DNA from: Patescibacteria group bacterium
GTDB lineage: Bacteria; Patescibacteriota; Minisyncoccia; Phycocordibacterales; PALSA-1337
Assembly (NCBI GenBank): GCA_018971685.1
Contig: JAGXAG010000004.1
Coordinates: 2,416 to 66,415, forward strand
Length of the DNA stretch: 64,000 nucleotides
Reading direction: 5' to 3'
Shown: one piece after another, positions 1 through 64,000 of the stretch
Layout: the number at the start of each line of letters is the position of its first letter
Position numbering within the stretch: position 1 is the first letter of the stretch
Position numbers and translations under genes: made by a program
The notes under the pieces: generated by a model
Seen by the model: the letters and a program-made list of their open reading frames with translations, nothing else
Database searches by the model: none
What the model was told of the DNA's origin: nothing

Positions 1-151
1 CTAGTCCGTAGGAAATTTTGATTTTGGGAGACATAACGGCTTTGGGTTAAATTTTCCGTACTATGAACAATGGTAACAGATTTTGATGAATGTTTCTGGG
101 GGCGCGAGTGGATAAATATATGACTGCTTTGCCGGCTGGTCCGGCGCGTCG

Positions 152-1546
152 TCATACCCCTTGCCGTGAAAGTATTGCTTGGGCGGTTTGTAGAGCAATG
201 CGGATATCCAGAGTGAGTGAACGGTTTTTGATATAATACATATCATAGAACAATTTATTGCGCGCTTCGCTTGCATTGACTTCGTGATGGGGATGTTTTT
301 TGTGGTATATTTGCGCCCAGCCGGATAGGCCCGGTTTTATCAGATGTCTGATGTCGTAATAAGGGATTTCTTTTTTGTAAATGGCGACAAGCGACGGAAA
401 TTCCGGCCTGGGGCCTATCAACGATTGGTCGCCTTTGAGAACGCTCCAAAGCTGGGGCAGTTCGTCTATGCGAGTGAAGCGCAATATTTTGCCCACGCGC
501 GTAACCGTCAAAGAAGTTTTACCGCCGTTAGAACCGTACGCACCGCCGTCGTTGCCCGTCATACTCCTAAATTTAGTAATCTCGATCGGCTTACCATTAC
601 GGCCTATGCGCTCTTGGCGGATGAAAATCCGACCGCGATCTTCGATCTTTATCGCCAGGTAGATGAACGGGTAAACGGCAAGCGAAACCAGCCCGACAAC
701 AGACGCTATGGCTATGTCCATAACCCTTTTGAGCGAATCGTAGACCTTATGGCCGCCGAGCGCGCCGGCGTTTTCCAACAGCCATCTTTCGCCGACCATG
801 GAAAGCGGGATGCGGTCGAATACAGCTTCATAAAGCCTGCCGGCATCGATCACTTGTTTGCCAGAGAAAATCTGGGAATACAGAAACGGCATAGCCGATT
901 CCACAGTCTTGTCGTGTAAATCAGCCACTATTATCGACGCGGCGTTTTTCGACAAGGATTCGGAAATTCTTTCCGGCAAACCGGCGGTGTTCGGGCCGAG
1001 AGCGATCCGATCGGTAAAAAGCACGCCGTAATTGCCGCCGGCATTGATTTCGTCGAAAAGATCATCGATATCGTCGCCGACACCTACAAGAATCGCCGCC
1101 TGCGGCTTGGACACGATCAAAACCGGAAACATTATCGTCCGCCAGAGGAATAGAAGCGCGGTCGATATTACGAAAAATATCGCGAGATTGGCTTTCGGCG
1201 TGATCAATACCGGCGCCAGATAGAAAAAAGTGGTGCCGACGAATATATTTGCGATTTGTGCTTTTATGAGCAGTCCTTGGATCTTTCCGCGGCCGAAAGC
1301 GGATTGTTTGTCGTAAAGCCCGGCGCTGAAGTTAACTATCACGAACAACACAAAAAGTACGGAAAATGACGGTATGTGGTCGGAAAGCAAGTTGCGGTCC
1401 GGCAATTGGCCGTAGCGAACAGTCAAGGTGAGTATGAGCGAGAACAGATAGGCGACCAGATCGCCCGCAATCAGTATTAAAGCCCTTTTTGAATTGGTCA
1501 CGCGCGTCATGGCGCGTACAATACCATGATTTGCCCGATAATTCAA
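152..1546 (-). CDS. polyprenyl-phosphate sugar-1-phosphate transferase (bacterial sugar transferase, WbaP/PssY-like)
   Basis: 464-aa ORF. N-terminal hydrophobic segments, then the conserved C-terminal block IGPRPEFPSLVAIYKKEIPYYDIRHLIKPGLSGWAQI...YDMYYIKNRSLTLDIRI, which is the signature of bacterial sugar transferases (PF02397). Confidence 0.8.
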   Translation of the reverse strand: MNYRANHGIVRAMTRVTNSKRALILIAGDLVAYLFSLILTLTVRYGQLPDRNLLSDHIPSFSVLFVLFVIVNFSAGLYDKQSAFGRGKIQGLLIKAQIANIFVGTTFFYLAPVLITPKANLAIFFVISTALLFLWRTIMFPVLIVSKPQAAILVGVGDDIDDLFDEINAGGNYGVLFTDRIALGPNTAGLPERISESLSKNAASIIVADLHDKTVESAMPFLYSQIFSGKQVIDAGRLYEAVFDRIPLSMVGERWLLENAGALGGHKVYDSLKRVMDIAIASVVGLVSLAVYPFIYLAIKIEDRGRIFIRQERIGRNGKPIEITKFRSMTGNDGGAYGSNGGKTSLTVTRVGKILRFTRIDELPQLWSVLKGDQSLIGPRPEFPSLVAIYKKEIPYYDIRHLIKPGLSGWAQIYHKKHPHHEVNASEARNKLFYDMYYIKNRSLTLDIRIALQTAQAILSRQGV

Positions 1547-1565
1547 TGCATGGTACTTTTAGGAT

Positions 1566-2732
1566 GTGAAGATTCTATACATAATCACCAAATCCAATTG
1601 GGGCGGCGCGCAAAGGCATGTTTACGACCTTGCGACGGCCGTAAAAAGCAAAGGCCATACGCCGATTGTGGCCCTTGGCGGCGATGGCGTGTTGATGAAA
1701 CGACTCGAGGACGCCGGCGTCAAGACGCATACCATAAGCCAGCTTGGCAAGAATATTTCCTTGGATAAAGACGCGGCTTCATTCAAGGATATATTTAGGA
1801 TAATAAAAAGGGAGAAACCCGATATTTTGCACCTGCACAGTCCGAAGGCTGCCGGACTGGGCGCGCTGGCCGGCAGAACATCTGGGGTGAAAAAGATATT
1901 AGTGACCGTGCACGGCTTTTCATTCAATGAAGATCGGCCGACTGCGCAAAAATTGTTGATAACTTTTTTCTCTTGGCTGACGATGCTCCTCGCGCACAAA
2001 ACTGTCCTACTTTCGGAAAAGGAGTATTCTCAGGCGCTTCGTTTCCCCGGCGTGAAAAACAAACTGTCTTTGATTCCGCTAGGCATAAAACAACCCGTAT
2101 TCATCTCCATTGACGGCGCTAAACGAGAAATCAGCCGCCTGATCTGTATGGACCCAAATGAGTTCAGCAAACGGATCTTGATAGGCACGCTTGCCGAGCT
2201 TCATCCGAACAAAGGACTGCCTTATCTAGTCAATGCCTTGGAACAGACAGTAAAAAGTCACCCGAATGTTGCGTGTGTGATCGTCGGAGACGGCCAAGAC
2301 GCAGCCGCACTCCACCTAATGGTAAAAGACAAGAAACTCGAGAACAATGTTTTTTTGACCGGTTATTTGGAAAACGCCTCGGAATATTTGAAAGCGTTCA
2401 ACATATTCGTCCTGCCGTCGATCAAAGAGGGCTTGCCTTATGCCATATTGGAAGCGGCCTACGCTTCTTTGCCGGTTGTCGCCACTACCGTCGGCGGCAT
2501 ACCGGAAATCGTCGAAGACATGAAATCCGGCGTCCTGGTCCAACCAAAAAATTCCAAAGAGTTGGCTCACGCGCTTTCCTTCATGATCGAGCATCCTCAC
2601 ATGCGCCGCGAATACGGCGCTGCCCTGCGCGAGTCCGTGGCGCAGAAGTTCTCATTGGAAAAGATGATTGACGCGATATCAGCATTGTATAACCAAACGA
2701 GGTGGAACCTCGTTAACGATGTTCCACATTAA
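1566..2732 (+). CDS. glycosyltransferase, GT4 (GT-B fold) family
   Basis: 388-aa ORF. C-terminal EGLPYAILEAAYASLPVVATTVGGIPEIVED is the GT4 E-x7-E nucleotide-sugar binding region. Divergently adjacent to the sugar transferase. Confidence 0.8.
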   Translation: MKILYIITKSNWGGAQRHVYDLATAVKSKGHTPIVALGGDGVLMKRLEDAGVKTHTISQLGKNISLDKDAASFKDIFRIIKREKPDILHLHSPKAAGLGALAGRTSGVKKILVTVHGFSFNEDRPTAQKLLITFFSWLTMLLAHKTVLLSEKEYSQALRFPGVKNKLSLIPLGIKQPVFISIDGAKREISRLICMDPNEFSKRILIGTLAELHPNKGLPYLVNALEQTVKSHPNVACVIVGDGQDAAALHLMVKDKKLENNVFLTGYLENASEYLKAFNIFVLPSIKEGLPYAILEAAYASLPVVATTVGGIPEIVEDMKSGVLVQPKNSKELAHALSFMIEHPHMRREYGAALRESVAQKFSLEKMIDAISALYNQTRWNLVNDVPH

Positions 2733-2733
2733 G

Positions 2734-3858
2734 TCATTGCGGCCCAACAAACTCATTCTTCACCTCCGACTTGTGCGCCGGGCGTTCGTATTTCCGCATT
2801 GCCATCAATAGGCCGAGCGCAACAAATTCCGTAAACAGGTGCGTACCGCCATAACTCATGAGCGGCAAAGGTGTGCCGGTCACCGGCAGGATGTGAATGT
2901 TCATTCCCACATTCACGGCAATATGAACAACGAAAAAGATCGCCACCCCGGCGCCGTATAGAATCTCGAAATTGGTCGCGCCGCGTGTGGCGTTTTTGAT
3001 GATGCGCCAAATGATCACTCCGTAAAGCGAAAAGAGGATGACTATGCCGGCAAAGCCCCATTCTTCAGCAAAAGCCGCAAAAATAAAATCTGTTTGGTAT
3101 TCCGGCAGAAACTTCAGGCGAGACTGCGTGCCGTAACCGACTCCTTTGCCCCAAAGCTCGCCAGAACCGACCGCGATCATCGATTGATAGGCGTTATATC
3201 CTGCGCCTTGGATATCAGCCAGAGGGTGGATGAAATTGCGTATGCGGTCTTTCTGATATCCCTTGAAACCGAAATTCCAAAGCAAAATAAATGCCAATAT
3301 TGCAACCGCCATCATGCCGAAAAGGTGCTTCTTGGAAATTCCCGAGACCATGACAATACCGAGCCAAATCAAGAAAATTATCATCGCCGAACCAAGATCG
3401 GGGTGTAACAATACCAAGATGAAAAAAACAAAAGCATAAAAGCCTGACACCAGAATGTGGCGGATATTGGCGATCTCGATATGCCGCCGCGAAAAATATT
3501 TCGCCAGAATGACGATGAGCGCCAATTTTGCGAAATCAGACGGCTGGAAAGAAAATCCGCCGAACGAAAACCAGCTCTGCGCGCCGTGTGAAATCTTGCC
3601 GAGTCCGAACAGAGCCGCCAGCAAAATCACCGATACGGCAAAGAGCGCAGCCGAAGCCCAGGTTGACCGCAAGAAGCGCAGATCTGCGGTACTCAGGGCG
3701 AAAAAAACCGCAATAGATACGATTATCCAGATGAATTGATGCGCCGCAAACGAAGTATCGCCAGTGAACGAATGCATCGTCACCAGGCTGGCGGCCAATA
3801 TGGGAAGTGTCGCCAGGAATAGCACCCAATCGATGTTGTCGAAAGCTTTCCTGATCAT
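2734..3858 (-). CDS. FtsW/RodA/SpoVE family peptidoglycan glycosyltransferase (SEDS)
   Basis: Polytopic membrane protein with SEDS-family blocks (…GAGYNAYQSMIAVGSGELWGKGVGYGTQS…FIFAAFAEEWGF…). The ORF track extends to 3957, but the likely start is the internal Met (MIRKAFDNIDW), which removes the overlap with the upstream gene. Confidence 0.8.
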   Translation of the reverse strand: MIRKAFDNIDWVLFLATLPILAASLVTMHSFTGDTSFAAHQFIWIIVSIAVFFALSTADLRFLRSTWASAALFAVSVILLAALFGLGKISHGAQSWFSFGGFSFQPSDFAKLALIVILAKYFSRRHIEIANIRHILVSGFYAFVFFILVLLHPDLGSAMIIFLIWLGIVMVSGISKKHLFGMMAVAILAFILLWNFGFKGYQKDRIRNFIHPLADIQGAGYNAYQSMIAVGSGELWGKGVGYGTQSRLKFLPEYQTDFIFAAFAEEWGFAGIVILFSLYGVIIWRIIKNATRGATNFEILYGAGVAIFFVVHIAVNVGMNIHILPVTGTPLPLMSYGGTHLFTEFVALGLLMAMRKYERPAHKSEVKNEFVGPQ

Positions 3859-3862
3859 TTCT

Positions 3863-4618
3863 CTATTCTGCCACAGGAAGAACTTCAATGGAAACAACCG
3901 CGCCATGGCGGTCAACCGGCCAGGTGAAAGGCGCAGTAACGGTCGCGCCGGCGGCAATGCTGTCGATTATTGTCTTGGAAAATCCGATTGCATTGTTGTT
4001 TTTGTCATAAAGCACGACATAGACCGAAATACGGCCTACCGGCAATACACCGTTATTTTTCAAAGTCGCCGTAAGCGCCGAACCGGTTTCGTCTTCACGG
4101 TATTGCTTGTCTGTTACCGATAAATACACCAGGCGATCAGCTTGTTTGTGCCAATTAGGTATGCCGGTAAATTCAAAAAGCGCTTTGGACGGTACTCTTT
4201 GACCGGTATTGACCGCACCTTGAAAAGCCAAGACATTTCGGTGGGGCGGCAAAGTCACCGTGCCGTCGTATTCGACAATGAGTACGCCGCGATTGTCGTA
4301 TAACTGCACATGATACGGCACGCCGAACGCTTCGCCATCTATGTTCGGATTCTCTATGTATGTCGCAATGTTGTACAAACCCGGCGCAACCTCTTCAAAC
4401 CTGGTCCAATCCGTAACCGGCGTCAGAAAGGCGCTCGGACAGAGTTTGACGCACGAGCCGCCGCAATCGACCCCCGTTTCGTTGCCATCTTTGATACCGT
4501 CAAAACAGCTCGGCGCTTTGTAGAATACCTTCCACGCCGGCACGGCGATAGCTACGAGCAATATTATTATCACCCCGCCGCCATATAATAATTTTCTTTG
4601 CTTAGCCCAGGAAACCAT
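3863..4618 (-). CDS. hypothetical membrane-anchored exported protein
   Basis: 251 aa. Single N-terminal TM helix (GVIIILLVAIAV), Cys-rich segment (CFDGIKDGNETGVDCGGSCVKLC). No recognisable catalytic motif. Confidence 0.45.
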   Translation of the reverse strand: MVSWAKQRKLLYGGGVIIILLVAIAVPAWKVFYKAPSCFDGIKDGNETGVDCGGSCVKLCPSAFLTPVTDWTRFEEVAPGLYNIATYIENPNIDGEAFGVPYHVQLYDNRGVLIVEYDGTVTLPPHRNVLAFQGAVNTGQRVPSKALFEFTGIPNWHKQADRLVYLSVTDKQYREDETGSALTATLKNNGVLPVGRISVYVVLYDKNNNAIGFSKTIIDSIAAGATVTAPFTWPVDRHGAVVSIEVLPVAE

Positions 4619-4625
4619 TTGGATT

Positions 4626-5546
4626 TTACAATTGTCGAGATGTTGGTGGCGTATATGTTCTCAATTCTTGAGTAGAATATTGGCCGGTAATGACAACAAA
4701 ACCAATGATAATCAAAACTAATACGGCCACTGCGCCAAAAACTAAGAAAACTTTAAGCCAGATCCTGAATGTCTCGGTAAGAACTTGGCCGGAACGGGTA
4801 GCCTTTAGCGACTCGTACATTTTGTAGAGGTAGGCGGTAGCGAACGGACCTACCGTAACAGCCATTACTATATTTGCAAGCGATGTCAATACAACGGACG
4901 AAAACGACCCTATGCCAAACAATACGCTTATAAGCGACACGACAATGCCTTCAATGACCACATAGCAAGCCAACACCAACAAGGCCAATATTATCAACCG
5001 GCCGAATACTTTCCACCACCTGCCTTTTATTAGACTGAAGCTCTCCGAAAAGGCGTTGAAACCTCTTTTGTTGTCAACGAACAAGGTCATCGCGTACACG
5101 GCCGCATATACGCTGATTATTATTCCCGGAAAGACAAATAGAATAAACGATCCTCCGAATACTAGAGCTTGTATTACAATGATCAATACGAAAGGCCAAA
5201 AGTATCTGAAACCGAAAGAATACTGATCTCCGACAGAAAGTTTCGCCGAGGCATTGTTGGAATATTGCTTAACAGCGTCTATTAGCGCACCCTGCATAAC
5301 AAACGACAGTATGACGGCCAAAATTGACAGTATTAGAGCAACGATAACCATAACGCCTGCCCCAGTGGCCATGAGCATCTGGCTTACGAATGTCAATATC
5401 GACGGTATGACGGCTATGGCCGCCAACATTCGCCAATGTGCCTTGAATAAATTCCAGGCGCTCTTTATAAGCTCGCTCGGACCCGCCAAGCGAAAATTCA
5501 CCGAGGTGTTTTCGGGCGTGATATTGGAAATGACATTTGGTTCCAT
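4626..5546 (-). CDS. hypothetical polytopic membrane protein
   Basis: 306 aa, about 6 predicted hydrophobic helices. No family recognised by eye. Confidence 0.45.
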   Translation of the reverse strand: MEPNVISNITPENTSVNFRLAGPSELIKSAWNLFKAHWRMLAAIAVIPSILTFVSQMLMATGAGVMVIVALILSILAVILSFVMQGALIDAVKQYSNNASAKLSVGDQYSFGFRYFWPFVLIIVIQALVFGGSFILFVFPGIIISVYAAVYAMTLFVDNKRGFNAFSESFSLIKGRWWKVFGRLIILALLVLACYVVIEGIVVSLISVLFGIGSFSSVVLTSLANIVMAVTVGPFATAYLYKMYESLKATRSGQVLTETFRIWLKVFLVFGAVAVLVLIIIGFVVITGQYSTQELRTYTPPTSRQL

Positions 5547-5663
5547 GTTAGTAATGATTGCTTAATGATAATTGTAACATTACCATTATCCCAAAAAGAA
5601 CGGAAAAAACCAAATGCCGATAATTTGTCATTCGGCCTTTAGTATTTGAAATTTTCTTCATTG

Positions 5664-5783
5664 AATCCTCCGTTCTGGCGGCTAGCTACTTTCGCCAAAA
5701 AGACTATCATCGCCGCAACTGCGTTTCACTGCCGTGTTCGGAATGAGAACGGGTGGTGCCACAGCGCCAAACCACCAGAACGC
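5664..5783 (-). rRNA. rrf: 5S ribosomal RNA
   Basis: The reverse complement reads cctgcgttctggtgg...ccgttctcattccgaacacggcagtgaaacgc...ccgccagaacggagg. Helix I ends pair, and the sequence aligns with the E. coli 5S internal blocks (CCGAACTCAGAAGTGAAACGCCGTAGCGCCGATGG). Confidence 0.85.
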
Positions 5784-6004
5784 AGGATTCAATTTTGACT
5801 GTTGCGCATTCGGTGACGAATGTTAGTTGTGCGTTTCGGCAAATGCTACTCGTAAATGTTGGCATTTTCACAAAGCACAATAGCTCTCGGACATGCACGC
5901 CATTGTGCTTTGGAAAATGCATCAACATTTACTTCACAGCAGAATTGCCTCAACTTACAACTAACATTCGTCACCGAACTAAATAGGTAAACAAAACAAG
6001 CGAC

Positions 6005-9080
<3,076 letters not shown>

Positions 9081-9284
9081 AGAACCGCTTGTTGTTATTT
9101 TACCTACATTGTCCCGGATAGCTCCGATAGGAGCGAAATGGGACATTACTTACTATGTATACCGGAGACGACCGCCGACAGGCGGATAATCCGGTAAACA
9201 TTGCTTGAAGTATTCTATTTTCAAATTTCATTCGTTCTGGGTCGCCAGTCTCAGCTTCTTATGGCTTCGGCTGGGCAAAGAAAA

Positions 9285-9410
9285 ACCGCTTCTTTGAGCG
9301 GCTTAAGGTCACGCTCCCTAAAGAGTGTGGCTCAAGGCCGCGGTATGCAGTTAGTCTCGATAATCATTCTGTGTAGTTGCCATACTACACCATCGGTTTT
9401 TACTGTCAAG
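9285..9410 (-). promoter_or_regulatory. rRNA promoter (-35 TTGACA / 16-nt spacer / -10 TAGTAT) followed by a boxB-like hairpin and a boxA-like element
   Basis: On the minus strand: TTGACAgtaaaaaccgatggtgTAGTAT (plus-strand coordinates about 9409-9382). Downstream leader contains gagccaCACTCTTTAGGgagc (boxA-like, compare GCTCTTTAACAA) and the hairpin ccgctcaaagaagcgg. Confidence 0.5.
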
Positions 9411-9427
9411 ATGGGGACATCTTTGAA

Positions 9428-9506
9428 AACTCAAGGCGAGTCCTCGATATCAATAACTCGCCTTGAGTTTTTATAAAACAGGCGGCCATTCAAGGCCGCC
9501 TGTTTC
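9428..9506. terminator. pair of back-to-back rho-independent terminator hairpins
   Basis: aactcaaggcgag...ctcgccttgagtt followed by ttttt on the plus strand. aaacaggcggcc-attcaa-ggccgcctgttt followed by UUUUAUAA on the minus strand; this one terminates the 9527..10216 gene. Confidence 0.6.
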
Positions 9507-9526
9507 AACAAAACATCCAAGGAAAA

Positions 9527-10216
9527 CTAATCTCTCTCCTGCAAATGCTGGGAAGTTTTTTCGATCCACTTTTGCGCGGCATCCTTGCCGCCGAGTCCAA
9601 AAGCCAGGCCGATCGCCAGAGCCGCTCCGGCAAAAATCGCCGTAATGATCATCTGGATCAGCGCCGGAGCGATACCGAGGGTGATAAGCGCTGTCAGGAT
9701 AGCGAAAATCCAGATCGCCCATTTCGTGACTTTGCCTAGAAATTCTGCTGATTTGATATGGCCGGCCTTGGAACTCGCCACCACCGTCTTGTTCATGGCG
9801 TTTGCAACGACTGCCGAGACCATAAGTATCAAGACCGCGACGATCACTTGCGGCAGATAATTGACGACTTGGCGCAAAAAGTCATTCACTTGTTGCAAAC
9901 CCAAGACATCGAACGCCGCCATCAGGAAGACAACGATGACGAACCATTTGCATAGAACGCCGACAAAGCGACCTGAGTTGAGGTTGTACCCCGCGCGCTT
10001 GACCACATCTTCCATACCGGCGCTCTTCAAGGCCGCGTCCAGCTTCAAAGATTTCAAAATGCTTTCGACCAACCGTTCGACAAGGGCCGCAAGCACCCAG
10101 CCGATGGCAAATATGATAATGGCGATCACTAAACCAGGCACGAAGTTGGCGACTCCATACCATACGCTCTGGAGCGATTGTGTGAAGACATCTCCCCAAT
10201 TTTGAATATACATCAT
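9527..10216 (-). CDS. membrane protein with repeated conserved-TM-helix motifs (mechanosensitive-channel-like, PF05552-like)
   Basis: 229 aa. Three similar hydrophobic repeats (…LVIAIIIFAIGWVLAALVERLV…, …QVIVAVLILMVSAVVANAMNK…, …WAIWIFAILTALITLGIAPALIQ…). Family assignment is from memory of PF05552 and is tentative. Confidence 0.5.
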   Translation of the reverse strand: MMYIQNWGDVFTQSLQSVWYGVANFVPGLVIAIIIFAIGWVLAALVERLVESILKSLKLDAALKSAGMEDVVKRAGYNLNSGRFVGVLCKWFVIVVFLMAAFDVLGLQQVNDFLRQVVNYLPQVIVAVLILMVSAVVANAMNKTVVASSKAGHIKSAEFLGKVTKWAIWIFAILTALITLGIAPALIQMIITAIFAGAALAIGLAFGLGGKDAAQKWIEKTSQHLQERD

Positions 10217-10324
10217 TGTATTATGATTTTAGCTGTTAAATAACATCTTGTAATGCCTCCATTGTATCATGAATAGAAATAGCACCTGCAACAGGCGACT
10301 GTGGATAGGTAAAAGATGGTTCCA

Positions 10325-10951
10325 TCACTGCGGCTCTATACCCAAACGATCAAGCAAGGTGACATGTGGATAGTCAAGTATATCGCGCACTAGACGGTCA
10401 TGGATGCCAAGACGATATTCGAAATCAGGCGTTTCGAATGCCGAATATGAGATTTCTTTGCCGATATCGGCCTCGATATTCGATATGATCGCTTCGATCT
10501 TGTGCATGTTCAATTCATCGCCGACGATCAACAAATCCACGCGCGAATCCCAATTCTGGATAAAAATGCCAGCCGCAATCACCAGCTTTGTTTTGCCGAC
10601 CGCGGAAAAACGCTTTGCCAATGATTCATCGGCTTGTATGCTCACCACGGTCAGCAAATTCTTGAGCGGATCCTTGTAGGCAAATTTCTCGTTGAATACG
10701 AAACCTGCGCCGTTTACTCTCTTCACGGACAGCTTCTTGCCTTTTTTGATTTCGATATCTTTTGCAACCTGTTTTTTCCTGATCAAATCGGCTTTCGCGA
10801 GCAGGTTCAGCTCTTTCTTTACGGCCGCGGCATTGCATTTCGTCCTGGCAACAATCTCTTTCAGGAAAAAAGGCTTTGCTTCATTGAACAGAAACAGTCT
10901 GAGCAGTTTTATTTTGACCTCATTGCCGAATATTGCCGTAAGTGCGTCCAT
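10325..10951 (-). CDS. hypothetical protein with N-terminal winged-helix-like segment
   Basis: 208 aa. N-terminal KIKLLRLFLFNEAKPFFLKEIVARTKCNAAAVKKELNLLAKADLIRKK resembles a wHTH. The remainder is unassigned. Confidence 0.4.
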   Translation of the reverse strand: MDALTAIFGNEVKIKLLRLFLFNEAKPFFLKEIVARTKCNAAAVKKELNLLAKADLIRKKQVAKDIEIKKGKKLSVKRVNGAGFVFNEKFAYKDPLKNLLTVVSIQADESLAKRFSAVGKTKLVIAAGIFIQNWDSRVDLLIVGDELNMHKIEAIISNIEADIGKEISYSAFETPDFEYRLGIHDRLVRDILDYPHVTLLDRLGIEPQ

Positions 10952-11015
10952 TGAATTGAATTACTGCAATATTCTAGCAGACATCGCGGTTTCCTGCACG
11001 GCAAGTTTCGCGAAA

Positions 11016-11480
11016 TTATTTCAACTCAACTTTTCCGCCCGCGGCCTCTATTTGCTTCTTCCAATTTTCGGCGTCTTCTTTCTTCACGCCGTCTTTGAGT
11101 AGAGCCGGCGCGCCATCGACCAAGTCTTTGGCTTCTTTCAAGCCCAATCCCAACACTTCCTTGATCACTTTGATAACTGCAATTTTCTGATCGCCCGCCG
11201 CCGCCAAATGCACCGCGAACACACTCTTTTCATCGCTCGCCGCCGCGCCGGCCGCAGGAGCCGCCGCTTGAGCCGCCGCTTGCGCCGAGACGCCGAACTT
11301 CTTTTCCAGCAATTTCACCAATTCATTCAAGTCAATAACCGACATTTTCTCGATCGCAGTCACAATTTCCTTGAATTTGGCCGGAATGGCTACCGCCTCC
11401 TGATTTGCCTGAACGGTTTCCGTTGTTTTGTTTGTTTCCATGTTTGTTTGATTTGTATAATTTGTATACTTTGATATCAC
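11016..11480 (-). CDS. rplL: 50S ribosomal protein L7/L12
   Basis: …[20 protein letters not shown]…[10 protein letters not shown]…[56 protein letters not shown]. The true start is probably the internal Met (METNK…). Confidence 0.9.
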
Positions 11481-11965
11481 GATTTCTTTTTACTGATGCT
11501 ATCCAGGGCTATCACCAATCCCTGTATCGGCGAATTGACCACATTCACGAACATGCCATACAGAGTCTGCAGAGGCGGTATGGCGGCAATCGCCGTCATT
11601 TCTTCCTTCGCCATGAATTTGCCGTCGAAAACGCCGCCGACAATCGATACCTGGTCCTTGAATTTCTTTTGGAATTCATACACGCCTCTGGCCGGTGCGA
11701 CCAGATCGGTGCCATACGCCAAGCCGGACTCGCCAACCAATGTTGGTTGCGTGCCCGAGAATTTTTTGGCCTCGAGCGCTTTTTCGGTCAAGGTCTTCTT
11801 GGCTACAAAATAGCCCACGCCGTCTTGTTTCAATTGCCGGCGCATCGCCGAAGCATCGGCCACCTTGAGTCCGTGGAAATTGACGAAAACTAGCGACTTG
11901 GACGCGTCGATGATTTTGCCCAATTTCTCGATGATTTCTTTCTTTTGTTCTTTTGTTCTTGCCAT
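11477..11965 (-). CDS. rplJ: 50S ribosomal protein L10
   Basis: [50 protein letters not shown]…, typical L10. Overlaps rplL by 4 nt, consistent with an operon. Confidence 0.9.
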
Positions 11966-12164
11966 GCTTGTTAGTCTTATTTTTGTAAATAAAATCGACC
12001 TTTATTGGTTAAAGGCCGACTTTAAGAGAGAAAACCTCGGGAGGACTTACTGATCGCCTCCTGTCTTTGGCCTTGTAGTTAAATTATTATCATAACAGCC
12101 GATCGAACGCAAGGTCTTCATCATTTTCCTGTATTCGATAACTATCCATGGAATTCCTCGGAAC
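11966..12164 (-). promoter_or_regulatory. putative structured rplJ leader (candidate L10 autoregulatory leader)
   Basis: A 200-nt untranslated stretch upstream of rplJ with several local hairpins (ttaaag-gccga-cttta-a; ggagg…cctcc). Structure and function not verified. Confidence 0.3.
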
Positions 12165-15113
12165 TCACTGTTCGAATTGGGAGATGAACAAATCGATTTG
12201 GCTGATAATCTTATCCTTATCGGCTTGCGTCAGCTCCTTGAATTTCTTGTGTCCGATATTGGCCTTGAATTTATCGGCGGCCTTAATGATTTTTTCGGTA
12301 ATTTTACCGGCTTTTTTATCATCCTTTTCGCCACCCTTTTCATTACCACTTCTCTCATTCTTCGCACTCTTTGTCGACTCTTTCTCTATCTTATCGATGC
12401 GTTTGAATAATTCTTTGGCTTTTTTCGAATCGCCGAGCATGTTCGTTATCAGGCTTCTCAAGGAATTCAGATAATCGATTGCAGTTAATTTTTGGTTTGG
12501 CTTGGCTTCCAGGTCGACCGCGCCATCGCCATCCACATCGATTTCCAAAGGCCTGGCCGCTGAAACTATCAATCCCGTAGTTGTTGCCGGATTTTCACCG
12601 AGCGGCGGGATTTCTATAGTAGTCGAAGCGGCTGTTAATGGGATTACGGGCTGGCCGACATATTCGACACGGTCTATGGTGTTTAGATCGCCTCCAATGG
12701 TTCGATCGATATCGAGGGTGAAGGTGCCCGATCCGGTACCTTTGACTGCCACCGTGTATTTCTTTCCGGTATCCGGCAATGTGACATATTGATCTATATC
12801 GTCATCGCCTTTTTCGTCAAGGCTGAAATAACTGCCGGGAATTTGCGTCTCGTAGAAAGTGAGTATGTCATCTTCGACTTCCGGCGGCCTGGAAATAGTG
12901 CCGGTATGATTGCCATTTTCGTCGTATACATGAAGGTCCACCGGCGAATGCGTGCTGATGACGATGTTTACGGGCGCAACATCTTTTGAATAGTCAGGTT
13001 CGCCGCAGGTCACTCCCGGAAGTTTCGTCACAGCATCACAAACAGATTGGTACTCTTGTTTCGTCAAAGCGTTTCCGATCAGCTGTTGGGTTGTCGATGA
13101 TTCCAATATGGTCGCATGATCTGTCGAGTTCTTGTCCGCACGAGACGCGGATTCCAAATCTATAGACATTGCGTTGCCGGCATCGTAAGCGGCGCTTTTG
13201 GCCATCACAGTGCCGTCACCCATACTGGACATATCTTTTGATACCATAGGAGCGTCGGCATATTTTACTTCTTTTGTGGTGTTCAAGCCCCATCCCAATA
13301 TGGCCCATCTGGTTATAGCCGCCGGCCAAGTAAAAGTGTCGATAAATGCATGGAGCGTATCGGCGGCCGCCATCAATACGCTATTGCCTTTTATCGGCAT
13401 ATCCGTATTCGAAGGACGAGGGTCAACGCGTATATTGTTTGAATCTGTTATAAATCTTGATTGCTCAGCTCCCGATCGGATATTTTGCTGATAAGATCCG
13501 TCGTTAACGCCTGCAACCGTCGTGGAAGCGAATGCTATAGTCGGACCAAGCACATTTGAAAAATATGCGGCAGACGGAAGCAACGAATAGGCGCTAGGCA
13601 TATTTTGCCCCAATTGTCTGGCTACTGATTTTTTCAAAATTATGCCTGATAAGATCGACTCCCCGTCTCCATGCAAAATACTTGCGATCGCCTGGGGCGT
13701 GCCCAGATACGGAACGGCGACGGAAATGACGGAATCGATCAGGCCGGCTTTGCCGAGGTCGGATAGGGTCTTTACGAGATATTTCGCGACCAGGCCGCCG
13801 TTGGAGTGGGCGATGAGCGTGACTTTGCCGGTTCTGGAGCGGGCGGCCAAGTCTTCGACATCCTTGACCAGATATTCGGTCGTCGTCGCCTTTTGTTCCG
13901 GCCCCGCAACCACTTCCGCAATGGGCTTGCGCCAATCATAGCCGAAAGACTTCCACTCATTCACGGTTCCATTCCGGACCAAACCGTCCAAAAAATCCAT
14001 GAATTTGCCGTAGATGCGGTACAAGCCGAAGACGCTGGCGATGGGATCGCCGGAATAAATGGCCGGATCGGGATTGGTGCCATCGGGATTCAAAAACAGT
14101 TTGCGGACATCGTCATTCCTGTTGGGAGGCCAGAGCGTGTTGGTGATCGGGCCCAGCTCGAGCGGCAGAGATTCCGGGCGATAAATGGCGGTACCTTCGA
14201 GGCCGGGCAGGAATAAAACGCTGGAACAGCATTCCGGCTTGTCTTGGCCGGGATCAAGCGGCGGCTCGGACATGAGCCACGGGTCGTAATCAACCGCGCC
14301 AACGACAACATTGCCGTATTTTGTAATGTCGGTAACAGGCCCCTCGGCGCTGCCCCACCAATTATTCTCGGCGATAACGGTGCCGGTTGAATAATTCCTG
14401 AGGGCATAACTGCTATTGCCGGCGAGCGACGAGTTGACGACGGTAAGCGACGGCACGGCTTGGGACTGATCGAGCGCATTGCCGATGCCGCCGATGTCGA
14501 GCGGCGTTTCATTCGCGACCAGCTGCGGATTGCCGGAAGCTTGAACGGTTATGCCGCGGCGGGAGTTGGTAAATTTGCTGCCTTGAATGGAGACGACGCT
14601 GTTTTTCATGACGAATCCGTCGTACCCGCCGGAAACGGTGCTGGTGGCAATGATTCCACTGGATCCATCCAAGGTTATATTGTTAACTTGTCGGAAATCG
14701 GCGTTCTTGCTCGAGAAAGAGCCGTTTATGGCGCCCACGGTCATCAAATCGCGGATGATCACTCTGGCCGATCCTTTGCCTTGGATGTCGATAACGCCGC
14801 CGTTTGTCACGATGCCTGTAAAAACATTGGCGGGATCGCCGGCTATTTCGACGCCGTCTTTGACAGTCAAAGTCACGCCGGGATTTACTGTGACATAGTC
14901 CTCAAGTATATACGGGCTTCCGGTTTTGTCCCAGATCGTGTCATGATCAATAAAATTGTTAATGGGAACTCTGGTTTCCGCTCGCGCCGAACTGACGGGG
15001 ATCGTGAATGCCAACAACGCGGCGCACAGAATGACGCCGAAAAATGATTTGTGGTTTGATGCGTATTTCATGGTGTTTATGCTCATTGGCTTGTAATGCC
15101 AAGAGCGTATCAC
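12165..15113 (-). CDS. large secreted protein: right-handed beta-helix domain plus alpha/beta-hydrolase (lipase/esterase-like, GxSxG) domain plus KE-rich tail
   Basis: 982 aa. The likely true start is MKYASNHK… (15071), which gives a signal peptide FFGVILCAALLAFTIPVSSARA. Repetitive V-x-G/N-rich beta-helix region. Nucleophile elbow VTLIAHSNGGLVAKYL. C-terminal K/E-rich low-complexity tail. Confidence 0.6.
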   Translation of the reverse strand: MIRSWHYKPMSINTMKYASNHKSFFGVILCAALLAFTIPVSSARAETRVPINNFIDHDTIWDKTGSPYILEDYVTVNPGVTLTVKDGVEIAGDPANVFTGIVTNGGVIDIQGKGSARVIIRDLMTVGAINGSFSSKNADFRQVNNITLDGSSGIIATSTVSGGYDGFVMKNSVVSIQGSKFTNSRRGITVQASGNPQLVANETPLDIGGIGNALDQSQAVPSLTVVNSSLAGNSSYALRNYSTGTVIAENNWWGSAEGPVTDITKYGNVVVGAVDYDPWLMSEPPLDPGQDKPECCSSVLFLPGLEGTAIYRPESLPLELGPITNTLWPPNRNDDVRKLFLNPDGTNPDPAIYSGDPIASVFGLYRIYGKFMDFLDGLVRNGTVNEWKSFGYDWRKPIAEVVAGPEQKATTTEYLVKDVEDLAARSRTGKVTLIAHSNGGLVAKYLVKTLSDLGKAGLIDSVISVAVPYLGTPQAIASILHGDGESILSGIILKKSVARQLGQNMPSAYSLLPSAAYFSNVLGPTIAFASTTVAGVNDGSYQQNIRSGAEQSRFITDSNNIRVDPRPSNTDMPIKGNSVLMAAADTLHAFIDTFTWPAAITRWAILGWGLNTTKEVKYADAPMVSKDMSSMGDGTVMAKSAAYDAGNAMSIDLESASRADKNSTDHATILESSTTQQLIGNALTKQEYQSVCDAVTKLPGVTCGEPDYSKDVAPVNIVISTHSPVDLHVYDENGNHTGTISRPPEVEDDILTFYETQIPGSYFSLDEKGDDDIDQYVTLPDTGKKYTVAVKGTGSGTFTLDIDRTIGGDLNTIDRVEYVGQPVIPLTAASTTIEIPPLGENPATTTGLIVSAARPLEIDVDGDGAVDLEAKPNQKLTAIDYLNSLRSLITNMLGDSKKAKELFKRIDKIEKESTKSAKNERSGNEKGGEKDDKKAGKITEKIIKAADKFKANIGHKKFKELTQADKDKIISQIDLFISQFEQ

Positions 15114-15120
15114 ACCGTTA

Positions 15121-15185
15121 TTACGGCTCGATTACAAACCGATAACATTTTAATGACAAAGGTCTAACGGAATGGTGACTTTTTC
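15121..15185 (-). promoter_or_regulatory. conserved promoter module copy A (TTGTCA - identical 17-nt spacer - TGTAAT), oriented toward the 12165..15113 gene
   Basis: The reverse complement reads cctTTGTCAttaaaatgttatcggttTGTAATcgagccGTAAT. Same module as copies B, C and D. Confidence 0.5.
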
Positions 15186-15193
15186 CGCCGAAT

Positions 15194-15231
15194 GCTAGGT
15201 TAGTCCTCGTTTAGACGAGGACTAACCTAGC
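15194..15231. terminator. perfect 16-bp stem hairpin gctaggttagtcctcg-ttta-cgaggactaacctagc
   Basis: Read directly from the sequence. No clean U-tract, so it may be an RNA structure or insulator rather than a simple terminator. Confidence 0.45.
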
Positions 15232-15342
15232 AATGGGCCGCCAAATTTGCCGGCCAGAAACAGGATAATGAAAATTGCGGCCAGGATCAGCAGAAAACCG
15301 AATAGAAATTTGAAGAAGACGCGGTCGAATGGATTTACCATG
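15226..15342 (-). CDS. possible 38-aa hydrophobic micro-protein (MVNPFDRVFFKFLFGFLLILAAIFIILFLAGKFGGPLL)
   Basis: Short ORF below the ORF-track cutoff. Pure TM peptide. No RBS evidence. Confidence 0.2.
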
Positions 15343-15351
15343 CTCTAAATA

Positions 15352-15410
15352 ATAACAAATTCGTCATTAAAATGTTATCAGTTTGTAATCAGATTGTAAT
15401 TTCGAATCGG
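15352..15410 (+). promoter_or_regulatory. conserved promoter module copy B upstream of toxin gene 1
   Basis: tTCGTCAttaaaatgttatcagttTGTAATcagatTGTAAT. The ATG of MPYEKD… lies about 15 nt downstream, giving a near-leaderless transcript. Confidence 0.5.
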
Positions 15411-15845
15411 TATAGTTTACTGATGCCATACGAGAAAGACCTAAACAGCTGGAACGAATTCAGTAAGAAACTCGAAACTGTCGAGCCGCCCTATTTCAGA
15501 GAACAAGAAATCTGGTGGATTGCATTCGGCACTAACATAGGCGTAGAAATCGACGGCAAACACGAACTCTTTGAGCGGCCCGGCATCATATTCAAAAAAT
15601 TGAATCGCGAATACGCCTTGGTCATTCCCATAACAAGAACCGAGAATAAAATTCCAAAAATACATGTGCCAATATCGTGCGCGGGAATAAAGAAAGGATC
15701 AGTTGCCACCATCAGTCAGATAAGATCTATGAGCTCCAAAAGATTGTTGCGTAAAGCAGGAGTATTGCCGCTGAATCAATTTGCGAAATTGCTGGATAAA
15801 TTCATGGTAATGGTTTCAACGGCGGATATGCAAGTTACGGACTGA
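15372..15845 (+). CDS. MazF/PemK/EndoA-family endoribonuclease toxin (paralog 1) with a ~27-aa N-terminal extension
   Basis: REQEIWWIAFGTNIGVEIDGKHELFERPGIIFKK…YALVIPITRTENK matches the MazF/Kid core (GDIWxVxFxPxxGxExxKxRPxLVIS…PxTS). Probable true start MPYEKD at 15423, since the ORF-track start lies inside the promoter. Confidence 0.7.
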   Translation: MLSVCNQIVISNRYSLLMPYEKDLNSWNEFSKKLETVEPPYFREQEIWWIAFGTNIGVEIDGKHELFERPGIIFKKLNREYALVIPITRTENKIPKIHVPISCAGIKKGSVATISQIRSMSSKRLLRKAGVLPLNQFAKLLDKFMVMVSTADMQVTD

Positions 15846-15854
15846 CAGAAATAA

Positions 15855-15882
15855 GGCGCCTCCGTTTTTCACGGAGGCGCCG
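15855..15882 (+). terminator. rho-independent terminator (ggcgcctccg-ttttt-cacggaggcgcc)
   Basis: GC-rich 10-bp stem with a T-run, 10 nt after the toxin 1 stop. Confidence 0.6.
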
Positions 15883-15961
15883 GAGCCCGAAGGCAACAAT
15901 CACGATCATGGTAGCAGACCTAGATTGAAAGTCAATCTCTTGAGATTATTTGAAGTACTAC

Positions 15962-15998
15962 ACTCCCCCTACTTCCCCGCGTTCAAGAGCGCCCTGGC
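15962..15998 (-). pseudogene. fossil 3' end of a peptidoglycan-binding-domain gene (…ARALLNAGK*)
   Basis: ccccctacttccccgcgttcaagagcgccctgg is about 85% identical to 16597-16633, which encodes …ATRALMNAGK* of the intact gene 16604..18367. It is part of the tandemly duplicated toxin unit. Confidence 0.4.
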
Positions 15999-16004
15999 GT
16001 TAAA

Positions 16005-16057
16005 TTTTCGTCATTAAAATGTTATCGGTTTGTAATCAGATTGTAATTTCGAATCGG
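16005..16057 (+). promoter_or_regulatory. conserved promoter module copy C upstream of toxin gene 2
   Basis: cgttaaattTTCGTCAttaaaatgttatcggttTGTAATcagatTGTAAT. Confidence 0.5.
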
Positions 16058-16459
16058 TATAGTTTACTGATGCCATACGAGAAAGACCGAAACAGCTGGA
16101 ACGAATTCAGTAAGAAACTCGAAGCCGTCGAGCCGCCCTATTTCAAGGAACGGGAAGTTTGGTGGACCTCAATTGGCGTTAATATCGGCCATGAGGAGGA
16201 TGGTAAAGGCCCCGCTCTCTCAAGGCCGGTTTTGATACTGAAAAAATTCGGAAAATATACTTTCCTTGGAATACCTTTGTCGACGACAAAAAGAGTTGGA
16301 GCGCTTTATCGCCATTTCTCTTTTCTCCCGGAAGTAGATAGTGTAGCCTTGCTCGCACATACAAAATCATTTGACTCCAGAAGACTGATCAAGAAGATCG
16401 GAACCATTGCGGATAAAGATTTTTGCGCCATGAGAAAAGCCGTCAAAGATTTACTCTGA
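16019..16459 (+). CDS. MazF/PemK/EndoA-family endoribonuclease toxin (paralog 2)
   Basis: KEREVWWTSIGVNIGHEEDGKGPALSRPVLILKK…FLGIPLSTTKR…SVALLAHTKSFDSRRLIKKIGTIADKDFCAMRKAVKDLL aligns end to end with B. subtilis EndoA/MazF. Probable true start MPYEKD at 16070. Confidence 0.7.
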   Translation: MLSVCNQIVISNRYSLLMPYEKDRNSWNEFSKKLEAVEPPYFKEREVWWTSIGVNIGHEEDGKGPALSRPVLILKKFGKYTFLGIPLSTTKRVGALYRHFSFLPEVDSVALLAHTKSFDSRRLIKKIGTIADKDFCAMRKAVKDLL

Positions 16460-16603
16460 CGGCTTTTCTCATGATTTGATTCCGCGCCCCGGTTTTCGTT
16501 TTTCGACGGAACCGAGCCCGAAGGCCAATGTAGCTTCATGATAGCGAACTCAATCGCAAAGTCAATATTGACAAGTTCTTTGAAGCATTGCGCCGCTCCC
16601 CCC

Positions 16604-18367
16604 CTACTTCCCCGCGTTCATCAGTGCCCTGGTCGCCGGCCCGACCACGCCCAAAGTATCGAGCCCATGCGCCTTCTGATACGCTTGGACGGCGGCTTTG
16701 GTGAGGGGGCCGAAGTAGCCGGTTACGGGGCCGGAATAAAATCCGGCCTTGGCGAGATACTTCTGCAATGCCGTCACATCGGGATCCGCGACGCCTTGCT
16801 TGGTCATGCCCATGTACAAATATCGCCCGAAGACATAACTGTCAATCCCGGAGACAGTCGAAACGGCAGAAACATGTGTAACTGTCGATGGAACCGGTGT
16901 GCCGACCAGATTGGCGGACGAATCGTTTCCTATCCATAGAAAAGCCTGACCACCCGTTCCCTGAGGATTAGCAAAAGTAATAACGATTGGTATGGGAGTT
17001 GTCGTATTAATCGGCACCGTGTAAGAGGCGGTATAAGGCCCACTGCCACTGCCAGAAACAGTAACCGGCAAACCGCCTATGGACAGATCGGGTACGCTTA
17101 TTGATTGGTTGAATGAAATAGATATTGACAACACACTTCCAGCTCCGGCAAATCCGCCGGTGTCGTTGGACAGAACTGACAATGAAGCGACTGCTGGTTT
17201 CGAAACATTTGATGCCGGCGAAATAGTGGCAGAAGAGCCGCTGACACTAGGCGCTACATAAACATAGAAAGTGCCACAAGGACCGCCAGATTGGCAAACA
17301 GTTATGTTGGCTCCACCGAAAGCCATGGCCGAGAGTGATACGGTCGCTCCATTGGTATTGGCAGAAACCGAATCTGGAGCTGAATTCTGAGACACATAAT
17401 AAACCTGCGGAGCTCCGTTACCGCCATAAATAGAGACCATTTGCGTCTGACCTATACTCATGTTCACCTGGCTTTGGCTGAATGAAAGGGAGGGAGTGAT
17501 TGTTGTACTTGTATTGACGGCAGAAGATGCGACCGTGACAGACAGATTGGCACAGGTCGTACTTCCACCGGAATATGAACATACGCTTAGAGAATCAGTG
17601 CCAGTGGATACGCCGACAACAGTCAGGGTGGAACCGGATATACTAGCGGTGGCTACGCCTGAATTTGAATTTGACGACAAATAATACGAACCTGAGCCGG
17701 TGATAAAGATCTGTTGCGACTGGCCGGCAGAAATCGAGACTGCGCTTTGGCTTAAAGATACGCTGGCTGTCGCCGCGGCTGACGCACTTACTGATACCTG
17801 CACATTGCCGCACCCTATATTGGAGGCACATACAGTGATGTTGGTAGTACCGAAAGCCAGACCTGTTATAGTTATCTGATTACCGGAAATTACCGCTCCG
17901 GCTATTGCCGGATTGACATTATTACCCAGAGACAATGGAGCGGATACGGAAGCCGAGACTACTGCCGTCTGTCCCACCAACAAGGATATCATGCTTTGAC
18001 TCAATGACAGTCCGCCAGAGGCGGTATAATTTGGCCACACTTGAGTCATTGACTGGATATTGTCAACCGATGCGTACACAGGCACTCCGGCGGCAATACC
18101 GTACTGGGTTGAGTTTACAGATGTAGTCAAATAGCCACTAGAATTGGTCGTACCTATGTTGACTGATGTGTATCCACCGGATGACGGGTAATACAACAAG
18201 ACGGATGCGTTCGGATCTGCTTGTAATATAGTCACTGTGACTGCACTACTTCCGGAACTGTTGCTGAGTGATATGGACGGGATATTTGCCGCCAATGTCG
18301 GCGACGCCGCTACCAAACACAATACAACAAATAAGATACTGCTGATTATTGTATTTCTTGTATTCAT
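16604..18367 (-). CDS. secreted S/T-rich surface protein with C-terminal peptidoglycan-binding domain (PG_binding_1-like)
   Basis: 587 aa. Signal peptide (ILFVVLCLVAASPTLA), long Ser/Thr/Gly-rich repetitive region, C-terminus DPDVTALQKYLAKAGFYSGPVTGYFGPLTKAAVQAYQKAHGLDTLGVVGPATRAL. Confidence 0.6.
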   Translation of the reverse strand: MNTRNTIISSILFVVLCLVAASPTLAANIPSISLSNSSGSSAVTVTILQADPNASVLLYYPSSGGYTSVNIGTTNSSGYLTTSVNSTQYGIAAGVPVYASVDNIQSMTQVWPNYTASGGLSLSQSMISLLVGQTAVVSASVSAPLSLGNNVNPAIAGAVISGNQITITGLAFGTTNITVCASNIGCGNVQVSVSASAAATASVSLSQSAVSISAGQSQQIFITGSGSYYLSSNSNSGVATASISGSTLTVVGVSTGTDSLSVCSYSGGSTTCANLSVTVASSAVNTSTTITPSLSFSQSQVNMSIGQTQMVSIYGGNGAPQVYYVSQNSAPDSVSANTNGATVSLSAMAFGGANITVCQSGGPCGTFYVYVAPSVSGSSATISPASNVSKPAVASLSVLSNDTGGFAGAGSVLSISISFNQSISVPDLSIGGLPVTVSGSGSGPYTASYTVPINTTTPIPIVITFANPQGTGGQAFLWIGNDSSANLVGTPVPSTVTHVSAVSTVSGIDSYVFGRYLYMGMTKQGVADPDVTALQKYLAKAGFYSGPVTGYFGPLTKAAVQAYQKAHGLDTLGVVGPATRALMNAGK

Positions 18368-18495
18368 ATGAGTTTATCCTTTATCTTGTAAACCTTTTTA
18401 TTATACAATAAAAAGGACTTGTAAAGTTTATTATATACGACTGACGAGACCTAATCTGGCGCAAGATCATCTCCTAACAATCTTTTGAAAAAAGC

Positions 18496-18519
18496 AAAAA
18501 CCGCCTTAAGGCGGTTTTT
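18496..18519. terminator. bidirectional terminator aaaaaccgcc-ttaa-ggcggttttt
   Basis: Read directly from the sequence. Lies 3' of gene 18556..20649. Confidence 0.6.
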
Positions 18520-18555
18520 GCTGACATTAAACTGTTTGGCTTATACCAACAGAGT

Positions 18556-20649
18556 TTAAATTGTCGGAGTCCTCCACGTAGTCAGACCAGACATGAAGGT
18601 AGTGGTAGCCGAACCAGTATTGTACCCCACACCTTGAAGTTGGACGGAATAAGTGTTGGCACCAGGATCGGTTACGGTGAACGAGTAGGTAACCGGTATT
18701 GTCACGCTCTGGTTGATACCGAGAGTGAAGTTGTTACCCGAGGTCGTTGTGTTGTTCGGGGCCACATAAGCGGCGATCAAAGCAGGATTGAAGTTGTTCG
18801 CCGTATTGTCCGGATTGGCTCCATTGCCAGTAACTGCAACCTGGTTCTGGTAGATCTGAGCAAGCGTCTTGCTTGTCGATGTGGTTCCAAACGAAGCTGT
18901 GGCAGAAGCCGGGAGACTGAAGGTCACTGTTTGACCTACAGCCTGGGCCACTACATTGAATGTAGCCACATAGCTGAATGTCGTCGATCCAGTAGTCGAG
19001 TTGCTTGAAGTCTGCGTCTTGGTTATCGTGGGAGTACCAGAGAGCGACAAGTTCAAACCGCTTCCGAGAACAGAGAGCTGGTTGCCCTGAGCCGAACCGT
19101 TAACGGTAACCGAGCTGTCAGCCGAATTGTAAACAATCATAGCTGAAGTCGAAGCCGTTACATTTTCGCTAGAGCCAGTAGCTGTCAAACCGTTTACATC
19201 AACCTTGACGGTAAACGGAACGGTCTGATTGATCGGAATACCGGCACCAGTCGTGCCATCTGGAATATTATTGAACGAGGCACTGCAGTTATTGCCGGTG
19301 CAAGTAACCGTTCCTGACATGATTGGCGTCGAACCTTGATACAGGTAAGCCGCGGAAACGCTGCCCCCTGAAGACGAACCGGTGGTGTTAATGTTAACCG
19401 ACACACTATGCAGGTGCAGGTTGTCTCCCTGGGAGTTGACATCGAAAACCAAGACCGGTAAGCCTAAGTACTGTCCAGTCGTCACATTGGTGACGGGGAT
19501 GGAGCTGACCAAGGGCGAAGTCGAATCGAGAGCGATGTTGGCCGAAGCGTTAAGAGTCAAGTTCTGATTGACAACTATAGCCTGAGCAACACTACCCGAG
19601 GGACCACCGTTGTAAGTAACCGGGCCTCCATTGAGAGGACCATACTGATTGATACCGGCGCCGTCAACCGCACGTATGCCGTTGGCGTCTATACCCATAT
19701 ACCATGTCTGCAAGTACTGCGTCAGGATAGTCGGGTAGGTATCTACGGCAATCTGCAAATCCTTGAAAGTGCCCTTCGGGACAATGAAGTTGAAGCCCGA
19801 GAGACCGACAATGTAGTTGCTACTGCTCTGAACGACCGTAGAGCTGTTCAGGGGTTCGGAAGTAAGAACTTTATTGGTCGAGGGATCAATCAAGTAGATC
19901 TTGCTATACACATAGTTATATATGGCAGTCGAAGTGCCCAAGTCAACCTGTACAGCCTGGACCGCGAGGTCAGAATATTGAGCCTGGATACGCGCATCCA
20001 ATACTGGGATCATTGTCTGGCCGGCATAAGCGCTCGAAATTGAAACCGGACCCTGCGTTACTGACATTATACCTTGAACACCGGGGGTGGTAATACCTTG
20101 AGTTGACCCTTCAACCGGAGCTGTTCCAGGAGTTGTCGGAGTGCAGGTGTAACCGACTGGACAAGTGACCGCGACCGGAGTCGGGGTTGTCGGAGTGCAG
20201 GTGAATCCTGCGGGACAACTGGCGACCGTAGTGCTAGTACCGCCAGCGGTGGCAGTCGTACCGGCATTCAACGCCGCGCGAGTAAGAGGACCGACGAAAC
20301 CTGTATTCGGAATGCTGTGAGCGGACTGATATGCCATGACAGCTGTCTTCGTCTGCGAACCAAAGTAACCTTTGGCGGCAGCGCCAGAAGCAACGGCCGG
20401 AATGTTATAACCAGCTGCGATCAAAGCTGTTTGGAGAGCAACAACATCAGGACCAGTCGAACCTACCGTGAGGTTAGTGTTGAACTGATACGCTTGAGCT
20501 CCCGCAACAAGGGTAAGAGCCAAAATGGCCGCACCCGTTGTCATAAGAATTTTTTTCATTTTTGAATAATTAACTTTAACTTGTAATATTTGTAATACTT
20601 TCTTTGCACGCATGTTCCTTATAAAGGAACCGACTAGCGCGCGTTCCAC
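18556..20649 (-). CDS. secreted S/T/N-rich surface protein with N-proximal peptidoglycan-binding domain and CPxGxTCTPTTP repeats
   Basis: 697 aa. Likely true start MKKILMTTGAAILALTLVAGAQA (signal peptide) at about 20559. PG-binding-like segment GSTGPDVVALQTALIAAGYN…YFGSQTKTAVMAYQSAHSIPNTGFVGPLTRAAL. Two copies of CP(A/V)G(F/Y)TCTPTTP. Very long Thr/Ser/Asn/Gly-rich region. Confidence 0.6.
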   Translation of the reverse strand: MERALVGSFIRNMRAKKVLQILQVKVNYSKMKKILMTTGAAILALTLVAGAQAYQFNTNLTVGSTGPDVVALQTALIAAGYNIPAVASGAAAKGYFGSQTKTAVMAYQSAHSIPNTGFVGPLTRAALNAGTTATAGGTSTTVASCPAGFTCTPTTPTPVAVTCPVGYTCTPTTPGTAPVEGSTQGITTPGVQGIMSVTQGPVSISSAYAGQTMIPVLDARIQAQYSDLAVQAVQVDLGTSTAIYNYVYSKIYLIDPSTNKVLTSEPLNSSTVVQSSSNYIVGLSGFNFIVPKGTFKDLQIAVDTYPTILTQYLQTWYMGIDANGIRAVDGAGINQYGPLNGGPVTYNGGPSGSVAQAIVVNQNLTLNASANIALDSTSPLVSSIPVTNVTTGQYLGLPVLVFDVNSQGDNLHLHSVSVNINTTGSSSGGSVSAAYLYQGSTPIMSGTVTCTGNNCSASFNNIPDGTTGAGIPINQTVPFTVKVDVNGLTATGSSENVTASTSAMIVYNSADSSVTVNGSAQGNQLSVLGSGLNLSLSGTPTITKTQTSSNSTTGSTTFSYVATFNVVAQAVGQTVTFSLPASATASFGTTSTSKTLAQIYQNQVAVTGNGANPDNTANNFNPALIAAYVAPNNTTTSGNNFTLGINQSVTIPVTYSFTVTDPGANTYSVQLQGVGYNTGSATTTFMSGLTTWRTPTI

Positions 20650-20904
20650 ATCTTACTTACACCCGCTATCGAAACGGATACAAGCAAGAGTCAGTGGTAA
20701 ATAAATAGACGAACAAACTTTAACAAACTTACTTTACTTATTGCTTTGTCAAAGTCCTTAACAAACGGATAACGCGATTCGACCGCATCAGGCGTTTGTT
20801 ACGCTTCATTATCGCACAACGCTAAAACCATTCAAAATGGTCGCATGTGGATAACTTGAAGCCATATTAAGCACTTATTGCCCACAAGTCAAGCACCCCC
20901 ACCA

Positions 20905-21013
20905 AACAAAGCGACATTTTCCCTTTCCGGAAGGTTCATTTTGTGCCAAGTGTAAACAGGATCGCTGTTTTCATTTCGCGAACCTTCCGGAAAGGGAAAA
21001 TGTCGCTTTGTTT
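20905..21013. repeat. perfect 33-bp inverted repeat with 42-nt spacer (aaacaaagcgacattttccctttccggaaggttc / its reverse complement)
   Basis: Arms at 20905-20937 and 20980-21013 are identical in reverse complement. The spacer contains tgtaaac. The element lies 12 nt downstream of the stop of gene 21027..21785. Confidence 0.7.
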
Positions 21014-21026
21014 CGGGGCGCTAGCA

Positions 21027-21785
21027 CTAATTGAGCGAATACCGACTCCACCGGCGTTCTCCTTCTTTGCGAATAAGGCCTTTTTCGACCATTTCTATAA
21101 GCTCGCGCTGGATCGTCTTCTCACTGCAGTCTTTGATCACTTTTGCAAAGTCCTTTATGGTCAGATTCGACTGGCCTTTTAAGACATTTATGATATCGTC
21201 GCGGCGCTTGGCCTTTTTCTCCTCTACGGCTGAATGTCCGCTGGAAACATCCGATAATTGGCGGCTTTTGTGACTATTGGCTTCGTTCTTCGATTTTGTC
21301 GCGGCCTTGAATCCACCGGTAAACAAACTTGGTGTTTTGAAGAATTGCTCCGAAAGGACCAAACCGGCGCTTTGGGCGCTTTCGGATAGGCGATCTTTCA
21401 TCAGGGCAACAATCTGGTCTATCTCTTTGACCAGTACCGAATAATTCATTTCCGAAATCAAGTTGGAAACCTTGGCGACATTGAGCAAAGATATCGTTTC
21501 CAGAGCGGCCGTAAACAATGACTGGATAATGTAATTCTTATCCCCCGGCACGGCATTTGAAGCGCTAAAGGACGACGACAACAAGTCCATGCCTCTGTCT
21601 CTAAGTTCCCATTTCATCGGTTCGTCGTCCTTGAGCAATCCGGAAACAAGATAGAGGGCGGAAGTGATCTTTTCTGTCTTTTTGAAGACATACAACAGAT
21701 AATCTTCAACAGAGAAAAAACCAAGCGATTGCCAGTTTATTGGATCGTTAAACTCAGGAGACGGATTGTTGTTAATATCGGACAT
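21027..21785 (-). CDS. hypothetical protein with C-terminal winged-HTH (DeoR-like) domain
   Basis: 252 aa. C-terminus LTIKDFAKVIKDCSEKTIQRELIEMVEKGLIRKEGERRWSRYSL is wHTH-like. The N-terminal two-thirds is unassigned. Confidence 0.4.
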   Translation of the reverse strand: MSDINNNPSPEFNDPINWQSLGFFSVEDYLLYVFKKTEKITSALYLVSGLLKDDEPMKWELRDRGMDLLSSSFSASNAVPGDKNYIIQSLFTAALETISLLNVAKVSNLISEMNYSVLVKEIDQIVALMKDRLSESAQSAGLVLSEQFFKTPSLFTGGFKAATKSKNEANSHKSRQLSDVSSGHSAVEEKKAKRRDDIINVLKGQSNLTIKDFAKVIKDCSEKTIQRELIEMVEKGLIRKEGERRWSRYSLN

Positions 21786-21943
21786 TGATGGTTAAAAAGT
21801 CAAAATATTGAAATATTAAAAAGTCTTTTATCGTATATTGTGTCCTTTATTAAAAGCCATTTATTCGCTTATGACCTTTACATGTCTATTATAGTCACAA
21901 ACAAAAAAGACGCAAGCGTGCAACTATACCATGCCTGTCAAGT

Positions 21944-24307
21944 GTGCTAATATTAGTGATCATGGCAAGAAAAAAAGAGTCGGAGGGATCGCAAAAAGGG
22001 TTGCGGCATGAGATCAGAGACGAAACATTACAAGCGATATTGGCGATATTTTCGTTCTTATTGGCATTACTATCGCTTTTGGCCGCATTCGGCAAAGCCG
22101 GCATCGTGGGCGAATACACATTCATTTGGCTGTCGAAACTGTTCGGCTTCGGATACTACCTCATACCGGCGATACTCATCATATTGGCATTCGTATTCCT
22201 GCGCGGCATCAAGAAGAAATTCGAAACCTCGAAAGCGGTCGGCGCAATTGTCTTATTCATATCCGGACTCGGATTTATCGACATTATGCAAACAAACTCC
22301 GGCGGCGTCGCCGGCAGGTGGATAGCCGCACCACTTTTGAAATTGCTGGATGTCTGGGCGTCGACCGCCCTGCTCATTGCACTCGCGATAATATCGATAT
22401 TTGTCATCTTCGAGGCGCGAATAACGATAGAACAGCTGAAATTCTGGAAATGGTTCCGTAAAAAGGACACGGACAATGGCAAGAAAGCTGTTACCGGAAT
22501 GGACGAAAGCGAGGAAGCGCAAGTGGAAAAAGCCGTCGCCGATGTCGAAAAATCATCAAAAGCGATCGACAGCGCTGCGCCCGGCGGCACGGCCGCGACC
22601 AAAGACAGTGTCGCGAGGCAAACGACGGAAATGGCACGCGGCAAGAAAGACCGCTCGGAATTCGACGACGAAGAAAACAGCTTCGGCTTCGCCATTCAGG
22701 CGCCTTTGCTGAAACCGTTCACTCCGCCGCCGATATCGCTCCTGGAAAAGGACCGCGGCAAGCCGGAAACCGGCGACATCAAGGCCAATGCCAATATCAT
22801 CAAGCGGACCCTGCAAAATTTCGGCATCACCGTAGAAATGGACGAGATTTCGATCGGGCCGTCCGTCACCCGATATGCCCTGAAACCCGCCGAGGGCGTC
22901 AAACTATCCAAAATCGTCGCTTTGAATAACGATCTGGCGCTCGCTCTGGCGGCGCATCCGATCCGCATCGAAGCGCCCATCCCCGGCAAATCATTGGTCG
23001 GCATCGAAGTGCCGAATACCGCCAAAACCACCGTCGGTTTGGCGACCATTCTGGCTTCCGCCAAATTTAAAGAATCGGAAAAGCCGCTCTTGGCTTCGCT
23101 TGGCAAGGACATTACCGGCGGCGCGCACTTCGTCAACCTGGCCAAGGCGCCGCACATGCTCGTCGCCGGCGCGACCGGCTCGGGCAAATCGGTGGCGATC
23201 CACGCCCTGATCACTTCCCTTCTCTACCGCAATTCGCCGGAGAATTTGAAATTCATCTTGATCGATCCGAAACGCGTTGAGCTGACTCTTTACAATAAGA
23301 TCCCGCATCTCTTGACGCCGGTCATTACCGAGGCTAAGAAGGCGATCCTGGCCTTGAAGTGGGCCGCGAAGGAAATGAGTCGCAGGTATGACATCTTGGA
23401 GCAGAGTGCGGCGAGGGATATTGATTCGTATCACAGGAACATAGTCATGCCGGCGATCGAAAAACTGAGGTCCGCGCCAGCCGCCTCTCCCTCCTCGGCG
23501 CGACGAAGCGTCTCACATTCGGCTTCGCCTCGTTCGACACTTGTCGCCGCCTCGACGGGAGAAGCGGCTGGCGCGGACGCAGAGAATGCGAACGCGGCTG
23601 ATAGATTGCCGGAAACTATGCCATATATAGTAATAGTCATTGATGAGCTGGCGGACATAATGCAGGCATATCCGAGAGAACTTGAGGCGGCGGTGGTACG
23701 ATTGGCACAAATGAGCCGCGCGGTTGGCATACATTTGGTATTGTCGACACAGCGGCCAAGCGTCAATGTCATCACCGGCCTGATCAAGGCGAATATTCCC
23801 ACCAGGATCGCATTGCAGGTCGCTTCGCAGATCGATTCGCGCACGATCCTCGACCAAATGGGCGCCGAAAAGCTGCTGGGCGCCGGCGACATGCTCTATC
23901 TGGGCGGTGAAATGTCAAAGCCGGTGCGCCTGCAATCGGCCTTCATCTCCGAATCCGAAGTCAAACGCGTGGTCAAATTCCTGGCCGACCAATACAAAGA
24001 CGAGATCATGAGCGAGATCAGCTTGACCACGCCCGAAGCGGGCTCTTCCGCGGCTTTCGACGCGATGATGGACAACGATTCGCTCGAAGAAGAAGACGAA
24101 TTGTATGAAACTGCCCGCGAATCGGTCATGGCGGCGGGCAAAGCTTCCACATCTTACATCCAGAGAAAGCTTGGTGTCGGCTATTCTCGCGCGGCCAAGC
24201 TGATGGACATGCTCGAAGAAAAAGGCGTCATCGGGCCGGCCAACGGATCGAAGCCGAGAGAAGTCATCGGAAAAGAAAATAGTGGCGAGGCTGGCGAAAG
24301 CTTATAA
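21944..24307 (+). CDS. ftsK: DNA translocase FtsK/SpoIIIE
   Basis: N-terminal TM helices, linker, then a motor domain with Walker A (VAGATGSGKSVAIHALITSL) and Walker B (YIVIVIDELADIM), and a C-terminal gamma wHTH (SYIQRKLGVGYSRAAKLMDMLEEKGVIG). The start is likely the internal MARKKESEG (21962), directly after a TAATAT -10. Confidence 0.9.
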   Translation: MLILVIMARKKESEGSQKGLRHEIRDETLQAILAIFSFLLALLSLLAAFGKAGIVGEYTFIWLSKLFGFGYYLIPAILIILAFVFLRGIKKKFETSKAVGAIVLFISGLGFIDIMQTNSGGVAGRWIAAPLLKLLDVWASTALLIALAIISIFVIFEARITIEQLKFWKWFRKKDTDNGKKAVTGMDESEEAQVEKAVADVEKSSKAIDSAAPGGTAATKDSVARQTTEMARGKKDRSEFDDEENSFGFAIQAPLLKPFTPPPISLLEKDRGKPETGDIKANANIIKRTLQNFGITVEMDEISIGPSVTRYALKPAEGVKLSKIVALNNDLALALAAHPIRIEAPIPGKSLVGIEVPNTAKTTVGLATILASAKFKESEKPLLASLGKDITGGAHFVNLAKAPHMLVAGATGSGKSVAIHALITSLLYRNSPENLKFILIDPKRVELTLYNKIPHLLTPVITEAKKAILALKWAAKEMSRRYDILEQSAARDIDSYHRNIVMPAIEKLRSAPAASPSSARRSVSHSASPRSTLVAASTGEAAGADAENANAADRLPETMPYIVIVIDELADIMQAYPRELEAAVVRLAQMSRAVGIHLVLSTQRPSVNVITGLIKANIPTRIALQVASQIDSRTILDQMGAEKLLGAGDMLYLGGEMSKPVRLQSAFISESEVKRVVKFLADQYKDEIMSEISLTTPEAGSSAAFDAMMDNDSLEEEDELYETARESVMAAGKASTSYIQRKLGVGYSRAAKLMDMLEEKGVIGPANGSKPREVIGKENSGEAGESL

Positions 24308-24665
24308 ACTTACCATGACTCGCACTTCCACTATCCGCCTGTTAAAAATCGGGACGATCGCGCTTGCGGCCATTTTGATCGCAGCTTACGCCGTATGGCG
24401 TTCGCTCGATTACGCCCGCGGACCGGAAATCGAAATCATTTCGCCCTCAAACGGCGCCTCAACCGCCAGCTCGACCGTCGAAATAACGGGGCGCGCCTTG
24501 CGTGCGAGCGATTTGTCGATGAACGGCGCTCAAATTTCAGTCGACCAACAAGGCAAATTTGACGAGACTGTTGTCATTTTTCCCGGCGTGAATTTCATAA
24601 CCTTTGACTCCGGAGATCGCTTCGGGCGCACCGCCGAAAAAATACTCGAAGTTGTCGGGAGGTAG
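24282..24665 (+). CDS. hypothetical small membrane-anchored protein
   Basis: 127 aa. TM segment LLKIGTIALAAILIAAYAVW. Overlaps the ftsK 3' end. Confidence 0.35.
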   Translation: MARLAKAYKLTMTRTSTIRLLKIGTIALAAILIAAYAVWRSLDYARGPEIEIISPSNGASTASSTVEITGRALRASDLSMNGAQISVDQQGKFDETVVIFPGVNFITFDSGDRFGRTAEKILEVVGR

Positions 24666-24718
24666 TCGCCGTTCGCTGAAATAGCACCACATTCTCGCAA
24701 TGTTTTCAATATTTCCTA

Positions 24719-25909
24719 TTGCTTTCATTTACTATACAATGTAGTAACCATTGTTCGGCACGAATCATAAAAATGATAACAAAAAAATCCAAAGGAAAGG
24801 TCGGGAAAATTCGCGGCCTTTCCGAAACAGAGAACGATAATGAAGCAAGCGAGCAAGTCAGTGTCGCGAACGAGTTCGTGGAAACCGGTTCGAAAAGATC
24901 CGCCGAAGGCGTGGCGAGCGCGCTCGACGCCATCCGTGCCAAATTTGGCGACGAAGCCATAATGAAGCTCGGCGAAAAGCCCAAGGTAAATGTCGGCGCT
25001 ATATCGTCAGGGTCGCTCGGTCTTGATTGGGCGCTCGGCATCGGCGGTTTCCCGCGCGGGCGCATCGTCGAAATATTCGGCCCTGAATCGTCAGGCAAAA
25101 CCACCCTAGCCTTGCACGCCGTCGCCGAAGCGCAAAAGCATGGCGGTATTTGCGCTTATATAGACGCCGAACACGCCATGGATCCGGAATATGCTCGCAA
25201 AATCGGCGTCAGGATCGATGACCTGCTCATATCCCAGCCCGATACCGGCGAACAAGCACTCGAGATTGTAGAGAGTTTGGTCAGGACAGGCAAGATGGAT
25301 ATTATCGTCATCGACTCCGTGGCCGCGCTCACGCCCAAAGCCGAGATCGAAGGCGATATGGGCGCGCACCATGTCGGCACCCAGGCGCGACTAATGTCGC
25401 AAGCTTTGCGCAAATTGACCGCTATCGCCGCCAAGTCCAAGACTGTCATCATATTCATCAACCAGATCCGCATGCAAATAGGCGTCATGTTCGGCAATCC
25501 GGAGACCACGCCCGGCGGCAAAGCGCTCAAGTTTTACGCCAGCGTGCGCCTCGATATCCGCCGTATCGCGCAGATCAAAAAAGGCGACGAGATCATGGGC
25601 GGCCGTTGCCGCGTCAAGGTAGTCAAGAATAAAGTCGCGGCGCCGTTCAAGCAAACCGAATTTGACCTGATGTACAACGAAGGCATATCCCGCGAGGGTG
25701 AAATCCTGGCCTTGGGCGAAAAATACGGCATTATTTCCAAGTCCGGAGCTTCATACGCTTATCAGCCGACCGATAAAGCCGGCGAAAAAACAGGCGATGA
25801 GATCAAACTCGGCCGCGGCTACGACGCCACCCGCCAATTCCTAAAAGAAAACGCCAAAGTTCGCGACGAAATTCTGGGAAAAATAAGAGCGAAGCTGAAT
25901 GAGCAGTAA
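24719..25909 (+). CDS. recA: recombinase RecA
   Basis: …[18 protein letters not shown]…[36 protein letters not shown]…VIDSVAAL…[37 protein letters not shown]…, a canonical RecA. Carries a ~35-50 aa Lys-rich N-terminal extension relative to E. coli RecA. The true start may be MITKK (24770). Confidence 0.95.
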
Positions 25910-26019
25910 AGACGGCGTATATCTTTTTGAAATCAATTCTGAAACAAGTACAGATCACCGAGGAAGAATTCAAGAGCTTGCTGTAACCAAAATCCCCGCC
26001 GGAGCGGGGATTTTGCTTT

Positions 26020-26649
26020 TTGACTGGAATTATGCGAGACTGGCTCTATTATCCGGCATTAAATCTATCGCCAATCATGTCAATACTCGAATACAACGAA
26101 ATCACCGAGAAGAAATTCATCGTCATGGACGGTACGCCATACGAAGTCCTGTCTTCGCATGTCTTCCGCAAACAACAGCGCAAACCGGTCAACGCCACCA
26201 AGCTCAAAAACCTCATGACAGGCAAAGTCACCGAGTACTCGTTCCACCAGTCCGAGAAGGCCGAGGAAGCCGAGATCGATTCCAAAGAAGTAAAATATCT
26301 CTACAACAACCGCGGCAAATGGTGGTTTTCGGAGGTGAGCGACCCGTCCAAACGCTTCGAGGTCGCCGAAGAGGCCGTCGGATCGCAGGGTAAATTCCTG
26401 AAGCCGAATACCGCCGTTAAGCAATTATTGTTCCGGGAAAAACCGATGGGCTTCCAATTCCCCATTACCGTCGAATTGAAAGTCACCGAGGCTCCGCCCG
26501 CCATCAAGGGCGACACCGCCACCGGCGGACAGAAAGTTGTCACTGTGGAGACCGGCGCCACCGTAAACGCCCCCCTCTTCGTCAATGAAGGCGACATCAT
26601 CCGCGTCAATACCGACACCGGCGAATATCGCGAGCGCGTGAACAAATAA
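26020..26649 (+). CDS. efp: elongation factor P
   Basis: MSILEYNEITEKKFIVMDGTPYEVLSSHVFRKQQRKPVNATKLKNLMTGKVTEYSF… Probable true start at MSILEY (about 26077). Confidence 0.9.
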   Translation: MTGIMRDWLYYPALNLSPIMSILEYNEITEKKFIVMDGTPYEVLSSHVFRKQQRKPVNATKLKNLMTGKVTEYSFHQSEKAEEAEIDSKEVKYLYNNRGKWWFSEVSDPSKRFEVAEEAVGSQGKFLKPNTAVKQLLFREKPMGFQFPITVELKVTEAPPAIKGDTATGGQKVVTVETGATVNAPLFVNEGDIIRVNTDTGEYRERVNK

Positions 26650-26652
26650 AGA

Positions 26653-26856
26653 TTAACTTGCCACATACGGCAAAAGCCCCATGAAGCGGGCGCGCTTGAC
26701 TGCCGTCGCCAACTGCCGCTGATACTTCGCCGATATGCCTGTGCGTTTGCGGCTTATGATGCGGCCGTGCGGATTCAAGAACCGCTTTAATACATCCGTA
26801 TCTTTGTAGTCTATGTACTTGATATTATGCTGGTTGAAATAACACTGTTTTTTCAT
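26653..26856 (-). CDS. rpsR: 30S ribosomal protein S18
   Basis: …[51 protein letters not shown]. Confidence 0.9.
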
Positions 26857-26885
26857 GTGATTTTTTTTAATTGGTAATCTTACCC

Positions 26886-27365
26886 CTAGAATGGAATGTC
26901 GTCCGGATTAATCTCCTCTTGCGGATAGTCAATCTTTTCACCTCCTTCCGCTGACGGCGCGCTTTCATCGGCCGCAGACATCGCTCCCCCTTCATCTGTG
27001 GGAGATCCGGCGGCTGCGCTTTTGCCAGCCGGGCTCGTCGGCTTGGATCCGAACTGGATATTGTCGGCGATTATTTCGGTTCGATATTTCTTCACTCCTT
27101 CTTGCGTATCCCAAGAACGGGTCTGTATGCGCCCTTCAACCAGGACTTGCTGGCCTTTTCGGAGATACTGGCCGGCCAACTCACCCAACCTGTTAAAGGC
27201 GGAAACATTGTGAAATTCGACCATCTCTTGCTTTACACCATCTTTATTCTTGAACACACGGTTGGTAGCCACGCCGAACGAAGATACTTTGGAACCCGAC
27301 GGCAACGCCTTGATTTCCGGATCACGGGTCAAGTTCCCTATGATAAACACTTTATTTAGATACAT
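26886..27365 (-). CDS. ssb: single-stranded DNA-binding protein
   Basis: [43 protein letters not shown]…[36 protein letters not shown]… with the acidic tail …DDIPF. Confidence 0.9.
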
Positions 27366-27397
27366 GTTTTTATTTTGGCTTAAACCTGGTAAATTGT

Positions 27398-27928
27398 TCA
27401 GATTACCTCTTTGACCATCTCGTCAATACTCCTGTCCATATCTTCGACTGAGGCGGCGGTCGCTGGCGCGGCTTCTTTCTTGTCGCGCTTGTTATCTCCC
27501 TGATCAGTCTCGGCTTTGGTTTCGATCGCTCGATCAGAGCCGGTCAATTCGGCGGCGATTTGCATGGCGCGCTTTCCGAGATAAGTGTTCTCGCGCACCG
27601 TCGACAAAAGGAGTGTGCGCAAGACAGACGGATTGGTTTCGAATGATTTTTTCACACCTTCGATCTTGCCGGCTTCGAGTTCGAATTTGAGCCAGCCGAA
27701 ATATGCATCGGCGTATTTTTCATACGAACCGGAAACGGTCTTCCTGCGCATTACATACGCCAACTTTTGCCTATGGGGCAACTCGTCGGCAATTATAGCT
27801 GCGCCGGCGCCGGTTATTATTTTGCGGAGTGCGTCAACCTCGTCGGAAATCTTTTCTTCGGGCACGGCCGGAGAAAGCAGATATCCGATCTCATATACGG
27901 ACATGTCGCCATTTATTGTGTCGTCCAT
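27398..27928 (-). CDS. rpsF: 30S ribosomal protein S6 (with C-terminal extension)
   Basis: YEIGYLLSPAVPEEKISDEVDALRKIITGAGAAIIADELPHRQKLAYVMRRKTVSG…YFGWLKFELEAG… The order rpsF-ssb-rpsR is conserved. Confidence 0.9.
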   Translation of the reverse strand: MDDTINGDMSVYEIGYLLSPAVPEEKISDEVDALRKIITGAGAAIIADELPHRQKLAYVMRRKTVSGSYEKYADAYFGWLKFELEAGKIEGVKKSFETNPSVLRTLLLSTVRENTYLGKRAMQIAAELTGSDRAIETKAETDQGDNKRDKKEAAPATAASVEDMDRSIDEMVKEVI

Positions 27929-28084
27929 GGTTTTTTGCGGCCGGAGACTCCTCTTCGCGAGGAGACCTTGATTGCAAGGACCGGCTGCGATTACCTATTA
28001 ATAACGATACGCTAACATTTTATTTGCCTTTGCGCAAGAGCGTCCCCGGACCGGCGATTTCCGAGGCGCTTTTATAGTATCAGA

Positions 28085-28150
28085 CGCTGATTACAGTCTG
28101 ATTACAAACCGATAACATTCTGATGACAAAAGTTTAACGGAATGATGACT
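28085..28150 (-). promoter_or_regulatory. conserved promoter module copy D, about 160 nt upstream of the rpsF-ssb-rpsR operon
   Basis: The reverse complement reads ccgttaaactTTTGTCAtcagaatgttatcggttTGTAATcagacTGTAATc. Same -35/17-nt spacer/-10 as copies A-C. Confidence 0.45.
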
Positions 28151-28263
28151 TTTTTGGCGCCGGTGGCATTTACTTTTTGTGAGCCGAGGACTTGTTTGAG
28201 CGCAGTGTAATCGCTTCGCTTGGACTTTGTATAAGCTTCGCTTCCACAAGTCTTCGCTTGACG

Positions 28264-29160
28264 CTATAAATATTGGCAAAAGACTGCCGATGTGGGAATT
28301 GCTACGCCGAAAAAGTCGACAGAATTCGCCACTAACTGTTCCGAGACTTCTCCGAACTTTTGGCCGCGTATTTCCGCAATTGCTTTGACCGTCTCGACGA
28401 CAAATGCCGGCTCGTTTCTTTTGCCCCTGAATGGGACCGGCGCCACGAATGGGCAGTCTGTCTCGGACATGAGACGGTCGATCGGCGCGTATTTCACCAG
28501 TTCGTCGTAATCGCGCGTGAAAGTCACGACTCCGGTAAATGAAACCGTACCGCCGATCTCGAGTATTTCTTTCAAATCTTTGATCGTGCCCGCGAAGAAA
28601 TGAAAATTCGCGCGGACTTTTGCCGACTTTTTCAACATCGCAACCGCATCGTGATAAGCATTTATCTGATTACCGGCATCATTGTCGGCTTTGCCGCCAA
28701 TGTCATTTTTGGTTTTACCGTTGCGAATGTGCAACATCAGGGGCTTATTCAATTCATTCGCCAGCGCTATGTGGTCTTCGAATATTTTCCTCTGAACATC
28801 AAATCCATCCGGCTTCGAATGGAAATAATCGAGTCCGCATTCCCCTATCGCCACCACTTTATTGTGTTTTGCTAGCTCTTTAAGAGATTCAACCTTAGTA
28901 TTTTGATGGCCGGCGTCGTCGATCGGATGAATTCCTGCGGTTGCCCAGATGCCTTCATGCACCTCCGCCAACTCAATTGCTTTCTTTGAAGACTCGTAAT
29001 CCACGCCTACCGTTATCATGCCCACCCCGGCCTCTTTCGTACGCCCAATAACCTCATTCCTGTCGGCATCAAATTCCGGGAAATTGATGTGCCCGTGAAT
29101 GTCGAAAAATTTAATTCCTTTTGACATTTGGCTGTACGACATGCAAAACCGCTTTTTCAC
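28264..29160 (-). CDS. tatD: TatD-family metal-dependent DNase/hydrolase
   Basis: FDIHGHINFPEFDADRNEVIGRTKEAGVGMITVG…WATAGIHP…AIGECGLDY… Overlaps metG by 4 nt (metG-tatD operon). Confidence 0.85.
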   Translation of the reverse strand: MKKRFCMSYSQMSKGIKFFDIHGHINFPEFDADRNEVIGRTKEAGVGMITVGVDYESSKKAIELAEVHEGIWATAGIHPIDDAGHQNTKVESLKELAKHNKVVAIGECGLDYFHSKPDGFDVQRKIFEDHIALANELNKPLMLHIRNGKTKNDIGGKADNDAGNQINAYHDAVAMLKKSAKVRANFHFFAGTIKDLKEILEIGGTVSFTGVVTFTRDYDELVKYAPIDRLMSETDCPFVAPVPFRGKRNEPAFVVETVKAIAEIRGQKFGEVSEQLVANSVDFFGVAIPTSAVFCQYL

Positions 29161-30785
29161 TTTCTGACGAACAACGGCCGCTCGGGCATTTTGTTTTCTT
29201 TGATCAAGTCAAGAATCGTTTCGGCGGTCTGCGGCAAAATCGGCAAGAGCAATCCGGCGATGATTTTCAAATATGCGAGCAATTCGGCGATATCGCGCTT
29301 GGCGGCGGATGCGTCAGTCTTGATTTTCTTGAATGGTTCCCGTTCTTGGACGATCGCATCGGCTTTGGAGATGAGAGTCCAAACGGCATTCGACGCTTGT
29401 TGGATATTGTAACCGCCGAAACCTTTTTCATACTCTTTCATGGCCATAATTATTTCCGAGGACTTTTCGATAGACTGCGCCGTTTTTTCATCCAGTTTGA
29501 CATCATTCGCGACTGCCATTTTCATCACGCGGCTTACCAGGTTTCCCAGGCCGTTCGCCAAATGTGCGTTGTAAGCTTCCTTGAATTTTTCCGGCGTAAA
29601 CGGACTGTCCTCGAAAGGATGCAATTCCCGCAAAACGAAATACCGCAAAGCATCAGTGCCGTATTCTTTGACTATTTCGAACGGGTCGACCGTGTTGCCG
29701 AGCGATTTTGACATTTTGACACCGCCATCGCCGGTGATAAAGCCGTCGACGACGATGGTCCTTGAATTGGGCAACCCGGCGGCCATGAGCATGGCTTGCC
29801 ACATCGCCGCTTGCTGACGAAGATTATCTTTGCCGCAGTACTGGACGACGCCGCCGGTTTCTATCCACCAATGTTGGAATTTCTGATCGATTAACTCGCC
29901 TTTCCGTGAGACGGCTGACGACAATTCACTTGGTTGGTCGCCGGATAGCTCGTCAGGCCAGCCGACGGCCGAAATATAATTGACCAGCGCGTCGAACCAG
30001 ACATACATGACCTGGGTATCGTCGTCCGGCACCGGAATGCCCCACGGCATCTTGCTCGCCAGTCGGGAAATGCTGAAATCCTCGAGGCCTTTCCTCACGA
30101 ACGATTTGATCTCGTTCAACCTGGAGTCCGGAATGACGAAGTCCGGCTTGGTTTCATACAATTCCAACAACTGTTTTTGGAACGCGCTCGCTTTGAAAAA
30201 ATAATTCTCCTCCTCGATGGTTTCCAATTCCTGCAAGGGATGCAGAGGACATTTGCCGTCGACCAGTTCCGATTCGGTCTTTTCGAGCTCACAGCCGACG
30301 CAATATTTGACCTTATAATTTTTCTTGTATATGTAGCCGTTCTGTTCGACCGCTTTCCAGAATGCCTGCGCCGCGCGGACATGATGAGGATCGGTGGTGC
30401 GGATAAAATTGGTATCCGGCATGAGTCCGAGCGCGGGTATCAAGGCCTTGAATTTGGCGGCGTATTCGTCGACATATTCTTGCGGAGAAACACCTCGCGA
30501 CTGGGCGTTCTGGTAAATTTTCATGCCATGCTCGTCGGTGCCGGTGTTGGAGAAGACCCCGAAGCCATCAAGCTTTTTCGCTCGCGCCACGGTGTCGGCG
30601 CGGATGGCTTCCATGGCAAAGCCGATATGGGGATCAGAATTGACATAAGGCAAGGTAGTCGTTATGTAAAAAGGTTTTTGCCATTCTGGCCCCGTCTGCC
30701 ACGCTTTTTCCGTTTTCCTCGTTTTTTTCGCCATGCCTGAAGTGTACCGCGAAAAATTCAAAACGCAAAATCGCCGCGTCCGCAA
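29157..30785 (-). CDS. metG: methionine--tRNA ligase
   Basis: Class I HIGH region (PYVNSDPHIGFAMEAIRADTVARAKKL) and KMSKSLGN. Likely start at MAKKTRK (about 30734). Confidence 0.9.
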   Translation of the reverse strand: MRTRRFCVLNFSRYTSGMAKKTRKTEKAWQTGPEWQKPFYITTTLPYVNSDPHIGFAMEAIRADTVARAKKLDGFGVFSNTGTDEHGMKIYQNAQSRGVSPQEYVDEYAAKFKALIPALGLMPDTNFIRTTDPHHVRAAQAFWKAVEQNGYIYKKNYKVKYCVGCELEKTESELVDGKCPLHPLQELETIEEENYFFKASAFQKQLLELYETKPDFVIPDSRLNEIKSFVRKGLEDFSISRLASKMPWGIPVPDDDTQVMYVWFDALVNYISAVGWPDELSGDQPSELSSAVSRKGELIDQKFQHWWIETGGVVQYCGKDNLRQQAAMWQAMLMAAGLPNSRTIVVDGFITGDGGVKMSKSLGNTVDPFEIVKEYGTDALRYFVLRELHPFEDSPFTPEKFKEAYNAHLANGLGNLVSRVMKMAVANDVKLDEKTAQSIEKSSEIIMAMKEYEKGFGGYNIQQASNAVWTLISKADAIVQEREPFKKIKTDASAAKRDIAELLAYLKIIAGLLLPILPQTAETILDLIKENKMPERPLFVRK

Positions 30786-30827
30786 GAATTTTAGGCCAAT
30801 ATCTGCCGCATCTGGCCGAGGTTTTAT

Positions 30828-31943
30828 TTACATCCCCACCTTCACAACATCGTGCTCCGCGTGCTTGCGCGCCTCTATATCGTGAACATATTCCATGAGA
30901 GCCGCGGAGAGAGGAACCGCAATGATCGCGCCTAGCACGCCGGCAAGCTTCGCACCGATAATAAGCGCCAAAATGACAACAACCGGATTGATGCCGACGA
31001 TCTTCTTCACCACCAACGGATAGAACAATTGGCTTTCGAATTGGTAGACGATCAAGTACAAGCCGATGAGAAGCAAGCCTGTGCCCAAGCCCCTGTCCGC
31101 GAAGGCGATCATGATCGCCGGAATCGACGAGATGATCGGCCCGAATACCGGAATGATCTCGAAAACCGCCGCCAGAACCGACAACGCCAAAGCGTACGGT
31201 ATGCCTACCACCATCAAAACCAAATACACCAACACCCCCACCACTAAGCCCAGGAGCAACTGCCCTTGCAGCCACAAGGCTATCTTTCTCTGGGAGCGTT
31301 TCCACAGATTGATGACATATTCATGGCGCTTGACCGGAGTCACGATGCGCAAGAAATCGTCCACGCCGTCTTCCTGCACCGCCAGATAAAAAGACAAAAC
31401 TACGATGAGAAGCAGGCTCAAAAATCCGCCAAAGATGATGCTCGCCGTCTGGAATGCGCTGTCGCTCGTACCCACCAATATGCCTTGCAGGCCGTTCAGG
31501 AATTCCGCCAACGAAATAGTATGCGTCGACAACGAAGCTGTCGAACCGATATTCACGCCGATACTTTGTATCGGGCTCCACAAATCAGAGAGAGATATTG
31601 TTTTCGGAATACTGCCGATGAAACCAGCAGCCTCGTTCACCACTGCCGGCATAAAGAATACCAAAATAGCTGAAAGTGCCGCTGCAGTAACTATGTATAT
31701 AAGCACTACCGACAAAACCCTGTGCACGCCCAGGCGCTTGAGCCGCCGAACCAACGGCTCGATCGCAGACGCTATGACCACCGCAGCCAGCACGACCAAC
31801 AAAACATCCGACAAGTAATACAATGCCAATATTAAAACCGCCACGACAAAAAATCGCACGATGGTTCCGGTACTGATCGACAGCCGATTCTCTCCGAGCA
31901 AATCCGTCATGCCTTTATTGTACCACTTTTTCCGAGAATGCAA
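30828..31943 (-). CDS. AI-2E family (UPF0118/PerM-like) transporter
   Basis: 371 aa, about 8 TM helices with AI-2E-like topology. From memory, the block LILALIIGAKLAGVLGAIIAVPL is typical. Confidence 0.7.
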   Translation of the reverse strand: MHSRKKWYNKGMTDLLGENRLSISTGTIVRFFVVAVLILALYYLSDVLLVVLAAVVIASAIEPLVRRLKRLGVHRVLSVVLIYIVTAAALSAILVFFMPAVVNEAAGFIGSIPKTISLSDLWSPIQSIGVNIGSTASLSTHTISLAEFLNGLQGILVGTSDSAFQTASIIFGGFLSLLLIVVLSFYLAVQEDGVDDFLRIVTPVKRHEYVINLWKRSQRKIALWLQGQLLLGLVVGVLVYLVLMVVGIPYALALSVLAAVFEIIPVFGPIISSIPAIMIAFADRGLGTGLLLIGLYLIVYQFESQLFYPLVVKKIVGINPVVVILALIIGAKLAGVLGAIIAVPLSAALMEYVHDIEARKHAEHDVVKVGM

Positions 31944-31968
31944 CCGCCGCCATTACGCCGCGCGGCCA

Positions 31969-33237
31969 TCACAACGAGAAATGTTTCCGGAAATTCGAGT
32001 CGTCTTTGAAGCGCCCGATCATCGCCATATTAAGGCCTTCATTCACGCAAACTTGCCGCGCCAACGCGCGAATATCATCCGCCGTAACCGCATTGATCTT
32101 ATCGATCAATTCATTCGGATCTTCAATCCGCCCTTTGATCGCTTCCTGAAAGCCGCAGAATTCCGCGCGCGCATCCGAAGTCTCCAGTTCCAGCATCGTC
32201 GTACCCGCAATATAATCTTTCGCCTTCCTCAACTCTTCTCCCGACACCGACTCGTCCTTGAGCCGTTTACATTCCTCCATTATTCCTTTAATACCCTCGT
32301 CGATCCTGGAATTGTCCAAACCCGCCACGGTAGTCAAGACGCCGTGATCGGTAAACGCCTCGTGATCCGCCTTTATATAATAACAAATGCCCAACTGGTC
32401 CCTCATCTTCGAGAACAGTCGCGAGCTCATACCGCGCCCCAGTATCGTAGCCAATAAATTCACAGCCGGGATCCTCGGATCGTTCACGCCAAAAGTGCGC
32501 ATACCGATAATAATATGCGCCTGGTCGGTTTCCTTGAATAAAGTGCGGGATCTTGGTGCTGTCTGAGCTTCGATTACCGGCGCTTTGCCCGGCTTCGGAT
32601 CGTCCGGGATGCCGGCAAAAGCTTGCTCGACCTTGCCGGCGATCGTCTTTTCATCGAAAGCGCCCGCGACGATAACCGTCGTACCCTTGGCCACATAATA
32701 TTTTTGCCGATAATCCGCCAGCTGTTCCCGTGTGAACATGCGCACATTTTCTTCGGTGCCGGCGATGTTCATCCCGGCCGGCTGACCGTCGTAGAGCAGC
32801 GCCAAAAATTCGTCTTGGACTTTCTTCTGCGGCAAATCGTTGTACATGCGGATCTCTTCGATGATCACGCCCTTCTCTTTCTGCACTTCATGCTCGTCAA
32901 AAAGCGGATTGAGATACATGTCGGACACGATGTCCAGAATGGAACCAATGTGTTTCTTATCGGCCTTGGCGTAATAGCCGGTGAATTCTTGCGCGGTGAA
33001 GGCGTTGTAATGCGCGCCGATCGAGTCCAGTTCTCGGGAAATGTCGCTCGCCTTAGGCCTTTTTTCGCTCCCCTTGAAAACCATGTGCTCCAAGAAATGC
33101 GAAATGCCGTTGTTATCGCGATTTTCGTACTTTGATCCGACTTCCGACATGACTAACACCGTAACCGCCGGGTTGTCGCGCATCGGGATGGTCACCAATC
33201 TAAGGCCGCTTTGTAGTGTTGTTTTGATGAAGTTCAT
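31969..33237 (-). CDS. M16-family zinc peptidase (pitrilysin/insulinase-like)
   Basis: Inverted zinc motif HFLEHMVFKGSEKRP…NAFTAQEFTGYY. Confidence 0.85.
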   Translation of the reverse strand: MNFIKTTLQSGLRLVTIPMRDNPAVTVLVMSEVGSKYENRDNNGISHFLEHMVFKGSEKRPKASDISRELDSIGAHYNAFTAQEFTGYYAKADKKHIGSILDIVSDMYLNPLFDEHEVQKEKGVIIEEIRMYNDLPQKKVQDEFLALLYDGQPAGMNIAGTEENVRMFTREQLADYRQKYYVAKGTTVIVAGAFDEKTIAGKVEQAFAGIPDDPKPGKAPVIEAQTAPRSRTLFKETDQAHIIIGMRTFGVNDPRIPAVNLLATILGRGMSSRLFSKMRDQLGICYYIKADHEAFTDHGVLTTVAGLDNSRIDEGIKGIMEECKRLKDESVSGEELRKAKDYIAGTTMLELETSDARAEFCGFQEAIKGRIEDPNELIDKINAVTADDIRALARQVCVNEGLNMAMIGRFKDDSNFRKHFSL

Positions 33238-33253
33238 TTTTAGTTCTTTGGCT

Positions 33254-34609
33254 TCAGCCCATAATTTTCTGGCAACGCCGTGATATGTCTTTTTCCATCA
33301 CCCTCTCCTGTTTCCCGGTATCCCGATCCCTCACCGTCACGCCAGCGCCTTTTTCGACAGTTTCAAAATCAACAGTGACGCAAAACGGCGTGCCGATTTC
33401 GTCTTGTCTGCGATACCTCTTGCCGATATTGCCGTTGTCGTCAAATTCCACCGCGGCAAACTCTTTCTTCAACATGCCGAACACTTCCCTCGCCTTTTCA
33501 ACCAGCTGTGGCTTGTTGCGCAATAATGGAAATACCGCGATTTTCACAGGCGCAAGTTTGGGCGGAAGTTTCAAGAAGACGCGCTTGTCTTTTGCAGTAT
33601 CCGCATCCGTCGCCGCGGCGCCCATCTCATCTTCGGAATAGGAATTGCATAAAACCGCTTCGACCAGCCGATCAACGCCCAAAGACGGCTCGATCACATG
33701 CGGAATAAAACGGCTCTTTGATCCTTCGTCAAGATATGAAAGGTCGACTCTGCTCTGTTCCGTGTGATTCTTCAGGTCGAAATCTGTGCGATAAGCGATG
33801 CCGAATAGTTCTTTGCGGCCGAACGGATAGTCATATTCCACATCGATCGTCCGCTTCGAATAGTGCGCGCGCTCGCCGTCCGGGACTTCAAATTCATGGA
33901 CTTTGTCATTACCGATGCCCAGATCGGCCAGATACGCGAGCGATTCGTTCTTCAATTCATCGAAAGACTTTTGCCATTCGTCCGGCCGAACAAAATACTC
34001 TATCTCCATTTGCTCGAATTCGCGCGAACGGAATAAAAAGTCGCGCGGCGCTATTTCATTCCGGAATGCCTTGCCGATTTGGGCCATGCCGAAAGACAGT
34101 TTCGGGTGGAAAGAGTCAACCACATTTTTGAAATTCACGAACATGCCCTGCGCCGTCTCCGGGCGCAAATACGAAACCGACGACTCGTCTTCGACCGCGC
34201 CGACATGCGTTTTGAACATCATGTTGAACTTCTTCGCCTCGCCCAAGGTACCGCCGCATTCCGGGCATACTGTTTTTCCAAGGTCCGACTTTGGGATTTG
34301 GTCGGCGCGAAAGCGGCTCTTGCACTTTTTGCATTCGACCAGCGGATCCGAGAATCCCGAGACATGCCCGCTTGCCTGCCACGCCTCCTGACGCATCACG
34401 ATCGCCGCGTCGATGCCGTACATATCTTCCCTGTCCTCTACAAACCTCTTCCACCAAAGCTTCTTAATATTATTCTTCAGCGCCAAACCGTAATGCGCAT
34501 AATCCCAAAACCCGGCCAATCCGCCGTAAATTTCCGACCCTTGATAAATAAAACCGCGCCGTTTGCACAGCGAAACTATTTTATCCGTCAATTCGTTTTT
34601 GTTTGCCAT
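33254..34609 (-). CDS. glyQS: glycine--tRNA ligase (alpha2 homodimeric type)
   Basis: MANKNELTDKIVSLCKRRGFIYQGSEIYGGLAGFWDY…FRNEIAPRDFLFRSREFEQMEIEYF…, class II motifs. Confidence 0.9.
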   Translation of the reverse strand: MANKNELTDKIVSLCKRRGFIYQGSEIYGGLAGFWDYAHYGLALKNNIKKLWWKRFVEDREDMYGIDAAIVMRQEAWQASGHVSGFSDPLVECKKCKSRFRADQIPKSDLGKTVCPECGGTLGEAKKFNMMFKTHVGAVEDESSVSYLRPETAQGMFVNFKNVVDSFHPKLSFGMAQIGKAFRNEIAPRDFLFRSREFEQMEIEYFVRPDEWQKSFDELKNESLAYLADLGIGNDKVHEFEVPDGERAHYSKRTIDVEYDYPFGRKELFGIAYRTDFDLKNHTEQSRVDLSYLDEGSKSRFIPHVIEPSLGVDRLVEAVLCNSYSEDEMGAAATDADTAKDKRVFLKLPPKLAPVKIAVFPLLRNKPQLVEKAREVFGMLKKEFAAVEFDDNGNIGKRYRRQDEIGTPFCVTVDFETVEKGAGVTVRDRDTGKQERVMEKDISRRCQKIMG

Positions 34610-34615
34610 GTAAAA

Positions 34616-34731
34616 TTTACAGTTTACAATGATAAGTTATCAGTTTAAGTGAAAAAAATAAAATTTCAAGTCCTTTGTCGTCATTCATATTAGTCATATC
34701 TCGCTAATAACTTATCATTGTAAACTGTAAA
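34616..34731. repeat. REP-like palindromic element, copy i (24-nt perfect arms ttacagtttacaatgataagttat / its reverse complement, about 66-nt spacer)
   Basis: Lies between the stop of 34732..36675 and the start of glyQS. The core is GATAAGTTATC. The spacer contains tttgtcgtcat, which resembles the module -35. Confidence 0.55.
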
Positions 34732-36675
34732 CTACCTCACCACCGTCTCCATGCCGTTTTTGTAACTCGGGTCTGTACTGAACCTTGTCGTCAAATAACT
34801 CTGCGTGGCTGTCAATTTTTGGCCGGTAAAGTCGTCCATGGCTGTCATGGCCGCATCGTTCACGATCGTCGGAATACTGTTCACTTGGTTAACATTCGGC
34901 TGTACCGACACTTGGAAATCGAGCTCTTTGCGCGTGCCGTTACCAACCGTGTAAGTTCCGACAGTACCGGCATTCCAAACAACCGAGTTCGTAGAAGACG
35001 AGAAGCTCACATCTTCCGTCTGCGGACTGAAATTCCCGGTCCATGTCACATATGGCGGCAGAGTCGCAGTCACTTGAGCATTGTCTATGATATTTGTCGT
35101 ATTGTCGATTGTCCAGATGACAGTATAGGTTGTTTGTTGGTCGGCTTTTGGCGGTATTGGACCGGTATTAACGAACGGACCTATTGTCCGCGCCACTCTG
35201 CCTGACAAAGTCGGCACGGTTGAGATGCGCACCGTTCTGGCCGCGATCGAATTTAGGGACTCGGGAACTCCCGTCTCCTGCGTGCGTTTTCCCGTGACAG
35301 CCGCCGAAAATGACAGTGTCGGATTTACCACCGGCTGGCCCGACAAACTGAGGTCGCGTGGCGTGATGGAGAACGACACTGTGCCGCTTTCTCCCGCACC
35401 TACCGAAGCCAGCTGTGGTACTGTTTGCTGATTCCAAATGATTTGGTCGGTAGCGGAATTATAATATCCTTGTCCGGGCTGGACCAGCGTACGGTCATAA
35501 GCCGTACCCGAAAGCTTGAGTGTGATTTGCGCATCTGACACCGCGTCCGGCAGATTGTTGAACCATGAGACATCCACGCGCACCGGCTGGTTGAAACTGC
35601 CTGTAGCCGGCGCCGCGGACTGATCGCCGTCTATCGATATACCCACCGTCATGAACGGCTTCTGGATGGCAATATCCTGCTCCGCCGATACGAACTCTGT
35701 GCCGATCACGCTATGATCCGTATTGCTCCGTGCGCCGACATTGAACCTGAAGACGCGCGTATCCGTGTTTTCTCCCTCCAATTTGCCATGAATGGTGAAA
35801 ATTTTCTCCGCGCCCGGCGGCAAATCACCTAGACTCCAAGTGGCGTTGTCCGGCAACGGTTTCAAGTCCGAAGAGACAAAAGTGTACCCGAAGGGATACG
35901 ATGCCGCAACCAGCACATTCTTCAAGATGTCGCTAGTATTGGACTTGACATCGACTTTCATGTCGAATTCTTGACCTGAAGTTATTTCCTTGAATGAAGT
36001 AACTGTCAGGTTTACCGGCGAAGAATTGATGAGTACGGCATAAGTTTGTTCCTTGGTAAATGAAGACGATGAACCCTTTATCTGGTAAGTCAAATCGGCG
36101 GTTATTTGCTTTTGCAAGTTTTCTTCGCCGAAAATGATCGCTTGTACGGTCCGGTGTACGCTCGCACCCGACGGTATGTCGCCCAAAAGCTCGCGATAAG
36201 TGGTCAGAGCGGTTCCGGGATTTTGCGGATCGGTCGCGCCGGCCGGAAAATTCACTGCCAGGTCAACAAGCTGGAGATCAACGCTGTTCTTATTGGTTAC
36301 GGTTATATCGAAAGATACGGGGGTGCCGCCGGGTATAGATACGGGGCCGCTTATGGTTATGTCTATATTGTCGGCAGATATTAGATTGGAACCGTTAAAA
36401 AAGAGGTAAGCGCCGATGCTCACGGCAATCACGCAAAATATGGCGGATCCTATCAACAACTTGGTAAAAAATGACATGGAATGGTCTTCATATTCTCTGT
36501 TCAAAACGGGCTTTATCGGTTCTTCCGGCGGTCTGTCCCAACCGGTTTTTATGCCGCTTACATTGTCGCCGAACCTGAACTTTCTCCTGGTACGCACATC
36601 GGGCGAGCCCCTCGAGTATAGGGAATTTTGCAATTCATTTATTTGATTCCCGCCTTCTCCTTGCACGGAATCCAT
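34732..36675 (-). CDS. hypothetical large membrane-anchored extracytoplasmic protein
   Basis: 647 aa. One N-terminal TM helix (LIGSAIFCVIAVSIGAYLFF). Repeated beta-rich, Ig-like segments. Unassigned. Confidence 0.45.
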   Translation of the reverse strand: MDSVQGEGGNQINELQNSLYSRGSPDVRTRRKFRFGDNVSGIKTGWDRPPEEPIKPVLNREYEDHSMSFFTKLLIGSAIFCVIAVSIGAYLFFNGSNLISADNIDITISGPVSIPGGTPVSFDITVTNKNSVDLQLVDLAVNFPAGATDPQNPGTALTTYRELLGDIPSGASVHRTVQAIIFGEENLQKQITADLTYQIKGSSSSFTKEQTYAVLINSSPVNLTVTSFKEITSGQEFDMKVDVKSNTSDILKNVLVAASYPFGYTFVSSDLKPLPDNATWSLGDLPPGAEKIFTIHGKLEGENTDTRVFRFNVGARSNTDHSVIGTEFVSAEQDIAIQKPFMTVGISIDGDQSAAPATGSFNQPVRVDVSWFNNLPDAVSDAQITLKLSGTAYDRTLVQPGQGYYNSATDQIIWNQQTVPQLASVGAGESGTVSFSITPRDLSLSGQPVVNPTLSFSAAVTGKRTQETGVPESLNSIAARTVRISTVPTLSGRVARTIGPFVNTGPIPPKADQQTTYTVIWTIDNTTNIIDNAQVTATLPPYVTWTGNFSPQTEDVSFSSSTNSVVWNAGTVGTYTVGNGTRKELDFQVSVQPNVNQVNSIPTIVNDAAMTAMDDFTGQKLTATQSYLTTRFSTDPSYKNGMETVVR

Positions 36676-36705
36676 TGTAGCAAAAAACCGCGAGATTTAC
36701 ACATG

Positions 36706-36746
36706 CACCGGTCCGACCCATGACACCGGTCGGACCGGTGTAATGG
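36706..36746 (-). terminator. hairpin caccggtccgacc-catgaca-ggtcggaccggtg, 3' of recO
   Basis: 13-bp perfect stem, read from the sequence. Confidence 0.45.
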
Positions 36747-36748
36747 CA

Positions 36749-37396
36749 TTACAGGTGTGATTCCTTTATGGCCTTATTTATGTGTTTGTTCAAAAGCACC
36801 CGCTTTGGAACCAACACATCCAATAATTCAGTGTTGATTTCGCATGATTTCAAACGATCGCCGAACTCAGCCGAGTCGCCTATATAACCAAGCAGGCGCA
36901 AAATCCTGGCGACGGTCAATGACTCCAGTGTCGACAGTCTCTCCGCGTTCAACTCCGGTTGTTCGCAATTTTCCAAGAATTTATTGCACTCCAAGACGCA
37001 GTCGAACAATTCCGGATGCGCCTCTTCGCCGTGAAGAAACTGCTTCAATAATGCAGCAATCTTCGCGACGAGTTCGAGGGAGTCGCCCGAGACGGAACAA
37101 GCCGGTTTTTGCGCAATCGGCGAATGCTGCTCGCAAAAACCGGCTTGTTCCGTTTCGGGCGCCACTATTTCACATGCATCCGTCAATCGCCAAAATTCCC
37201 TGCCGCGCACGAACGAAAATTCACCGAAAGAATAATTCTGGACAAATGGCCGCAATTTCGACTTTTCCAACCGTATTCCCTGCGCCGATGCCATGACCAG
37301 TCCCAGATCCTTCGTGAAGATGAATAAAATCTTGCCGGCGTCGCCGTAGGTTTTCGACGCGATTACCAATCCACAAGTGGTGCGTATTTCATGCAT
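36749..37396 (-). CDS. recO: DNA repair protein RecO
   Basis: N-terminal OB-fold-like GLVIASKTYGDAGKILFIFTKDLGLVMASAQGIRLEKSKLRPFVQNYSFGEF. Start overlaps the ileS stop. Confidence 0.65.
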   Translation of the reverse strand: MHEIRTTCGLVIASKTYGDAGKILFIFTKDLGLVMASAQGIRLEKSKLRPFVQNYSFGEFSFVRGREFWRLTDACEIVAPETEQAGFCEQHSPIAQKPACSVSGDSLELVAKIAALLKQFLHGEEAHPELFDCVLECNKFLENCEQPELNAERLSTLESLTVARILRLLGYIGDSAEFGDRLKSCEINTELLDVLVPKRVLLNKHINKAIKESHL

Positions 37397-40300
37397 TATT
37401 CTTTCAGGCCGAATGATTCTCCGACCTCAATCGCTCTAAGTCCCGTTGCCTTCTTCAGTTCATTGCCATATTTTTTCACCAAGCCTTCCAGATCTTTCGT
37501 AACTTCAAGTACGGCAATATCGCCCACCGTCAATCCTTTTTCCTTGCGCAAGTCCTGAATTTTTCTTATAAGTTCGCGAAGGTCGCCCTCCTCTTTCAAT
37601 TCCGGCGTGATATTCGTGTCCAACTCCACTTCACCGGCGATCGAATCGTCGAATACGACTTCTTTTACATTTACTTCATCCCTTATAAGTCTCAATAATT
37701 CCTCATTCAAGGCCTCGGATTTTTTATTCGATTTGCCATTTGAATTTTTTACTTTAAGCTTTGCCAACGGCTGGCGAACATTTATTTTGGCCGCCATTCT
37801 CGCCTCCAACCCTTTCGACGCGATTCTTCTCACTTCTTCCATATCATCCAATAATTTATGCTCACCTGTGTCGGGTTTGCCCCGCGAAGCTTCGGCGTAG
37901 TGGGGCCACTCTTCCAAGTGTACGCTTTCCAGCTGACCACCCGCTTCTTGGTACAAATAATCAGCGAAGAACGGCGTAAACGGCGCCATTATTTTCGCCA
38001 GCGTGATGAGAATATACTTCGTCGTATTCAAGGCCTCTTCCCTGCTTTTACCGTCTTCTTTGAACCGATCCCTGGATCTCCTCAGATACCACTGCGAGAG
38101 ATCGCCTACGAAATCGCGGATAGCGCGCGTCGGCTCGAAGAATAAATAGTCGTCGAGATTTTTCGTGACATTCTCGATCAGCCAATTCATTCTGGAAACA
38201 ATCCACGCGTCAAGAACATTTTTCGAAGCGGTTTTGGTTATTGTTTCTTGGTTATTGGTTATTCCCCCTGTATACAGCTTATAAAACGCCAGTACATTCC
38301 CTGCCAAGTTGAAAACTTTCTTGACCGTTTCGTCCACCGTCTTCTCGTCGAAATTTTTTGAATCCCCCGCCTGATTGATCGAATACATCCAGAAGCGCAA
38401 GGCATCCACGCCGTATTTTTCCATCATTTCCCACGGATTGACCACATTGCCTATATGCTTAGACATTTTCTTACCCTTGGCGTCCAATAAATGTCCGAGG
38501 CACACGACATTCCGGTAAGCCTTGCCTTTGCCCATCAAAGTTCCCACGGCATGCAATGTGTAGAACCAGCCGCGCGTCTGATCGATGGCTTCGGAAATGA
38601 AATCCGCCGGATAACTCTTTGATTGGTTTTCGCCAGGCGCACCATCTATGTATTCTTTGTTCTCGAACGGATAGTGGTCCTGCGCAAACGGCATCGCACC
38701 GGAATCGAACCATACATCCATGACTTCTTTCACTCGCGACATTTCACCGCCGCATTCGCACTTGAGCTTAACTTCGTCGATGAACGGGCGGTGCAGATCT
38801 AGCTCGTATTCGGCATTGTGAGGCAATATTGAGAAATCGATTTTGCGCACCTCGGCTTTATCCAAGTATTCGTTCATTTCGTACTCGATTGATCCCGCCC
38901 TATCCAACCCTTTAGCAACCGCCAGAAGCATGACGGCAGGCGTACCATGGGTGATGATTAAAATTTTTTTACCTTGGTATTTCGATTCTATTTCATATAA
39001 AAAGTCGCCAACTCGGTTTTTTATCGAACCGTACAGTTCGCCCCTGAGCGGCATTATCTCGAACCTCTGTTGGAAAGGGTATGAATCGGCAAAACCGGCG
39101 CCATTTTTTCTGTCCCAATCACCGAAACCTAGTTCGTGCAGACGCTCGTCCGTTATCACCCGACTTTTATCGAGGCCGAGCTTCCCCCTCAATATCTCAG
39201 CCGTCTCCTGAGTTCGAGTCAGAGGTGAAGTGAATATGATATCCGGCAACGCTTCCTTGAATATATCTGCGGCTTTTTCTACTTGTTGCCTACCGGCTTC
39301 AGTGAGATGATATCGTTCTTTCGGATCGTCATCCAAAATGCCCGCCACATTATTTTCCGCCTCGCCGTGACGCATGACAAAATAGGTATTGCGCGGCTTT
39401 TGCTTGATCTCTTCGACCGAACCGACAACTCGCCTCTTGCCGCATTTATCGCATGACCATACCGGCAGCGGCGTGCCCCAGTAACGCTCGCGGGAAATCG
39501 CCCAATCTTTTACTTCGCGCAACCATTCGCCGAAACGGCCTTCCTTGATGTGTTCCGGTTCCCAATGGATACCTTCGTTCTCTTTGACCAGCACATCGCG
39601 CAATTTCGACATGGCGATATACCAAGAATCGCGCGCGTAATAAATAAGCGGCGTATGGCAGCGCCAGCAAAAAGGATAATTGTGCTCGTATTTTTCCTTG
39701 GCGAACAAAAGCTTGCGACTCGCCAAGTCTTTTATTATCGCCACATCGGTCTTCTCATCTTTGACAAAAGCACCTGCCAAGAACCCAGCCTCTTTCTTGA
39801 ATGTTCCGTCTTCATTCACCAGATGATACTTCGGCAAACCGACTTTGCCGCCAAGCACAAAATCATCCTGACCGTACATGACCGCCGTATGTACGATGCC
39901 CGTACCGTCATCCGTAGTGACGAAGTCAGCACCACAGACCTTGAATGCATTGCCGAGTTTTTTCTTCTCTTCACCGGAAATATTGTCGGACAGGAACGGA
40001 TATAGAGGTTCGTATTGAAGATTGACGATGTTGTATCCTTTTAATTGGGAATTCACTTCAACAAAAGCGTGATGCCCTTGAGGTATAGGCATAAATGTAA
40101 GCCTGTCTTTTGCAATAAAATAAACCTCCGGCAATATTTTATCTGAGACATCTTCAATCAATCTTACTCGTACATAATCAATTTTTGCACCGACTGCCAG
40201 AGCAACATTCCCTGGCAAAGTCCATGGCGTCGTTGTCCAGGCTAATATAAATGTATTGTCATCACTCATGAAATCACCGATTTTCTGCCCGACTTTGACT

Positions 40301-40932
40301 TTAAACTTCACCGTCACCGCCAAATCCTTAACATCTTCATACCCTTGCGCCAATTCATGGGAAGATAATGCGGTGCCGCATCTGGGACACCACGGCACTA
40401 CCTTGTAGTCCTTGTAAAGCAATCCGTCGTCGTCAACCTTTTTGACAATATTCCAAAGGGATTCAATATATTCCGGCTTGTAGGTAATATATGGTTTTTT
40501 CAGATCAATCCAATAACCGATCCGATCGGTGAACTCTTCCCATTCGTGCACGAATTTCCACACGCTTTCTTTGCATTTGTCGTTGAATTTGGCGATGCCG
40601 TAGCTTTCGACTTCTTTCTTAGACTTCAGGCCGAGCTCTTTTTCAACCTGTATTTCAACAGGCAAACCATGCGTATCCCAGCCGCCCTTGCGCCGCACAT
40701 GGTAGCCGCGCATGGTTTTGTAGCGCGGTATAGCGTCCTTGAAGGCGCGCGCCTCGAGATGGTGTATGCCCGGGTGGCCATTCGCGGTCGGAGGACCTTC
40801 ATAGAAAATAAATTCTCCTTTTGGCGCCTTGCCCGCCGGCCATTTATTCAGGGACTTTTCGAAAATACCCTTCTCTTTCCAAAAAACCAGTACCTTCTCC
40901 TCGCGCTTTGCGTAAACGGATTTTTTATCCAT
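37396..40932 (-). CDS. ileS: isoleucine--tRNA ligase carrying an internal histidine-phosphatase (PGAM-like) domain insertion
   Basis: HIGH-type motif PPTANGHPGIHH; DWAISRERYWGTPLPVW; KMSKHIGN. Between the two zinc-knuckle halves (CDKCGKRR … KCECGG) sits a ~197-aa segment RNTYFVMRHGEAENN…ITHGTPA with the RHG/H motifs of the histidine phosphatase superfamily. Confidence 0.9.
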   Translation of the reverse strand: MDKKSVYAKREEKVLVFWKEKGIFEKSLNKWPAGKAPKGEFIFYEGPPTANGHPGIHHLEARAFKDAIPRYKTMRGYHVRRKGGWDTHGLPVEIQVEKELGLKSKKEVESYGIAKFNDKCKESVWKFVHEWEEFTDRIGYWIDLKKPYITYKPEYIESLWNIVKKVDDDGLLYKDYKVVPWCPRCGTALSSHELAQGYEDVKDLAVTVKFKVKVGQKIGDFMSDDNTFILAWTTTPWTLPGNVALAVGAKIDYVRVRLIEDVSDKILPEVYFIAKDRLTFMPIPQGHHAFVEVNSQLKGYNIVNLQYEPLYPFLSDNISGEEKKKLGNAFKVCGADFVTTDDGTGIVHTAVMYGQDDFVLGGKVGLPKYHLVNEDGTFKKEAGFLAGAFVKDEKTDVAIIKDLASRKLLFAKEKYEHNYPFCWRCHTPLIYYARDSWYIAMSKLRDVLVKENEGIHWEPEHIKEGRFGEWLREVKDWAISRERYWGTPLPVWSCDKCGKRRVVGSVEEIKQKPRNTYFVMRHGEAENNVAGILDDDPKERYHLTEAGRQQVEKAADIFKEALPDIIFTSPLTRTQETAEILRGKLGLDKSRVITDERLHELGFGDWDRKNGAGFADSYPFQQRFEIMPLRGELYGSIKNRVGDFLYEIESKYQGKKILIITHGTPAVMLLAVAKGLDRAGSIEYEMNEYLDKAEVRKIDFSILPHNAEYELDLHRPFIDEVKLKCECGGEMSRVKEVMDVWFDSGAMPFAQDHYPFENKEYIDGAPGENQSKSYPADFISEAIDQTRGWFYTLHAVGTLMGKGKAYRNVVCLGHLLDAKGKKMSKHIGNVVNPWEMMEKYGVDALRFWMYSINQAGDSKNFDEKTVDETVKKVFNLAGNVLAFYKLYTGGITNNQETITKTASKNVLDAWIVSRMNWLIENVTKNLDDYLFFEPTRAIRDFVGDLSQWYLRRSRDRFKEDGKSREEALNTTKYILITLAKIMAPFTPFFADYLYQEAGGQLESVHLEEWPHYAEASRGKPDTGEHKLLDDMEEVRRIASKGLEARMAAKINVRQPLAKLKVKNSNGKSNKKSEALNEELLRLIRDEVNVKEVVFDDSIAGEVELDTNITPELKEEGDLRELIRKIQDLRKEKGLTVGDIAVLEVTKDLEGLVKKYGNELKKATGLRAIEVGESFGLKE

Positions 40933-41265
40933 GCCTTACAGCTTACGGCAATTCCGGCTGTTTTTCAATTCGCCTGTATACACCTGCAAATGCGGTCCGG
41001 AATCATATCAACCCACCAATGATTCCGCTACCTTAGATAAGCCGTGGAAGTATTTTCTCCTTCATGCGGACATTCTAGCAGAGAGTTCGCAGAAAATATG
41101 CTTGACAAATAATGTAAAATTTGATAAATAATAATCGGGGTTGGTCCAATAGATAAGGTTCGGAGGTTATCCGCACGCGCAAAGCTCCGGTCCAGTGTGC
41201 GCCGTGCGTACCTTGTCATCCGATCACCGGCTGATCCTATCAGCCGATCGGTTCCTCACAAAATC

Positions 41266-41313
41266 TCCTTCTCTCCCCTCCGCAGTTTGCCATAGATTGC
41301 GGAGCGGGAGAGA
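41266..41313 (-). terminator. glyA terminator hairpin (ctctccc-c-tccgcag … ctgcgga-g-cgggagag)
   Basis: Immediately 3' of the glyA stop. Confidence 0.5.
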
Positions 41314-41318
41314 AATCA

Positions 41319-42608
41319 TCATTGACTCCCCAAGATTCCGTCGATTTTCTTTGCAATCATTTTGAAATCTTTCTCTTTCCTCCCCCTCGTCGTTTCCGCC
41401 GCCGTACCCAATCGAATACCGGAGGGGTCTGCCGGCGAGCGTATGTCGAACGGTATGGTGTTCTTGTTGACGATTATGCCCGCTTTTTCCAAACGATCAC
41501 TCGCCTCTTTGCCGGAAATGCCTCCGGCGCCTTGGCTGTTTTTCTTGCCGTTATTCCAAGTGTCAACCAGGATCAAATGCGAATCAGTACCGCCGGAAAT
41601 CAGTCGCCAGCCGCGGCGGTGTAATTCGTCGGCCAAAACCCGCGCATTCTTGACGATTTGAAAAGCGTATTTTTTGAAAGCAGGAGCGGCGGCTTCCTTC
41701 AGAGCAACGGCAACCGCGGCGATTTGATTGGCATGCGGGCCGCCCTGAAGCCCCGGAAAAACCGCTTTGTCTATCTTCTTATCCAATTCCATCGGATTGC
41801 CGGCTTTGTCTCTCTTGTCTTTCCGTGCGAATACAATCGCCGCCCGAGGTCCGCGCAATGTCTTGTGCGTGGTAGTCGTGACGATATCGGCATAAGGAAA
41901 AGGCGACGGATACGCGCCGCCGGCTACAAGCCCGGCGATGTGAGACATGTCCACCATGAGTAGCGCGCCGGCGGCGTTGGCGACTTCTTTCATTCCGATC
42001 CAATCGATGATTCTCGGATACGCAGTGTAGCCGGAAACAACCACGGCCGGCTTTTCATTCATGGCCAGTTCCATCAATTGGTCGTAATTGATCGTTTCGG
42101 TCGTCGCATCCAAGCCGTAAGGCACCTGCGTCCAGAATTTGCCGCTGGCGGAGACCTTGTGTCCGTGCGTCAAGTGTCCGCCATGGTCGAGCTTCATGCC
42201 CATGATTTTGAAAGTCCCTGAACCTGACGCCGACTGCGTCCGGCTGCCGGAAAGCGCGGTATAGACGGCCAGATTTGCCGGCGATCCCGACAGTGGCTGC
42301 ACATTGGCATGCCATTCATTCGGGTCGAGCTTGAATAATTCCAGGGCGCGCTTGATGCAGAGCGTCTCTGTTTTGTCGATGATTTCATTGCCGCCGTAAT
42401 AGCGCCGGCCGGGATATCCCTCGGCGTATTTGTTGGTCAATTCGGAGCCCAATGCTTCCAACACATCCTTGGAAACATAATTCTCCGAAGCGATCAAATT
42501 TATCACCTTCTTTTGTCGCTTCTTCTCCGCCTCTATCAGCTTTTTGACCTGAATGTCTTTCATGCCGGAGATTATATGGCTATTTTCGACAAAAAGAAAG
42601 CGCGCCAC
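41319..42608 (-). CDS. glyA: serine hydroxymethyltransferase
   Basis: …LIASENYVSKDVLEALGSELTNKYAEGYPGRRYYGG…HLTHGH…TTTTHKTLRGPR…, a canonical SHMT. Likely start MKDIQV. Confidence 0.9.
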   Translation of the reverse strand: MARFLFVENSHIISGMKDIQVKKLIEAEKKRQKKVINLIASENYVSKDVLEALGSELTNKYAEGYPGRRYYGGNEIIDKTETLCIKRALELFKLDPNEWHANVQPLSGSPANLAVYTALSGSRTQSASGSGTFKIMGMKLDHGGHLTHGHKVSASGKFWTQVPYGLDATTETINYDQLMELAMNEKPAVVVSGYTAYPRIIDWIGMKEVANAAGALLMVDMSHIAGLVAGGAYPSPFPYADIVTTTTHKTLRGPRAAIVFARKDKRDKAGNPMELDKKIDKAVFPGLQGGPHANQIAAVAVALKEAAAPAFKKYAFQIVKNARVLADELHRRGWRLISGGTDSHLILVDTWNNGKKNSQGAGGISGKEASDRLEKAGIIVNKNTIPFDIRSPADPSGIRLGTAAETTRGRKEKDFKMIAKKIDGILGSQ

Positions 42609-43058
42609 CCTGACTTAACTGCAGTCGGGTAGCGCGCGATGTTCTCCCAGCCAGTAAGGAGAACCGAAAATTTGGACCTGCCGCACGCATAAAGAATCGT
42701 GCGGCAGGCAACCAACCCAACTTCTCGGAGGAAGTCCGCCAGCGAATGCGGACACAAAAATGCCGGAGAAGTTGTCGAAATTGTGGTCGGCACAGGAACT
42801 TTGTGGCCGTGTTTGGTTTATGGGCCTCGTTGCTGTGTCCGACCATGAGTCCGTAGAAAGGTCTCATCAAAGAGCCACTCTCTACATCGTCAGGATCCAA
42901 GACTGGATCCGGGTTGCCCTTGTTACAGGGCTTTTTTCTGGAAAGGAGCATGTCACCGCGCGCTCCGGATAATAAGCTACACCCATGCAAATAAACTGTC
43001 AAGGACTTATCCACAGTCAGTACACATGTCCGGCATGTGTAATTTGGGGCAGTAAAAA

Positions 43059-43697
43059 TCAGCTGAAACCGCCGATCTCGCGCCGAATGACCGCCAAAAA
43101 ATCTTTTTTGACATCTTCAAGCGGACGATTGGCGTCAATGATAACCGATCTTGACTGGATATAATTCGGAAATTCAAGCAGGGCCCTTCTAACCATTTGG
43201 TGAAATTCGATCGGGCGCGTGTCTATGTGATTGACACGATTCGTCGCTTTGCGGCGGCTAAGGCCTACTTCAGGATCGACATCAAGAACGACATAAAGGA
43301 GCGGCACTAAAACTAACCCCTTTCTGTATTCCCAGAATTTCGCTTCGAGAATACCGCGCGTTGCAATATTCGACCCGGCGTTTACTTGATAAGCCCACGA
43401 TGACGCGTCAGAACGGTCAGTCACCACACATATGCCGGCGTCAACCTTTGGCTTTACGACTTCTTTGACATGATCATAACGATCAACAAACATGAGGTGC
43501 AGTTCCGCCTCGGCGCCGGCCATGGGCGAGAACGGATGATTGAGCAGAACTCTGCGGATGACTTTGCCGTCCGGCGAACCGCCCGGTTCGCGTGTCGTAA
43601 AGACCAGCTCGCCGAAGATGTCAGGTAGCGTTTTGATCAGGGTTGATTTACCTGATCCTTCGCCGCCATCTACTGCTATGTATTTTGGTGTTTTCAT
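43059..43697 (-). CDS. tmk: thymidylate kinase
   Basis: P-loop IAVDGGEGSGKST, FTTREPGG, DRY-like VVTDRSDASSWAYQ and lid LDVDPEVGLSRR align block by block with E. coli Tmk. Confidence 0.8.
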   Translation of the reverse strand: MKTPKYIAVDGGEGSGKSTLIKTLPDIFGELVFTTREPGGSPDGKVIRRVLLNHPFSPMAGAEAELHLMFVDRYDHVKEVVKPKVDAGICVVTDRSDASSWAYQVNAGSNIATRGILEAKFWEYRKGLVLVPLLYVVLDVDPEVGLSRRKATNRVNHIDTRPIEFHQMVRRALLEFPNYIQSRSVIIDANRPLEDVKKDFLAVIRREIGGFS

Positions 43698-43753
43698 AAA
43701 TTCTTTAGTCCTTGATTATACTAACAAAAAGAGTATAAATAACAACCGGAACA

Positions 43754-44704
43754 ATGTATAATCGAACTATGAAAACACTACATCCAGACATTACTTACTG
43801 CAACCTTCTCCGGAATATTATCGAGAATGGTACTCACAAATCAGACCGCACCGGCACCGGAACCATTACAGTCTTTGGTACACAAATGCGATTTAATCTC
43901 GAAGAAAACTTCCCCCTCCTTACGACCAAACGGCTTGGTCCGCGTACTATTATCCGCGAACTGCTTTGGTTCATCGCCGGCGACACTAAATTGCGCACTT
44001 TGCTGGCCAATAAAGTGCACATTTGGGATGAGTGGCCGTTCAAACATTACTTGATCGCCAACAAATTGCCCATCCCAAAAGTTAACAGCCCGGAATGGAC
44101 TGTCCAGATGAAACAGTTTACGGATAAAATCTTGGGTGACGACAATTTCAACGAACAATACGGCGACTTGGGACCGGTATATGGCAAGCAATGGCGAACA
44201 TGGGGAACGCCGGATGGCCGTGTCATCGACCAACTAAAAGACGCGGTGGAAATGATCCGTAACAATCCGGATTCTCGCCGTATCATAGTGACGGCATGGA
44301 ATCCGTCCGACATCGACGAAATGGCTAAAGCCGGATTGCCGCCGTGTCATTGCCTGTTTCAATTCTTTGTCGCCGACGGCAAATTGTCTTGCCAACTGTA
44401 CCAGAGAAGCTGCGACACTTTTCTGGGAGTACCCTTCAACATCGCGTCATATTCATTGCTCACTTTGATGGTGGCGCATGTGACCGGACTTAAGCCCGGC
44501 GAATTCATTTGGACCGGCGGCGATACGCACATTTACCTGAATCATATGGATCAGGTCTATGAACAAATGTCTCGCACACCGAAACCGGCTCCAACGGTGA
44601 AAATCAAACGGCAGGTGCCAGAGTTGTGGGATTTCACCGTCGATGATTTCGAACTTGTTGGATATGATCCGCATCCGCCAATCTCTGCACCGATTGCGGT
44701 GTAG
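43754..44704 (+). CDS. thyA: thymidylate synthase ThyA
   Basis: …[62 protein letters not shown]… Likely start MKTLHPD (43769), directly after an extended -10 TGTATAAT, so the transcript would be leaderless. Confidence 0.9.
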
Positions 44705-44786
44705 TCACTAAGGTCTTTACGCAACGCGCCAACCATCCGGTTGGCGCGATTTTATTACGCCTAGGTCCGACCTTGGTAAAACTCCG

Positions 44787-45209
44787 CTATTTACCCGTAG
44801 AACCGAAACCGTTACCGCCCCTGTCGGATCCGGACAATTCTTCGACTTCTTCGAAGTCGGCCGTTTCGATCTTTTGTATCAGAAGCTGGGCTATTTTATG
44901 CCCTTTTTCAAATTTAAATACTGTGTCAGACAAATTCATAAGGCCAACTAGAATTTCACCCCTGTAACCTGAATCTATTACACCACCAAACACTTTGAGT
45001 CCAAACTTTTGAGAAAGCCCGCTTTTATCCCATATAAGGCCAACATAACCATAAGGTATCTCAATTGCGATACCCGTGGATACACTTTTGCGCTCATGTG
45101 GTTTTATTTCAAGATCTTGCGTACAATAAAGATCAAAACCGGCATCGCTTGTATGGGCATAAGACGGGTTTTTAGAATCAGCACTTAATTTTTTAAATTT
45201 TAATTTCAT
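44787..45209 (-). CDS. dut: dUTP diphosphatase
   Basis: …AHTSDAGFDLYCTQDLEIKP…GLIWDKSGLSQKFGLKVFGGVIDSGYRGEI…. Confidence 0.85.
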   Translation of the reverse strand: MKLKFKKLSADSKNPSYAHTSDAGFDLYCTQDLEIKPHERKSVSTGIAIEIPYGYVGLIWDKSGLSQKFGLKVFGGVIDSGYRGEILVGLMNLSDTVFKFEKGHKIAQLLIQKIETADFEEVEELSGSDRGGNGFGSTGK

Positions 45210-45784
45210 TTATTTACCAATTTTGTTATGGTAATTTCTTCTTCTTTTGGATCTACAAAATGTTGCCAGTCTCTACCGTGGTACCGACCGGTATTTTTAT
45301 AATCTTTAATCGGCTTACTGGATAGCTCGGAAAATAATATCTGTCCTATGCGCATTTTCGGACGCAAAATTATAGGTATCTGATTCATATTGCACAATTC
45401 AAATGTAATATTTAAAAAATGCCCCGGATTAATTATACCTGCGGTATTATGAATAACCAACCCTATTCTAGCCAAACTGCTTTTGCCTGAAAGTTGAATC
45501 AAGTATTTATCTGACCCGAAATAATCAATAGAAGTGCCAAGTATATTCACCCCCGGATGTAAAATAAATACACCTTCTTCTTCGGAAATTATAATCTCTT
45601 TTGGCTCCGGATATATCTTTTTGACAGGATCGATCGCGGGGGTTGACTGGGTATTGTGGACAATAAATTTATTGCCCAGAAGTATATCATAACTCGCCGG
45701 TTGTAAGCGGGTCTCGTCAAAACCTTCGATTAAAATCGAACCATCTTCGATAGCTTTTCTTATGTCTCTGTCCGATAAATACAT
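45206..45784 (-). CDS. dcd: dCTP deaminase
   Basis: MYLSDRDIRKAIEDGSILIEGFDETRLQPASYDILLG…, a trimeric dUTPase-fold deaminase. Overlaps dut by 4 nt. Confidence 0.85.
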   Translation of the reverse strand: MYLSDRDIRKAIEDGSILIEGFDETRLQPASYDILLGNKFIVHNTQSTPAIDPVKKIYPEPKEIIISEEEGVFILHPGVNILGTSIDYFGSDKYLIQLSGKSSLARIGLVIHNTAGIINPGHFLNITFELCNMNQIPIILRPKMRIGQILFSELSSKPIKDYKNTGRYHGRDWQHFVDPKEEEITITKLVNK

Positions 45785-45844
45785 GGATATAACTTATGGT
45801 TACTTTTATAGTATAATACAGATTAAAGACAATTGTAACAATAA

Positions 45845-46375
45845 ATGCTCAAAACCTTCATCGTCGCCGCTCTGTCCGCCGACGGATATATTGCCAGAGA
45901 CGAACGCCATCCGGCGTTTTGGACGAGCAAAGAGGACAAGAAGCGGTTCGTGAAATTGACCAGACGGGCGGGCGTGGTCGTTATGGGCGCCAATACATTC
46001 ACGACCATTGCAAGGCCGTTAAAAGAGCGCGTCAATATAGTCTATTCCCGCTCCAGAAGCTTCGAGGGCGCCGAGATGACCCAAGACTCCCCTTTAGACC
46101 TCCTCGCCAAGCTGGAAGCGCGCGGTTTCAAAGAGGCCGCTATCTGCGGCGGCTCCCATATTTACACCATGTTCATGAAAGCCGATGTCGTCGACCGCCT
46201 GTACCTGACCGTCGAGCCCATCATATTCGGCGCCGGCATCCGCCTATTCAACGAACCGCTTGATAATTATCACCTCGAATTATTGTCCTTGAATAAAGCC
46301 GGAAACGGCGCCATTCTCCTCGAATACAAAGTCGACTATTCCGGTTCGCCGAAAAGTGAACTCGAGGTCAAATAA
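45845..46375 (+). CDS. dihydrofolate reductase-like protein (RibD-C/DHFR family)
   Basis: FIVAALSADGYIARDERHPAFWTSKEDKKRFVKLTRRAGVVVMGANTFTTIARPLKERVNIVYSRS follows the DHFR nucleotide-binding pattern. Co-located with thyA. Confidence 0.65.
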   Translation: MLKTFIVAALSADGYIARDERHPAFWTSKEDKKRFVKLTRRAGVVVMGANTFTTIARPLKERVNIVYSRSRSFEGAEMTQDSPLDLLAKLEARGFKEAAICGGSHIYTMFMKADVVDRLYLTVEPIIFGAGIRLFNEPLDNYHLELLSLNKAGNGAILLEYKVDYSGSPKSELEVK

Positions 46376-46537
46376 AAGTGAGGTGTCGCATTTTCAAAGG
46401 AGGAAACTGTCCGAGCGCGGTTGAAATTTCCGGACAAAACACGAACCGTCATGTCCTCGTGAGTGTTTTGTCCTGAAATTTCCCGCGCGAGTTTTTCCGA
46501 CTTTGAAAATACGACACCTCACTTTTATTTGACCTCA
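46365..46537. repeat. 173-nt nested quasi-palindrome (outer 36-nt arms with 1 mismatch, inner 20-nt arms) spanning the convergent stops of the DHFR-like gene and rplK
   Basis: Outer arms gaggtcaaataaaagtgaggtgtcgcattttcaaag (46365-46400) and its reverse complement (46502-46537). Inner arms gaaatttccggacaaaacac / gtgttttgtcctgaaatttcc. Both flanking proteins end …EVK*, encoded by the arm sequence gaggtcaaataa. Confidence 0.7.
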
Positions 46538-46947
46538 ACCCCCATCTGCCGCGCAGTCCCAGCAATAATCTTCATCGCCGCCTCGACATCGCCGGCATTC
46601 AAGTCCGGCATTTTCTTTTCCGCTATTTCCTTCAATTGCGCTTTCGTGATCGTGCCGATCTTTTCCGTATTCGGCTTGCCCGAGCCCTTTTCCTTATTTA
46701 AGGCTTTCAAAATCAGGCTCGAAGCCGGCGGCGTCTTCAGGACGAAATCATAAGTCCTGTCTTCGTAAACCGAGATGACCACCGGGATCATGTCTCCCAT
46801 CATATTCTTGGTGGCGTCGTTGAACTTCTTCGTGAAATCGCCGATATTCACGCCCGCTTGGCCCAATGTCGGACCCAACGGCGGCGCCGGGGTAGCTTTG
46901 CCGGCGGGAGCGATCACCTTTACCTTTTTGATTACCTTTTTGGCCAT
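46525..46947 (-). CDS. rplK: 50S ribosomal protein L11
   Basis: [48 protein letters not shown]…. Confidence 0.9.
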
Positions 46948-46986
46948 ATTGTTTGGTATGCTAGCATAAGTTGATTAATAAACAAG

Positions 46987-47043
46987 TTTACAGTTTACAA
47001 TGATAAATCATCAATTCGCTAATAACTTATCATTGTAAACTGA
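46987..47043. repeat. REP-like palindromic element, copy ii (gtttacagtttacaatgataa … ttatcattgtaaactg)
   Basis: Lies between the nusG stop and the rplK start. Shares tcgctaataacttatcattgtaaactg…cctcac with copy i. Confidence 0.55.
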
Positions 47044-47052
47044 AAATTATCC

Positions 47053-47598
47053 TCACACTTTTTTCACTTGCAAGAAATCCAATTCCACCGGCGTTTCCCT
47101 GCCAAACATCGACACTAGTACTTTAATCTTGCCCCTCTGCGTATCAACTTCCGAGACCTTGCCTTCGAAATCTTTGAACGGTCCGTCGATAACCTTGATG
47201 AGATCGCCGACAGACACATCTATCGAGTGTTCCGCGCCGGCTTTTGACATTCGCGCAAAGAGCGTCTCGACTTCGTTTTTGTCCAATGGCACCGGGAACA
47301 CGCCCGACCCCACGAAACCGGTCACTCGCGGAGTATTCCTGACCACATACCACGAATCATCGGTCACGATCATTTCCACCAAGACATATCCGGGGTATAT
47401 TTTCTCCTCTTCCTCGACTCGTTTGCCGGCCTTGATCTTTATCTTTTTCTCATTCGGCACGATGACCGCGAATATTTTGTCCTCCATGCCGAGAGACTCT
47501 ATGCGTTGTTTCAGATTGCGCGCCACGGCATTTTCATATCCCGCATATGTGTGGATCGCATACCACGCGCGCTCTCCGGTTGATTGTTGTTTTGACAT
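47053..47598 (-). CDS. nusG: transcription termination/antitermination factor NusG
   Basis: WYAIHTYAGYENAVARNLKQRIESLGMEDKI… (NGN) and C-terminal KOW GDLIKVIDGPFKDFEGKVSEVD. Confidence 0.9.
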   Translation of the reverse strand: MSKQQSTGERAWYAIHTYAGYENAVARNLKQRIESLGMEDKIFAVIVPNEKKIKIKAGKRVEEEEKIYPGYVLVEMIVTDDSWYVVRNTPRVTGFVGSGVFPVPLDKNEVETLFARMSKAGAEHSIDVSVGDLIKVIDGPFKDFEGKVSEVDTQRGKIKVLVSMFGRETPVELDFLQVKKV

Positions 47599-47686
47599 CG
47601 TAAGTAAAGAGTAAATTATAAATTATAAACAAATCATAATATTTAAAATTTACAAATTACGAATTGTTTATAATTTAAAATAACAG

Positions 47687-47863
47687 CGTCAGCAGTTTCG
47701 AAAAAACAAAATCCGAGACGCCCAATAATATCGCCGTCGCGATGGAAACCAGTATTACAAGCACGGTAAAACGGATCGTCAACTGCCTGGACGGCCAATT
47801 AACATGCTTCATTTCCGCTTGCGTCTCTTTCACATATTCCGTGATTTTCATTTTCTTTATCTT
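47687..47863 (-). CDS. secE: preprotein translocase subunit SecE (58 aa, below ORF-track cutoff)
   Basis: Translation of the reverse complement: MKITEYVKETQAEMKHVNWPSRQLTIRFTVLVILVSIATAILLGVSDFVFSKLLTLLF. Canonical position upstream of nusG. Confidence 0.65.
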
Positions 47864-47904
47864 TGGCTTTGCCTTGAATTTAACGCCGACTGAATTTACC
47901 CATT

Positions 47905-47930
47905 TTTATTAAAAAACCCCTGCCGGGGAC
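47905..47930 (-). terminator. terminator (cccctgccgggg + U-run on the minus strand) after gene 48003..48866
   Basis: Read from the sequence. Confidence 0.45.
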
Positions 47931-48002
47931 TTGCAGTTATAAAGGTATCATATTCAGTTTGCCAAAGTCAATGGCCTGGTCTGATCGCGGTATAAATACC
48001 GA

Positions 48003-48866
48003 TCAGTCAATCTCGTAAGTGATCGTCACATTGCTTGTCACTTTCTGTTCGCCCGTCGGCACTTCAGGCACGGGCGCGGCCGATGTTTCCATCGCTGCCG
48101 CTTTTATGCCGCCGCCAAGGCCGTAGATCGGCATCGGACCGCTTGATTCATAGAAACCGGTGATGCGCCCCAGCGACACGCCCAATTGTTTCGCCAGCGT
48201 AGCCGCCTTGTCTTTGGCATCGCTTATCGCTTTCGCGCGAGCTTCAGCTTTCACCGTTTCCGGCTGGTCAACCGAGAAAGCCAGACTGTCAACATTTTGC
48301 ACACCCAGCGATCCGATCGAAGTGAATATCGAACCCGCTTTGCTCAAATCGCGCACTTTGACTTGGATTGTCTGGCTCACTTCATAGCCCGTCAAGACTG
48401 ATTTGCCGGGCGGGCAATATCTTATTGCGGTTACTGGCACAGATACGGTAGCAACACCGGCTCCCGAAACCATCGGCGGTACCGGAGCGGAAGCGTTTTC
48501 CGTTGTGCAGACCGCATTTTGGTATTCATAGTGGGGGTTGATGTTGTATGACAATGTCGAAATATCTTTGTCGGAAACGCCGGCATCGCGTACGGCTTTC
48601 AAGGCATCGTTTATTTTCGCAGTCGCGGCGGCTTGTGCGTCCGCTACGGTTTTGGCCGTTTCCGAAACTGTGAACGAGAATGTCGCGACATCCGGCACCG
48701 AAAGCGCATCGCCGGTGCCATTTATCGTTATCGTGTTCACGGCCGGCACATCTTTGCCGACGAAACCGATCGACTTTAATTCTTTTACAGACATCACTGC
48801 CAGGAATATGACAAGCAATATTCCCACAAACATGCCCGTTTTCCACACTTTTTCGTGAGTATTCAT
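48003..48866 (-). CDS. SIMPL-domain (DUF541, Omp28-like) periplasmic protein
   Basis: Signal/TM anchor, then TITINGTGDALSVPDVATFSFTVSE…LTGYEVSQTIQVKVRDLSKAGSIFTSIGSLGVQNVDSLAFSVDQPETVKAEARAKAISDAKDKA, typical of SIMPL. Confidence 0.7.
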   Translation of the reverse strand: MNTHEKVWKTGMFVGILLVIFLAVMSVKELKSIGFVGKDVPAVNTITINGTGDALSVPDVATFSFTVSETAKTVADAQAAATAKINDALKAVRDAGVSDKDISTLSYNINPHYEYQNAVCTTENASAPVPPMVSGAGVATVSVPVTAIRYCPPGKSVLTGYEVSQTIQVKVRDLSKAGSIFTSIGSLGVQNVDSLAFSVDQPETVKAEARAKAISDAKDKAATLAKQLGVSLGRITGFYESSGPMPIYGLGGGIKAAAMETSAAPVPEVPTGEQKVTSNVTITYEID

Positions 48867-48935
48867 TGTTTTTATATTTTTAAATAGTGTTTAGTAATAA
48901 ATACAAATATACGAATGATATTTCTATTAAAAATA

Positions 48936-49793
48936 TCACAAATCCAATAAATTTTCAAAAAGCGCCAACACCGTCATCGGTCCCACTCCTCCGGGCACCG
49001 GCGTGATCGCCGCAATAACATCTTTCACCGCGTCAAAGTCAACATCTCCCACTAACTTTCCATCTGCGGTTTTCGAAATACCGACATCGATGATCACTTG
49101 GCCTCTTCTCACATGCTCTTTGCCTACCAATCCCGGCTTGCCCGCAGCGGAAATGATAATATCCGCGGTTTTCGTCTCGTCCGCAAGATCGGCCGTTTTG
49201 CTGTGGCATATCGTCACCGTTGCGCCTTCATTCAGGCACATCGCCGCCACCGGCTTGCCGACCAGCATCGATCGCCCTATTACGACCACTTTCTTGCCGA
49301 AGAGTTTCATCCCATAATGCGCCATGATCTCGCTCACGCCGCGCGCAGTCGCTGGAAATATCGCGTCTTTTTCGCCGCCAAGCCATCTTCTTATGTTTGC
49401 GGCCGTCAATCCGTCCGCGTCTTTCTTGGGGTCGATTGCGTCGATAACCGCATCTTTATCTATATGTGCCGGCAGGGGCAGCTGTACGATTATTCCTTGA
49501 ATGTCATGCTCGGCATTACATTCGCGAACAATGCCGATCAGATCGGTCTCAGAAATATTTTCATCCGCTTGCATATGCTTCACCGCCGCCCCGATCCTTT
49601 CCGCAAACGCCTTTTTGGCACGGACATACGAGTCGGAATCGGCGCGCGCGCCGACTTGAATAATGGCCAAGGTCGGAACATTTCCGGAAACACTCGAAAA
49701 TGCCTTCACTTTCTCTACAAGTTGCGGCATGAACGCCTCGCGCGCCTTCCGTCCGTCCAAGATGATGGATTGCATTTTAACAACAAACAACAT
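48936..49793 (-). CDS. folD: bifunctional 5,10-methylene-THF dehydrogenase / methenyl-THF cyclohydrolase
   Basis: …AIIQVGARADSDSYVRAKKAF…DIQGIIVQLPLP…DPKKDADGL…VVVIGRSMLVGKPVAAM…TPVPGGVGPMT. Confidence 0.9.
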   Translation of the reverse strand: MLFVVKMQSIILDGRKAREAFMPQLVEKVKAFSSVSGNVPTLAIIQVGARADSDSYVRAKKAFAERIGAAVKHMQADENISETDLIGIVRECNAEHDIQGIIVQLPLPAHIDKDAVIDAIDPKKDADGLTAANIRRWLGGEKDAIFPATARGVSEIMAHYGMKLFGKKVVVIGRSMLVGKPVAAMCLNEGATVTICHSKTADLADETKTADIIISAAGKPGLVGKEHVRRGQVIIDVGISKTADGKLVGDVDFDAVKDVIAAITPVPGGVGPMTVLALFENLLDL

Positions 49794-49830
49794 AACACAT
49801 TTTATTGACTTTTAGTATATAGAGAGTAGT

Positions 49831-50349
49831 GTGTTATCTCAGGAGTTACTTATGAAAAACGATATTATTGCGGTGTTCAAACATCATGTGCCGAGCCAGG
49901 ACAGGCCATTCGGTTTTTTCTCTTCACTGCACCCGATCGGTTCGGTATTCAGAGGCGCCTTTGAATTGAGAGAGGGCAAGGATTCAATCTGCGTGGGGTT
50001 CCTGTCACGAAACATGCCGATGCTGAGGCCGAGCCATGAGCTATCCCTGTATGCGGCGTCGGATAATGTCCACTCTCTGGCGGACGCTATCATCGAATGC
50101 GATCGTGACGGATTCGGCGTCGAACCGTGCGGTGACGACGCGTCGTGGCCTTTGTGGAAATGGCAACTCTTCGTAGCATGCCACGCAATAGTGCAGATAT
50201 GCATCCCCAGCATCTCGATGTTAGTTACAACATGTCCGCAAGAGGAGATTTACGGTTTCTCTTTCACTAGAGAACACGCGGAAGGGATCCGGAATGTGAC
50301 CATGCGTGATACCGGGGAACTGATTAAAAATTTCGGTCAATTTCTGTAA
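49831..50349 (+). CDS. hypothetical Cys-rich protein
   Basis: 172 aa, no recognised motif. Codon usage is plausible. Lies between folD and rlmI-like on the opposite strand. Confidence 0.3.
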   Translation: MLSQELLMKNDIIAVFKHHVPSQDRPFGFFSSLHPIGSVFRGAFELREGKDSICVGFLSRNMPMLRPSHELSLYAASDNVHSLADAIIECDRDGFGVEPCGDDASWPLWKWQLFVACHAIVQICIPSISMLVTTCPQEEIYGFSFTREHAEGIRNVTMRDTGELIKNFGQFL

Positions 50350-50411
50350 TTTCGGTGAGAAATCCGGCCTGCCGCGTTCATCCGCGGCATTTTCATTGCG
50401 GAGATTATCCG

Positions 50412-51302
50412 TCACTTTGCTTGCCACATGCCAAAAATACCGCAGGGCAATGTCCGAGAGTCAAGGCCGTTCATCTCCGACTCTTTGATCGCCAACTCCC
50501 CTTTTTTGACTTTTCCACCAAATCTCGCTATGAGCGGAAGCAGGACATTCTCGTAAGCGATCGCCGAATAACCGGCCGCATAGCCGTTTATCAGGAAAAA
50601 GAGCGGTTTTTCGGCAAGCAAAGAAAAACACGACTCCATAAGCGGTAGCAAATCTTCTTCGATTTTCCACAATTCCCCGTCCGGGCCGTGGCCGAATGCC
50701 GGCGGATCCATGATTATTCCGGCATACTTGCGTCCGCGCTTGATCTCCCTCTTCACGAATGTCCGCGCATCATCCAAAATCCATCTTACCGGCTTATCTT
50801 TCAAACCCGACAATTCCATGTTTTCTCTCGCCCAAGCGATGGCCGCTTTCGACCCGTCAACATGCACAACTTTCGCCCCCGCCCGCGCGCACGCCATGGT
50901 CGCGCCGCCGGTATAACCGAACAAATTGAGTATTTCAATGTCACCGCTATCCGCAGATTCTGGTACGGTCACATTCTCGGCAATAACATTCCGCAACCAT
51001 TCCCAATTCGCCGCCTGTTCCGGAAAAATCCCCGTGTGTTTGAAAGGCGTCGGTTTGATCCAGAATTTCATGCCCGCAAAATCGATCGGCCAGCGCGCGG
51101 GGACATTCTTGCCCAAAGACCAATCGCCCTTATTCTCATCACGGCTGAATACGCCGTCCGCTTTTCTCCATTCCTTGGCATCAAGCCTTTTGCGCCACAA
51201 CGATTGCGGATCCGGCCGCGATAGAACGACTTTCCCGTAACGCTCCAATTTCTCTCCTTCTCCGGAATCTAGAAGTTCATAGTTTTCTGACGATTCGGTC
51301 AT
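50412..51302 (-). CDS. class I SAM-dependent rRNA methyltransferase (RlmI/RlmK-like)
   Basis: …ILNLFGYTGGATMACARAGAKVVHVDGSKAAIAWAREN…ILDDARTF…AGIIMDPPAFGHG…. Confidence 0.75.
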   Translation of the reverse strand: MTESSENYELLDSGEGEKLERYGKVVLSRPDPQSLWRKRLDAKEWRKADGVFSRDENKGDWSLGKNVPARWPIDFAGMKFWIKPTPFKHTGIFPEQAANWEWLRNVIAENVTVPESADSGDIEILNLFGYTGGATMACARAGAKVVHVDGSKAAIAWARENMELSGLKDKPVRWILDDARTFVKREIKRGRKYAGIIMDPPAFGHGPDGELWKIEEDLLPLMESCFSLLAEKPLFFLINGYAAGYSAIAYENVLLPLIARFGGKVKKGELAIKESEMNGLDSRTLPCGIFGMWQAK

Positions 51303-51304
51303 AT

Positions 51305-51358
51305 AAAGTTTACGGTTTGCAATTTAAACTGATAACTTATCACCGTGGACTGTAAACT
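51305..51358. repeat. REP-like palindromic element, copy iii (aagtttacgg…gataacttatca…ccgtggactgtaaactt)
   Basis: Abuts the rlmI-like ATG. Its right half lies inside the last 12 codons of the VKOR gene (…TVHGDKLSV*). Confidence 0.5.
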
Positions 51359-51863
51359 TCTTTAGGATTTCCATCGCTGTGACAAAAAGCACCGTCGAAG
51401 TGATCGCTGATCCTATGCAATATACGCAATAGGAGTGAATAACAAACACTTGCAAATAGACAAACCACAATGATGCCGCCAGTCCAAAAACAGTGAACCA
51501 TAGGGCAAAGCGCATCATCCATTCATGCTTGCCCTCAAGATAAGCGAACGCACAAATAAGGATAGTGAGATAATACAATGCGCCCAAAAGCGAGACCGGT
51601 ATCCCCAAAAAAGTCGAGAACGGACTCGAGAGCACCGTTTCGCAGCCGCCGGTCAGGGAACATGGCGGTATCGCGCCCTGGAAATGTTCGATGGTCAAAT
51701 ACGATGCATCGACAAAGCCGGCAAGCGCGACAACGAGCAAGAAGACAACAGCGCTAACGGGCAGTCGACGAAGCGGCCGCGTCAATAATTGATTTAAATT
51801 GGTCATAACTGGATGGATTGGTGATCGCCTTGCCGTTAACGAAGAAGGTTGGCGTGGCGTCAA
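51324..51863 (-). CDS. vitamin K epoxide reductase (VKOR) family thiol-disulfide oxidoreductase
   Basis: CSLTGGCETV… and HSYCVYCIGSAI Cys pairs in TM helices. Likely start MTNLNQ (about 51806). Confidence 0.8.
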   Translation of the reverse strand: MTPRQPSSLTARRSPIHPVMTNLNQLLTRPLRRLPVSAVVFLLVVALAGFVDASYLTIEHFQGAIPPCSLTGGCETVLSSPFSTFLGIPVSLLGALYYLTILICAFAYLEGKHEWMMRFALWFTVFGLAASLWFVYLQVFVIHSYCVYCIGSAITSTVLFVTAMEILKKFTVHGDKLSV

Positions 51864-52404
51864 TGCCTATTTGTGTGCCTTCTTGCAAATCGGCGTTTAT
51901 CCTGTCGCGCAAAGTCGAACTGGCGAGATCCGTTTTGAATTGATCGACATTCAGGCCCAATTTGGTGGCGTAACCGACAAATACGCTCGTCGGATCGGAC
52001 AAATCAACCCAATCTGCATGGTTGGTAAACAAGAGATCGTACATGTCCCAAAATTTACCTTGCGCGGCGGCGGCCTCCGAAGCCATTGCCGCCGGAACAG
52101 CGTTGGTGTGTTGCGGCAATGGGAAATGACGATACACAAATTGTATTTTGCCGGCTTCATCGGACAACAGTTGCGTTACCACCGGATAATATTGCTCACA
52201 CGCGGGGCATTCAAAGTCGCTGTACTCGATGAGCGTAACCGGAGCATTCGACGGACCTTTGACATGGTCAGTGGCTGATATCGGTGCCGGCGCAGTTACA
52301 GTCGCGGTCGGCAACGGTTTTTTCATGGCTATCGCCAAACCCCAAATTATCAATCCGATAATGAGAACGAATATCGTCCAGAACAAAATCCGTTTTGTGT
52401 TCAT
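51754..52404 (-). CDS. DsbA-family thioredoxin-fold thiol:disulfide oxidoreductase
   Basis: N-terminal anchor, then SNAPVTLIEYSDFECPACEQYYPVV (CPAC active site). The 3' end overlaps the VKOR 5' end. Confidence 0.75.
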   Translation of the reverse strand: MNTKRILFWTIFVLIIGLIIWGLAIAMKKPLPTATVTAPAPISATDHVKGPSNAPVTLIEYSDFECPACEQYYPVVTQLLSDEAGKIQFVYRHFPLPQHTNAVPAAMASEAAAAQGKFWDMYDLLFTNHADWVDLSDPTSVFVGYATKLGLNVDQFKTDLASSTLRDRINADLQEGTQIGIDATPTFFVNGKAITNPSSYDQFKSIIDAAASSTAR

Positions 52405-52487
52405 AGGATTCGATTATTGCAAATCCCCGCCTCAAACGCAAGTAATAGTGGAATACTGCTGTGTTATTTGCGTTTTGGGCGTGGATT

Positions 52488-53105
52488 TTAAATCGTGTGC
52501 GCCAGCCAAACAATACCGTAGATCGCGAACAAATTCATGGTAAAGGAAATCGGCATCAAGACCGCCACGCGCGTTTTCGACAAGCCCATGAGCGCAAGCC
52601 CCATCTCGTCCGGCAAAGGTGAGAATATGATGACGGCGCCTGCGAGCGGGGCCAGCCATTTCATAAATCCCAAATGAAATGAAGATAAAATATGCTTCTT
52701 TACCGACGGTTTGACCGAAGCCGCAAGGTCGTCAACGAAACGATCGCGGATAAAGTAAAAGAGTATAAGATCGCCGCACATCGCGCCCAATGCGCCCCAA
52801 AGCGCGATCGTCCAAGGATCGGCCAAAAACGCGATCCTCGATAGGGCCACCGACGCCGGAGCAATCGTAAACGCCGAGGTGAAAAATACGCCCGAAACAA
52901 AACTGGCTATCACCGTACCGCCAAAAAGCTTGATCAGACCATCAATCACTCCCATCCACGAGAATAAAAGCGCGATCATGGCGCCGACAAACATAAAAAA
53001 AATATCTTTCGCCAATTCTTGTTGCGCTTTTTCCTTTCTCAAAATTTTCATGGAAACATTATAACATTTTCCGCCGCACCCGTTCTCGTTTGGCGACAGT
53101 AACAA
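52488..53105 (-). CDS. hypothetical membrane protein (possibly DedA/VTT-like)
   Basis: 205 aa, about 5 TM helices. Weak resemblance to DedA (…GDLILFYFIRDRF…). Confidence 0.4.
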   Translation of the reverse strand: MLLSPNENGCGGKCYNVSMKILRKEKAQQELAKDIFFMFVGAMIALLFSWMGVIDGLIKLFGGTVIASFVSGVFFTSAFTIAPASVALSRIAFLADPWTIALWGALGAMCGDLILFYFIRDRFVDDLAASVKPSVKKHILSSFHLGFMKWLAPLAGAVIIFSPLPDEMGLALMGLSKTRVAVLMPISFTMNLFAIYGIVWLAHTI

Positions 53106-53589
53106 TAACTGCGACAGTTTGGAAAATCAGTCGCATTTCCATATCGGCGGGTGCTTGCCCGGACCGTACGGCAACGGTCAGACGCCGCTCATCAGAGACA
53201 ACGGCGAACCGGTGGTTGCGGGGATAGCGTCTTCGATAAACAGTAATTAGATACTCTATTCTACACCTCACTTATCACCTCAAATCCGCTGAAGCTTCCT
53301 GTAATAGCCAGTCCAATGATTGTCTTCGCCAATCCTTGCTTCTTTGAACGAGATGATCTCAAACAGAAAATTGAGCGTATGCAAGCCCGACTACGGGAGA
53401 CGGAGAACCGCGCACAGAAATGGTTAGAACTAACCGAGGAAACTTTCAGCGTGGCTGCGGTTTTAGCAGAAAAATAAGAAACTCCAACTTTCGATTGATC
53501 AACCATAATTTATTGAATGTAATTCAACTCCATATCCATTTGCGCTTTGATCTGCAGTGCCCGATCTATAAGGTGATCGCCGATTTCTG

Positions 53590-53844
53590 TTGGTGGAGAG
53601 TATGGAAGCGGTAGCTACAGCCAGCTTCCTACAATCCCAAGACAAAGCTCCGTATATCCGCCTTGCCATACGAAAAATTGATACCTTGCGCGTCCTCCTC
53701 ATGGTCCTCTGGGAAACGAAGTCACTAGATGACAAGAAATACATCGCTCTTTCTACAAAGATAGACGAAGTTGGGAGGATGCTCGGCGGATGGATTGGCA
53801 AGCTCTCTACGCAAAACTCTCCCGTAAAGACGGGAGAGAAATGA
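53590..53844 (+). CDS. four-helix-bundle protein (23S rRNA intervening-sequence protein family, TIGR02436-like), possibly truncated/degenerate
   Basis: …APYIRLAIRKIDTLRVLLMVLWETKSLDDKKYIALSTKIDEVGRMLGGWIGKL matches the C-terminal two helices of the family. The in-frame upstream sequence (RFDLQCPIYKVIADF from a TTG at about 53527) matches helix 1. The conserved middle segment (…SQIRRAAxSIPxNIAEG…) is missing. Confidence 0.45.
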   Translation: MVESMEAVATASFLQSQDKAPYIRLAIRKIDTLRVLLMVLWETKSLDDKKYIALSTKIDEVGRMLGGWIGKLSTQNSPVKTGEK

Positions 53845-53846
53845 AG

Positions 53847-53990
53847 TGAGTTGCGGAAGACAAACCAGTCGTTGGTGTTGTCGAAGTTCTCGACCCAATT
53901 GAGGTTCGCCTTGCGCTTCGAGTCATTCCACCAGACATAGCACGCGTTGCGGTTGCCCTCGAAGGAATTGTACAGGATGCCATCCGTGCC
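53847..53990 (-). pseudogene. partial duplicate (about 80% identity) of the 3' end of gene 54337..54960
   Basis: 53847-53990 aligns with 54337-54480 (ttgcggaagacaaaccagtcg(t/c)tggtg…ccaccagacatagcacgcg…ccctcgaagga…). No intact ORF. Confidence 0.4.
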
Positions 53991-54336
53991 ACTGCCCCTC
54001 GAATACTCTCAAGGCTGTATCGCATTCGGCATCTATAATGCCCTAGCATCTCGTACCAAGTAGCTTCATTTTTGTGAAGTGTCTGCATACACCACTCTAC
54101 CTGAAACCGTAATCGCAGGTACTCTCGATGTATGGATACTGGCTTCGGTAGCAGGAAACCGTAATCTCCCGCGTATTCACCTATCGCCACATCGAATTTT
54201 ATCACATATACAAAAGTTTAACCCCCGCACACATCGCTGTATGCAGGGGCTGAATGTTTTAGGCTCGTCATTCTTATCCAAAGTTTCGGACAAAGGGCAA
54301 AAGTTCCAAAAGGACCGAGTGCCAGAGTCCCGAGAG

Positions 54337-54960
54337 CTACTTGCGGAAGACAAACCAGTCGCTGGTGAGGCCGAAGCCCTCGACCCAATCGAGGCTCGCC
54401 CTGCGCTTCGAGGCACGCCACCAGACATAGCACGCGTCGCGGCGGCCCTCGAAGGAACAGTCCGTCGTAGCCACAGCATACATCGGATTTTGTCCGAGTT
54501 GTTCGGGGAGCCTCGGGTGCTGTTCACCGATAGCGAAGGCTTCGCGCGGATGAGTCCGCTTGAGGCCTTTAGTTTCCGCCCATGCAATAGCCTTGTCCCA
54601 GTTGCCGTCGCCGTTCGGGAAGTTCAGGAGGATGAGTTTCTCCTTGACTTTGCCCTTACCGACAGGAGCATATTGGTCCCCCACCTTGCGGACATTGTAA
54701 TCGTTGGGGGTATTGGGACCAGCGGCGTTCACAGCGGCCTGCCACTCGCGGTCCTGTTTCACTTCGACTTCAAGGATATGGACGCGAGCACCTTTCGGCG
54801 CTTCGATGTCCGTGAGTTCAACCTTGAGCGAGTCGAGGAAACGGCCGAATGAGCCATCGTCGAGGGCTTGCTGGAAGCGAGCGCGGCCTACTTGCTTCTC
54901 ATTGGCGATTTTGCGGCCGCATTCCATCTGACTGACAGTTACGGGCATGTATTTGCTCAT
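54337..54960 (-). CDS. hypothetical protein
   Basis: 207 aa, GC-rich coding, no recognised motif. Its 3' end has a decayed copy 350 nt downstream. Confidence 0.45.
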   Translation of the reverse strand: MSKYMPVTVSQMECGRKIANEKQVGRARFQQALDDGSFGRFLDSLKVELTDIEAPKGARVHILEVEVKQDREWQAAVNAAGPNTPNDYNVRKVGDQYAPVGKGKVKEKLILLNFPNGDGNWDKAIAWAETKGLKRTHPREAFAIGEQHPRLPEQLGQNPMYAVATTDCSFEGRRDACYVWWRASKRRASLDWVEGFGLTSDWFVFRK

Positions 54961-55044
54961 AACCTTCCTTTCACTGCTTCTCCGATGCCTTTCGCATGCT
55001 CCGGCAGAAAGCCGTGCAGTTCAATGTTCATGATTTAGTCCTTT

Positions 55045-55665
55045 CTACTGATGCTGTTGCACGTTTGTATTTCCGAAGTTTGCGAGCCGAAACTCATCGA
55101 TCGTCATCGGCTTCGCCCAATTGCTCACCACGAGGTCCATCGTCTGACGCCGAGATTCCTCACCGCCATCATAGGTGTCGGTGGCATCGAGCAAAATCCT
55201 GACATCGTAACCTTTGAACCGAATGGCCTGCGCCGTGCAGAGCACGCAGCAGTCGAGCGTCAAGCCAAAGAGCACGACTGTGTCGTCCGGCTTAACGAAC
55301 GATGCGAGCCAGTCATAGAAGAGCTCCGGAAACGCTCGAGGCAGGCCTGGCGGCTTATCGGCGACGCCGATGTTGTCGCGGGTGAAGAAGGGCGAATTCA
55401 TGCATTTAACCCAGCGTGATCCGACAAGGACATCGGGAATCTCCGAGGTGTAACCCCAGGTCCCCGGATTGCATGAATCGTCCAAATCCCCCGGTCGAGG
55501 CTGGCGGTAGTCGGAAATTATCTCTCCGATATCCACCTCCGCGTGCAGAAGAATCGGGATGACGTTGAGCTTGATAGTCTCGAGACATGTCCGGCTTGAC
55601 TTGAAGTGCTTGCCTTCCGGCCGGGTGAAGTCGTACTGCAAATCTACAGCAATGACTTTGACCAT
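55045..55665 (-). CDS. isochorismatase-family cysteine hydrolase
   Basis: MVKVIAVDLQYDF… (D of the triad) and …VVLFGLTLDCCVLCTAQ (nucleophile Cys), the canonical isochorismatase/nicotinamidase fold motifs. Confidence 0.7.
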   Translation of the reverse strand: MVKVIAVDLQYDFTRPEGKHFKSSRTCLETIKLNVIPILLHAEVDIGEIISDYRQPRPGDLDDSCNPGTWGYTSEIPDVLVGSRWVKCMNSPFFTRDNIGVADKPPGLPRAFPELFYDWLASFVKPDDTVVLFGLTLDCCVLCTAQAIRFKGYDVRILLDATDTYDGGEESRRQTMDLVVSNWAKPMTIDEFRLANFGNTNVQQHQ

Positions 55666-55767
55666 AATTGATCCTTTGGTTGATTGTTATTGTGCTTTGA
55701 AAACCAGGGCCACCCTAGCATTTCTGCTTGCAAAAGTCAAGAAACTATGGCAATATAATTTCAGGTT

Positions 55768-56523
55768 TTGAAAGGAGATATTATGAGCTTTTTTAACAAC
55801 TTTCATCTTCTGGCAAAGCCTTACCAAGGTACTGACCAGAAGCCTGACAAGCACTACTCGATTTTACCGACCGTACTAAAGCTAGTCGGCGATCCGAGAG
55901 GCAAAGCAGTACTCGACGTAGCGTGTGGAAGCGGGTTCTTTAGCTTCCCTATCGCTGCAATGGGTGCCACGCGAGTCATTGGCATCGATAACTCCGAGCA
56001 GCAACTTGAAATCGCCAGGTGTAACTCCGTTGCTAATACAGAGTTCCATCTGTGTGACATCTTCGACGGTGAACTGCCGTCCGCAGATATTGCCGTGATT
56101 CCGTTCGCGGCGAATTACTCGAAGGACTTGCGGATGTTGGCAGAGTTGTTCGCACGACTCTTTCGCTGTCTGAACCAAGATGGCCATGCAGTCTTCGTCA
56201 TGGATCTGCCTGGCGAACGAGGTGGCTTGCCATACAAACGCATGAGAAGTTTCGGTGCAGTCAAATGGTGGGCACAAGGACCATATGACGGCGCGATGTT
56301 CTGCAACCACCTATTCGATGGTCGAGGAAAGGAAATCTGCTCACTCTGGGCATATTACTACTCGCCCCTCACTATCCAGTTCGCTTTACAGGATGCTGGC
56401 TTCCGAGACATCCGCTGGCATAAGCCTGTTGTGTCTGATGAAGGTCTCAGGACCCTGGGCCAAGAGTTCTGGCAAGGATACCAGGACAATTGCGAGCTCG
56501 GGTATATCACGGCGGAAAAATGA
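55768..56523 (+). CDS. class I SAM-dependent methyltransferase
   Basis: Motif I VLDVACGSGFFSFPIAAMGATRVIGIDNSEQQLEIAR. Substrate unknown. Confidence 0.75.
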   Translation: MKGDIMSFFNNFHLLAKPYQGTDQKPDKHYSILPTVLKLVGDPRGKAVLDVACGSGFFSFPIAAMGATRVIGIDNSEQQLEIARCNSVANTEFHLCDIFDGELPSADIAVIPFAANYSKDLRMLAELFARLFRCLNQDGHAVFVMDLPGERGGLPYKRMRSFGAVKWWAQGPYDGAMFCNHLFDGRGKEICSLWAYYYSPLTIQFALQDAGFRDIRWHKPVVSDEGLRTLGQEFWQGYQDNCELGYITAEK

Positions 56524-56569
56524 TCCACAATAATTCACACAAACGGTGACGCGCAAGCGCCGCCGTTTT

Positions 56570-57208
56570 TTATTTCCAACCAATCATCTCTTGGACAACC
56601 GGCCTAATAGCGTTGAACATGAGCTCATGACCTTTATCGTTCGGATGCAAACCATCATCCTGTATAAATAATTTCTCGTGACCCGTCTCTATAAAGAGTG
56701 AGTATGCGTCAACAAATCTCAATCCGAATTGATCTGCCAACTGCTTCAACACTTGATTGTATTCCTCCATGTATTTATTCGATCTAGTCTTACCATTTCT
56801 GTCTCGATTCATTACTTCGATCACTGGAAGAATGTTTACTATCAAAATATTCTTCGAAATATCTAATGCTTTTTTGATGACAGTCTCGAGATTGGTCCAG
56901 AAGTCCTCCTTTGAGACTCTGAATTTGTTTTGAGCCGCAAGGAAGGCGGCGTCATTGGCACCAAAAGCAAAGATAAATACGGCTTCTTCGCCTTCCCGTT
57001 CGCGTGCGTTGGTTTCATTCTCAAATCTTTTGACCAGACCATCAGTCGTCTCACCGGGAATGCCTAGATTGTAAAACAGCCCGTAATAATTCGGATTCTT
57101 CTCTTGGATATCGTCCAGATAAGCTCGCAACCGCGTTGCCCATCCTGAATTTTTGATATCCCAAGCACCGTAGGTGATACTATCGCCGAATGCATATATT
57201 ACTGCCAT
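56570..57208 (-). CDS. SGNH/GDSL-family hydrolase
   Basis: MAVIYAFGDSITYG (block I GDS), GAND (block III), and C-terminal DGLHPN (catalytic D/H). Confidence 0.75.
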   Translation of the reverse strand: MAVIYAFGDSITYGAWDIKNSGWATRLRAYLDDIQEKNPNYYGLFYNLGIPGETTDGLVKRFENETNAREREGEEAVFIFAFGANDAAFLAAQNKFRVSKEDFWTNLETVIKKALDISKNILIVNILPVIEVMNRDRNGKTRSNKYMEEYNQVLKQLADQFGLRFVDAYSLFIETGHEKLFIQDDGLHPNDKGHELMFNAIRPVVQEMIGWK

Positions 57209-57319
57209 AATTCTTTGATTATACGATAATTTGCGCGATTATGCAGCGAAAAATTAACGACAAAAATGACTCCGCGGTTAGACGGAGTCAGTGTGGTGAC
57301 ATTTAAACAACGGGTAGCT

Positions 57320-58633
57320 TCAAGGAACCTTGACCTCTTCCTTGAGAAGCCGCCGGACTTCAGCAACAGGATCGGCTGCACCGAGGACTTGCCTGCCCAT
57401 GACAAGAAACGAAGCGCCCGCCTCGAGAGCACCCTGTGGTGTTCCGATTCGCTCCTGGTCCCCTTTGTCGGCACCTGGCGAACGGACTCCCGGGATAACC
57501 AACTCGAATTTAGGATAATCGGCCTTGAGAGCCGCCGCTTCTTGGGGCGAACAGACGAGACCGTGGGCACCAGCGCGATTGGCGATAGCGGCGAGTTTCT
57601 TCACCTGATCCAGGGGCAGCCGGCTATAGACTTCCTCGCAGTTGGCTTGATCCATCGAGGTCAGAACCGTCACCGCAAGAACCTTGGTCGGCGTCCCTTC
57701 AAAGGCTTTAACCACGGCCTTGATCATCGCTTCCCCGCCGGAGGCATGGACCGTCACAGCCCAGGGCGGATTGATGGCGAAACGCTTGGCGATATTCTCC
57801 AGGGTATTCGGAATGTCATGGCCTTTGAGGTCAACCATGACGCGTCCATAGACCTGCAAATCCGGCACCAGGTTGCGATAGCCTTCCCAGAAGAACAGGT
57901 CGTTCACCTTGAGAATACAACCAGTGGTGCGAAGCTGGTCGATGAGAGGCAACACATCCGACCAGCTCTTGCCGTCAAGAGCAACGATGATCGGATTCTT
58001 GGCTTCGACGTCCTTTTTGCAGCGTTCCATGATGCCGTGGCCGATGAGATACCGGCGAACATCGTGGAGCGTCATGCCGGACCAGACTTCGAGGTCGAGC
58101 TTCTCGTCGGAGAACTTTTTCCGCCATCCCTGCTGCCGGTCAACGAGGACGATGAGCGGACCGAGGTCCACTTCGGCCGAGAGGCACGTCCGAGCCGGGA
58201 TAATCTTCGAAGCGCCGTCTGTAACGACATCATCGATGATGACGAACGGCTCCTCACGGACCAGGCGGCCGATAGTGTTCGCTTTCGAGACGCGGCCTTC
58301 CTTGGCCTGTTCGCGAATTGTCGTGTAAGGCAGGCCCGTTTTGAGCGACAGCGGTCCCGCGAAACAGGAAACCGCATCAGGAACCTCGCCGAACCGTTTG
58401 ACCTTGAGGCGCAGAAGCGGAATCGTGTAGAGGTCCGCCAAGAGCTCAATAGCGTTCGGATCGTTGCGAGCATTACGGAGATTCATGTAGATATCCGTTG
58501 TGCCGCCACTCTTCAGGGGAAGACTGCGGTTATTGTCGTGCTTCACCAGTTCGGCATCGGATTCAACCAACTCCTTGATGACTTCTTCCTGCTCCCACGG
58601 AGCAAGCCAGTGTGAATTTCCAACTTTTTTCAT
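57320..58633 (-). CDS. bifunctional orotate phosphoribosyltransferase / orotidine-5'-phosphate decarboxylase (PyrE-PyrF fusion, UMP-synthase-like)
   Basis: N-terminal half has the PRTase signature VIIDDVVTDGASK and LKSGGTTDIYMN. C-terminal half has IIVALDGKSW (ODCase D-x-K), ILKVNDLFF, VMVDLKGHDIPNT, and VIPGVRSPGADKGDQ…GASFLVMGRQV. Confidence 0.8.
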   Translation of the reverse strand: MKKVGNSHWLAPWEQEEVIKELVESDAELVKHDNNRSLPLKSGGTTDIYMNLRNARNDPNAIELLADLYTIPLLRLKVKRFGEVPDAVSCFAGPLSLKTGLPYTTIREQAKEGRVSKANTIGRLVREEPFVIIDDVVTDGASKIIPARTCLSAEVDLGPLIVLVDRQQGWRKKFSDEKLDLEVWSGMTLHDVRRYLIGHGIMERCKKDVEAKNPIIVALDGKSWSDVLPLIDQLRTTGCILKVNDLFFWEGYRNLVPDLQVYGRVMVDLKGHDIPNTLENIAKRFAINPPWAVTVHASGGEAMIKAVVKAFEGTPTKVLAVTVLTSMDQANCEEVYSRLPLDQVKKLAAIANRAGAHGLVCSPQEAAALKADYPKFELVIPGVRSPGADKGDQERIGTPQGALEAGASFLVMGRQVLGAADPVAEVRRLLKEEVKVP

Positions 58634-58782
58634 AGCTTTTATTCCAGTTTTCCGTCATTTTGTTTTCAAACCTATCTGCCACCAGATTACAAGCATTTTG
58701 ACCAAAGTCAATGTTTTTGAAAATGACAACAAAAAAAGACTCGCACACCGAAGCATGCGAGCCGTTTGTAAGTAATTCTGAA

Positions 58783-59958
58783 TTAACCAACGAGTTTCCA
58801 CGGGAGCTCTGTGCCTCCCTTGAAAACCTGAACGGCTCCAACCTTGACTGGAACCTTGAGGGGCGTTCGCTCGATTGTCATCTGCTCCGAACTCACCCTC
58901 ATGCCATACGTGCCAAGGAAGTTTTCGGAAAGAAACGCGCCGAGATGTTCCAGGGCATTATCTTCATCAAAGGCTGTCGTGTACATCTCGACGGCTGTAG
59001 GTGCGGTGAAGATTCCTGCCGCGCAACCGTAGCAACGAGACTTCATCTGCTCATCGTGCGGTGCAGAATCAGTACCAGCACCAAAGCGCCGGTGCCCTCC
59101 AGTCACGTATTTGCGAACCCGCTGCCGATGCGATTCACGCTTCGGCACCGGTTTGCAGTAGTGACCGGCATTCATGCCGCCCCAAAACATGGCGTTACGG
59201 TTGATCATCAGGTGATGGGCAGTCACTGTCGCGAATAGCGTGGCATGCTCATCGCAACAGCCATACCCCGCTACAAAGTCCGCCGCACGACCATCAGTCA
59301 GGTGTTCGAAGACCACCGGCAGTCCCGGGAAGGACTTGAGGATGGGCTTGAGGTCGCGGTCAACGGAGACAATCTCTCGATCGAACTCGTCGACGTCTTC
59401 CTCGACCGCTTCGAAGTGTCCAAGGAGTGGGATTTTGTGTTTCTCCATCGCTTCGAACACTGGATAGCGACCAAGAAGATCTTTCACGCCATGCGCCGAG
59501 CCGGTAGTCCCGCCCTGACCTTTTTGATTGGCCATGTAGAGCTTTACTGCTCGCCAGACGCCTTCCTGAAATCCCCGCACGACTTCGTCAGGACTGGTAC
59601 TGTCGGTCAGGTAACACGTCATGCAGGGCTCAAACCGAGAGTAATATCCGGGAGTGCCTTCAGCGTGAGCTTGATACACCACCGTTATACGTTCTCTGTA
59701 GGCCTTCGCTTTCTCGATCGAAGAGATCGGGTCTGCGAGGTTAGGCATGATGATCGCTCCAGTAGCACGCTGTTTGAGTGTACACGGAAGGACTGTTTTC
59801 ATCATCTCACTGTCTCGGATGTGAAGGTGGCGATCAAACCACCGAGGGATTGTAATTCTATTCAGCATTTTGTTCCTTTCTATCGGTGAGGGACTCGTCA
59901 AGAATCGTGGTGATAGTGGCCGTGCATAGATCCTTGTCATCCTTGACATAATGATCAA
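58783..59958 (-). CDS. pyrC: dihydroorotase (class II, E. coli PyrC-like)
   Basis: ITIPRWFDRHLHIRDSEMMKTVLPCTLKQRATGAIIMPNLADPISSIEKAKAYRERI aligns almost residue by residue with E. coli PyrC ([20 protein letters not shown]…[24 protein letters not shown]). Also …GTDSAPH… Likely start MLNRITIP (about 59868). Confidence 0.85.
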   Translation of the reverse strand: MIIMSRMTRIYARPLSPRFLTSPSPIERNKMLNRITIPRWFDRHLHIRDSEMMKTVLPCTLKQRATGAIIMPNLADPISSIEKAKAYRERITVVYQAHAEGTPGYYSRFEPCMTCYLTDSTSPDEVVRGFQEGVWRAVKLYMANQKGQGGTTGSAHGVKDLLGRYPVFEAMEKHKIPLLGHFEAVEEDVDEFDREIVSVDRDLKPILKSFPGLPVVFEHLTDGRAADFVAGYGCCDEHATLFATVTAHHLMINRNAMFWGGMNAGHYCKPVPKRESHRQRVRKYVTGGHRRFGAGTDSAPHDEQMKSRCYGCAAGIFTAPTAVEMYTTAFDEDNALEHLGAFLSENFLGTYGMRVSSEQMTIERTPLKVPVKVGAVQVFKGGTELPWKLVG

Positions 59959-60124
59959 GCCGATGCCGGTTCATCTTTTCAGAGTAACGATCCTCCGTTT
60001 CCCACTCATCTGTACTGGTTACTTTGTTTATAGCCTGCCAGATTTTTTCGGCAAGTTGCCGATAGTCCGTCTTTGTCACAGTTTGCATATTCCTTCCTTT
60101 CTGACGAATGATGTTGGCGCCCAT
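59858..60124 (-). CDS. hypothetical small acidic protein between pyrD and pyrC
   Basis: 88-aa ORF in an operon-internal position. No motif. Confidence 0.3.
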   Translation of the reverse strand: MGANIIRQKGRNMQTVTKTDYRQLAEKIWQAINKVTSTDEWETEDRYSEKMNRHRLDHYVKDDKDLCTATITTILDESLTDRKEQNAE

Positions 60125-60954
60125 GGAGTTCTCAAATGAATCGCGCCGAAGCTCACGGCTTTCGCTCCAAGCCTGCGTACACGATCCATGTCTTCAAATT
60201 CCATGACGCTTGGACCGATCACCGGGAGCGGTCCTTGTTTGGCAAGAGCTTCGACCGCCGCCCAGTTGTGTTTCTGTGCCGGTTTGCCAGACACTCCACC
60301 GCCCCCGCCGCCGACTCGTTGCTCGAGCTTCCACAAAGGTGTCCGCTCGCCGTTGATGAAGACCGTCTTCCACGGCACACTGTTCAAAGATATCGCTTCA
60401 GCAACACCTTCGAGGCCGTGCGCTATAGACAAGTAGTCTTGATCTACTGAAACTTTGACAATAACTGGGTGACGCGAAACGCGTTTGACCGCTTTTACGC
60501 TATTCACCACGGCCTCAGCCGTCTGCATCGCATGACCGGTGTTCGGACACGAAGGGTTGACCTCCATACCGACCAGATCAAAGCGATTGAGCTTCTCGGT
60601 CATTTCCACCAACTCCTTCTCTTCGCCGAAGATCGATCCGACGAGAGGAATCTTGTGGAAGTCGAGTGTCGGACCGATGTCCCTGCACCACCATTCGACA
60701 CCCGGGTTGGTCAGACCGACTTTATTGACCGAACCACCGGGAATGAGGCGTACGCAGGTCCACGGTTTCCACATCCGCAGATTGCCCGGACGCGGATTGC
60801 GCGTCAGGGTCTTGATGACAACAGTAAAGAGTTTAGGTTTGATAAGCCCGAACCAGACTAACGGCCGTTCCCACGGCCACCCCTTGCCATCGAAGGCAAG
60901 CGAACCGCTGGCGACCATGTATTTGAAAGCATGGCCGTTTGAAAGAGTGATCAT
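60076..60954 (-). CDS. pyrD: dihydroorotate dehydrogenase (class 1-like, Cys in active-site loop)
   Basis: NKVGLTNPG, EVNPSCPNT (catalytic Cys, as in class 1A), and GGGGGVSGKP (FMN phosphate-binding). Confidence 0.8.
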   Translation of the reverse strand: MITLSNGHAFKYMVASGSLAFDGKGWPWERPLVWFGLIKPKLFTVVIKTLTRNPRPGNLRMWKPWTCVRLIPGGSVNKVGLTNPGVEWWCRDIGPTLDFHKIPLVGSIFGEEKELVEMTEKLNRFDLVGMEVNPSCPNTGHAMQTAEAVVNSVKAVKRVSRHPVIVKVSVDQDYLSIAHGLEGVAEAISLNSVPWKTVFINGERTPLWKLEQRVGGGGGGVSGKPAQKHNWAAVEALAKQGPLPVIGPSVMEFEDMDRVRRLGAKAVSFGAIHLRTPWAPTSFVRKEGICKL

Positions 60955-61265
60955 AAAAATCCTCCGTTTGTTGGTTTATTTCAACGTCCAATTACACACT
61001 TAAAGCTGTGTGACGAGCTTATCGATAACATCGACTCTGTGGCCCACACTAACCGAAAAGACCTCCAAAATCAACGTTCCGCCGCCAATCTCCGAAAATA
61101 GCGCCCCCTTCTTGCCACCTGTTCGCCCCAAGGTGCCCTTTTCTGCCCCAAGTAAGGCATTTCCACGACTTTGACCCTAATCAGAGCCGTGTCGCGAGAT
61201 TTCGAACAATTCAATCACGACCACAAATTGACTTCAAAAACGCGCTGGCGTATGTTCGTCCGTGC

Positions 61266-61625
61266 ATGAAAAATCGATTCATAAAAGCGAATCCGAAAGA
61301 CATCGAGCATTCGAGCTTCGCCGGCTACCTGCAAGCTTCATACAAAGACCTCGTCGCTTGCTTCGGCGAACCGAATGACCGGACCAAAGACGGTCCGTGG
61401 CAATCTTATGATTGGAAGGTCCGCGCCGAATGGACATGGAAGAGCACGGCTCGGAGAGATCGGGCCGTCATAACCATCTACGATTACAAGGAAACCCAGC
61501 CTGTCGATGAGGTAACGCTGTGGCATGTCGGACTGAAGGGATCAGCAAAGCGGCTCAGGGAGTTTATGACCAAGAACAGAGCCAACCTGATCCGTCTGCC
61601 AAAAAGTTTAGTGAATTTAGGTTAG
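61266..61625 (+). CDS. hypothetical protein
   Basis: 119 aa, no motif. Confidence 0.3.
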   Translation: MKNRFIKANPKDIEHSSFAGYLQASYKDLVACFGEPNDRTKDGPWQSYDWKVRAEWTWKSTARRDRAVITIYDYKETQPVDEVTLWHVGLKGSAKRLREFMTKNRANLIRLPKSLVNLG

Positions 61626-61668
61626 TTTGAAGCAAAATTCACTAAAAAATAGCAAAAAGACGTGAAAA

Positions 61669-62187
61669 TTACTTTCTCTTTGGTCTTTCCCCTTTTATCA
61701 GTCTATCGAACGCCTCGAGATTACCCATAGCATCATGGACCGGATTGTGATCATGCTTCGTGATACGCAAATGCTTCCAGGACGACGAGTCCATGAAATC
61801 GCCAATGAGACCAGCATAGAAATCGCCGATTCTCCTTGCGGAATATCCGAACGGATTCCGGCCGAGAGTCCTCCAGAAGCTATCATTGATCCACTGCCAA
61901 TCAAACGCCGGATTATCACTGACGAATTTCGGCCGCTCTTCTCCGCACACCTCAAACAGCCACTTCTCGAATTTCTCGAACACTTCCTTTTCATTAAATA
62001 CTTTTCCGGTATAGACACGAGTAGTCGGATTCTCGGCCGACCTATGACCTTCGATAATAACACCGTGGAATGTCGCCCGCGACGGGTACGCGGCCACGCC
62101 AAATTCGGTGAGCTTCCCCAAGCTCGGACATTTGCCATTGGCTTCGCAGTCGATGAAGATTAGGTTTTTGATGTCGGAATTGTTCAT
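61669..62187 (-). CDS. DEDDh 3'-5' exonuclease (DnaQ/RNase T-like)
   Basis: Exo I IFIDCEANG (D-x-E). Exo III HNPVHDAMGN (H-x4-D-A). Confidence 0.6.
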   Translation of the reverse strand: MNNSDIKNLIFIDCEANGKCPSLGKLTEFGVAAYPSRATFHGVIIEGHRSAENPTTRVYTGKVFNEKEVFEKFEKWLFEVCGEERPKFVSDNPAFDWQWINDSFWRTLGRNPFGYSARRIGDFYAGLIGDFMDSSSWKHLRITKHDHNPVHDAMGNLEAFDRLIKGERPKRK

Positions 62188-62276
62188 ATTGATACAGTCT
62201 AGCTAAAATAATATTCTTTAGAAACAAAACTGCCCTCCTTCCTGGGCAGCATTGTTGCGTTGTATTCAGGACTGCA

Positions 62277-62615
62277 TTACCAAGGTAGATTCACTGCCAT
62301 TGGAACTGCATTCGGAAACGCATCGCCTATTAGCGGACGTAGAGTATTTGCAAGGTAACGCTCTACCCCATTACGGTATGTTGCTAGAACTGGAGCCCAG
62401 GTCACGTACAGATTGTTATATCTTGTGATTGCCGGGTCATTTCTATGGGCTGAGAGACGATCTTTAATGATGCCTTGTCCTACTCTGACGACTTGTCCGT
62501 TGGCCTGCCAGATAATGTAGACTCCTTCCATGCTGTCGAAATGGGAATGTCCCAAATCTACCCATAAAAGTGAACCCCATACATTACCAAGACATTTCTG
62601 CCAGGAAAGTTGCAT
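62277..62615 (-). CDS. GIY-YIG domain protein (short)
   Basis: GVYIIWQANGQVVRVGQGIIKDRLSAHRN matches the GIY-x10-YIG…R…H pattern. Confidence 0.45.
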   Translation of the reverse strand: MQLSWQKCLGNVWGSLLWVDLGHSHFDSMEGVYIIWQANGQVVRVGQGIIKDRLSAHRNDPAITRYNNLYVTWAPVLATYRNGVERYLANTLRPLIGDAFPNAVPMAVNLPW

Positions 62616-62698
62616 GACTATGTGATACCAGAGTAATAACTATTTACTTTTTGGTGTCGCCGTAGCCGGAGAGTCTATTTTTTATTCGCGTAATTACA

Positions 62699-62953
62699 AT
62701 GAGTATGAAAACAATCCACGAGACCGACTTCTATCGCACCTCCGACCTCGCTTGCGCGGCGGCTATTTCCCTGTTCGTGCGGCTCGATAACATCGACAAA
62801 ACCGACAGACGCCGGGCATTTTTCATATTCGAACGTAATAGCGAATTGGATGGACTGCTTGAGTCATTCTGGAAAGGCACGCTCACGGTCGAGCCGCGTG
62901 CTTATTTTGATCAGATCAAGGCGCTGAAGACACGACTGTACGAAATCGACTAG
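62699..62953 (+). CDS. DUF5659-like small protein
   Basis: …FYRTSDLACAAAISLFVRLDNIDKTDRRRAFFIFERNSELDGLLESFWKGTL… follows the DUF5659 pattern (T.DL.LAA.L…G..L…….R..F.FE.S.EL…..YW.G) as recalled. Not verified. Confidence 0.45.
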   Translation: MSMKTIHETDFYRTSDLACAAAISLFVRLDNIDKTDRRRAFFIFERNSELDGLLESFWKGTLTVEPRAYFDQIKALKTRLYEID

Positions 62954-63063
62954 CATGGCCAAGAAATCTACCAAGCCAAATACGGTCCCCGCACCATCGT
63001 CTAAAGAAGAGCGGATCTTTATCGATCGCTTGGTGGAGATTTTGATCATGCAGGTCGAGGCTA

Positions 63064-63615
63064 ATGAAAATAACAATGAACATCAACGGGTACTTGAAAC
63101 TGTATAGATATGACTTCCTCATGAGGCTGAAAGGCCTCACTGATCAGGAAATGCGCCTGTATCTGACGCTTGTTGCGCTGACCAAATGGGATCGCAAAAA
63201 CAAGGAAACATTCGGCTTGGTACACATATCAGTCAGGAAATTGAAAGAGAAATATCTGAAAAAGTGGTCAATCGGCAAAATCGGCACGATCAGGAAATCC
63301 CTGGTTACTAAGGAATTTTTGACACCAGCCGAAGGAGGTGGATATCTTGTTGAAAACTACTGGATCTATCAGGCAACCATGCCGCGGGCTGAACTGGCTT
63401 TTCAGTGTATCGAACAAGGAATTCAACCCACCGAACAGAATGTTCGGGAGATTGAACAGCGCCCAATTCTGGCATTGGAGGCGGGCAAGCAAAATCTGTT
63501 GCAAAGATTCACCAATACGTTTCCGCCTGTTCAGCCCACTGAACAGAATCGTGAGGCAGAGAATGAAAAGAAAGAAAAAGAAGATAAGAGAATCGAACCG
63601 TCCCAATCCATATAG
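63064..63615 (+). CDS. phage replisome-organizer-like (N-terminal wHTH) protein with QPTEQN repeats
   Basis: GYLKLYRYDFLMRLKGLTDQEMRLYLTLVALTKWDRKNKETFG resembles the Phage_rep_org_N pattern (W.KLY…L…A….NG). Two QPTEQN(V)RE repeats near the C-terminus. Confidence 0.4.
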   Translation: MKITMNINGYLKLYRYDFLMRLKGLTDQEMRLYLTLVALTKWDRKNKETFGLVHISVRKLKEKYLKKWSIGKIGTIRKSLVTKEFLTPAEGGGYLVENYWIYQATMPRAELAFQCIEQGIQPTEQNVREIEQRPILALEAGKQNLLQRFTNTFPPVQPTEQNREAENEKKEKEDKRIEPSQSI

Positions 63616-63761
63616 GATCGAATGAAGGCGAACCGGACGGAAAATCGCAACCCATCGCAATCCACATAACCGTACATCACCACCAACACATCTCAAAATA
63701 GCAGACCATCACAGTCCAGATAGATGGACAAAGATGACCAAAAACCCCCAAATCGCAATCC

Positions 63762-64000
63762 ATGAAATATTCGCCAGAACAGATAAAAATTTTTGAAGAC
63801 ACCATTTACGACATCGTATGTCGTGACCCTGGAGTAAGCACGCGATCGCTGTGCTACGAGCTTGAACAACAGCATATAAAGCTCAGCCGAGCCTATGCGA
63901 CCAAGCTTATGTGGCAGGCATGCAGGAAGCTCACAGATAAGAAAAAAGAGGCTACGGAACGACGAGTTGAATTTGAAGCCTGGAGAGAAAAGCTTAGAGA
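63762..64000 (+). CDS. partial ORF running off the window end (HTH-like: MKYSPEQIKIFEDTIYDIVCRDPGVSTRSLCYELEQ…)
   Basis: Open frame with no stop before the window end. Confidence 0.25.
   Translation, partial: MKYSPEQIKIFEDTIYDIVCRDPGVSTRSLCYELEQQHIKLSRAYATKLMWQACRKLTDKKKEATERRVEFEAWREKLR

Follow-up and report, generated by a model that had tools for sequence, protein, structure and literature searches.

Operators of the OmpR/PhoB family are direct repeats at 10-11 bp in one orientation whose half-sites are more constrained than the spacers between them, and half-sites of the TGTnA type are used by PhoB, WalR and ArcA. In E. coli, ~10 bp separate the end of the Pho box from the -10 element, and B. 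subtilis PhoP has four hexamers between -60 and -20. Each Pho box unit is 11 nt long; ~7 of its positions are conserved and 4 vary (PMC4415409). ArcA sites of E. coli contain 2-5 TGTTA-like direct repeats at a centre-to-centre distance of 11 bp, and ArcA footprints of 30-60 bp overlap promoter elements (PMC3798270, PMC4173790). The published WalR consensus is TGTWAH-N5-TGTWAH (PMC9210968, PMC6624279); among the genes under direct WalR control in S. aureus are rplK, hup, dnaA and prs, and the position of the site relative to the -35 and -10 elements decides between activation and repression (PMC10746227). Promoter reuse, the occurrence of highly similar upstream sequences ahead of non-homologous genes, has been documented (PMC3575422). 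Next to nothing is known of how Patescibacteria (CPR) control transcription. Their genomes contain only a handful of regulators, and ~5 two-component genes are retained (PMC7137472); our literature search on CPR promoters and response regulators returned nothing beyond the general statement that two-component systems are reduced.

The window, the whole 64-kb stretch of Patescibacteria DNA analysed here, contains four copies (A-D) of a module with the core AATGTTATC(G/A)GTTTGTAAT, at 15131-15149 (-), 15371-15389 (+), 16018-16036 (+) and 28101-28119 (-). Only 0.06 matches to this 19-mer are expected by chance, four were reached in 0 of 100 shuffles, and a repeat finder returned the same copies, confirming the original prediction on this point. 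All four face a gene, and Pfam identified the downstream genes as the LCAT/NosD-like, the two PemK/MazF-like and the S6-SSB-S18 genes that had been named. The downstream genes and their neighbours are as follows.

12165-15071 (-): gene for a 968-aa exported LCAT-like alpha/beta-hydrolase with a NosD-like beta-helix region (Pfam), after array A
15222-15341 (-): conserved, unannotated gene for a 39-aa membrane peptide, between the inverted copies A and B
15423-15845 (+): PemK/MazF-like gene 1, 140 aa (Pfam)
16070-16459 (+): PemK/MazF-like gene 2, 129 aa (Pfam)
26653-27928 (-): rpsF-ssb-rpsR operon (S6-SSB-S18; Pfam), with array D upstream
27398-27928 (-): rpsF
26886-27365 (-): ssb
26653-26856 (-): rpsR
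27929-28067 (-): conserved structured 5' leader of rpsF, with an invariant GTAATCGCAG and a long-range helix, downstream of array D

Several gene starts were revised. The exported protein, originally read as a 982-aa ORF, starts from the ATG at 15071, which gives 968 aa and a signal-peptide-like N-terminus, and the two toxin genes begin at 15423 and 16070, outside the module, rather than where they had been placed. The MazF-like proteins are 45% identical overall and nearly identical over the first 24 residues, and no antitoxin gene adjoins either of them. Rfam detected no RNA family on the modules or the rpsF leader, the only hits being 23S and 5S rRNA, and a search for tRNA genes found none.

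The copies resemble one another well beyond the core. A and D have 78 nt in common at 83% identity although the genes downstream are unrelated, B and C lie within a 183-nt tandem duplication (90% identity), and A, C and D have 40-50 nt in common at 88-94% identity (C versus D, 50 nt, 90%; A versus C, 40 nt, 90%). This highly similar sequence ahead of non-homologous genes supports the view that the copies are related by descent and that promoter reuse occurred. The interpretation of the four copies as a shared cis-regulatory module before unrelated genes is supported too, and a common regulator, as previously proposed, is the best explanation. No further copy was found in the ~7 kb added beyond both window ends (~71 kb of the genome in total), and since the four window copies derive from one common sequence, they represent little more than one independent array in the genome.

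The alternative first offered to a regulator, a mobile promoter cassette, is not supported. We consider it exceedingly unlikely that the module represents all or one end of a mobile element, MITE-like or other, with an outward-reading promoter. A and B are mutually inverted (31 nt, 94% complementarity, 199 nt apart) and flank a small ORF whose orientation is inverted relative to that in the related locus L037, an arrangement that such an element would explain; however, C and D are solitary, Pfam analysis of the window ORFs revealed no transposase gene near the modules, and the terminal inverted repeats, many copies and lack of gene-orientation bias typical of a MITE are not seen. A wider search with the 19-mer AATGTTATCRGTTTGTAAT across 185,579 species genomes and 241 million metagenome records, neither of which includes this genome, gave 7 genome and 20 metagenome contig matches, and since no match extends past the pattern, all are chance matches. 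Moreover, the array appears to be syntenic and ancestral at rpsF, as described below.

The anatomy of the module is periodic. Each copy is a row of (n)GTnA(T) hexamers in the same orientation with an exact period of 11 bp, which places all half-sites on one face of the helix; A and D have six units, C has five and B has four.

15120-15180 (-): array A, six phased hexamers, AGTCAC 15180-15175, CGTTAG 15169-15164, TGTCAT 15158-15153, TGTTAT 15147-15142, TGTAAT 15136-15131, CGTAAT 15125-15120
15362-15400 (+): array B, four phased hexamers, CGTCAT 15362-15367, TGTTAT 15373-15378, TGTAAT 15384-15389, TGTAAT 15395-15400
15998-16047 (+): array C, five phased hexamers, CGTTAA 15998-16003, CGTCAT 16009-16014, TGTTAT 16020-16025, TGTAAT 16031-16036, TGTAAT 16042-16047
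28090-28150 (-): array D, six phased hexamers, AGTCAT 28150-28145, CGTTAA 28139-28134, TGTCAT 28128-28123, TGTTAT 28117-28112, TGTAAT 28106-28101, TGTAAT 28095-28090

A scan of the window for GTNA repeated at least three times at this period found it almost confined to the four modules, against 0.24 (three repeats) or 0.01 (four repeats) expected per window. An unbiased lag-11 self-similarity scan (window mean 11.2, sd 3.1) placed B and D on top with 27/44 each, and A and C fourth and fifth with 23/44, tied with a site in a coding region and just below another such site with 24. The GTNA cores are under selective constraint: across the four copies, 0/16 core columns vary versus 9/24 others (p=0.006), and between A and D, 0/24 versus 15/55 (p=0.004). 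Position 2 of the unit is G throughout, and every unit includes a pyrimidine-purine step. The 17-nt spacer originally described as invariant is indeed so as a string, but it includes the repeated hexamer TGTTAT, and the greatest variation within the module is in the spacers between hexamers.

These features bear on the original interpretation of the module as a sigma-70 promoter, with -35 TTGTCA or TCGTCA, -10 TGTAAT and a 17-nt spacer carrying a single repressor operator, GTTATCGG. The two strings do occur at 17-nt spacing in 4/4 copies, with -35 scores of 5/6 for TTGTCA (A, D) and 4/6 for TCGTCA (B, C), and the classical 23S promoter of the same genome, TTGACA-16-TAGTAT, indicates that -35 elements are recognised in this organism. 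However, TGTAAT has G instead of A at position 2 and is rejected by a sigma-70 consensus scan, and in every copy a better -10, conserved in the relatives, begins exactly 10 nt past the last array unit. With this -10, TTGTCA lies at ~-62 to -57. Constraint on the GTnA cores recurs every 11 bp throughout the module and is thus not limited to GTTATCGG, whose GTTATC is not kept in the relatives, where TTTGAT or CTTGAG stands at that position. The modules are not ordinary -35/-10 promoters with a conserved spacer, and we regard the sigma-70 model as very unlikely. The promoter elements that we predict instead are listed below.

15104-15112 (-): predicted extended -10 of promoter A, TGaTACGCT, hexamer 15109-15104; putative TSS ~15097
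15411-15416 (+): predicted -10 of the toxin-1 promoter, TATAGT, 6 nt before the ATG at 15423
16058-16063 (+): predicted -10 of the toxin-2 promoter, TATAGT, 6 nt before the ATG at 16070
28074-28082 (-): predicted extended -10 of the rpsF promoter, TGaTACTAT; predicted TSS ~28067

The hexamer of copy A, TACGCT, is weak, and a seventh GTGA in phase with array A overlaps its extended -10. The toxin-1 -10 lies so close to its ATG that a leaderless mRNA is predicted; the expected starts of the two toxin transcripts are ~15423 (+) and ~16070 (+). Toxin homologues in other CPR genomes have an extended -10 in a leaderless promoter geometry, and in these homologues and the conserved small ORF the -10 hexamer is 6-9 nt ahead of the ATG; in the window, the 39-aa peptide gene has its own extended -10, TGTTATTAT (15357-15349), 7 nt ahead of the ATG. 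Intergenic TGnTAnnnT was observed 43 times, compared with 21.5 +/- 4.4 in shuffles, suggesting that the prevalent promoter type of this genome is mainly the extended -10. The promoter model for the lineage would accordingly be revised to one in which most promoters are of the extended -10 type and many are leaderless, a point of importance for gene-start annotation in CPR MAGs.

The array was also found at the rpsF promoters of four related lineages (L035, L037/L038, L043 and L044), whose S6 proteins are 53-61% identical to that of the window. In each of these 15-20 kb loci, the best lag-11 segment was the region upstream of rpsF. The register of the rpsF array relative to the -10 is conserved across the relatives, with a 1-nt offset in L044, the most distant; the gap between array and predicted -10 is 10 nt in the four window promoters and in five promoters of the relatives, and 11 nt in L044. 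Counterparts of the rpsF extended -10 in the relatives are TGaTACAGT, TGaTATAGT, TGgTATCCT or TGaTACTTT. The units themselves differ, being yTTnAT in the relatives versus TGTnAT in the window. Since neither the WalR consensus (zero matches in L033-L035, L037-L039 and L041-L045) nor three phased GTNA had matches in the relatives, the core was relaxed to kTnA; four phased kTnA units are essentially confined to the rpsF upstream region, with at most 0.13 expected per locus. L037/L038 have a second array, TTTCAT, TTTTAT, TTTTAT, CTTCAT, followed after 10 nt by TATAAA, which precedes a gene for a large exported protein, a 780-aa protein with an FGE-sulfatase domain. Between this array and the rpsF array of that genome the spacers show no relationship; only half-sites and geometry are in common, the pattern that sites of a trans-acting factor would be expected to give.

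In a reading without any dedicated regulator, a strong promoter would have been duplicated and the 11-bp periodicity would be structural, bending or wrapping upstream DNA round RNA polymerase in the manner of an extended UP element. The arrays of the relatives contain phased T-tracts, compatible with a structural role (curvature), the pyrimidine-purine steps would fit as well, and the near-identity of non-core positions among the window copies indicates that copying occurred. On the other hand, window arrays have one or two A- or T-tracts at most and yet G-T-n-A is invariant; the pattern of an UP element or of A-tract curvature, phased tracts of 4 nt or more confined to ~-40 to -60, does not describe the window arrays and is partly present in the relatives. 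The units reach -23, well into the core promoter and beyond the range of UP elements, and the other strong promoters of the window (23S, rplJ, rplK, nusG) have no array. Position 2 is G in the window arrays, which have one ancestor, and T in both L037 arrays, which have unrelated spacers, a switch that fits protein specificity better. We therefore consider the structural reading unlikely, though it deserves some weight.

Another possible reader of the repeats is an oligomer of a different fold, namely an AbrB/MazE-fold protein (for example, the missing antitoxin of the MazF-like proteins), MraZ or a ribbon-helix-helix protein. Such proteins likewise recognise short phased repeats, TGGNA in the case of AbrB and GTGnn with a ~10-bp period in the case of MraZ. 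The two MazF-like genes without adjoining antitoxins would suit such a protein, but the relatives' arrays at rpsF and at the sulfatase-domain gene have no toxin nearby, and the toxin homologues in other CPR genomes, which also have no adjoining antitoxin, have no upstream array. The period is 11 bp, not 10, and the unit is closer to OmpR-family half-sites, so that this possibility seems to us quite unlikely. Other identities were rejected, including DnaA boxes, CtrA boxes, LexA direct repeats, a Bacteroidetes-type -7/-33 promoter and, with no rep gene present, plasmid iterons. Kinship with the GATAAGTTATC palindromes was also rejected, because only a 6-mer is in common and that 6-mer is not conserved in the relatives.

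We thus favour, with moderate confidence, the reading that the module is an operator array of phased half-sites, bound by a multimerising regulator and standing in for a -35 element. By analogy with known operators, the regulator is probably a response regulator of the OmpR/PhoB type: the repeats are exactly 11 bp apart in one orientation, the half-sites TGTCAT, TGTTAT and TGTAAT are of the TGTnA type, and they are more constrained than the spacers. The WalR consensus has seven matches in the window, all within modules, against 0.20 expected; however, only this organism conforms to it and the relatives have yTTnAT, so orthology with WalR is unsupported. Pfam detected no response-regulator or other DNA-binding transcription-factor domain in the ~55 window proteins.

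In the proposed mechanism, 4 to 6 direct-repeat half-sites (T/C)GTnAT, exactly 11 bp apart, would precede a promoter that lacks a -35 and whose -10 is extended or near-consensus; the array would span ~-61 to -23, or reach -83 in A and D. A sequence-specific regulator, most likely a winged-helix OmpR/PhoB-family response regulator with WalR-like specificity, would bind the array as a head-to-tail oligomer and contact RNA polymerase from a fixed position, replacing the -35 as in PhoB/PhoP-style activation; repression by occlusion would be the somewhat less likely alternative. The sequence data show the periodic anatomy, the selective constraint on the cores, the conserved register and the conservation among relatives; where transcription starts, which protein binds and whether it activates or represses are inferred. 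The array would be ancestral at the rpsF-ssb-rpsR promoter of a Paceibacteria-like lineage, and copying or gene conversion (promoter reuse) would have given rise to the arrays at the exported lipase-like gene and the two solitary MazF-like genes, putting them under the input of the ribosomal/SSB operon.

The broader account is tentative, and we regard it as possible rather than probable: a regulator of the Paceibacteria lineage may control the essential rpsF-ssb-rpsR operon and large exported enzymes via the -35-replacing array, its specificity having shifted between lineages (yTTnAT in the relatives, TGTnAT here), and in this species copies of the array may have come to precede a secreted lipase-like gene and two MazF-like RNase genes that stand alone. 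If so, ribosome and replication capacity, growth arrest and host-directed exoenzymes would be coupled to one signal, and this would be the first transcriptional regulon to be defined in a CPR bacterium, governed by one of the very few regulators remaining in ~1-Mb episymbiont genomes. The cis-element has a recognisable signature, 3-6 phased kTnAT units, 10 nt and an extended -10. It offers a handle for listing the regulon in any CPR genome and for studying the co-regulation of ribosomal and SSB genes with secreted enzymes and toxin-like RNases in episymbionts. It could also lead to the regulator itself, either through DNA-affinity capture or through a recognition helix that co-varies with the change between G and T in the half-site.

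Compared with known systems, the module resembles reused or putative mobile promoters in that near-identical upstream regions precede non-homologous genes in one genome (PMC3575422). It differs in that mainly the regulator-binding array was copied here, with B and C retaining their own -10, and in that no inter-genome spread of the module was found in public collections. Like ArcA sites, it has multiple direct repeats at 11-bp spacing; unlike ArcA, which is mostly a repressor with a variable register, the module has a register fixed to the nucleotide relative to the predicted -10, which argues for contact with RNA polymerase. The likeness to the WalR boxes of Bacillota lies in three consecutive half-sites of each copy, which match the consensus exactly, and in the S. 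aureus targets, which include rplK, hup and dnaA, essential genes of translation and replication (PMC10746227). WalR, however, uses a single dimer site instead of 4-6 units, and its core targets are cell-wall hydrolase and peptidoglycan-remodelling genes, whereas the PG_binding_1 genes of the window (16604-18367 and 18556-20649) have no array; there are no WalRK genes among the window proteins scanned, and the units of the relatives fall outside the consensus. As for the Pho boxes of PhoB in E. coli and PhoP in B. subtilis and Streptomyces, the targets of the module are not a phosphate regulon, no pst/pho genes were seen, PhoB/PhoR were not identified among the window proteins scanned, and the unit consensus is TGTnAT in the window and yTTnAT in the relatives. 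Nevertheless, Pho boxes are likewise built of multiple 11-nt direct-repeat units that replace the -35, and tTGTCATtaaaaTGTTAT, the pair of units with which the module begins, agrees with CTGTCAT-AWAW-CTGTMAY at 14/18 positions (PMC3465305).

A 19-nt core, AATGTTATC(G/A)GTTTGTAAT, was found at all four positions of the original prediction (four matches against 0.06 expected by chance; no shuffle contained four):

15131-15149, minus strand: module A, upstream of the LCAT/NosD-like gene
15371-15389, plus strand: module B, upstream of toxin gene 1
16018-16036, plus strand: module C, upstream of toxin gene 2
28101-28119, minus strand: module D, upstream of rpsF-ssb-rpsR

Pfam searches identified the downstream products as an LCAT-like/NosD-like protein, two PemK/MazF-like proteins and S6-SSB-S18, in agreement with that prediction except for the length of the first protein, which is 968 aa from its ATG at 15071 and not 982 aa; its N-terminus is signal-peptide-like. 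Identical proteins in databases carry names that assign the window organism to the Patescibacteria group (CPR). By repeat finder and alignment, approximately 40-50 nt are common to the four copies at 88-94% identity, and A and D match at 83% over 78 nt. A 183-nt tandem duplication (90%), which reaches about 40 codons into the two genes, has B and C as its 5' ends.

When the copies were read in gene orientation, TGTCAT, TGTTAT, TGTAAT and TGTAAT started exactly 11 nt apart. Extra in-phase units lie upstream, CGTTA(G/A) and AGTCA(C/T) in A and D and CGTTAA in C; six GTNA units are present in A, six in D, five in C and four in B, and a seventh in-phase unit of A, GTGA, overlaps its extended -10. 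Three or more GTNA units at an 11-bp period are almost confined to the modules in the 64-kb window, and the expectation from Markov shuffles is 0.24 for three units and 0.01 for four. The only other matches to three units in the window were:

28016-27991, minus strand: within the rpsF leader (aaaaTGTTAgcgtatcGTTAttaatagGTAA), some 75 nt past array D
46356-46381, plus strand: end of the DHFR gene, within a long inverted repeat; probably a chance match

A motif-free scan for lag-11 self-similarity (window mean 11.2, sd 3.1) ranked B and D first (27/44) and A and C fourth and fifth (23/44). Substitutions among the copies are located between the half-sites: all 16 GTNA columns are constant across the four copies, whereas 9 of the 24 remaining columns vary (Fisher p=0.006), and A and D differ at 0 of 24 GTNA columns and 15 of 55 others (p=0.004). 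Since the hexamers are phased at 11 bp, the stretch previously taken as an invariant 17-nt spacer is not a spacer, but contains one half-site and portions of its neighbours; likewise, the single operator placed within it gives way to invariant GTNA half-sites every 11 bp along the whole module.

The second position of a -10 hexamer is an essential A. TGTAAT, which had been assigned as the -10 behind a TTGTCA/TCGTCA -35, has G at this position, and a consensus scan does not call that promoter in any of the four copies; this assignment is not supported. A predicted -10-type hexamer starts exactly 10 nt past the last TGTAAT in every module:

Module A, minus strand: predicted -10, TGaTACGCT
Module D, minus strand: predicted -10, TGaTACTAT
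Modules B and C, plus strand: predicted -10, TATAGT, 6 nt before the ATG

In 8 kb of intergenic DNA, 43 instances of TGnTAnnnT were counted versus 21.5 +/- 4.4 in shuffles, and clear extended -10 examples (TGATACAAT, TGCTAGAAT, TGTTACAAT, TGCTACAAT) precede many genes. We take promoters of this genome to be mainly of the extended -10 type. The revised assignment is supported by toxin homologues in other CPR genomes, in which the ATG is preceded by TGCTACGAT at 6 nt or by TGCTAGAAT at 9 nt; by a small ORF between A and B, with TGTTATTAT 7 nt before its ATG in the window and, in a relative, TGcTATAAT at 6 nt; and by rpsF, where conservation with relatives starts directly after the -10 and extends over the roughly 140 nt of a structured leader. 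Transcripts with little or no leader thus seem normal for such promoters in the lineage. In the numbering set by the predicted -10, the half-sites lie at -28/-23, -39/-34, -50/-45 and -61/-56, and A and D have two more at -72 and -83; the modules have no -35 hexamer and no unit at a distance readable by sigma region 4.

The closest homologues of S6 of the window organism are at most 61% identical, and therefore no close relative was available for comparison. Synteny at rpsF is kept in relatives. In the loci L035, L037/L038, L043 and L044, of 15-20 kb each, lag-11 self-similarity peaks in the region upstream of rpsF, which is also essentially the only place with four phased kTnA units (expectation 0.13 or less per locus). 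The relatives' unit is yTTnAT (CTTCAT, TTTGAT, TTTCAT, CTTGAG, CTTTAT) versus TGTnAT in the window, and their extended -10 sequences at rpsF are TGaTATAGT, TGaTACAGT, TGgTATCCT and TGaTACTTT. Anchored on these, the units keep the window's register, with a 1-nt offset in L044, the most distant. The array is thus predicted to be ancestral at rpsF. A second array (TTTCAT, TTTTAT, TTTTAT, CTTCAT, 10 nt, TATAAA) was found at L037 19996-20050 and L038 19963-20017, upstream of a 780-aa FGE-sulfatase-domain gene whose product has a hydrophobic N-terminus, and it adjoins the same small ORF that neighbours A and B. The spacers of this second array bear no relation to those at rpsF in the same genome, and the two arrays have only the half-sites, the period and their distance from the -10 in common. 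The use of an array to drive a large exported-protein gene beside the small ORF would also predate the window species. Over about 200 kb, a composite pattern (three phased kTnA units, 10-12 nt, TAnnn[T/A]) matched the four modules, every rpsF promoter and the promoter of the sulfatase gene, as well as two sites elsewhere, a distribution that we read as characteristic of binding sites for a trans-acting factor whose regulon is small. A common regulator, as first suggested, is thus supported in spirit. No regulator gene was found within the window.

The window copies are alike even at non-core positions, whereas the two arrays of L037 are not, which argues for origin of the former by copying or gene conversion. 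On this comparison they represent promoter reuse in the sense of PMC3575422, with A a copy of the rpsF promoter, TGATAC extended -10 included; B and C combine the array with a TATAGT of their own. Together the two MazF-like genes make up a mosaic tandem pair. Their proteins are 45% identical overall and about 40% past the first 24 codons, but the array and first 24 codons are 90% nucleotide-identical (15360-15542 versus 16007-16189), which indicates that the 5' ends were recently homogenised. The second unit is bracketed by a 33-nt direct repeat (91%; 15965-15997 versus 16600-16632). No antitoxin gene adjoins either of them, nor do their homologues elsewhere in the CPR have one next to them. 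The small ORF lies between A and B, which are inverted copies of each other, and is itself inverted relative to L037. The alternative of a copied promoter is partly right; searches of public genome and metagenome collections gave no evidence of a MITE or of spread to other genomes.

The 5' leader of rpsF, some 140-175 nt long, is shared by several lineages (window 27929-28067, minus strand; L035 4398-4544; L037 9854-10000; L043 9826-10000), with invariant blocks CTTGCG, GTAATCGCAG and CTG.CTGCAA, and folds a long-range helix in which three pairs are compensatory. It matches no Rfam family and may be a CPR-type S6:S18 autoregulatory leader. The small ORF (window 15222-15341, minus strand; L037 19785-19937, minus strand) encodes a conserved membrane peptide of 39-50 aa (MVNPFD..FFKFL.GF), is missing from the NCBI MAG annotation, and is predicted to be leaderless, its extended -10 lying 6-7 nt before the ATG; a hairpin with a 15-bp stem follows (15196-15232).

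Other features of the region were recorded:

34613-34734, 46984-47049 and 51306-51359: palindrome family TTTACAGTTTACAATGATAA(G/A)TTATCA, an element separate from the phased array, directly upstream of a class II aminoacyl-tRNA synthetase gene, rplK (between nusG and rplK) and a methyltransferase gene; its core reads as extended -10-like TGATAA(G/C)TT on both strands
33254-34609: the class II synthetase gene (tRNA-synt_2b/HGTP_anticodon)
5673-9071, minus strand: 23S and 5S rRNA genes with no upstream 16S gene and a classical 23S promoter, TTGACA-16-TAGTAT; the 3057-nt 23S match against a 2925-nt model suggests an insertion
37396-40932, minus strand: isoleucyl-tRNA synthetase (1178 aa) with a histidine-phosphatase (His_Phos_1) domain inserted in its catalytic domain, kept in related genomes
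11016-11965 and 46525-47598, minus strand: scrambled ribosomal gene order, with rplK alone after nusG; rplJ-rplL, at a distance of 35 kb, immediately follow the LCAT-like gene and have an extended -10 of their own, TGTTATGAT
L034 9988-12241, just past the window's 3' end: genes for a large serine recombinase and a PIN-domain protein, with several small ORFs; together they may represent an integrated element at the edge of the window

Among the factors that read direct repeats at an 11-bp period, the best known are OmpR/PhoB-family response regulators, bound as head-to-tail oligomers. The Pho box consists of two 11-nt units, and in E. coli its best-conserved motif is CTGTCAT (PMC4415409, PMC3465305); ArcA sites comprise 2-5 direct repeats at 11-bp spacing with 30-60 bp footprints over promoters (PMC3798270). 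The WalR consensus, TGTWAH-N5-TGTWAH (PMC9210968, PMC6624279), also fits the window modules: used as an independent pattern, it matched seven times in the window against 0.20 expected, each time inside a module. In S. aureus, the direct targets of WalR include rplK, hup, dnaA and prs together with autolysins, and its mode of action is set by site position relative to the -35/-10 (PMC10746227). Patescibacteria retain about five two-component genes (PMC7137472). We consider it reasonably likely that the modules are a phased factor-binding array defining a small regulon, and offer more tentatively, at near-even odds at best, an OmpR/PhoB-type regulator as the binding factor. A winged-helix response regulator would occupy the array as two or three tandem dimers and touch RNA polymerase, supplying the missing -35 contact and so activating transcription; this contact is proposed because the distance from array to -10 is fixed in ten promoters (1-nt offset in L044). 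The regulator could also act by repression rather than activation. Read as a phased array for a response regulator, the element is a further example of a familiar type of operator, in a lineage where regulation has hardly been studied.

Follow-up and report, generated by a model that had tools for sequence, protein, structure and literature searches.

Convergent small RNA genes as candidate antitoxins of N-extended MazF/PemK-fold toxins in Patescibacteria

Several described toxin-antitoxin systems resemble, each in part, the locus analyzed here. In par (Fst/RNA II) of pAD1, txpA/RatA and bsrG/SR4, the toxin mRNA and the antitoxin RNA are convergent and overlap at their 3' ends, while the toxins are small hydrophobic peptides. 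ToxIN, CptIN and TenpIN combine an endoribonuclease toxin with a small structured RNA and possess no protein antitoxin; their RNA consists of tandem repeats, which are encoded ahead of the toxin gene on its own strand, with a terminator in between, and which the toxin processes. ToxN, a type III toxin, has a Kid/MazF-like fold. The pemK RNA motif (Rfam) is said to lie in the 5' UTR of Firmicutes pemK genes and to originate from Weinberg et al. 2017, the main text of which does not discuss it. On plasmid pVir of Campylobacter jejuni, the CjrA/CjpT type I toxin-antitoxin pair was reportedly described by Shen et al. in 2016, in Mol Microbiol 101:909. We take CjpT to be probably pVir0047 and CjrA to be probably the small RNA CJpv3, in keeping with the gene geometry. 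Two papers cite CjrA as an experimentally validated antisense RNA antitoxin of a type I system on pVir (PMC10470494, PMC7826846), and it is reported there to repress synthesis of the toxin and to restore growth. CJpv3 is a Northern-detected sRNA of 77 nt encoded on the minus strand (31119 to 31043; Dugar et al. 2013, PMC3656092, Tables S5 and S12), with a very strong dRNA-seq start site; it is convergent to CJJ81176_pVir0047 and ends 5 nt past its stop codon, and the mRNA of the pVir toxin carries a leader of 26 nt (PMC3656092).

The tandem toxin genes and their surroundings

The window, i.e., the whole 64,000-nt stretch of Patescibacteria DNA that was analyzed, contains two adjacent toxin genes:

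15423-15845, plus strand: T1, N-extended PemK/MazF-family toxin gene, 140 aa (PF02452 match and public gene call)
16070-16459, plus strand: T2, N-extended PemK/MazF-family toxin gene, 129 aa (PF02452 match and public gene call)

Both proteins match Pfam PF02452 (PemK_toxin) over nearly the whole profile and above its gathering score of 23.1 bits (T1: 44 bits, E 2.9e-11, residues 28-130; T2: 37.5 bits, E 3.1e-9, residues 27-128), in agreement with the earlier note, which had recognized both as MazF/PemK-fold toxins. The starts proposed there (15372 and 16019) are in-frame ATG codons further upstream, located inside a promoter motif; in public gene calls and in alignments of the family, both proteins begin at MPYEKD. 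According to its AlphaFold model (mean pLDDT 78.4), the T1 fold is the MazF/Kid SH3-like barrel: in a Foldseek search against the PDB the best matches were MazF-mt1, S. aureus MazF and YdcE, and the top 50 matches were all MazF/EndoA/MoxT structures (E down to 6e-7, TM to target 0.7-0.8). R52-P53 is invariant in alignments of the toxin family, and the second catalytic position reads Pro69-x-Thr71 in T1 and P-L-S in T2; in the alignment, these two positions fall on R-P and A-I-T of MazFs with solved structures. We take the catalytic residues to be the Arg (E. coli R29, B. subtilis R25) and the Thr/Ser (T52 and T48, respectively). Judged by their sequences, T1 and T2 are MazF/PemK-fold toxins and predicted sequence-specific endoribonucleases.

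In fold, Pfam family and the Arg and Thr/Ser at the catalytic positions the two proteins are thus alike to the toxins of the type II systems MazEF, PemIK and Kid-Kis, but they carry an additional N-terminal helix. The extension of about 27 aa, predicted as a single amphipathic helix with invariant Trp and Lys residues, is not specific to this locus. It is the signature of a large toxin subfamily (motif K-D-F-D-x-W-N-x-K-K), to which the helix is unique, and is present throughout it, including homologs from Campylobacterota plasmids and phages.

No MazE/PemI-like ORF was found among the ORFs next to T1 or T2, and no ORF of at least 30 aa within 700 nt on either side was common to more than 4 of 132 related loci, which upholds the claim that neither toxin has a protein antitoxin and sets these genes apart from MazEF, PemIK and Kid-Kis. 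In loci L005 and L008 the upstream gaps measure merely 54-67 bp. The opposite-strand hydrophobic ORF noted previously does exist (15341-15222), with a length of 39 aa rather than 38.

Upstream of both genes we found a promoter-like motif:

15363-15390, plus strand: 28-nt motif GTCATTAAAATGTTATCRGTTTGTAATC before T1
16010-16037, plus strand: second copy of the same motif, before T2
15130-15157, minus strand: copy before an LCAT-like gene (window scan)
28100-28127, minus strand: copy before rpsF (window scan)

The motif occurs four times in the window where 0 copies were expected, a repetition well beyond chance, and since it also precedes rpsF and the LCAT-like gene, it represents a general promoter/operator element. 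In T1 a TATAGT box (15411-15416) follows 20 nt past the motif and 6 nt before the ATG; the T2 box lies at 16058-16063. Such a -10 box, provided that it is used, leaves little or no leader, and the toxin mRNAs may be leaderless, which differs from the leader of the pVir toxin mRNA.

Small RNA genes convergent to the toxin genes

At the 3' end of each toxin gene, we identified a predicted small RNA gene on the opposite strand:

15846-15901, minus strand: predicted RNA 1, ~55 nt, convergent to T1 (match to covariance model R1; minus-strand terminator predicted)
15908-15935, minus strand: sigma-70-like promoter of RNA 1, TTGACT-16-TACCAT (promoter scan, 9/12)
16430-16531, minus strand: predicted RNA 2, ~100 nt, class B, three hairpins, convergent to T2 (match to covariance model R2)
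16538-16565, minus strand: sigma-70-like promoter of RNA 2, TTGACT-16-TATCAT (promoter scan, 10/12)

In RNA 1, a UCCG linker connects the GCCUUCGGGC hairpin with an 11-bp GC hairpin (15855-15881), and a U-tract runs up to the T1 stop codon; a U-tract after this hairpin occurs on the minus strand only. Its match to the class A model R1 is full-length but weak and divergent (14.5 bits; E 0.002 when 1 kb was searched without filters), and homologous loci have the promoter at a matching relative position. RNA 2 matches R2, a model built without any window sequence, at 16428-16534 on the minus strand (58.1 bits, E 4e-15 for the whole 64-kb window), and is antisense to the final ~30 nt of the T2 coding sequence and to a shared terminator. 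The T2 C-terminus (...RKAVKDLL), encoded within the terminator hairpin, resembles those of toxins with class B RNAs (L088, L058, L090). Both regions fold more stably as minus-strand RNA, with an MFE of -29.6 kcal/mol (z -5.3) for RNA 1 and of -47.4 kcal/mol (z -6.4) for RNA 2, the latter against -39.3 on the plus strand.

This two-gene organization is widespread. We detected a toxin with a convergent small RNA in more than 100 related loci, mostly of Patescibacteria, and on Campylobacter plasmids. At T1 and T2, the RNA gene combines a sigma-70-like promoter with a 5' C(UUCG)G hairpin; one or two further hairpins that covary are present, and the terminator adjoins or spans the toxin stop codon. 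With the covariance models, the RNA was found on the same strand and at the same position in most of ~130 homologous loci with unrelated neighbors, as illustrated by L002, L005 and L008, in which the toxin stop codon is followed by a hairpin, then by CUCGGAGGCCGAAGCC and then by a reverse-strand TTGACA-16-TATAAT. R1 identified class A RNAs at 65 of the 82 loci, all primary matches being opposite to the toxin strand and directly past the stop codon, and R2 and R1 together placed RNAs at this site in most of 80 metagenome loci.

The predicted structures are supported by covariation. In class A, 91% of cells are paired versus 74% in shuffled alignments (0 of 500 shuffles reached the observed value), and 105 cells are altered on both sides versus 25 in shuffles. 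For class B the respective shares are 92% and 69%, with both-side changes in 21 of 21 pairs and covariation of 3 of 3 helices within the family. Pair-slide controls collapsed for both classes alike, and the ratio of G-U to A-C pairs (73:24 in class B, 20:12 in class A) supports the minus strand. At least 10 of 12 sigma-70 consensus positions at a fixed upstream distance were present in 70% of 119 RNA loci versus 0.9% of control segments; the RNA promoters are near-consensus in most homologous loci and retain 9-10 of 12 positions in the window. The predicted RNA gene has its own promoter, covarying structure and terminator, and is strictly linked to the toxin family. RNA classes follow toxin subclades. 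Class A RNAs hardly differ in the 5' hairpin and in a single-stranded linker of 7 nt (CUCCGAG), even though their toxins share only ~40% identity and the overlapping hairpin is free to vary.

No Rfam 15 family, pemK and toxI included, matched these RNAs in the window or in 8 related loci: the searches returned only 23S and 5S rRNA in the window at the gathering threshold, and only tRNAs and chance matches in the 8 loci at E<=1. They share with the pemK RNA motif the nature of a conserved structured RNA tied to pemK-family genes, yet they do not match Rfam 15 and lie 3' of the gene on the opposite strand.

The plasmid homologs display the same layout. CJJ81176_pVir0047 is a homolog (35% identity, E 3e-10, tblastn against pVir) of P0002, a family member of 132 aa that shares 47% identity with T1, and bears the N-terminal motif FDEWNEVKK. 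Like T1 and T2, the pVir toxin belongs to the N-extended PemK/MazF subfamily, has no protein antitoxin and is accompanied by a short convergent sRNA near its stop codon. However, the CJpv3 position scored 6.1 bits (E 1.2) with R2, i.e., it has no detectable homology in sequence or structure to the Patescibacteria RNAs, and architecture alone is common to both. Homologs on Nitratiruptor and H. suis plasmids are organized likewise.

Proposed mode of action and alternative readings

Because each toxin gene has a conserved opposite-strand small RNA gene at its 3' end, the antitoxins of T1 and T2 are most likely RNAs. We infer that the RNA neutralizes the toxin and consider it probable, with some reserve, that it does so in a type I-like manner. 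The module, of ~550-650 bp, would consist of two genes, one for an N-extended endoribonuclease of the MazF/PemK fold, whose mRNA may lack a leader, and one for a convergent RNA of ~55-100 nt. The RNA would be transcribed from the sigma-70-like promoter just beyond the toxin 3' end, would terminate at the toxin stop codon (T1) or inside the last codons (T2), and would have its complement in the toxin mRNA, at the 3' end or in the 3' UTR. In T2, this overlap would involve a shared bidirectional terminator hairpin, as in par of pAD1, together with ~30 nt of coding sequence. In the case of T1 it would span the whole RNA, given read-through of the toxin transcript, as RNA 1 overlaps the mRNA only if that transcript continues past the stop codon. 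Pairing would silence the toxin mRNA or make it less stable, and toxin synthesis would be released once the RNA, presumably short-lived, is lost. Specific complementarity of the RNAs to the 5' region or body of the toxin mRNA was not found, including the 5' direct-repeat complementarity of the par type, so an antisense mechanism would be limited to the 3' overlap. T1 and T2, predicted RNases of ~130 aa, also differ from the peptide toxins of par, txpA/RatA and bsrG/SR4. The NCBI label "type II toxin-antitoxin system PemK/MazF family toxin" seems misleading for the N-extended subfamily, given the absence of MazE/PemI and a predicted partner that is an opposite-strand RNA.

These findings alter the view of the pair as toxins without a partner: each has a predicted convergent small RNA gene, which had been overlooked, and even a partnerless toxin would not be exceptional since solo toxins are common (PMC2701414). 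The suggestion of a non-protein antitoxin held as regards an RNA partner, but its presumed source in the conserved leader did not, as the leader motif is a general promoter and the RNA lies 3' on the opposite strand.

The same RNA could instead act as in type III systems, binding the MazF-fold protein as a pseudo-substrate or inhibitor, with the N-terminal helix possibly adding RNA binding. We regard this as rather unlikely, although several observations point to it: the RNA classes parallel the toxin subclades, no 5' antisense target was found, coding-sequence overlap is absent for T1 and the pVir homolog, the subfamily possesses its own conserved helix with invariant Trp and Lys, and the Kid/MazF-like fold is that of ToxN. 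The primary sequence of class A RNAs is near-invariant in the 5' half (GGCUUCGGCCUCCGAG) in spite of such divergent toxins, which would not be needed for cis-antisense pairing and seems to fit recognition by a protein better. Yet the defining type III features are absent. No tandem direct repeats occur upstream of T1 or T2 on the toxin strand, where the shared promoter motif lies, and the RNA is here a single convergent gene with its own promoter. No PADLOC model matched T1 or T2, in a library that may lack ToxN/AbiQ/CptN/TenpN models, the proteins being PF02452 members. Physical linkage alone can account for RNA-toxin co-variation, and the sole cited precedent, pVir, is described as type I antisense. 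It seems unlikely that the RNAs are direct, sequence-specific inhibitors of the toxin proteins, recognized in part by the N-terminal helix; if true, they would constitute a new non-repeat, type III-like toxin-antitoxin class widespread in Patescibacteria. Even more speculatively, the invariant, single-stranded, CCUCC-containing linker of class A might mimic the cellular target of the toxin, e.g., the anti-Shine-Dalgarno region of 16S rRNA, the toxin's own mRNA being leaderless.

The remaining two readings assign the RNA no antitoxin role. Toxins controlled by their own N-terminal extension, with the RNA an unrelated element (e.g., for termination or stability), appear very improbable. The extension is conserved and specific to an antitoxin-less subfamily, and its T1 copy is slightly acidic (-2; T2 0), but across the subfamily its net charge averages +1.2 (sd 1.9), in contrast to the acidic tail of MazE. 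Together with its subfamily-wide conservation and predicted single amphipathic helix, this speaks against the previously suggested MazE-tail-like fused cis-antitoxin. Moreover, a permanently fused inhibitor provides no switch and leaves the promoter-driven covarying RNA gene of most examined loci unexplained. We find it improbable as well that the proteins are housekeeping or domesticated sequence-specific RNases with a partner, if any, elsewhere, as had also been proposed, and the RNA a substrate or an independent regulator. The modules do sit among housekeeping genes, and solo MazF homologs with other roles exist, e.g., M. xanthus MazF (PMC2701414). However, the genomic contexts are unrelated between loci, the module has tRNA genes next to it in 4 loci and also forms tandem multi-copy arrays, and plasmids and prophages carry homologs, all hallmarks of mobile toxin-antitoxin modules rather than core genes.

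History of the tandem pair

The ~90% identical 5' ends ascribed to the two toxin genes correspond to a direct repeat of 183 nt with 90% identity (15360-15542 / 16007-16189), covering 63 nt upstream and 40 codons. Past this repeat, T1/T2 DNA identity drops to 30-60% per 30-nt block, and the protein cores share 30% identity. A second, 33-nt repeat is 91% identical (15965-15997 / 16600-16632) and marks the edge of the first unit:

15965-15997, minus strand: copied piece of the PG_binding_1 gene 3' end (...RALLNAGK*), right edge of unit 1 (direct repeat D2)

Its 16600-16632 counterpart, ending in ...RALMNAGK*, is the 3' end of the PG_binding_1 gene itself (16604-18367, minus strand). A simple recent duplication of ~650 bp, as formerly envisaged, does not agree with this pattern: near-identity is limited to the flanks, while the toxin cores and their RNAs fall in different subclades and classes. 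On sequence grounds T1 and T2 are old paralogs with recombined flanks, i.e., anciently diverged modules in tandem, and the near-identical flanks (promoter with the first 40 codons, and the neighbor-gene piece) suggest that the locus was duplicated and then underwent recombination or gene conversion.

The toxin genes and their upstream region

We found that T1 and T2, the tandem N-extended toxin genes, both match Pfam PF02452 (PemK_toxin) over nearly the whole profile, with 44 and 37.5 bits, respectively, against a cut-off of 23.1; the NCBIfam search gave sub-threshold MazF/ChpB matches only, and neither gene had a match in the PADLOC defence-system search. The 50 best Foldseek matches of the AlphaFold model in the PDB are all MazF/EndoA-type toxins, and the Arg-Pro and Pro-x-Thr/Ser residues, at positions aligned with catalytic ones in solved MazFs, are conserved in the family. 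Since both ORFs belong to PF02452, the repeats described below are present and nothing MazE/PemI-like was found beside the genes, the earlier note's observation of two same-strand MazF/PemK-like ORFs without an antitoxin ORF is confirmed. Its ORF limits are not retained, as they begin at a further-upstream in-frame ATG inside the promoter motif; the public gene calls on the same DNA (GCA_028870795.1, contig JAGWOV010000010.1) start at MPYEKD:

15423-15845, plus strand: T1, 140 aa, starting MPYEKD (public gene call)
16070-16459, plus strand: T2, 129 aa, starting MPYEKD (public gene call)

About 30 relatives were retrieved in a protein search, most of them about 132 aa long and covering 91% of T1; their alignment yields the extension consensus M-x-K-D-F-D-x-W-N-x-K-K-K, with K5 and W10 invariant and D6, N11 and K14/K15 nearly so. 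PHROG family 9567 ("MazF-like growth inhibitor") also spans the extension. In the AlphaFold run with an alignment (mean pLDDT 78), a single predicted N-terminal helix (residues 7-18, pLDDT 65-72) precedes a standard MazF barrel. Judged from the alignments, the extension is a trait of the whole subfamily. It had been read as an acidic, MazE-tail-like peptide, a view that does not hold since the net charge of the extension averages +1.2 (sd 1.9) over 77 family members, with -2 in T1 and 0 in T2.

Upstream of the toxin genes lies a 28-nt motif, GTCATTAAAATGTTATCRGTTTGTAATC, of which the window carries four copies versus 0 expected:

15363-15390, plus strand: copy before T1
16010-16037, plus strand: copy before T2
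15130-15157, minus strand (inverted): copy before the 968-aa LCAT-domain gene
28100-28127, minus strand: copy before rpsF

All four are followed by a TAnnnT box exactly 20 nt further on, and the TATAGT box of T1 and T2 ends 6 nt before the ATG (15411-15422 and 16058-16069). The motif, which contains an internal short repeat (TGTAAT...TGTAAT) and does not match canonical -35/-10 spacing, may be an operator common to the four genes or an atypical promoter used by this organism. In 113 genes of the family, -10 boxes with no more than one mismatch cluster sharply 6-7 nt 5' of the ATG (27 genes), other distances being represented by roughly one or two loci each, and an SD-like core occurs in only four. 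By these signals the T1 and T2 mRNAs are probably leaderless, which would leave no space for a regulatory leader RNA; with an alternative -10 (TGTAAT) in the window, the toxin leader would be about 25 nt. The proposal that a regulatory RNA originates from the conserved leader is not supported, the more so as the motif also precedes rpsF and the LCAT gene. Between two divergent promoter motifs we noted an uncalled 39-aa, very hydrophobic ORF, MVNPFDRVFFKFLFGFLLILAAIFIILFLAGKFGGPLLG (15222-15341, minus strand), whose size and composition recall a small membrane protein or the toxin peptides of type I systems, followed by a hairpin with 31-nt arms at 15180-15245.

The predicted convergent small RNA gene

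In three homologs (L002, L005, and L008), whose neighbours are all unrelated housekeeping genes (glutaredoxin/DivIC; bPH_2/S20; DNA polymerase III delta'/NUDIX), conserved DNA is found on the opposite strand directly 3' of the toxin stop, and their long contigs offer no space or ORF for a protein antitoxin. More broadly, across 132 loci no conserved protein ORF was detected in the vicinity of the toxin, and the largest ORF cluster comprised 4 loci. The element reads, on the opposite strand, TTGAC(A/T)-16-TA(T/A)AAT, about 7 nt, then AUUAUGG-GCUUCGGC-CUCCGAGA, a GC-rich, sequence-variable hairpin and UUUCGUUGUUUA ending at the toxin stop. The same parts are present in the window, including a compensatory hairpin variant, GCCUUCGGGC, and delimit two predicted small RNAs convergent to T1 (RNA 1) and T2 (RNA 2):

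15935-15908, minus strand: RNA 1 promoter, same parts as the element of the homologs
15881-15855, minus strand: predicted terminator of RNA 1
16565-16538, minus strand: RNA 2 promoter, same parts as the element of the homologs

Two covariance models describe these RNAs. Model R1 (class A, two hairpins) matches 65 of 82 loci with 24-72 bits, its primary matches all being located on the strand opposite the toxin, directly 3' of its stop. Model R2 (class B, three hairpins), built without any window sequence, matches many additional loci at the equivalent position; its sole strong match in the 64 kb is at 16428-16534(-), with 58.1 bits and an E-value of 4e-15. The last hairpin of class B encodes the toxin C-terminus (...RKAVKDLL in T2). 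RNA 1 matches R1 over its full length but weakly (15845-15907(-), 14.5 bits and E 0.002 when 1 kb was searched unfiltered). Other variants occur, e.g., with UGGCACUAGCCA-type 5' hairpins, and no Rfam 15 family matches RNA 1, RNA 2 or the related loci searched at gathering and E-value thresholds.

Pairing is preserved in 91% of cells in class A versus 74% after shuffling, with both-side changes in 105 cells versus 25, and in 92% versus 69% in class B, where all 21 pairs show both-side changes; these paired fractions are inflated, as the alignments had been fitted to the models. None of 500 shuffles reached the observed covariation, and the signal is lost in both classes when the pairing register is slid. 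An independent MAFFT/RNAalifold analysis, with 7 of 8 pairs compensatory, agrees with the model-based covariation and the slide controls. As for the strand, a sigma-70 consensus (at least 10/12) stands at a fixed upstream distance in 70% of 119 RNA loci versus 0.9% of controls, and G-U pairs outnumber A-C pairs 73:24 in class B and 20:12 in class A. In the window, the T1 hairpin is trailed by a U-tract only when read on the minus strand, and the minus strand folds more stably than the plus strand in the regions of both RNA 1 (-29.6 vs -27.9 kcal/mol; z -5.3) and RNA 2 (-47.4 vs -39.3 kcal/mol; z -6.4). What these comparisons show, at the level of sequence, is a promoter-driven, terminated and covarying small RNA gene tightly linked to the toxin subfamily. 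A tiny antitoxin peptide (M-G/A-F-G-L-R...) was considered for the same region and rejected: its AUG is not conserved (AUUAGUGG, AUUGACGG, and AAAUGG variants), it is constant in neither length nor frame, and what the region holds is a covarying hairpin with a terminator.

Some loci carry class A RNAs beyond the one 3' of the matched toxin: an apparently orphan one upstream of the toxin in L021 (1397-1456(-)), a tandem in L028 (1887-1950 and 1964-2016(-)), and further ones in L100 (983-1046), L103 (2153-2211), L148 (1098-1162), and L154 (230-301). The last four may derive from adjacent modules missed by the toxin pattern.

Campylobacterota homologs and the possible mode of action

When annotated plasmids and phages were searched by tblastn with a family member, homologs emerged in Campylobacterota, namely on C. 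jejuni pVir and Helicobacter and Nitratiruptor plasmids and in CJIE4 prophages, annotated throughout as a lone "type II ... PemK/MazF family toxin." The pVir gene of strain 81-176, CJJ81176_pVir0047 (30634-31038), encodes the N-terminal sequence ...FDEWNEVKK. Between pVir0047 and pVir0048, Dugar et al. (2013; PMC3656092) mapped the 77-nt sRNA CJpv3 (minus strand, 31119 to 31043), with a very strong dRNA-seq start site at 31119 and the remark "Detected on Northern blot." We determined that CJpv3 is convergent to pVir0047 and ends 5 nt past the toxin stop. The pVir pair thus has the toxin subfamily and the layout in common with the window modules, yet no homology was detected between CJpv3 and the Patescibacteria RNAs. 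According to what two papers relay in citing Shen et al. (2016), CjrA is an antisense sRNA acting as the RNA antitoxin of a pVir type I system. The pVir system probably provides one experimental precedent for an RNA-controlled MazF/PemK branch. CjrA/CjpT are probably CJpv3/pVir0047. In the Nitratiruptor and H. suis plasmid homologs, an extended -10 promoter is followed by an RNA of 2-3 hairpins abutting the toxin stop. On Nitratiruptor plasmid NZ_AP023062.1 (L171), an annotated 62-aa 'hypothetical protein' on the toxin strand (1155-1343(+)) begins about 75 nt past the toxin stop, where the promoter of the convergent RNA is predicted, and is possibly miscalled. The pemK RNA motif is not in the main text of Weinberg et al. 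(2017).

The "missing antitoxin" of T1 and T2 is most likely the convergent small RNA; an equivalent RNA is expressed in Campylobacter (CJpv3), and a protein partner of the subfamily was not found. We favor a type I-like interaction, in which the small RNA would act as a 3' antisense of the toxin mRNA. T2 and the predicted RNA 2 have a bidirectional terminator in common and overlap by about 30 nt of coding sequence, and the T1 mRNA probably runs through the whole RNA 1 gene, since the T1 hairpin lacks a plus-strand U-tract. Pairing in trans with the 5' end or body of the toxin mRNA was rejected, as cognate duplexes (-19.1 kcal/mol) are indistinguishable from non-cognate (-19.9) and shuffled (-19.8) ones, and complementarity to these regions gave p = 0.49 for T1, 0.50 for T2, and 0.13 for pVir. 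Masking of the toxin Shine-Dalgarno by the CCUCC linker was likewise dismissed given the SD-like core in 4/113 genes and the many genes whose -10 box lies 6-7 nt before the ATG. The main rival to the antisense reading is direct inhibition of the toxin protein by the RNA, as in type III systems. It draws support from the near-invariance of the class A 5' hairpin and CUCCGAG linker despite toxin identity of about 40%, and from the N-terminal helix being specific to the subfamily. Whether the RNA targets mRNA or protein would decide between a type I relative and a new type III-like class.

It appears, then, that an N-extended MazF/PemK branch recorded in databases as "type II" is under the control of small convergent RNAs and not of MazE-like proteins, so that what looked anomalous, two antitoxin-less toxins in a reduced genome, becomes a rule open to testing. 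The RNA classes are easy to test, being short and strongly covarying, with clear promoters and terminators. If confirmed, the annotation would have to be corrected for a large branch of toxin genes, the best-studied RNase toxin fold would come within RNA-antitoxin biology, and for Patescibacteria, which are without genetic tools, a compact, transplantable regulatory module would be gained.

Distribution and origin of the tandem pair

By tblastn, the N-extended branch is present in at least 489 places among representative genomes of 185,579 species and in at least 558 metagenome stretches, from which we fetched 80 loci each (GTDB species representatives and metagenomes, respectively). Nearly all of the 80 GTDB-representative loci come from Patescibacteria lineages; the probably RNA-controlled branch is widespread in this group, a distribution for which no description was found in the literature searched or in Rfam. 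In some loci, tRNA genes adjoin the modules (L002, 3880-3951 and 5334-5406; L008, 4558-4628; L018, 564-646; L013, just 3' of the toxin stop), consistent with a mobile module inserted at tRNA loci. The window itself contains 5S (5673-5779) and 23S (6015-9071) rRNA genes on the minus strand, and no 16S rRNA gene at the Rfam gathering threshold.

The tandem pair is bounded by two direct repeats, one of 183 nt (15360-15542/16007-16189; 90% identical) and one of 33 nt (15965-15997/16600-16632; 91% identical). The latter involves the neighboring PG_binding_1 gene; as the earlier note had recognized, its second copy is the genuine 3' end of that gene and the first a fragment:

16604-18367, minus strand: PG_binding_1 gene, true 3' end encoding ...RALMNAGK* (second copy of the 33-nt repeat)
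15965-15997, minus strand: PG_binding_1 fragment encoding ...RALLNAGK* (first copy)

T1 and T2 are 79% identical in the N-terminal part and 30% in the core. Among 1,967 pairs whose cores are about equally identical, none has a higher N-terminal identity; the average is 46% (sd 6). By these distances the two modules are old paralogs, since the T1 core has more identity with toxins from other species (48% with L011) than with T2 and the RNAs belong to different classes. The near-identical flanks, i.e., the left one with the promoter and 40 codons and the right one with the PG-gene tail, indicate that the locus was probably duplicated in tandem, after which one core was replaced or converted, or the flanks were homogenized. 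Of the proposed 650-bp tandem duplication the repeated flanks remain, but a simple recent event is rejected as the whole story by the 48% versus 30% core identities and the differing RNA classes. Overall, the earlier note's interpretation is supported in part: the pair of toxins without a protein antitoxin and the general option of a non-protein antitoxin survive, but not the leader-RNA, acidic-tail and simple-duplication readings.

A comparable mosaic occurs in L078, where two divergent toxins are 100% identical over 90 nt upstream and 30 nt of coding sequence and then about 40%, and in weaker form in L146, which hints at repeated 5' gene conversion or exchange of cassettes among tandem modules. 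Two or three toxin-RNA modules stand in tandem in L078 (16-1649), L146 (1195-2192), and L049 (1492-3330).

Follow-up and report, generated by a model that had tools for sequence, protein, structure and literature searches.

The three palindromic elements found at gene junctions of the window analysed here, a DNA stretch of 64,000 nt (64 kb), are probably gene-less, MITE-like members of a palindromic family of the intervening-sequence (IVS) type, lodged between protein-coding genes and not in 23S rRNA. [quoted passage not shown] What is new here is the occurrence of palindromic, IVS-type repeats outside rRNA, in CPR bacteria; the literature that we searched gave no description of IVP cassettes between protein-coding genes.

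Three related palindromes between minus-strand genes

An earlier note on this DNA had described three related palindromic elements, each at the junction of two minus-strand genes, and we found all three again (Table 1), far above chance by two measures. Indeed, allowing at most two mismatches, we counted 10 strand-matches to the 13-mer palindrome TGATAAGTTATCA, spread over 5 sites, where 1.17 were expected, and none of 100 shuffles reaches 10. With a position weight matrix (PWM) of the arm, the window arms score between 29.6 and 42.3 bits, except for one arm of element iii (12.8 bits), the best score across 30 shuffled windows being 14.5 bits. Counted in this way, there are 3 copies in the 64-kb window and 1 per relative contig. 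The direct-repeat families D5 and D6 connect elements ii and iii to element i, and the verbatim stretch previously seen in elements i and ii is the 27-nt tcgctaataacttatcattgtaaactg of family D5. The names first given to the flanking genes (GlyRS, NusG, L11, VKOR and an RlmI-like methyltransferase) were also borne out, and the gene then called hypothetical encodes a DUF11 protein.

Table 1. Position, predicted fold and arm scores of the elements and their neighbours (folds of four copies from relatives are added)
Feature	Position	Strand	Fold (kcal/mol; z)	Arm PWM (bits)	Remarks
glyQS (glycine-tRNA ligase)	33254..34609	(-)			downstream of element i; NF003211, E = 9e-177; ATG 34607-34609
Element i	34614..34733	(-)	-42.7; z = -7.8	42.3 / 38.9	whole DUF11-protein-to-glyQS spacer
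DUF11-domain protein, 647 aa	34732..36675	(-)			upstream of element i; stop TAG 34732-34734
rplK (ribosomal protein L11)	46525..46947	(-)			downstream of element ii; TIGR01632
Conserved stretch beside rplK	46948..46986	(-)			aligns to the L066 nusG-rplK spacer; 3/500 shuffles as good
Element ii	46985..47048	(-)	-30.5; z = -8.2	39.6 / 35.2	nusG stop to rplK; arms ~6 nt apart
nusG	47053..47598	(-)			upstream of element ii; TIGR00922; stop 47053-47055
SAM-dependent RNA methyltransferase (RlmI/RlmK-like)	50412..51302	(-)			downstream of element iii
Element iii	51307..51358	(-)	-9.3; z = -0.6	29.6 / 12.8	VKOR-to-methyltransferase junction; degenerate, merged copy; hardly folds
VKOR-family gene	51324..51806	(-)			last 11 codons within element iii; likely start ATG at 51806, from alignment with relatives
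L009 element			-46.2; z = -8.7		
L014 element			-56.4; z = -10.0		
L035 element			-36.1; z = -4.2		
L058 element			-31.3; z = -3.9		

In element i, the distal arm (34704-34733) and the proximal arm (34614-34643) enclose an interior of 60-66 nt, and repeat finding returned arms of 28 nt (34616-34643 and 34704-34731) that are 96% complementary and lie 60 nt apart. The element had been credited with 24-nt perfect arms and a 66-nt spacer; the spacer stands, and the perfect part has to be corrected to 25 nt. Element iii had been reported to overlap the end of the VKOR gene, and translation agrees: its distal arm makes up the last 11 codons and the TAA stop, giving the protein tail KFTVHGDKLSV, and the VKOR part of the element reads EILKKFTVHGDKLSV, then stop. 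The C-termini of VKOR differ among relatives. More generally, many copies of the family directly adjoin a TAG stop codon.

Over all copies, the total length ranges from 52 to 145 nt (about 60-145 nt for a full copy), with arms of about 24-31 nt and no ORF. The arms are of the type AGTTTACAGTTTACAATGATAAGT... and are made of degenerate 7-nt repeats; their autocorrelation shows peaks at lags 7 and 14, both for the window copies and for those relatives that were tested. Each window arm furthermore contains a small palindrome of its own. Its core, GATAAGTTATC, had been taken for a trait of the family and proved to be confined to this genome, the relatives having TGATAAGTCATTA and TGTAAACTTATCA at this place.

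Most copies form long hairpins over their entire length, with about 26-29 paired positions in elements i and ii. The interiors vary between copies and are self-complementary in each of them, and the outer stem displays no covariation because the arms are invariant. Among the stem mismatches, G.U is not in excess over A.C on the transcribed strand, and there is therefore no sign of selection acting on the RNA rather than on the DNA palindrome. A scan of the window and L009 elements against Rfam 15 gave generic long-hairpin (miRNA precursor) matches only, far below the gathering score.

Long palindromes are unusually abundant in the window genome and comprise several sequences unrelated to one another. 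At the secE-nusG junction, which measures only 9 nt in L066, the window has an AT-rich palindrome (47615..47681, minus strand) with 33-nt arms containing ATTATAA heptamers (-18.3 kcal/mol, z = -5.1), possibly a member of the same class from a different sequence family. Further long inverted repeats, both intergenic, lie at 46364-46406/46494-46536 (43 nt, 93%) and 20899-20937/20980-21018 (39 nt, 95%). Inside recO (36749-37396, minus strand), a near-perfect palindrome of 78 nt (37084-37161; 30-nt arms, 97% complementary) is in frame and corresponds to some 21 inserted residues when compared with the RecO of L009, comparable to the palindromic elements found within genes of Rickettsia.

In the same part of the window, the isoleucine-tRNA ligase (37396-40932) has a histidine-phosphatase domain (His_Phos_1) inserted mid-protein, as it has in L001, L009, L064-L066 and L074. 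The 386-nt intergenic gap at 40933-41318, where GC-rich sequence follows a near-consensus TTGACA-17-TAAATA of the plus strand, is a candidate for an unannotated RNA gene; a search against Rfam found no match in it at E <= 0.01.

Relatives of the elements and element-free junctions

The window, which belongs to a Patescibacteria/Paceibacterota genome, has its GlyRS protein in common with two metagenome-assembled genomes, GCA_028865255.1 and GCA_028870795.1, on whose contigs it is encoded; its NusG is listed under Patescibacteria group bacterium, and the near relatives of this NusG are named Candidatus Paceibacterota and Candidatus Taylorbacteria. Copies of the element elsewhere were sought with an arm pattern of 18 specified bases in one genome per species, which gave three true relatives (L009, L014 and L025) in genomes of Paceibacterota and Parcubacteria; most other matches to the pattern in the genome collection are chance matches in unrelated phyla. 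The metagenome scan added about 10 copies with paired arms. Samples Ga0172379 and Ga0172380 supplied the majority of these, and the sampling is thus narrow, most relatives coming from this one pair of metagenomes. Many other metagenome matches belong to an unrelated single-arm repeat. In viral contigs, a check restricted to the repeat core gave five single matches at chance level, mostly in giant-virus contigs; no match came from the collections of phages and plasmids. As judged from these sequences, with copies in at least 10 contigs besides the window, the family occurs in some Paceibacterota.

The copies of the relatives, about 135 nt long, align over their full length with one another and with the window copies. 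Their layout begins with AG/TTTACAGTTTACAATGATAAGT, then CATTAGTGAAGTG, continues with the variable self-complementary interior, and closes with ACTACAAC, then TGTAAACTTATCAYTGTAAACTGTAAACT. Since the ~135-nt copies at different loci have interior sequence in common, the ORF-less form has been copied as such. The arms of the window and of another Paceibacterota genome (L009) are identical at 22-24 of 24 bases, while the RecO and DUF11 proteins of the two are only 48% and 54% identical, respectively. Near-invariant arms across about 50% protein identity could mean that the elements spread horizontally not long ago, or that a conserved or host protein recognises them. The flanks of the ends are TA in about half of the cases and one change from TA in most others, with no consistent target-site duplication; TA being itself palindromic, it is indistinguishable from an extension of the palindrome.

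The earlier note had proposed to compare the orthologous junctions in relatives, and this comparison found element-free versions of them. The gene order IleRS-RecO-DUF11-GlyRS is common to the window and L009. In L009, the element sits between IleRS and RecO, two genes which overlap in the window and leave no spacer, and the DUF11-to-glyQS junction is without element, its ATG being preceded, at 6 nt, by an ordinary TAGAAT hexamer. More than 100 database proteins are nearer to the window DUF11 protein than that of L009. The same junction measures 40 nt in L074 and is again devoid of the element; in L073, it is occupied by an unrelated GC-rich palindrome (6115-6215) with arms of about 20 nt, GCCTCGCCTTTTGGCGACAC...; hairpin elements seem to land repeatedly at this junction. 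A TACAAT hexamer follows the L073 palindrome, 6 nt before the ATG.

At the second junction, the nusG-rplK spacers of L064, L065 and L066, whose NusG proteins are 87-92% identical to that of the window, are 45-90 nt long and contain no element, and the arm PWM found no match in 20 kb of each locus. The VKOR-to-methyltransferase genes overlap or stand 8 nt apart in L064 and L066. The stretch next to rplK in the window (Table 1) contains the hexamers TTGTTT-N16-TAGCAT followed by a 10-nt leader, and we read it as a putative ancestral rplK promoter and leader, located downstream of element ii. As this rplK-side part of the spacer aligns to the L066 spacer, element ii is probably an insertion upstream of existing rplK signals. 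A decayed copy of the element in the L066 spacer was considered and is unsupported, only the rplK-proximal part aligning significantly. The idea of miniature mobile palindromes, offered at first as a mere alternative, fits these observations: the elements are dispersed across Paceibacterota of about 50% protein identity, occupy non-orthologous junctions and are absent in closer relatives.

Signs of diversity-generating retroelements (DGRs), which are common in CPR genomes, were met in the same loci. Between the methyltransferase gene and folD, L064 (5908-7326) and L065 (6340-7753) carry bAvd and reverse-transcriptase genes of a DGR; the corresponding place in the window is taken by nothing more than an ORF of 172 aa that matches no Pfam family. 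Elsewhere in the window, the two copies of a 117-nt direct repeat (53851-53967 and 54341-54457) differ at 15 positions, and at every one of these the first copy has T where the second has C, G or A. Read on the minus strand, this A-to-N pattern is the signature of a DGR template and variable repeat, with the variable copy at the 3′ end of a minus-strand ORF (54337-54960). The ORFs neighbouring this repeat gave no reverse transcriptase or Avd match.

IVP cassettes with the same type of arms, and other readings of the elements

In L038, identical 31-nt arms, 100% complementary and 422 nt apart, surround a PF05635 ORF (E = 8.7e-19). Homologues of this IVP protein are common in CPR bacteria, and all five distinct IVP contexts that we read (L038, L075, L078, L080 and L081) are bracketed by inverted arms built of heptamers, 32-53 nt long in the latter four. 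The IVP gene is found between RNase J and a lytic transglycosylase in L075, between ScpA and ScpB in L078, between RuvB and YebC in L080, and beside hydrogenase genes in L081. The arm repeat differs in L075 and L081, where it consists of the 7-nt units AGTGCAA and AAGTTAA, respectively; the arms of L078 and L080 are in the window arm family, with AATTTACA.TTATTA.TTTACAATGAAAAGT, and both of these loci have an ORF-less copy with the same arms one gene downstream, within 1 kb. The 64-kb window itself encodes no IVP gene detectable by tblastn, and no transposase among the 25 Pfam families listed for it out of 66.

Intervening sequences of 23S rRNA with an S23p/PF05635 ORF are known in Coxiella, Leptospira and Salmonella. 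In the IVS of Coxiella, which RNase III excises, a terminal stem of 28 bp goes together with tandem heptamers (GACAGAT) and an S23p ORF in the loop (PMC4990558), and IVP ORFs as well as short ORF-less insertions have been described at the IVS sites of CPR rRNA genes (PMC11270868). The elements studied here resemble these sequences in their terminal stem of about 24-31 bp, their tandem heptamers, the PF05635 ORF of some members, the existence of ORF-less versions and a patchy distribution. However, they lie between protein-coding genes and not in helices 9, 25 or 45 of 23S rRNA, and whereas RNase III excision is known for the Coxiella IVS, it is for them a prediction. The window has its own 23S gene (6015-9071, minus strand), in which a hairpin of 28 bp (7743-7804), a 41-nt insertion, lengthens the helix at model positions ~1206-1226; it looks like a short ORF-less IVS at the helix-45 site. 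Its sequence is unrelated to the arms of the junction elements, which have no match anywhere in this 23S gene.

Could the elements instead be classical MITEs, mobilised in trans by a DDE transposase (IS630/Tc1-like, for example, with insertion at TA) and having the IVP gene as an occasional cargo or neighbour? We consider this unlikely. The terminal inverted repeats, the small size, the lack of an ORF and the presence or absence at orthologous sites all agree with such an origin, and so does the TA, or near-TA, at most ends, were it not that TA cannot be told from palindrome extension. But none of the loci fetched contains a transposase or an IS with these arms, the ORF-bearing forms carrying PF05635 only, and heptamer-built arms at every one of the IVP contexts go beyond what hitch-hiking would lead one to expect.

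The earlier note had favoured another role, that of a dual junction module in which a hairpin terminator or insulator is combined with a TGTAAA(C/T) -10-only promoter, with leaderless glyQS and methyltransferase mRNAs as a result. Several observations go in this direction. The proximal arm ends 4-7 nt before the ATG in window elements i and iii, in L009 and in L025; in relatives without the element, ordinary -10 hexamers stand at a distance of 6 nt upstream of the ATG, and leaderless starts therefore look normal in the clade. In addition, TAAACT retains the critical A2 and T6 of a -10 hexamer and belongs to a 9-of-12 match, TTGAAA-16-TAAACT, inside element i, the sole promoter match within the elements in a consensus scan whose rules may not be those of the phylum.

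However, the genes around the elements are found in all orientations. Besides the co-directional forward context (window elements i and ii, L009, L025, L035 and L046), copies occur between co-directional genes in the reverse sense (L041 and L047), between convergent genes (L014, L056 and L058) and between divergent genes (L059). In L046 the ATG comes directly after the arm, which leaves no room for a start site, and the rplK promoter/leader stretch common with L066 lies 37 nt downstream of element ii. Consensus scans found no intrinsic-terminator pattern, that is, a GC-rich stem followed by a U-tract, overlapping elements i-iii, the stems of which are AT-rich with no T-run, and no promoter match inside elements ii and iii or directed outward from them. 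Furthermore, the orthologous junctions of relatives work without the element, and the resemblance that had been seen between the arm and a repeated "promoter module" of the window is at chance level, 186 of 1000 shuffles scoring equally. The variety of gene contexts, the variability of the junctions and the scans thus argue against a dedicated terminator-plus-promoter module, a reading that we now regard as quite improbable; the end of an element may act as an incidental outward promoter. The promoter module itself is a repeat of 40-50 nt, 88-94% identical between its copies (15130-15169, 15360-15400, 15998-16047 and 28090-28139), and it precedes two PemK/MazF-like toxin paralogues, a 982-aa LCAT-domain protein and rpsF-ssb-rpsR.

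The dual role once proposed is close to what is described in PMC2649163 for the Correia elements of Neisseria (CREE/NEMIS), which can be co-transcribed, can serve as RNase III substrates and have ends that can create promoters. Like these, the window elements are short, palindromic, MITE-like and located at gene junctions. The hosts belong to different phyla, the likeness is one of description, and promoter activity and cleavage are only predicted here. We know of no link between CREE and any IVP gene. The enterobacterial ERIC/IRU sequences, which are imperfect palindromes (about 127 bp) found between genes in regions that are transcribed, also combine a sequence highly conserved between species with differing locations; their host lineage is unrelated to ours and this analogy, too, holds by description only.

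REP sequences and RAYT genes typically form lineage-specific pairs, unlike the identical arms found here across about 50% protein identity. It is accordingly very unlikely, this and other points considered, that the elements belong to a REP/REPIN system of REP doublets copied by a RAYT, a Y1/HUH transposase. They do share with REPINs, as defined in PMC3337134, two inverted units of about 25 nt with a spacer, folding into a long hairpin, as well as their non-autonomous and intergenic nature, and the small palindrome within each window arm would suit a REP unit. Yet this internal palindrome is not kept in relatives, no Y1_Tnp gene adjoins any copy, and the only Y1_Tnp seen, in L081, has unrelated hairpins; heptamer-built arms, arms kept across divergent genomes and a low copy number set the family further apart from REPINs, and no RAYT was found in the loci fetched. 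The label "REP-like" given at first is apt for the hairpin shape; actual membership of the REP/RAYT group is, as said, very unlikely.

Lastly, it is hardly credible that the arms are operators for a DNA-binding regulator recognising TGATAAGTTATCA and/or the TTTACAG repeats and co-regulating translation-related genes: the 13-bp palindrome is strongly over-represented, the arm sequence is invariant with no covariation and the downstream genes in the window are glyQS, rplK and an rRNA methyltransferase, but the palindromic core is not conserved in relatives, where other genes, unrelated to these, lie downstream (recO, a PD-(D/E)XK nuclease, the 3′ end of a DUF2207 gene) and the same junctions are found without elements.

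A model for the junction elements and its implications

If the window elements are gene-less members of the IVS-type family, copies would arrive by insertion into short spacers, filling them from stop to start, and one of them would supply a stop codon. Read-through operon RNA would then fold, at elements i and ii, into perfect duplexes of 24-30 bp, and RNase III would cut these stems as it does in rRNA intervening sequences, thereby separating the upstream and downstream cistrons. By analogy with rRNA and with the Correia elements of Neisseria, we tentatively suggest that this RNase III step might break the coupling between nusG and rplK and that between the DUF11 gene and glyQS. If the outward-facing TGTAAAC/TAAACT end has a promoter-like effect, that effect would be incidental.

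A bolder proposal, to which we attach little probability, is that the heptamer arms are recognition sites of a pentameric, Avd-like IVP, and that the cassettes and the ORF-less copies together constitute an unrecognised mobile element of CPR bacteria, moving without a conventional transposase and perhaps with the help of a DGR reverse transcriptase. Were it true, the origin of 23S rRNA intervening sequences and of S23p ORFs would be explained; to our knowledge, intervening sequences and their S23p/IVP ORFs have been without explanation since the 1990s. The idea that IVSs are mobile elements and that their ORF aids movement is quoted in PMC4990558. ORF-bearing and ORF-less copies with the same arms at variable sites now make this old idea testable in silico.

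The genomes of CPR bacteria (Patescibacteria) are small and usually thought to be repeat-poor. The present family places palindromic repeats of a mobile type inside core operons (secE-nusG-rplK, scpA-scpB and ruvB-yebC-ruvC) and shows that they can also rewrite the end of a gene, and the model predicts that RNase III would cut at specific operon junctions.

Follow-up and report, generated by a model that had tools for sequence, protein, structure and literature searches.

Few enzymes are as well studied as the aminoacyl-tRNA synthetases and, to our knowledge, catalytic domains of unrelated enzymes nested within the catalytic core of a synthetase are essentially undescribed in bacteria. The gene for isoleucyl-tRNA synthetase (IleRS) in the window, by which is meant the whole 64-kb stretch of DNA analysed, encodes a protein with an additional segment lodged in its zinc knuckle. 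What this segment is, where it came from and whether it has a part in the charging of tRNA(Ile) are the questions raised by the locus. The host is an uncultured Paceibacteria (Patescibacteria/CPR) bacterium with a tiny genome.

The features that define the host protein are as follows.

37396–40932, minus strand: ileS, encoding a type-2 IleRS of 1178 amino acids with a phosphatase domain nested inside (from the open reading frame, profiles, fold and AF2 model)
40759–40770, minus strand: G55-I-H-H58, a non-canonical 'GxHH' form of the class I HIGH motif (read from sequence)
39442–39453, minus strand: C494-D-K-C497, first half of the zinc knuckle, directly upstream of the insert, both cysteines invariant
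38752–38760, minus strand: C725-E-C727, second half of the zinc knuckle, directly downstream of the insert, both cysteines invariant
38455–38469, minus strand: KMSKH, the KMSKS loop (residues 822–826), with K822, M823, S824 and K825 invariant and KMSKS as the consensus

The gene is a single uninterrupted code 11 reading frame with no in-frame stops, and the sequence-only reading of its 1178-residue product as an IleRS is borne out by a score of 863 bits against the NCBIfam ileS equivalog TIGR00392 (cut-off 621). Pfam returns tRNA-synt_1 (PF00133), Anticodon_1 and DUF5915, the match to tRNA-synt_1 being split in two by a match to PF00300. The nearest solved fold is that of P. megaterium IleRS2 (PDB codes: 8c8w/8c8v; E=7e-77, 33% identity), and the AF2 model of the full-length protein has a mean pLDDT of 85. 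The motifs WTTTPWTLPGN and GTGIVH are conserved in the window protein and its orthologs, so that membership of the IleRS family is seen in the equivalog score, the class I signature motifs, the CP1 editing motifs and the anticodon-binding domain alike. The region of the GxHH motif reads PPTANGHPGIHH in the window protein and PPTANGRPGIHH in the consensus of 60 orthologs. GxHH corresponds to HxGH with the first and third positions swapped, occurs in an IleRS2 background and has been linked to mupirocin hyper-resistance (Brkic et al. 2023, PMC10485003); on the motif definition, the window enzyme belongs to this GxHH subclass of IleRS2.

The zinc knuckle belongs to the later half of the Rossmann/HUP catalytic domain and aligns to residues 455–479 of T. 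thermophilus IleRS (PDB code: 1ILE), and the insert-less sister sequence L086 has KCEKCGG at the position of C725-E-C727. The two cysteine pairs are separated by roughly 230 residues in the window protein versus roughly 36 in L086, which agrees with the earlier placing of the insertion within the knuckle and with the linker of about 30–40 residues expected of ordinary enzymes. The extra segment of about 197 residues proved to occupy residues 514–710, and all of the peptides first quoted for it could be located: PLPVWSCDKCGK... at residues 488–513, RNTYFVMRHGE at 514–524 and ILIITHGTPAVMLLAV at 657–672, with IleRS sequence resuming at 711–729. The segment is real, but the interval first assigned to it (38805–39395) was shifted by 2 nt and thereby out of frame, and is corrected below.

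38803–39393, minus strand: nested His_Phos_1 domain, PhoE/CobC-like, residues 514–710 (PF00300, PDB match and AF2 fold)
39364–39372, minus strand: R521-H522-G523, catalytic Arg and phospho-accepting His, aligning to the RHG of PhoE
39349–39351, minus strand: N528, Asn of the RHGExxxN motif, invariant in the 61- and 81-sequence sets
39214–39216, minus strand: R573, second phosphate-binding Arg (SPLTRTQETA), invariant, aligning to TSTSGRALETA of PhoE
39133–39135, minus strand: E600, probable general acid (RLHELGFGDW, with the PhoE-type E-x-x-x-G-x-W), invariant, aligning to RLREIHLGDWEG of PhoE
38947–38949, minus strand: H662, second active-site His (ILIITHG), invariant, aligning to LIVTHG of PhoE

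Residues 518–686 match His_Phos_1 (PF00300) at 105.7 bits (cut-off 21.7; E=3.2e-30) over profile positions 2–171 of 194. The profile match that the sequence-only reading had expected is thus strong, and the R-H-G...R...E...H signature that it described is intact in the alignment with PhoE. PhoE is also the best sequence match of the insert in the PDB (1ebb/1h2e; E=2e-13). An AF2 model of the domain alone has a pLDDT of 94.4 and a pTM of 0.90, and its best Foldseek match in the PDB is again PhoE (1h2e; E=7e-15, TM 0.78); the nearest folds, with TM scores of 0.75–0.80, are PhoE, Rv2419c, PspA, HFP and CobC. A family-specific signature, N-x-Y-[FY]-x-[LM]-R-H-G, is present in the nested domain. 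Pfam score, catalytic core and alpha/beta fold all place it in branch 1 of the histidine phosphatase superfamily. Judged by sequence and predicted fold, the segment is a complete, folded histidine-phosphatase domain of the short PhoE/PspA/CobC type with its catalytic residues intact, and is apparently an active phosphatase.

The same architecture is found in more than 200 independent Paceibacteria/Parcubacteria (CPR) orthologs and assemblies. PF00300 and PF00133 occur together in all of the best 120 database homologs (60–67% identity), and the insert is contiguous with both IleRS flanks at 80 loci from named species-representative genomes, in keeping with the original view that it is no product of assembly. 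An identical protein has been separately deposited at NCBI (P0001), and the GC content of the insert (0.46–0.52) is the same as that of the remaining gene. The insert can be neither chance nor chimera. The six catalytic residues (R521, H522, N528, R573, E600 and H662) are invariant across sets of 120, 61 and 81 orthologs carrying the insert, the RHG/H conservation on which the first interpretation leaned; the R521-H522-G523 triplet is complete in 120/120, 61/61 and 81/81 sequences, save that G523 is kept in 80 of the 81. Identity among orthologs is just 47% over the nested domain, compared with 72–73% for the IleRS core, and invariance of the catalytic residues in spite of this divergence points to selection for catalysis. 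The arrangement had been called very unusual, which holds among described synthetases but not within the clade, where it is general in Paceibacteria and is present in Gracilibacteria too.

The origin of the domain is indicated by gene order in relatives. In sister lineages, a phosphatase gene of about 200 codons (hereafter, HP) lies directly upstream of ileS in the order argS-HP-ileS-recO, and the genes often abut or overlap. In a metagenome scan for the HP domain, run with a 5-sequence alignment, ileS was the very next gene for 50 of the 58 free-standing HP homologs, with gaps of -40 to +136 nt, and at 22 further loci the domain was inside IleRS. For three free-standing homologs, L004 and L005 among them, the contigs are very short and gene context is uninformative. 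The two formats exclude one another: an upstream HP without insert is seen at 37 loci and an insert without upstream HP at 21, and no locus has both. The gene tables of L086, L003 and L088 agree with the upstream arrangement. In some relatives that lack the insert, ileS has no HP gene in its vicinity. A simple N-terminal HP-IleRS fusion was found at none of the 80 loci despite the contact between the genes, which suggests selection for an internal position. The downstream neighbour is conserved as well, recO following ileS in 68 of 80 related genomes, and in the window it is located as follows.

36749–37396, minus strand: recO (RecO_N), overlapping the ileS stop by 1 nt

The remainder of the window includes a one-carbon/dTMP cluster (SHMT, ThyA, Tmk, Dut, Dcd, DHFR and FolD). 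Elsewhere in the 64 kb there is neither a second His_Phos copy nor an ArgRS gene, and the 386 nt upstream of ileS contain no T-box or other leader RNA with an Rfam match even at E≤1 (fold z-score -1.9). The nested domain is an internalised version of the phosphatase gene that neighbours ileS, and we regard its identity and its origin from this gene of about 200 codons as close to certain. A neighbour-joining tree of 152 domains is star-like and does not settle the number or direction of insertion events; many of the short proteins counted as 'free' in the representative set are fragments, and for this reason the tree was not relied on.

IleRS proteins carry related nested domains at three or more further sites (A', B and C), in up to three copies per protein and with RHG kept throughout; such domains also occur at two sites in ValRS and fused to the C-terminus of ArgRS. 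In Gracilibacteria, the IleRS carries His_Phos alongside GNAT, P-loop kinase, serine-hydrolase or HAD inserts, and other inserts in these enzymes are DUF559 and a Y1 transposase-like domain. Where His_Phos and the P-loop kinase share one polypeptide, the best PDB match of the kinase is the RNA-repair kinase Pnkp1, weakly (E=7e-4), with adenylate, shikimate and zeta-toxin kinases close behind. One Gracilibacteria-type IleRS (P0459) has no His_Phos and instead carries two HAD phosphatase domains with intact DxD at site B. This replacement argues that phosphatase chemistry is the selected trait.

The explanation that we favour, with a probability of roughly 40%, is that the domain contributes to the aminoacylation cycle, taking a terminal phosphate off a nucleotide-type ligand of IleRS. 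The nested domain would act as a metal-independent phosphomonoesterase: the terminal phosphate would be bound by R521, R573, N528 and H662 and attacked by H522, giving a phospho-histidine intermediate, with E600 as proton donor to the leaving group. Nesting would provide the phosphatase at 1:1 stoichiometry with IleRS and tether it to the catalytic core. The first-choice substrate would be a 3'(2')-phosphorylated acceptor end of tRNA(Ile), dephosphorylation of which would make the tRNA chargeable; 5'-AMP or a related nucleotide would be the second choice. Some members of the superfamily are able to remove terminal phosphates from oligonucleotides and ATP (PMC2737285), and the presence of His_Phos and a kinase weakly similar to Pnkp1 in one polypeptide gives a hint of end healing. 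We do not think that the domain is either a glycolytic mutase or an unrelated passenger.

The components of this explanation differ in strength. Functional coupling of the phosphatase to IleRS is probable, given the adjacency of free HP to ileS, the mutual exclusivity of the two formats, nesting at multiple sites and the ValRS and ArgRS forms; the insert-less relatives without HP near ileS count against it, and adjacency in an operon can by itself be non-functional, as for ribF-ileS in Proteobacteria. The specific substrate class, a nucleotide or tRNA-end ligand, is put forward tentatively and is rather doubtful; a phosphorylated small molecule, a substrate related to tRNA or the adenylate, or a regulatory role, as the sequence-only reading suggested, would each be a candidate. 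The nearest solved relatives all act on small metabolites, and nothing explains why tRNA-end damage should be specific to IleRS. The nested domain is also mildly acidic, with a mean net charge of -4 (range -11 to +4) versus +10 for the ArgRS-fused copies, and has no conserved basic patch suggestive of RNA binding, net charge being in itself uninformative as a proxy for RNA binding.

An ordinary small-metabolite phosphatase, of the sugar-, glycerate-, serine- or ribityl-phosphate type, might instead have no mechanistic link to aminoacylation, having first been co-transcribed with ileS for expression only and then taken up by surface loops, tolerant of insertions, in this large and essential enzyme. 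The closest structures (PhoE, glucosyl-3-phosphoglycerate phosphatase, phosphoserine phosphatase, the riboflavin-pathway HFP and CobC) are all small-molecule enzymes, and the lower conservation of the insert relative to the core is in line with such a history. The many unrelated inserts in Gracilibacteria IleRS suggest that the loops are simply permissive, and a phosphoserine phosphatase would suit the one-carbon/dTMP cluster of the window. However, neutral capture does not readily account for a domain nested independently at no fewer than four sites in IleRS and also in ValRS, with multiple copies per protein, nor for its mutual exclusion with the upstream gene or for the missing N-terminal fusion, easily reached by stop loss. 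At the ValRS locus there is no HP-ileS neighbourhood to serve as a source. All specific NCBIfam phosphatase equivalogs score far under their cut-offs, among them CobC (TIGR03162; 69–74 bits versus 162.9), PspA (NF045917; 49–54 versus 350), SixA (TIGR00249; 33–38 versus 74.5) and GpmB (NF002901; 34–41 versus 261). We consider an unconnected metabolic phosphatase unlikely.

It is very unlikely, in our estimation, that the tethered phosphatase protects IleRS, alongside the GNAT, kinase and hydrolase inserts of relatives. It could do so by clearing an inhibitory phosphate, placed by kinase or pyrophosphokinase toxins, from the synthetase, for example at or close to the KMSKS loop, or from the tRNA 3' end, or alternatively by inactivating a phosphorylated inhibitor directed at IleRS; neither a kinase toxin aimed at IleRS nor a phosphorylated inhibitor of it is known to us. 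The classes of domain inserted together in Gracilibacteria (GNAT, P-loop kinase, serine hydrolase and HAD/His_Phos) are classic small-molecule-modifying or detoxifying enzymes, and the GxHH motif is consistent with past pressure on IleRS. A precedent exists in GNATs that act as immunity factors against aminoacyl-mimic inhibitors of synthetases, as for TfxH and microcin C (bioRxiv 10.64898/2025.12.02.691738). The superfamily includes protein and phospho-histidine phosphatases, with the SixA profile matching at 33–38 bits, although the SixA and protein-phosphatase families are not the closest relatives of the domain. The PADLOC anti-phage defence models give no match to it, and L003 combines a free-standing HP with an ileS of canonical HYGH motif, which indicates that HP and GxHH are not linked.

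Idiosyncratic insertions of class Ia enzymes fall in the same general region as the insert, the later half of the Rossmann fold ahead of KMSKS, and the high-confidence model suggests a rigid and well-packed domain. Both would suit a structural, tRNA-positioning or ligand-sensing appendage that binds a phospho-ligand without turnover, comparable to lineage-specific insertions such as the leucine-specific domain of LeuRS. A non-catalytic module is nonetheless highly improbable: the six catalytic residues (nucleophilic and second His, two Arg, Asn and acid Glu) are conserved in each additional copy as well as in over 200 sequences, and such absolute conservation is expected of a working enzyme and not of a scaffold. 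The HAD domains of P0459 likewise argue for selection on chemistry.

Automatic K15634 gpmB annotations would make the domain the cofactor-dependent phosphoglycerate mutase (dPGM) of the organism's glycolysis, which is barely credible. The best NCBIfam match by E-value is indeed the archaeal-type dPGM model NF038349, and the source name of one relative is COG0406/K15634. The NF038349 score, however, is 79–83 bits versus 225, TIGR01258 scores 23 versus 81.7 and the other dPGM equivalogs (PRK14115 etc.) 20–41 versus 261–366. At the acid Glu, the motif is of the PhoE type (ELGFGDW, compared with EIHLGDWEG in PhoE) and not the E-R-H-Y-G of dPGM, and the nearest folds are phosphatases of 200 residues, with true mutases of 230–250 residues ranking lower. 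Where such domains are automatically labelled 'phosphoglycerate mutase' (K15634), the metabolism reconstructed from CPR genomes may be distorted.

An assembly, frameshift or gene-calling artefact or an intein is virtually inconceivable, no evidence for either having been found in the sequences compared, the artefact being ruled out by the continuous reading frame and by recurrence in more than 200 independent assemblies, and an intein, other self-splicing element or mobile element by the lack of a Hint or intein Pfam match and of splice-junction residues, with no Cys or Ser nucleophile at the N-terminal junction (KQKP followed by RNTYF) and, near the C-terminal junction, a conserved PHN after which the residue is variable (Ala in the window protein).

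Three genetic formats link the phosphatase to IleRS: it is encoded by an abutting upstream gene, nested as a domain in several loops or fused to the neighbouring ArgRS. This linkage is kept across hundreds of genomes with minimal gene sets, in which retained genes are presumably needed, and this argues for an undescribed step or protective function in isoleucine charging in CPR bacteria. The natural split version, with free HP and insert-less IleRS, makes for a directly testable system, and the locus offers a clean natural case of a neighbouring gene turned into an internal domain of its neighbour. A broader proposal, which we think distinctly unlikely, is that IleRS, and sporadically ValRS, has come in Paceibacteria and Gracilibacteria to carry tethered 'guardian' enzymes with phosphatase, kinase, acetyltransferase and esterase functions. 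Their task would be to repair or unblock the tRNA substrate, for instance by taking off a 3'-phosphate or a pyrophosphate that ribotoxins or toxSAS-type enzymes had left behind, or alternatively to neutralise toxins or inhibitors directed at IleRS. If so, the histidine phosphatase would be the commonest and oldest module of this kind, and a cis-acting tRNA-end or target-protection activity would be new for any aminoacyl-tRNA synthetase.

A full-text literature search found no description of an IleRS or other synthetase with a histidine-phosphatase domain, in CPR bacteria or otherwise, and PMC10485003 and a further recent paper on IleRS evolution mention neither a phosphatase nor the CPR enzymes. 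Several known systems come close to the window protein. PhoE/YhfR from Geobacillus stearothermophilus (PDB codes: 1EBB and 1H2E), PspA, Rv2419c, CobC and Aquifex HFP resemble the nested domain in fold (TM 0.75–0.80), and PhoE and other branch-1 phosphatases of about 200 residues share its catalytic set, E-x-x-x-G-x-W context and size. Identity in the structural alignments is 22–27%, and these relatives are stand-alone metabolic enzymes, whereas HP sits inside a synthetase or is the product of the gene immediately before it. The Rv2228c-type RNase H/CobC-like acid phosphatase (PRK07238) also joins a branch-1 histidine phosphatase to a nucleic-acid enzyme, and its phosphatase half (profile positions 176–348) aligns to residues 513–686; the score is 77–80 bits versus 326, and the fusion is end to end with RNase H as the partner, not a synthetase.

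The Pnkp end-healing enzymes (T4 Pnkp and bacterial Pnkp1) offer an analogy, in function only, with the phosphatase and kinase modules of Gracilibacteria IleRS. Their phosphatases have no homology to the His_Phos domain, and the window protein is without a kinase; the HAD phosphatase that takes the place of His_Phos in P0459 is of the T4 Pnkp class. A precedent for an IleRS with an embedded unrelated enzyme domain is provided by NCBIfam NF040702, 'isoleucine--tRNA ligase, N-acetyltransferase domain-containing'. The window protein scores 307 bits against its cut-off of 1999 and has no GNAT match in Pfam, the embedded enzyme here being a phosphatase; Gracilibacteria relatives, unlike the window protein, combine GNAT and His_Phos. 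The host enzyme itself is like the type-2 IleRS of Priestia megaterium (IleRS2; PDB codes: 8C8U–8C9D) in fold, DUF5915 C-terminus and GxHH motif, and differs from other IleRS2 enzymes in some 200 extra residues, which form a second enzyme inside the zinc knuckle.

The phosphatase domain encoded in the window lies inside the isoleucyl-tRNA synthetase (IleRS) gene, ileS, for which the relevant features are:

37396..40932, minus strand: ileS, an uninterrupted ORF of 1178 aa
38803-39393, minus strand: the insert, an extra segment RNTYFVMRHGE...AEYE (aa 514-710)
40759-40770, minus strand: HIGH motif in the non-canonical variant GIHH (aa 55-58)
38455-38469, minus strand: KMSKS loop, here KMSKH (aa 822-826; ortholog consensus KMSKS)

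The upstream part of IleRS ends at ...EEIKQKP (aa 513) and the synthetase sequence picks up again at aa 711. The peptides quoted in a sequence-only reading of this DNA were all found in the translated ORF; the interval it gave for the segment, 38805-39395, lies 2 nt off, so that translating it unchanged gives the wrong reading frame. The GC content of the insert (0.46-0.52) is no different from that of the remainder of the gene.

That reading had proposed a histidine phosphatase, and a Pfam match to PF00300 (His_Phos_1) at aa 518-686, well above cut-off (E=3.2e-30, 105.7 bits versus 21.7), bears it out. The insert modelled alone has a pLDDT of 94.4, and its closest solved structures are all branch-1 histidine phosphatases of ~200 aa (TM 0.75-0.80): PhoE (1h2e), glucosyl-3-phosphoglycerate phosphatase Rv2419c, phosphoserine phosphatase PspA, the Aquifex riboflavin-pathway phosphatase and CobC. 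By sequence alignment the catalytic residues of PhoE correspond to R521/H522, R573, E600 and H662 of the insert, in which the PhoE-type E-x-x-x-G-x-W motif is also present. The curated NCBIfam equivalogs dPGM, CobC, PspA, SixA and GpmB gave no match at cut-off. On these combined grounds the insert is a bona fide member of the histidine phosphatase superfamily, within its phosphatase-like subgroup.

Residues 488-512 of the window IleRS align to residues 455-479 of the Thermus thermophilus enzyme. The insert is flanked by C494 and C497 upstream and by C725 and C727 downstream, all four invariant among orthologs, which confirms the proposed placement in the zinc-knuckle loop. The spacing between the Cys pairs is ~230 residues, versus ~36 in an insert-less sister IleRS (locus L086).

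The nested domain is real and under selection. PF00300 and PF00133 occur together in all 120 best database matches (60-67% identity, many independent assemblies), whose sources, where named, are Patescibacteria, Paceibacterota, Taylorbacteria or Parcubacteria. A scan of species-representative genomes returned 392 related loci, and the insert is contiguous with both IleRS flanks in each of the best 80 examined, among which are Ca. Taylorbacteria, Nomurabacteria, Campbellbacteria, Paceibacterota and Minisyncoccia. The conservation of the RHG and His residues in insert-bearing orthologs, on which the earlier proposal had been made to depend, is nearly complete: R521, H522, N528, R573, E600, E632, R640 and H662 are each conserved in 81/81 sequences and G523 in 80/81. 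Ortholog identity amounts to 47% for the whole insert domain versus 72-73% for the catalytic parts of IleRS, and conserved catalytic residues combined with low overall identity are what a functioning enzyme with an unconstrained surface shows.

The host protein is assigned to ileS in NCBIfam (TIGR00392, 863 bits; cut-off 621). In Pfam its tRNA-synt_1 match is split by His_Phos_1, and Anticodon_1 and the type-2 C-terminal DUF5915 are also found. The solved structure closest to the full-length AlphaFold model (mean pLDDT 85; 92-96 in the insert region) is Priestia megaterium IleRS2 (8c8w/8c8v; E=7e-77, 33% identity). The editing motifs WTTTPWT and GTGIVH are conserved, and the synthetase part looks functional. 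GIHH corresponds to HxGH with positions 1 and 3 swapped (consensus across 60 orthologs: PPTANGRPGIHH), and the GxHH form confers mupirocin hyper-resistance in IleRS2 (PMC10485003). Motif and phosphatase are not linked: the ileS of locus L003, accompanied by a free-standing phosphatase gene, has canonical HYGH.

A library-wide search with the insert alone returned mainly IleRS proteins and fragments, together with stand-alone proteins of ~190-205 aa and fusions to other aminoacyl-tRNA synthetases (aaRSs). In L086 the gene order is argS (514 aa), a 200-aa His_Phos gene, ileS (942 aa, without insert) and recO; ileS begins at the base directly after the phosphatase stop, and its downstream neighbourhood is that of the window. 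The two genes also abut in L003. Five stand-alone proteins served as seeds for a metagenome scan, which yielded 551 loci; the best 80 of these were classified by tblastn and ORF analysis. A free-standing phosphatase ORF was followed by ileS as the next gene in 50 loci (gap -40 to +136 nt) and by ileS 0.6-1.4 kb further on in 2, while the contig ended in 4 and the available sequence lacked ileS in 2; the domain lay inside IleRS in 22. No N-terminal phosphatase-IleRS fusion occurred among these 80, despite the abutting genes. Where both halves of ileS were visible (n=58), 37 loci had the upstream gene only, 21 the insert only and none had both. Genomes with the nested form have argS upstream in 63/80 and recO downstream in 68/80; in the window SHMT lies upstream of ileS and argS is displaced. 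The mutual exclusion and the shared neighbours therefore identify one locus in two alternative states, the window holding the internalised one. Relatives with neither insert nor phosphatase neighbour also occur. We infer that the change ran from upstream gene to internal domain, a direction that the neighbour-joining tree of the domains, being unresolved, does not prove.

Nesting has occurred repeatedly near the second half of the catalytic domain. In P0172 and P0213 the knuckle is short and normal, and the domain is found at two other places, one following the WF(D/E)SG strand (site B) and one where the anticodon-binding domain joins (site C). P0172 belongs to a cluster of six sequences, each on its own contig, the longest reaching 1.06 Mb. 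In P0135 the domain follows the second Cys pair and recurs at sites B and C, and in P0245 and P0214 a degenerate knuckle is flanked by two copies; RHG is kept in every copy in these five proteins. In the ValRS proteins P0188 (L002 6001-9225), P0278 and P0145 the domain is nested at two different loops, with a maximum of four copies in P0145. A C-terminal fusion to ArgRS was found in 3 of the 120 nearest ArgRS proteins, P0225 (L001 6001-8070), P0280 and P0281 (L088 5001-7163). ileS follows one of these and recO another; in L001 recO comes directly after the fusion and ileS is absent from its usual place. These fusions are consistent with stop-codon loss between neighbours in the argS-phosphatase-ileS cluster.

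The proteins related to P0172 come from Gracilibacteria, Peregrinibacteria and Peribacteria and are IleRSs of 1200-1860 aa. Nearly all have His_Phos, and many add GNAT, P-loop kinase (AAA_33/Zeta-toxin-like), DUF559, serine-hydrolase or Y1-transposase-like inserts. Combinations nested in the same region are seen in P0399, P0410, P0412, P0439, P0449, P0459, P0460, P0475, P0479 and P0481. In one lineage His_Phos is replaced by a non-homologous phosphatase: P0459 lacks it, and its site B is occupied by two HAD phosphatase domains whose DxD motifs are intact. A serine-hydrolase (PF06821) gene, L170 7332-7841, adjoins an insert-less ileS, and P0449 contains a nested domain of this kind (aa 562-734); this may be another case of a neighbour turned insert.

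Other features of the window are:

40933-41318: unusually long intergenic region (386 nt) upstream of ileS, with strong hairpins just past the SHMT stop
41322-50346: compact one-carbon/dTMP cluster around ileS (SHMT, thymidylate kinase, thymidylate synthase, dUTPase, dCTP deaminase, DHFR, FolD)
15372-15842 and 16019-16456, plus strand: two adjacent PemK/MazF-like endoribonuclease toxin genes
5673-5779, minus strand: 5S rRNA gene
6015-9071, minus strand: 23S rRNA gene (match of 3057 nt versus a 2925-position model)
12168-15113, minus strand: 982-aa protein, its sole domain match LCAT/serine-esterase-like (aa 368-555), otherwise unannotated

For the intergenic region Rfam yielded nothing at E≤1, T-boxes included, and the fold z-score is -1.9. 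The 23S rRNA gene may hold a small insertion, and no 16S rRNA or tRNA genes were found anywhere in the 64 kb. MazF-type cleavage leaves RNA ends with cyclic phosphate.

The linkage of the domain to ileS is obligate, in two formats, and its job is probably tied to IleRS. The insert would act as an active phosphomonoesterase via a phospho-H522 intermediate. The favoured substrate is a nucleotide-type ligand of the synthetase, putatively a 3'(2')-phosphorylated tRNA(Ile) end or, as second choice, 5'-AMP. This is preferred because the domain partners class Ia aaRSs alone, because internal positions prevail over an easy N-terminal fusion, because a polypeptide combining kinase and phosphatase is reminiscent of end-healing enzymes (the best PDB match of the co-inserted kinase is Pnkp1, at only E=7e-4), and because oligonucleotides and ATP are among the substrates from which superfamily members can remove a terminal phosphate (PMC2737285). 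Against it, the nearest structures all act on small metabolites, the domain is mildly acidic, and IleRS specificity is not accounted for. The metabolite-directed structures would fit a passenger metabolic phosphatase, the first rival to a nucleotide-type ligand. A target-protection role draws on the GNAT precedent and on the GxHH motif. Against a non-catalytic module, the catalytic apparatus is intact and under purifying selection. Against a dPGM, true phosphoglycerate mutases rank below the ~200-aa phosphatases in structure comparison.

No description of IleRS with a nested or partner phosphatase was found in the literature, two recent surveys of IleRS evolution make no mention of one, and no published account was found of the 'multi-tool' Gracilibacteria/Peregrinibacteria/Peribacteria IleRS family. 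The architecture is present in databases through automatic naming (e.g. JGI 'isoleucyl-tRNA synthetase/phosphohistidine phosphatase SixA/...GNAT'), and NCBI curates an IleRS-with-GNAT model. A nested phosphatase would surprise an aaRS specialist and is directly testable; it is not categorically new, and its component parts, a GxHH-type IleRS2 (PMC10485003) and a phosphatase resembling PhoE, are known.
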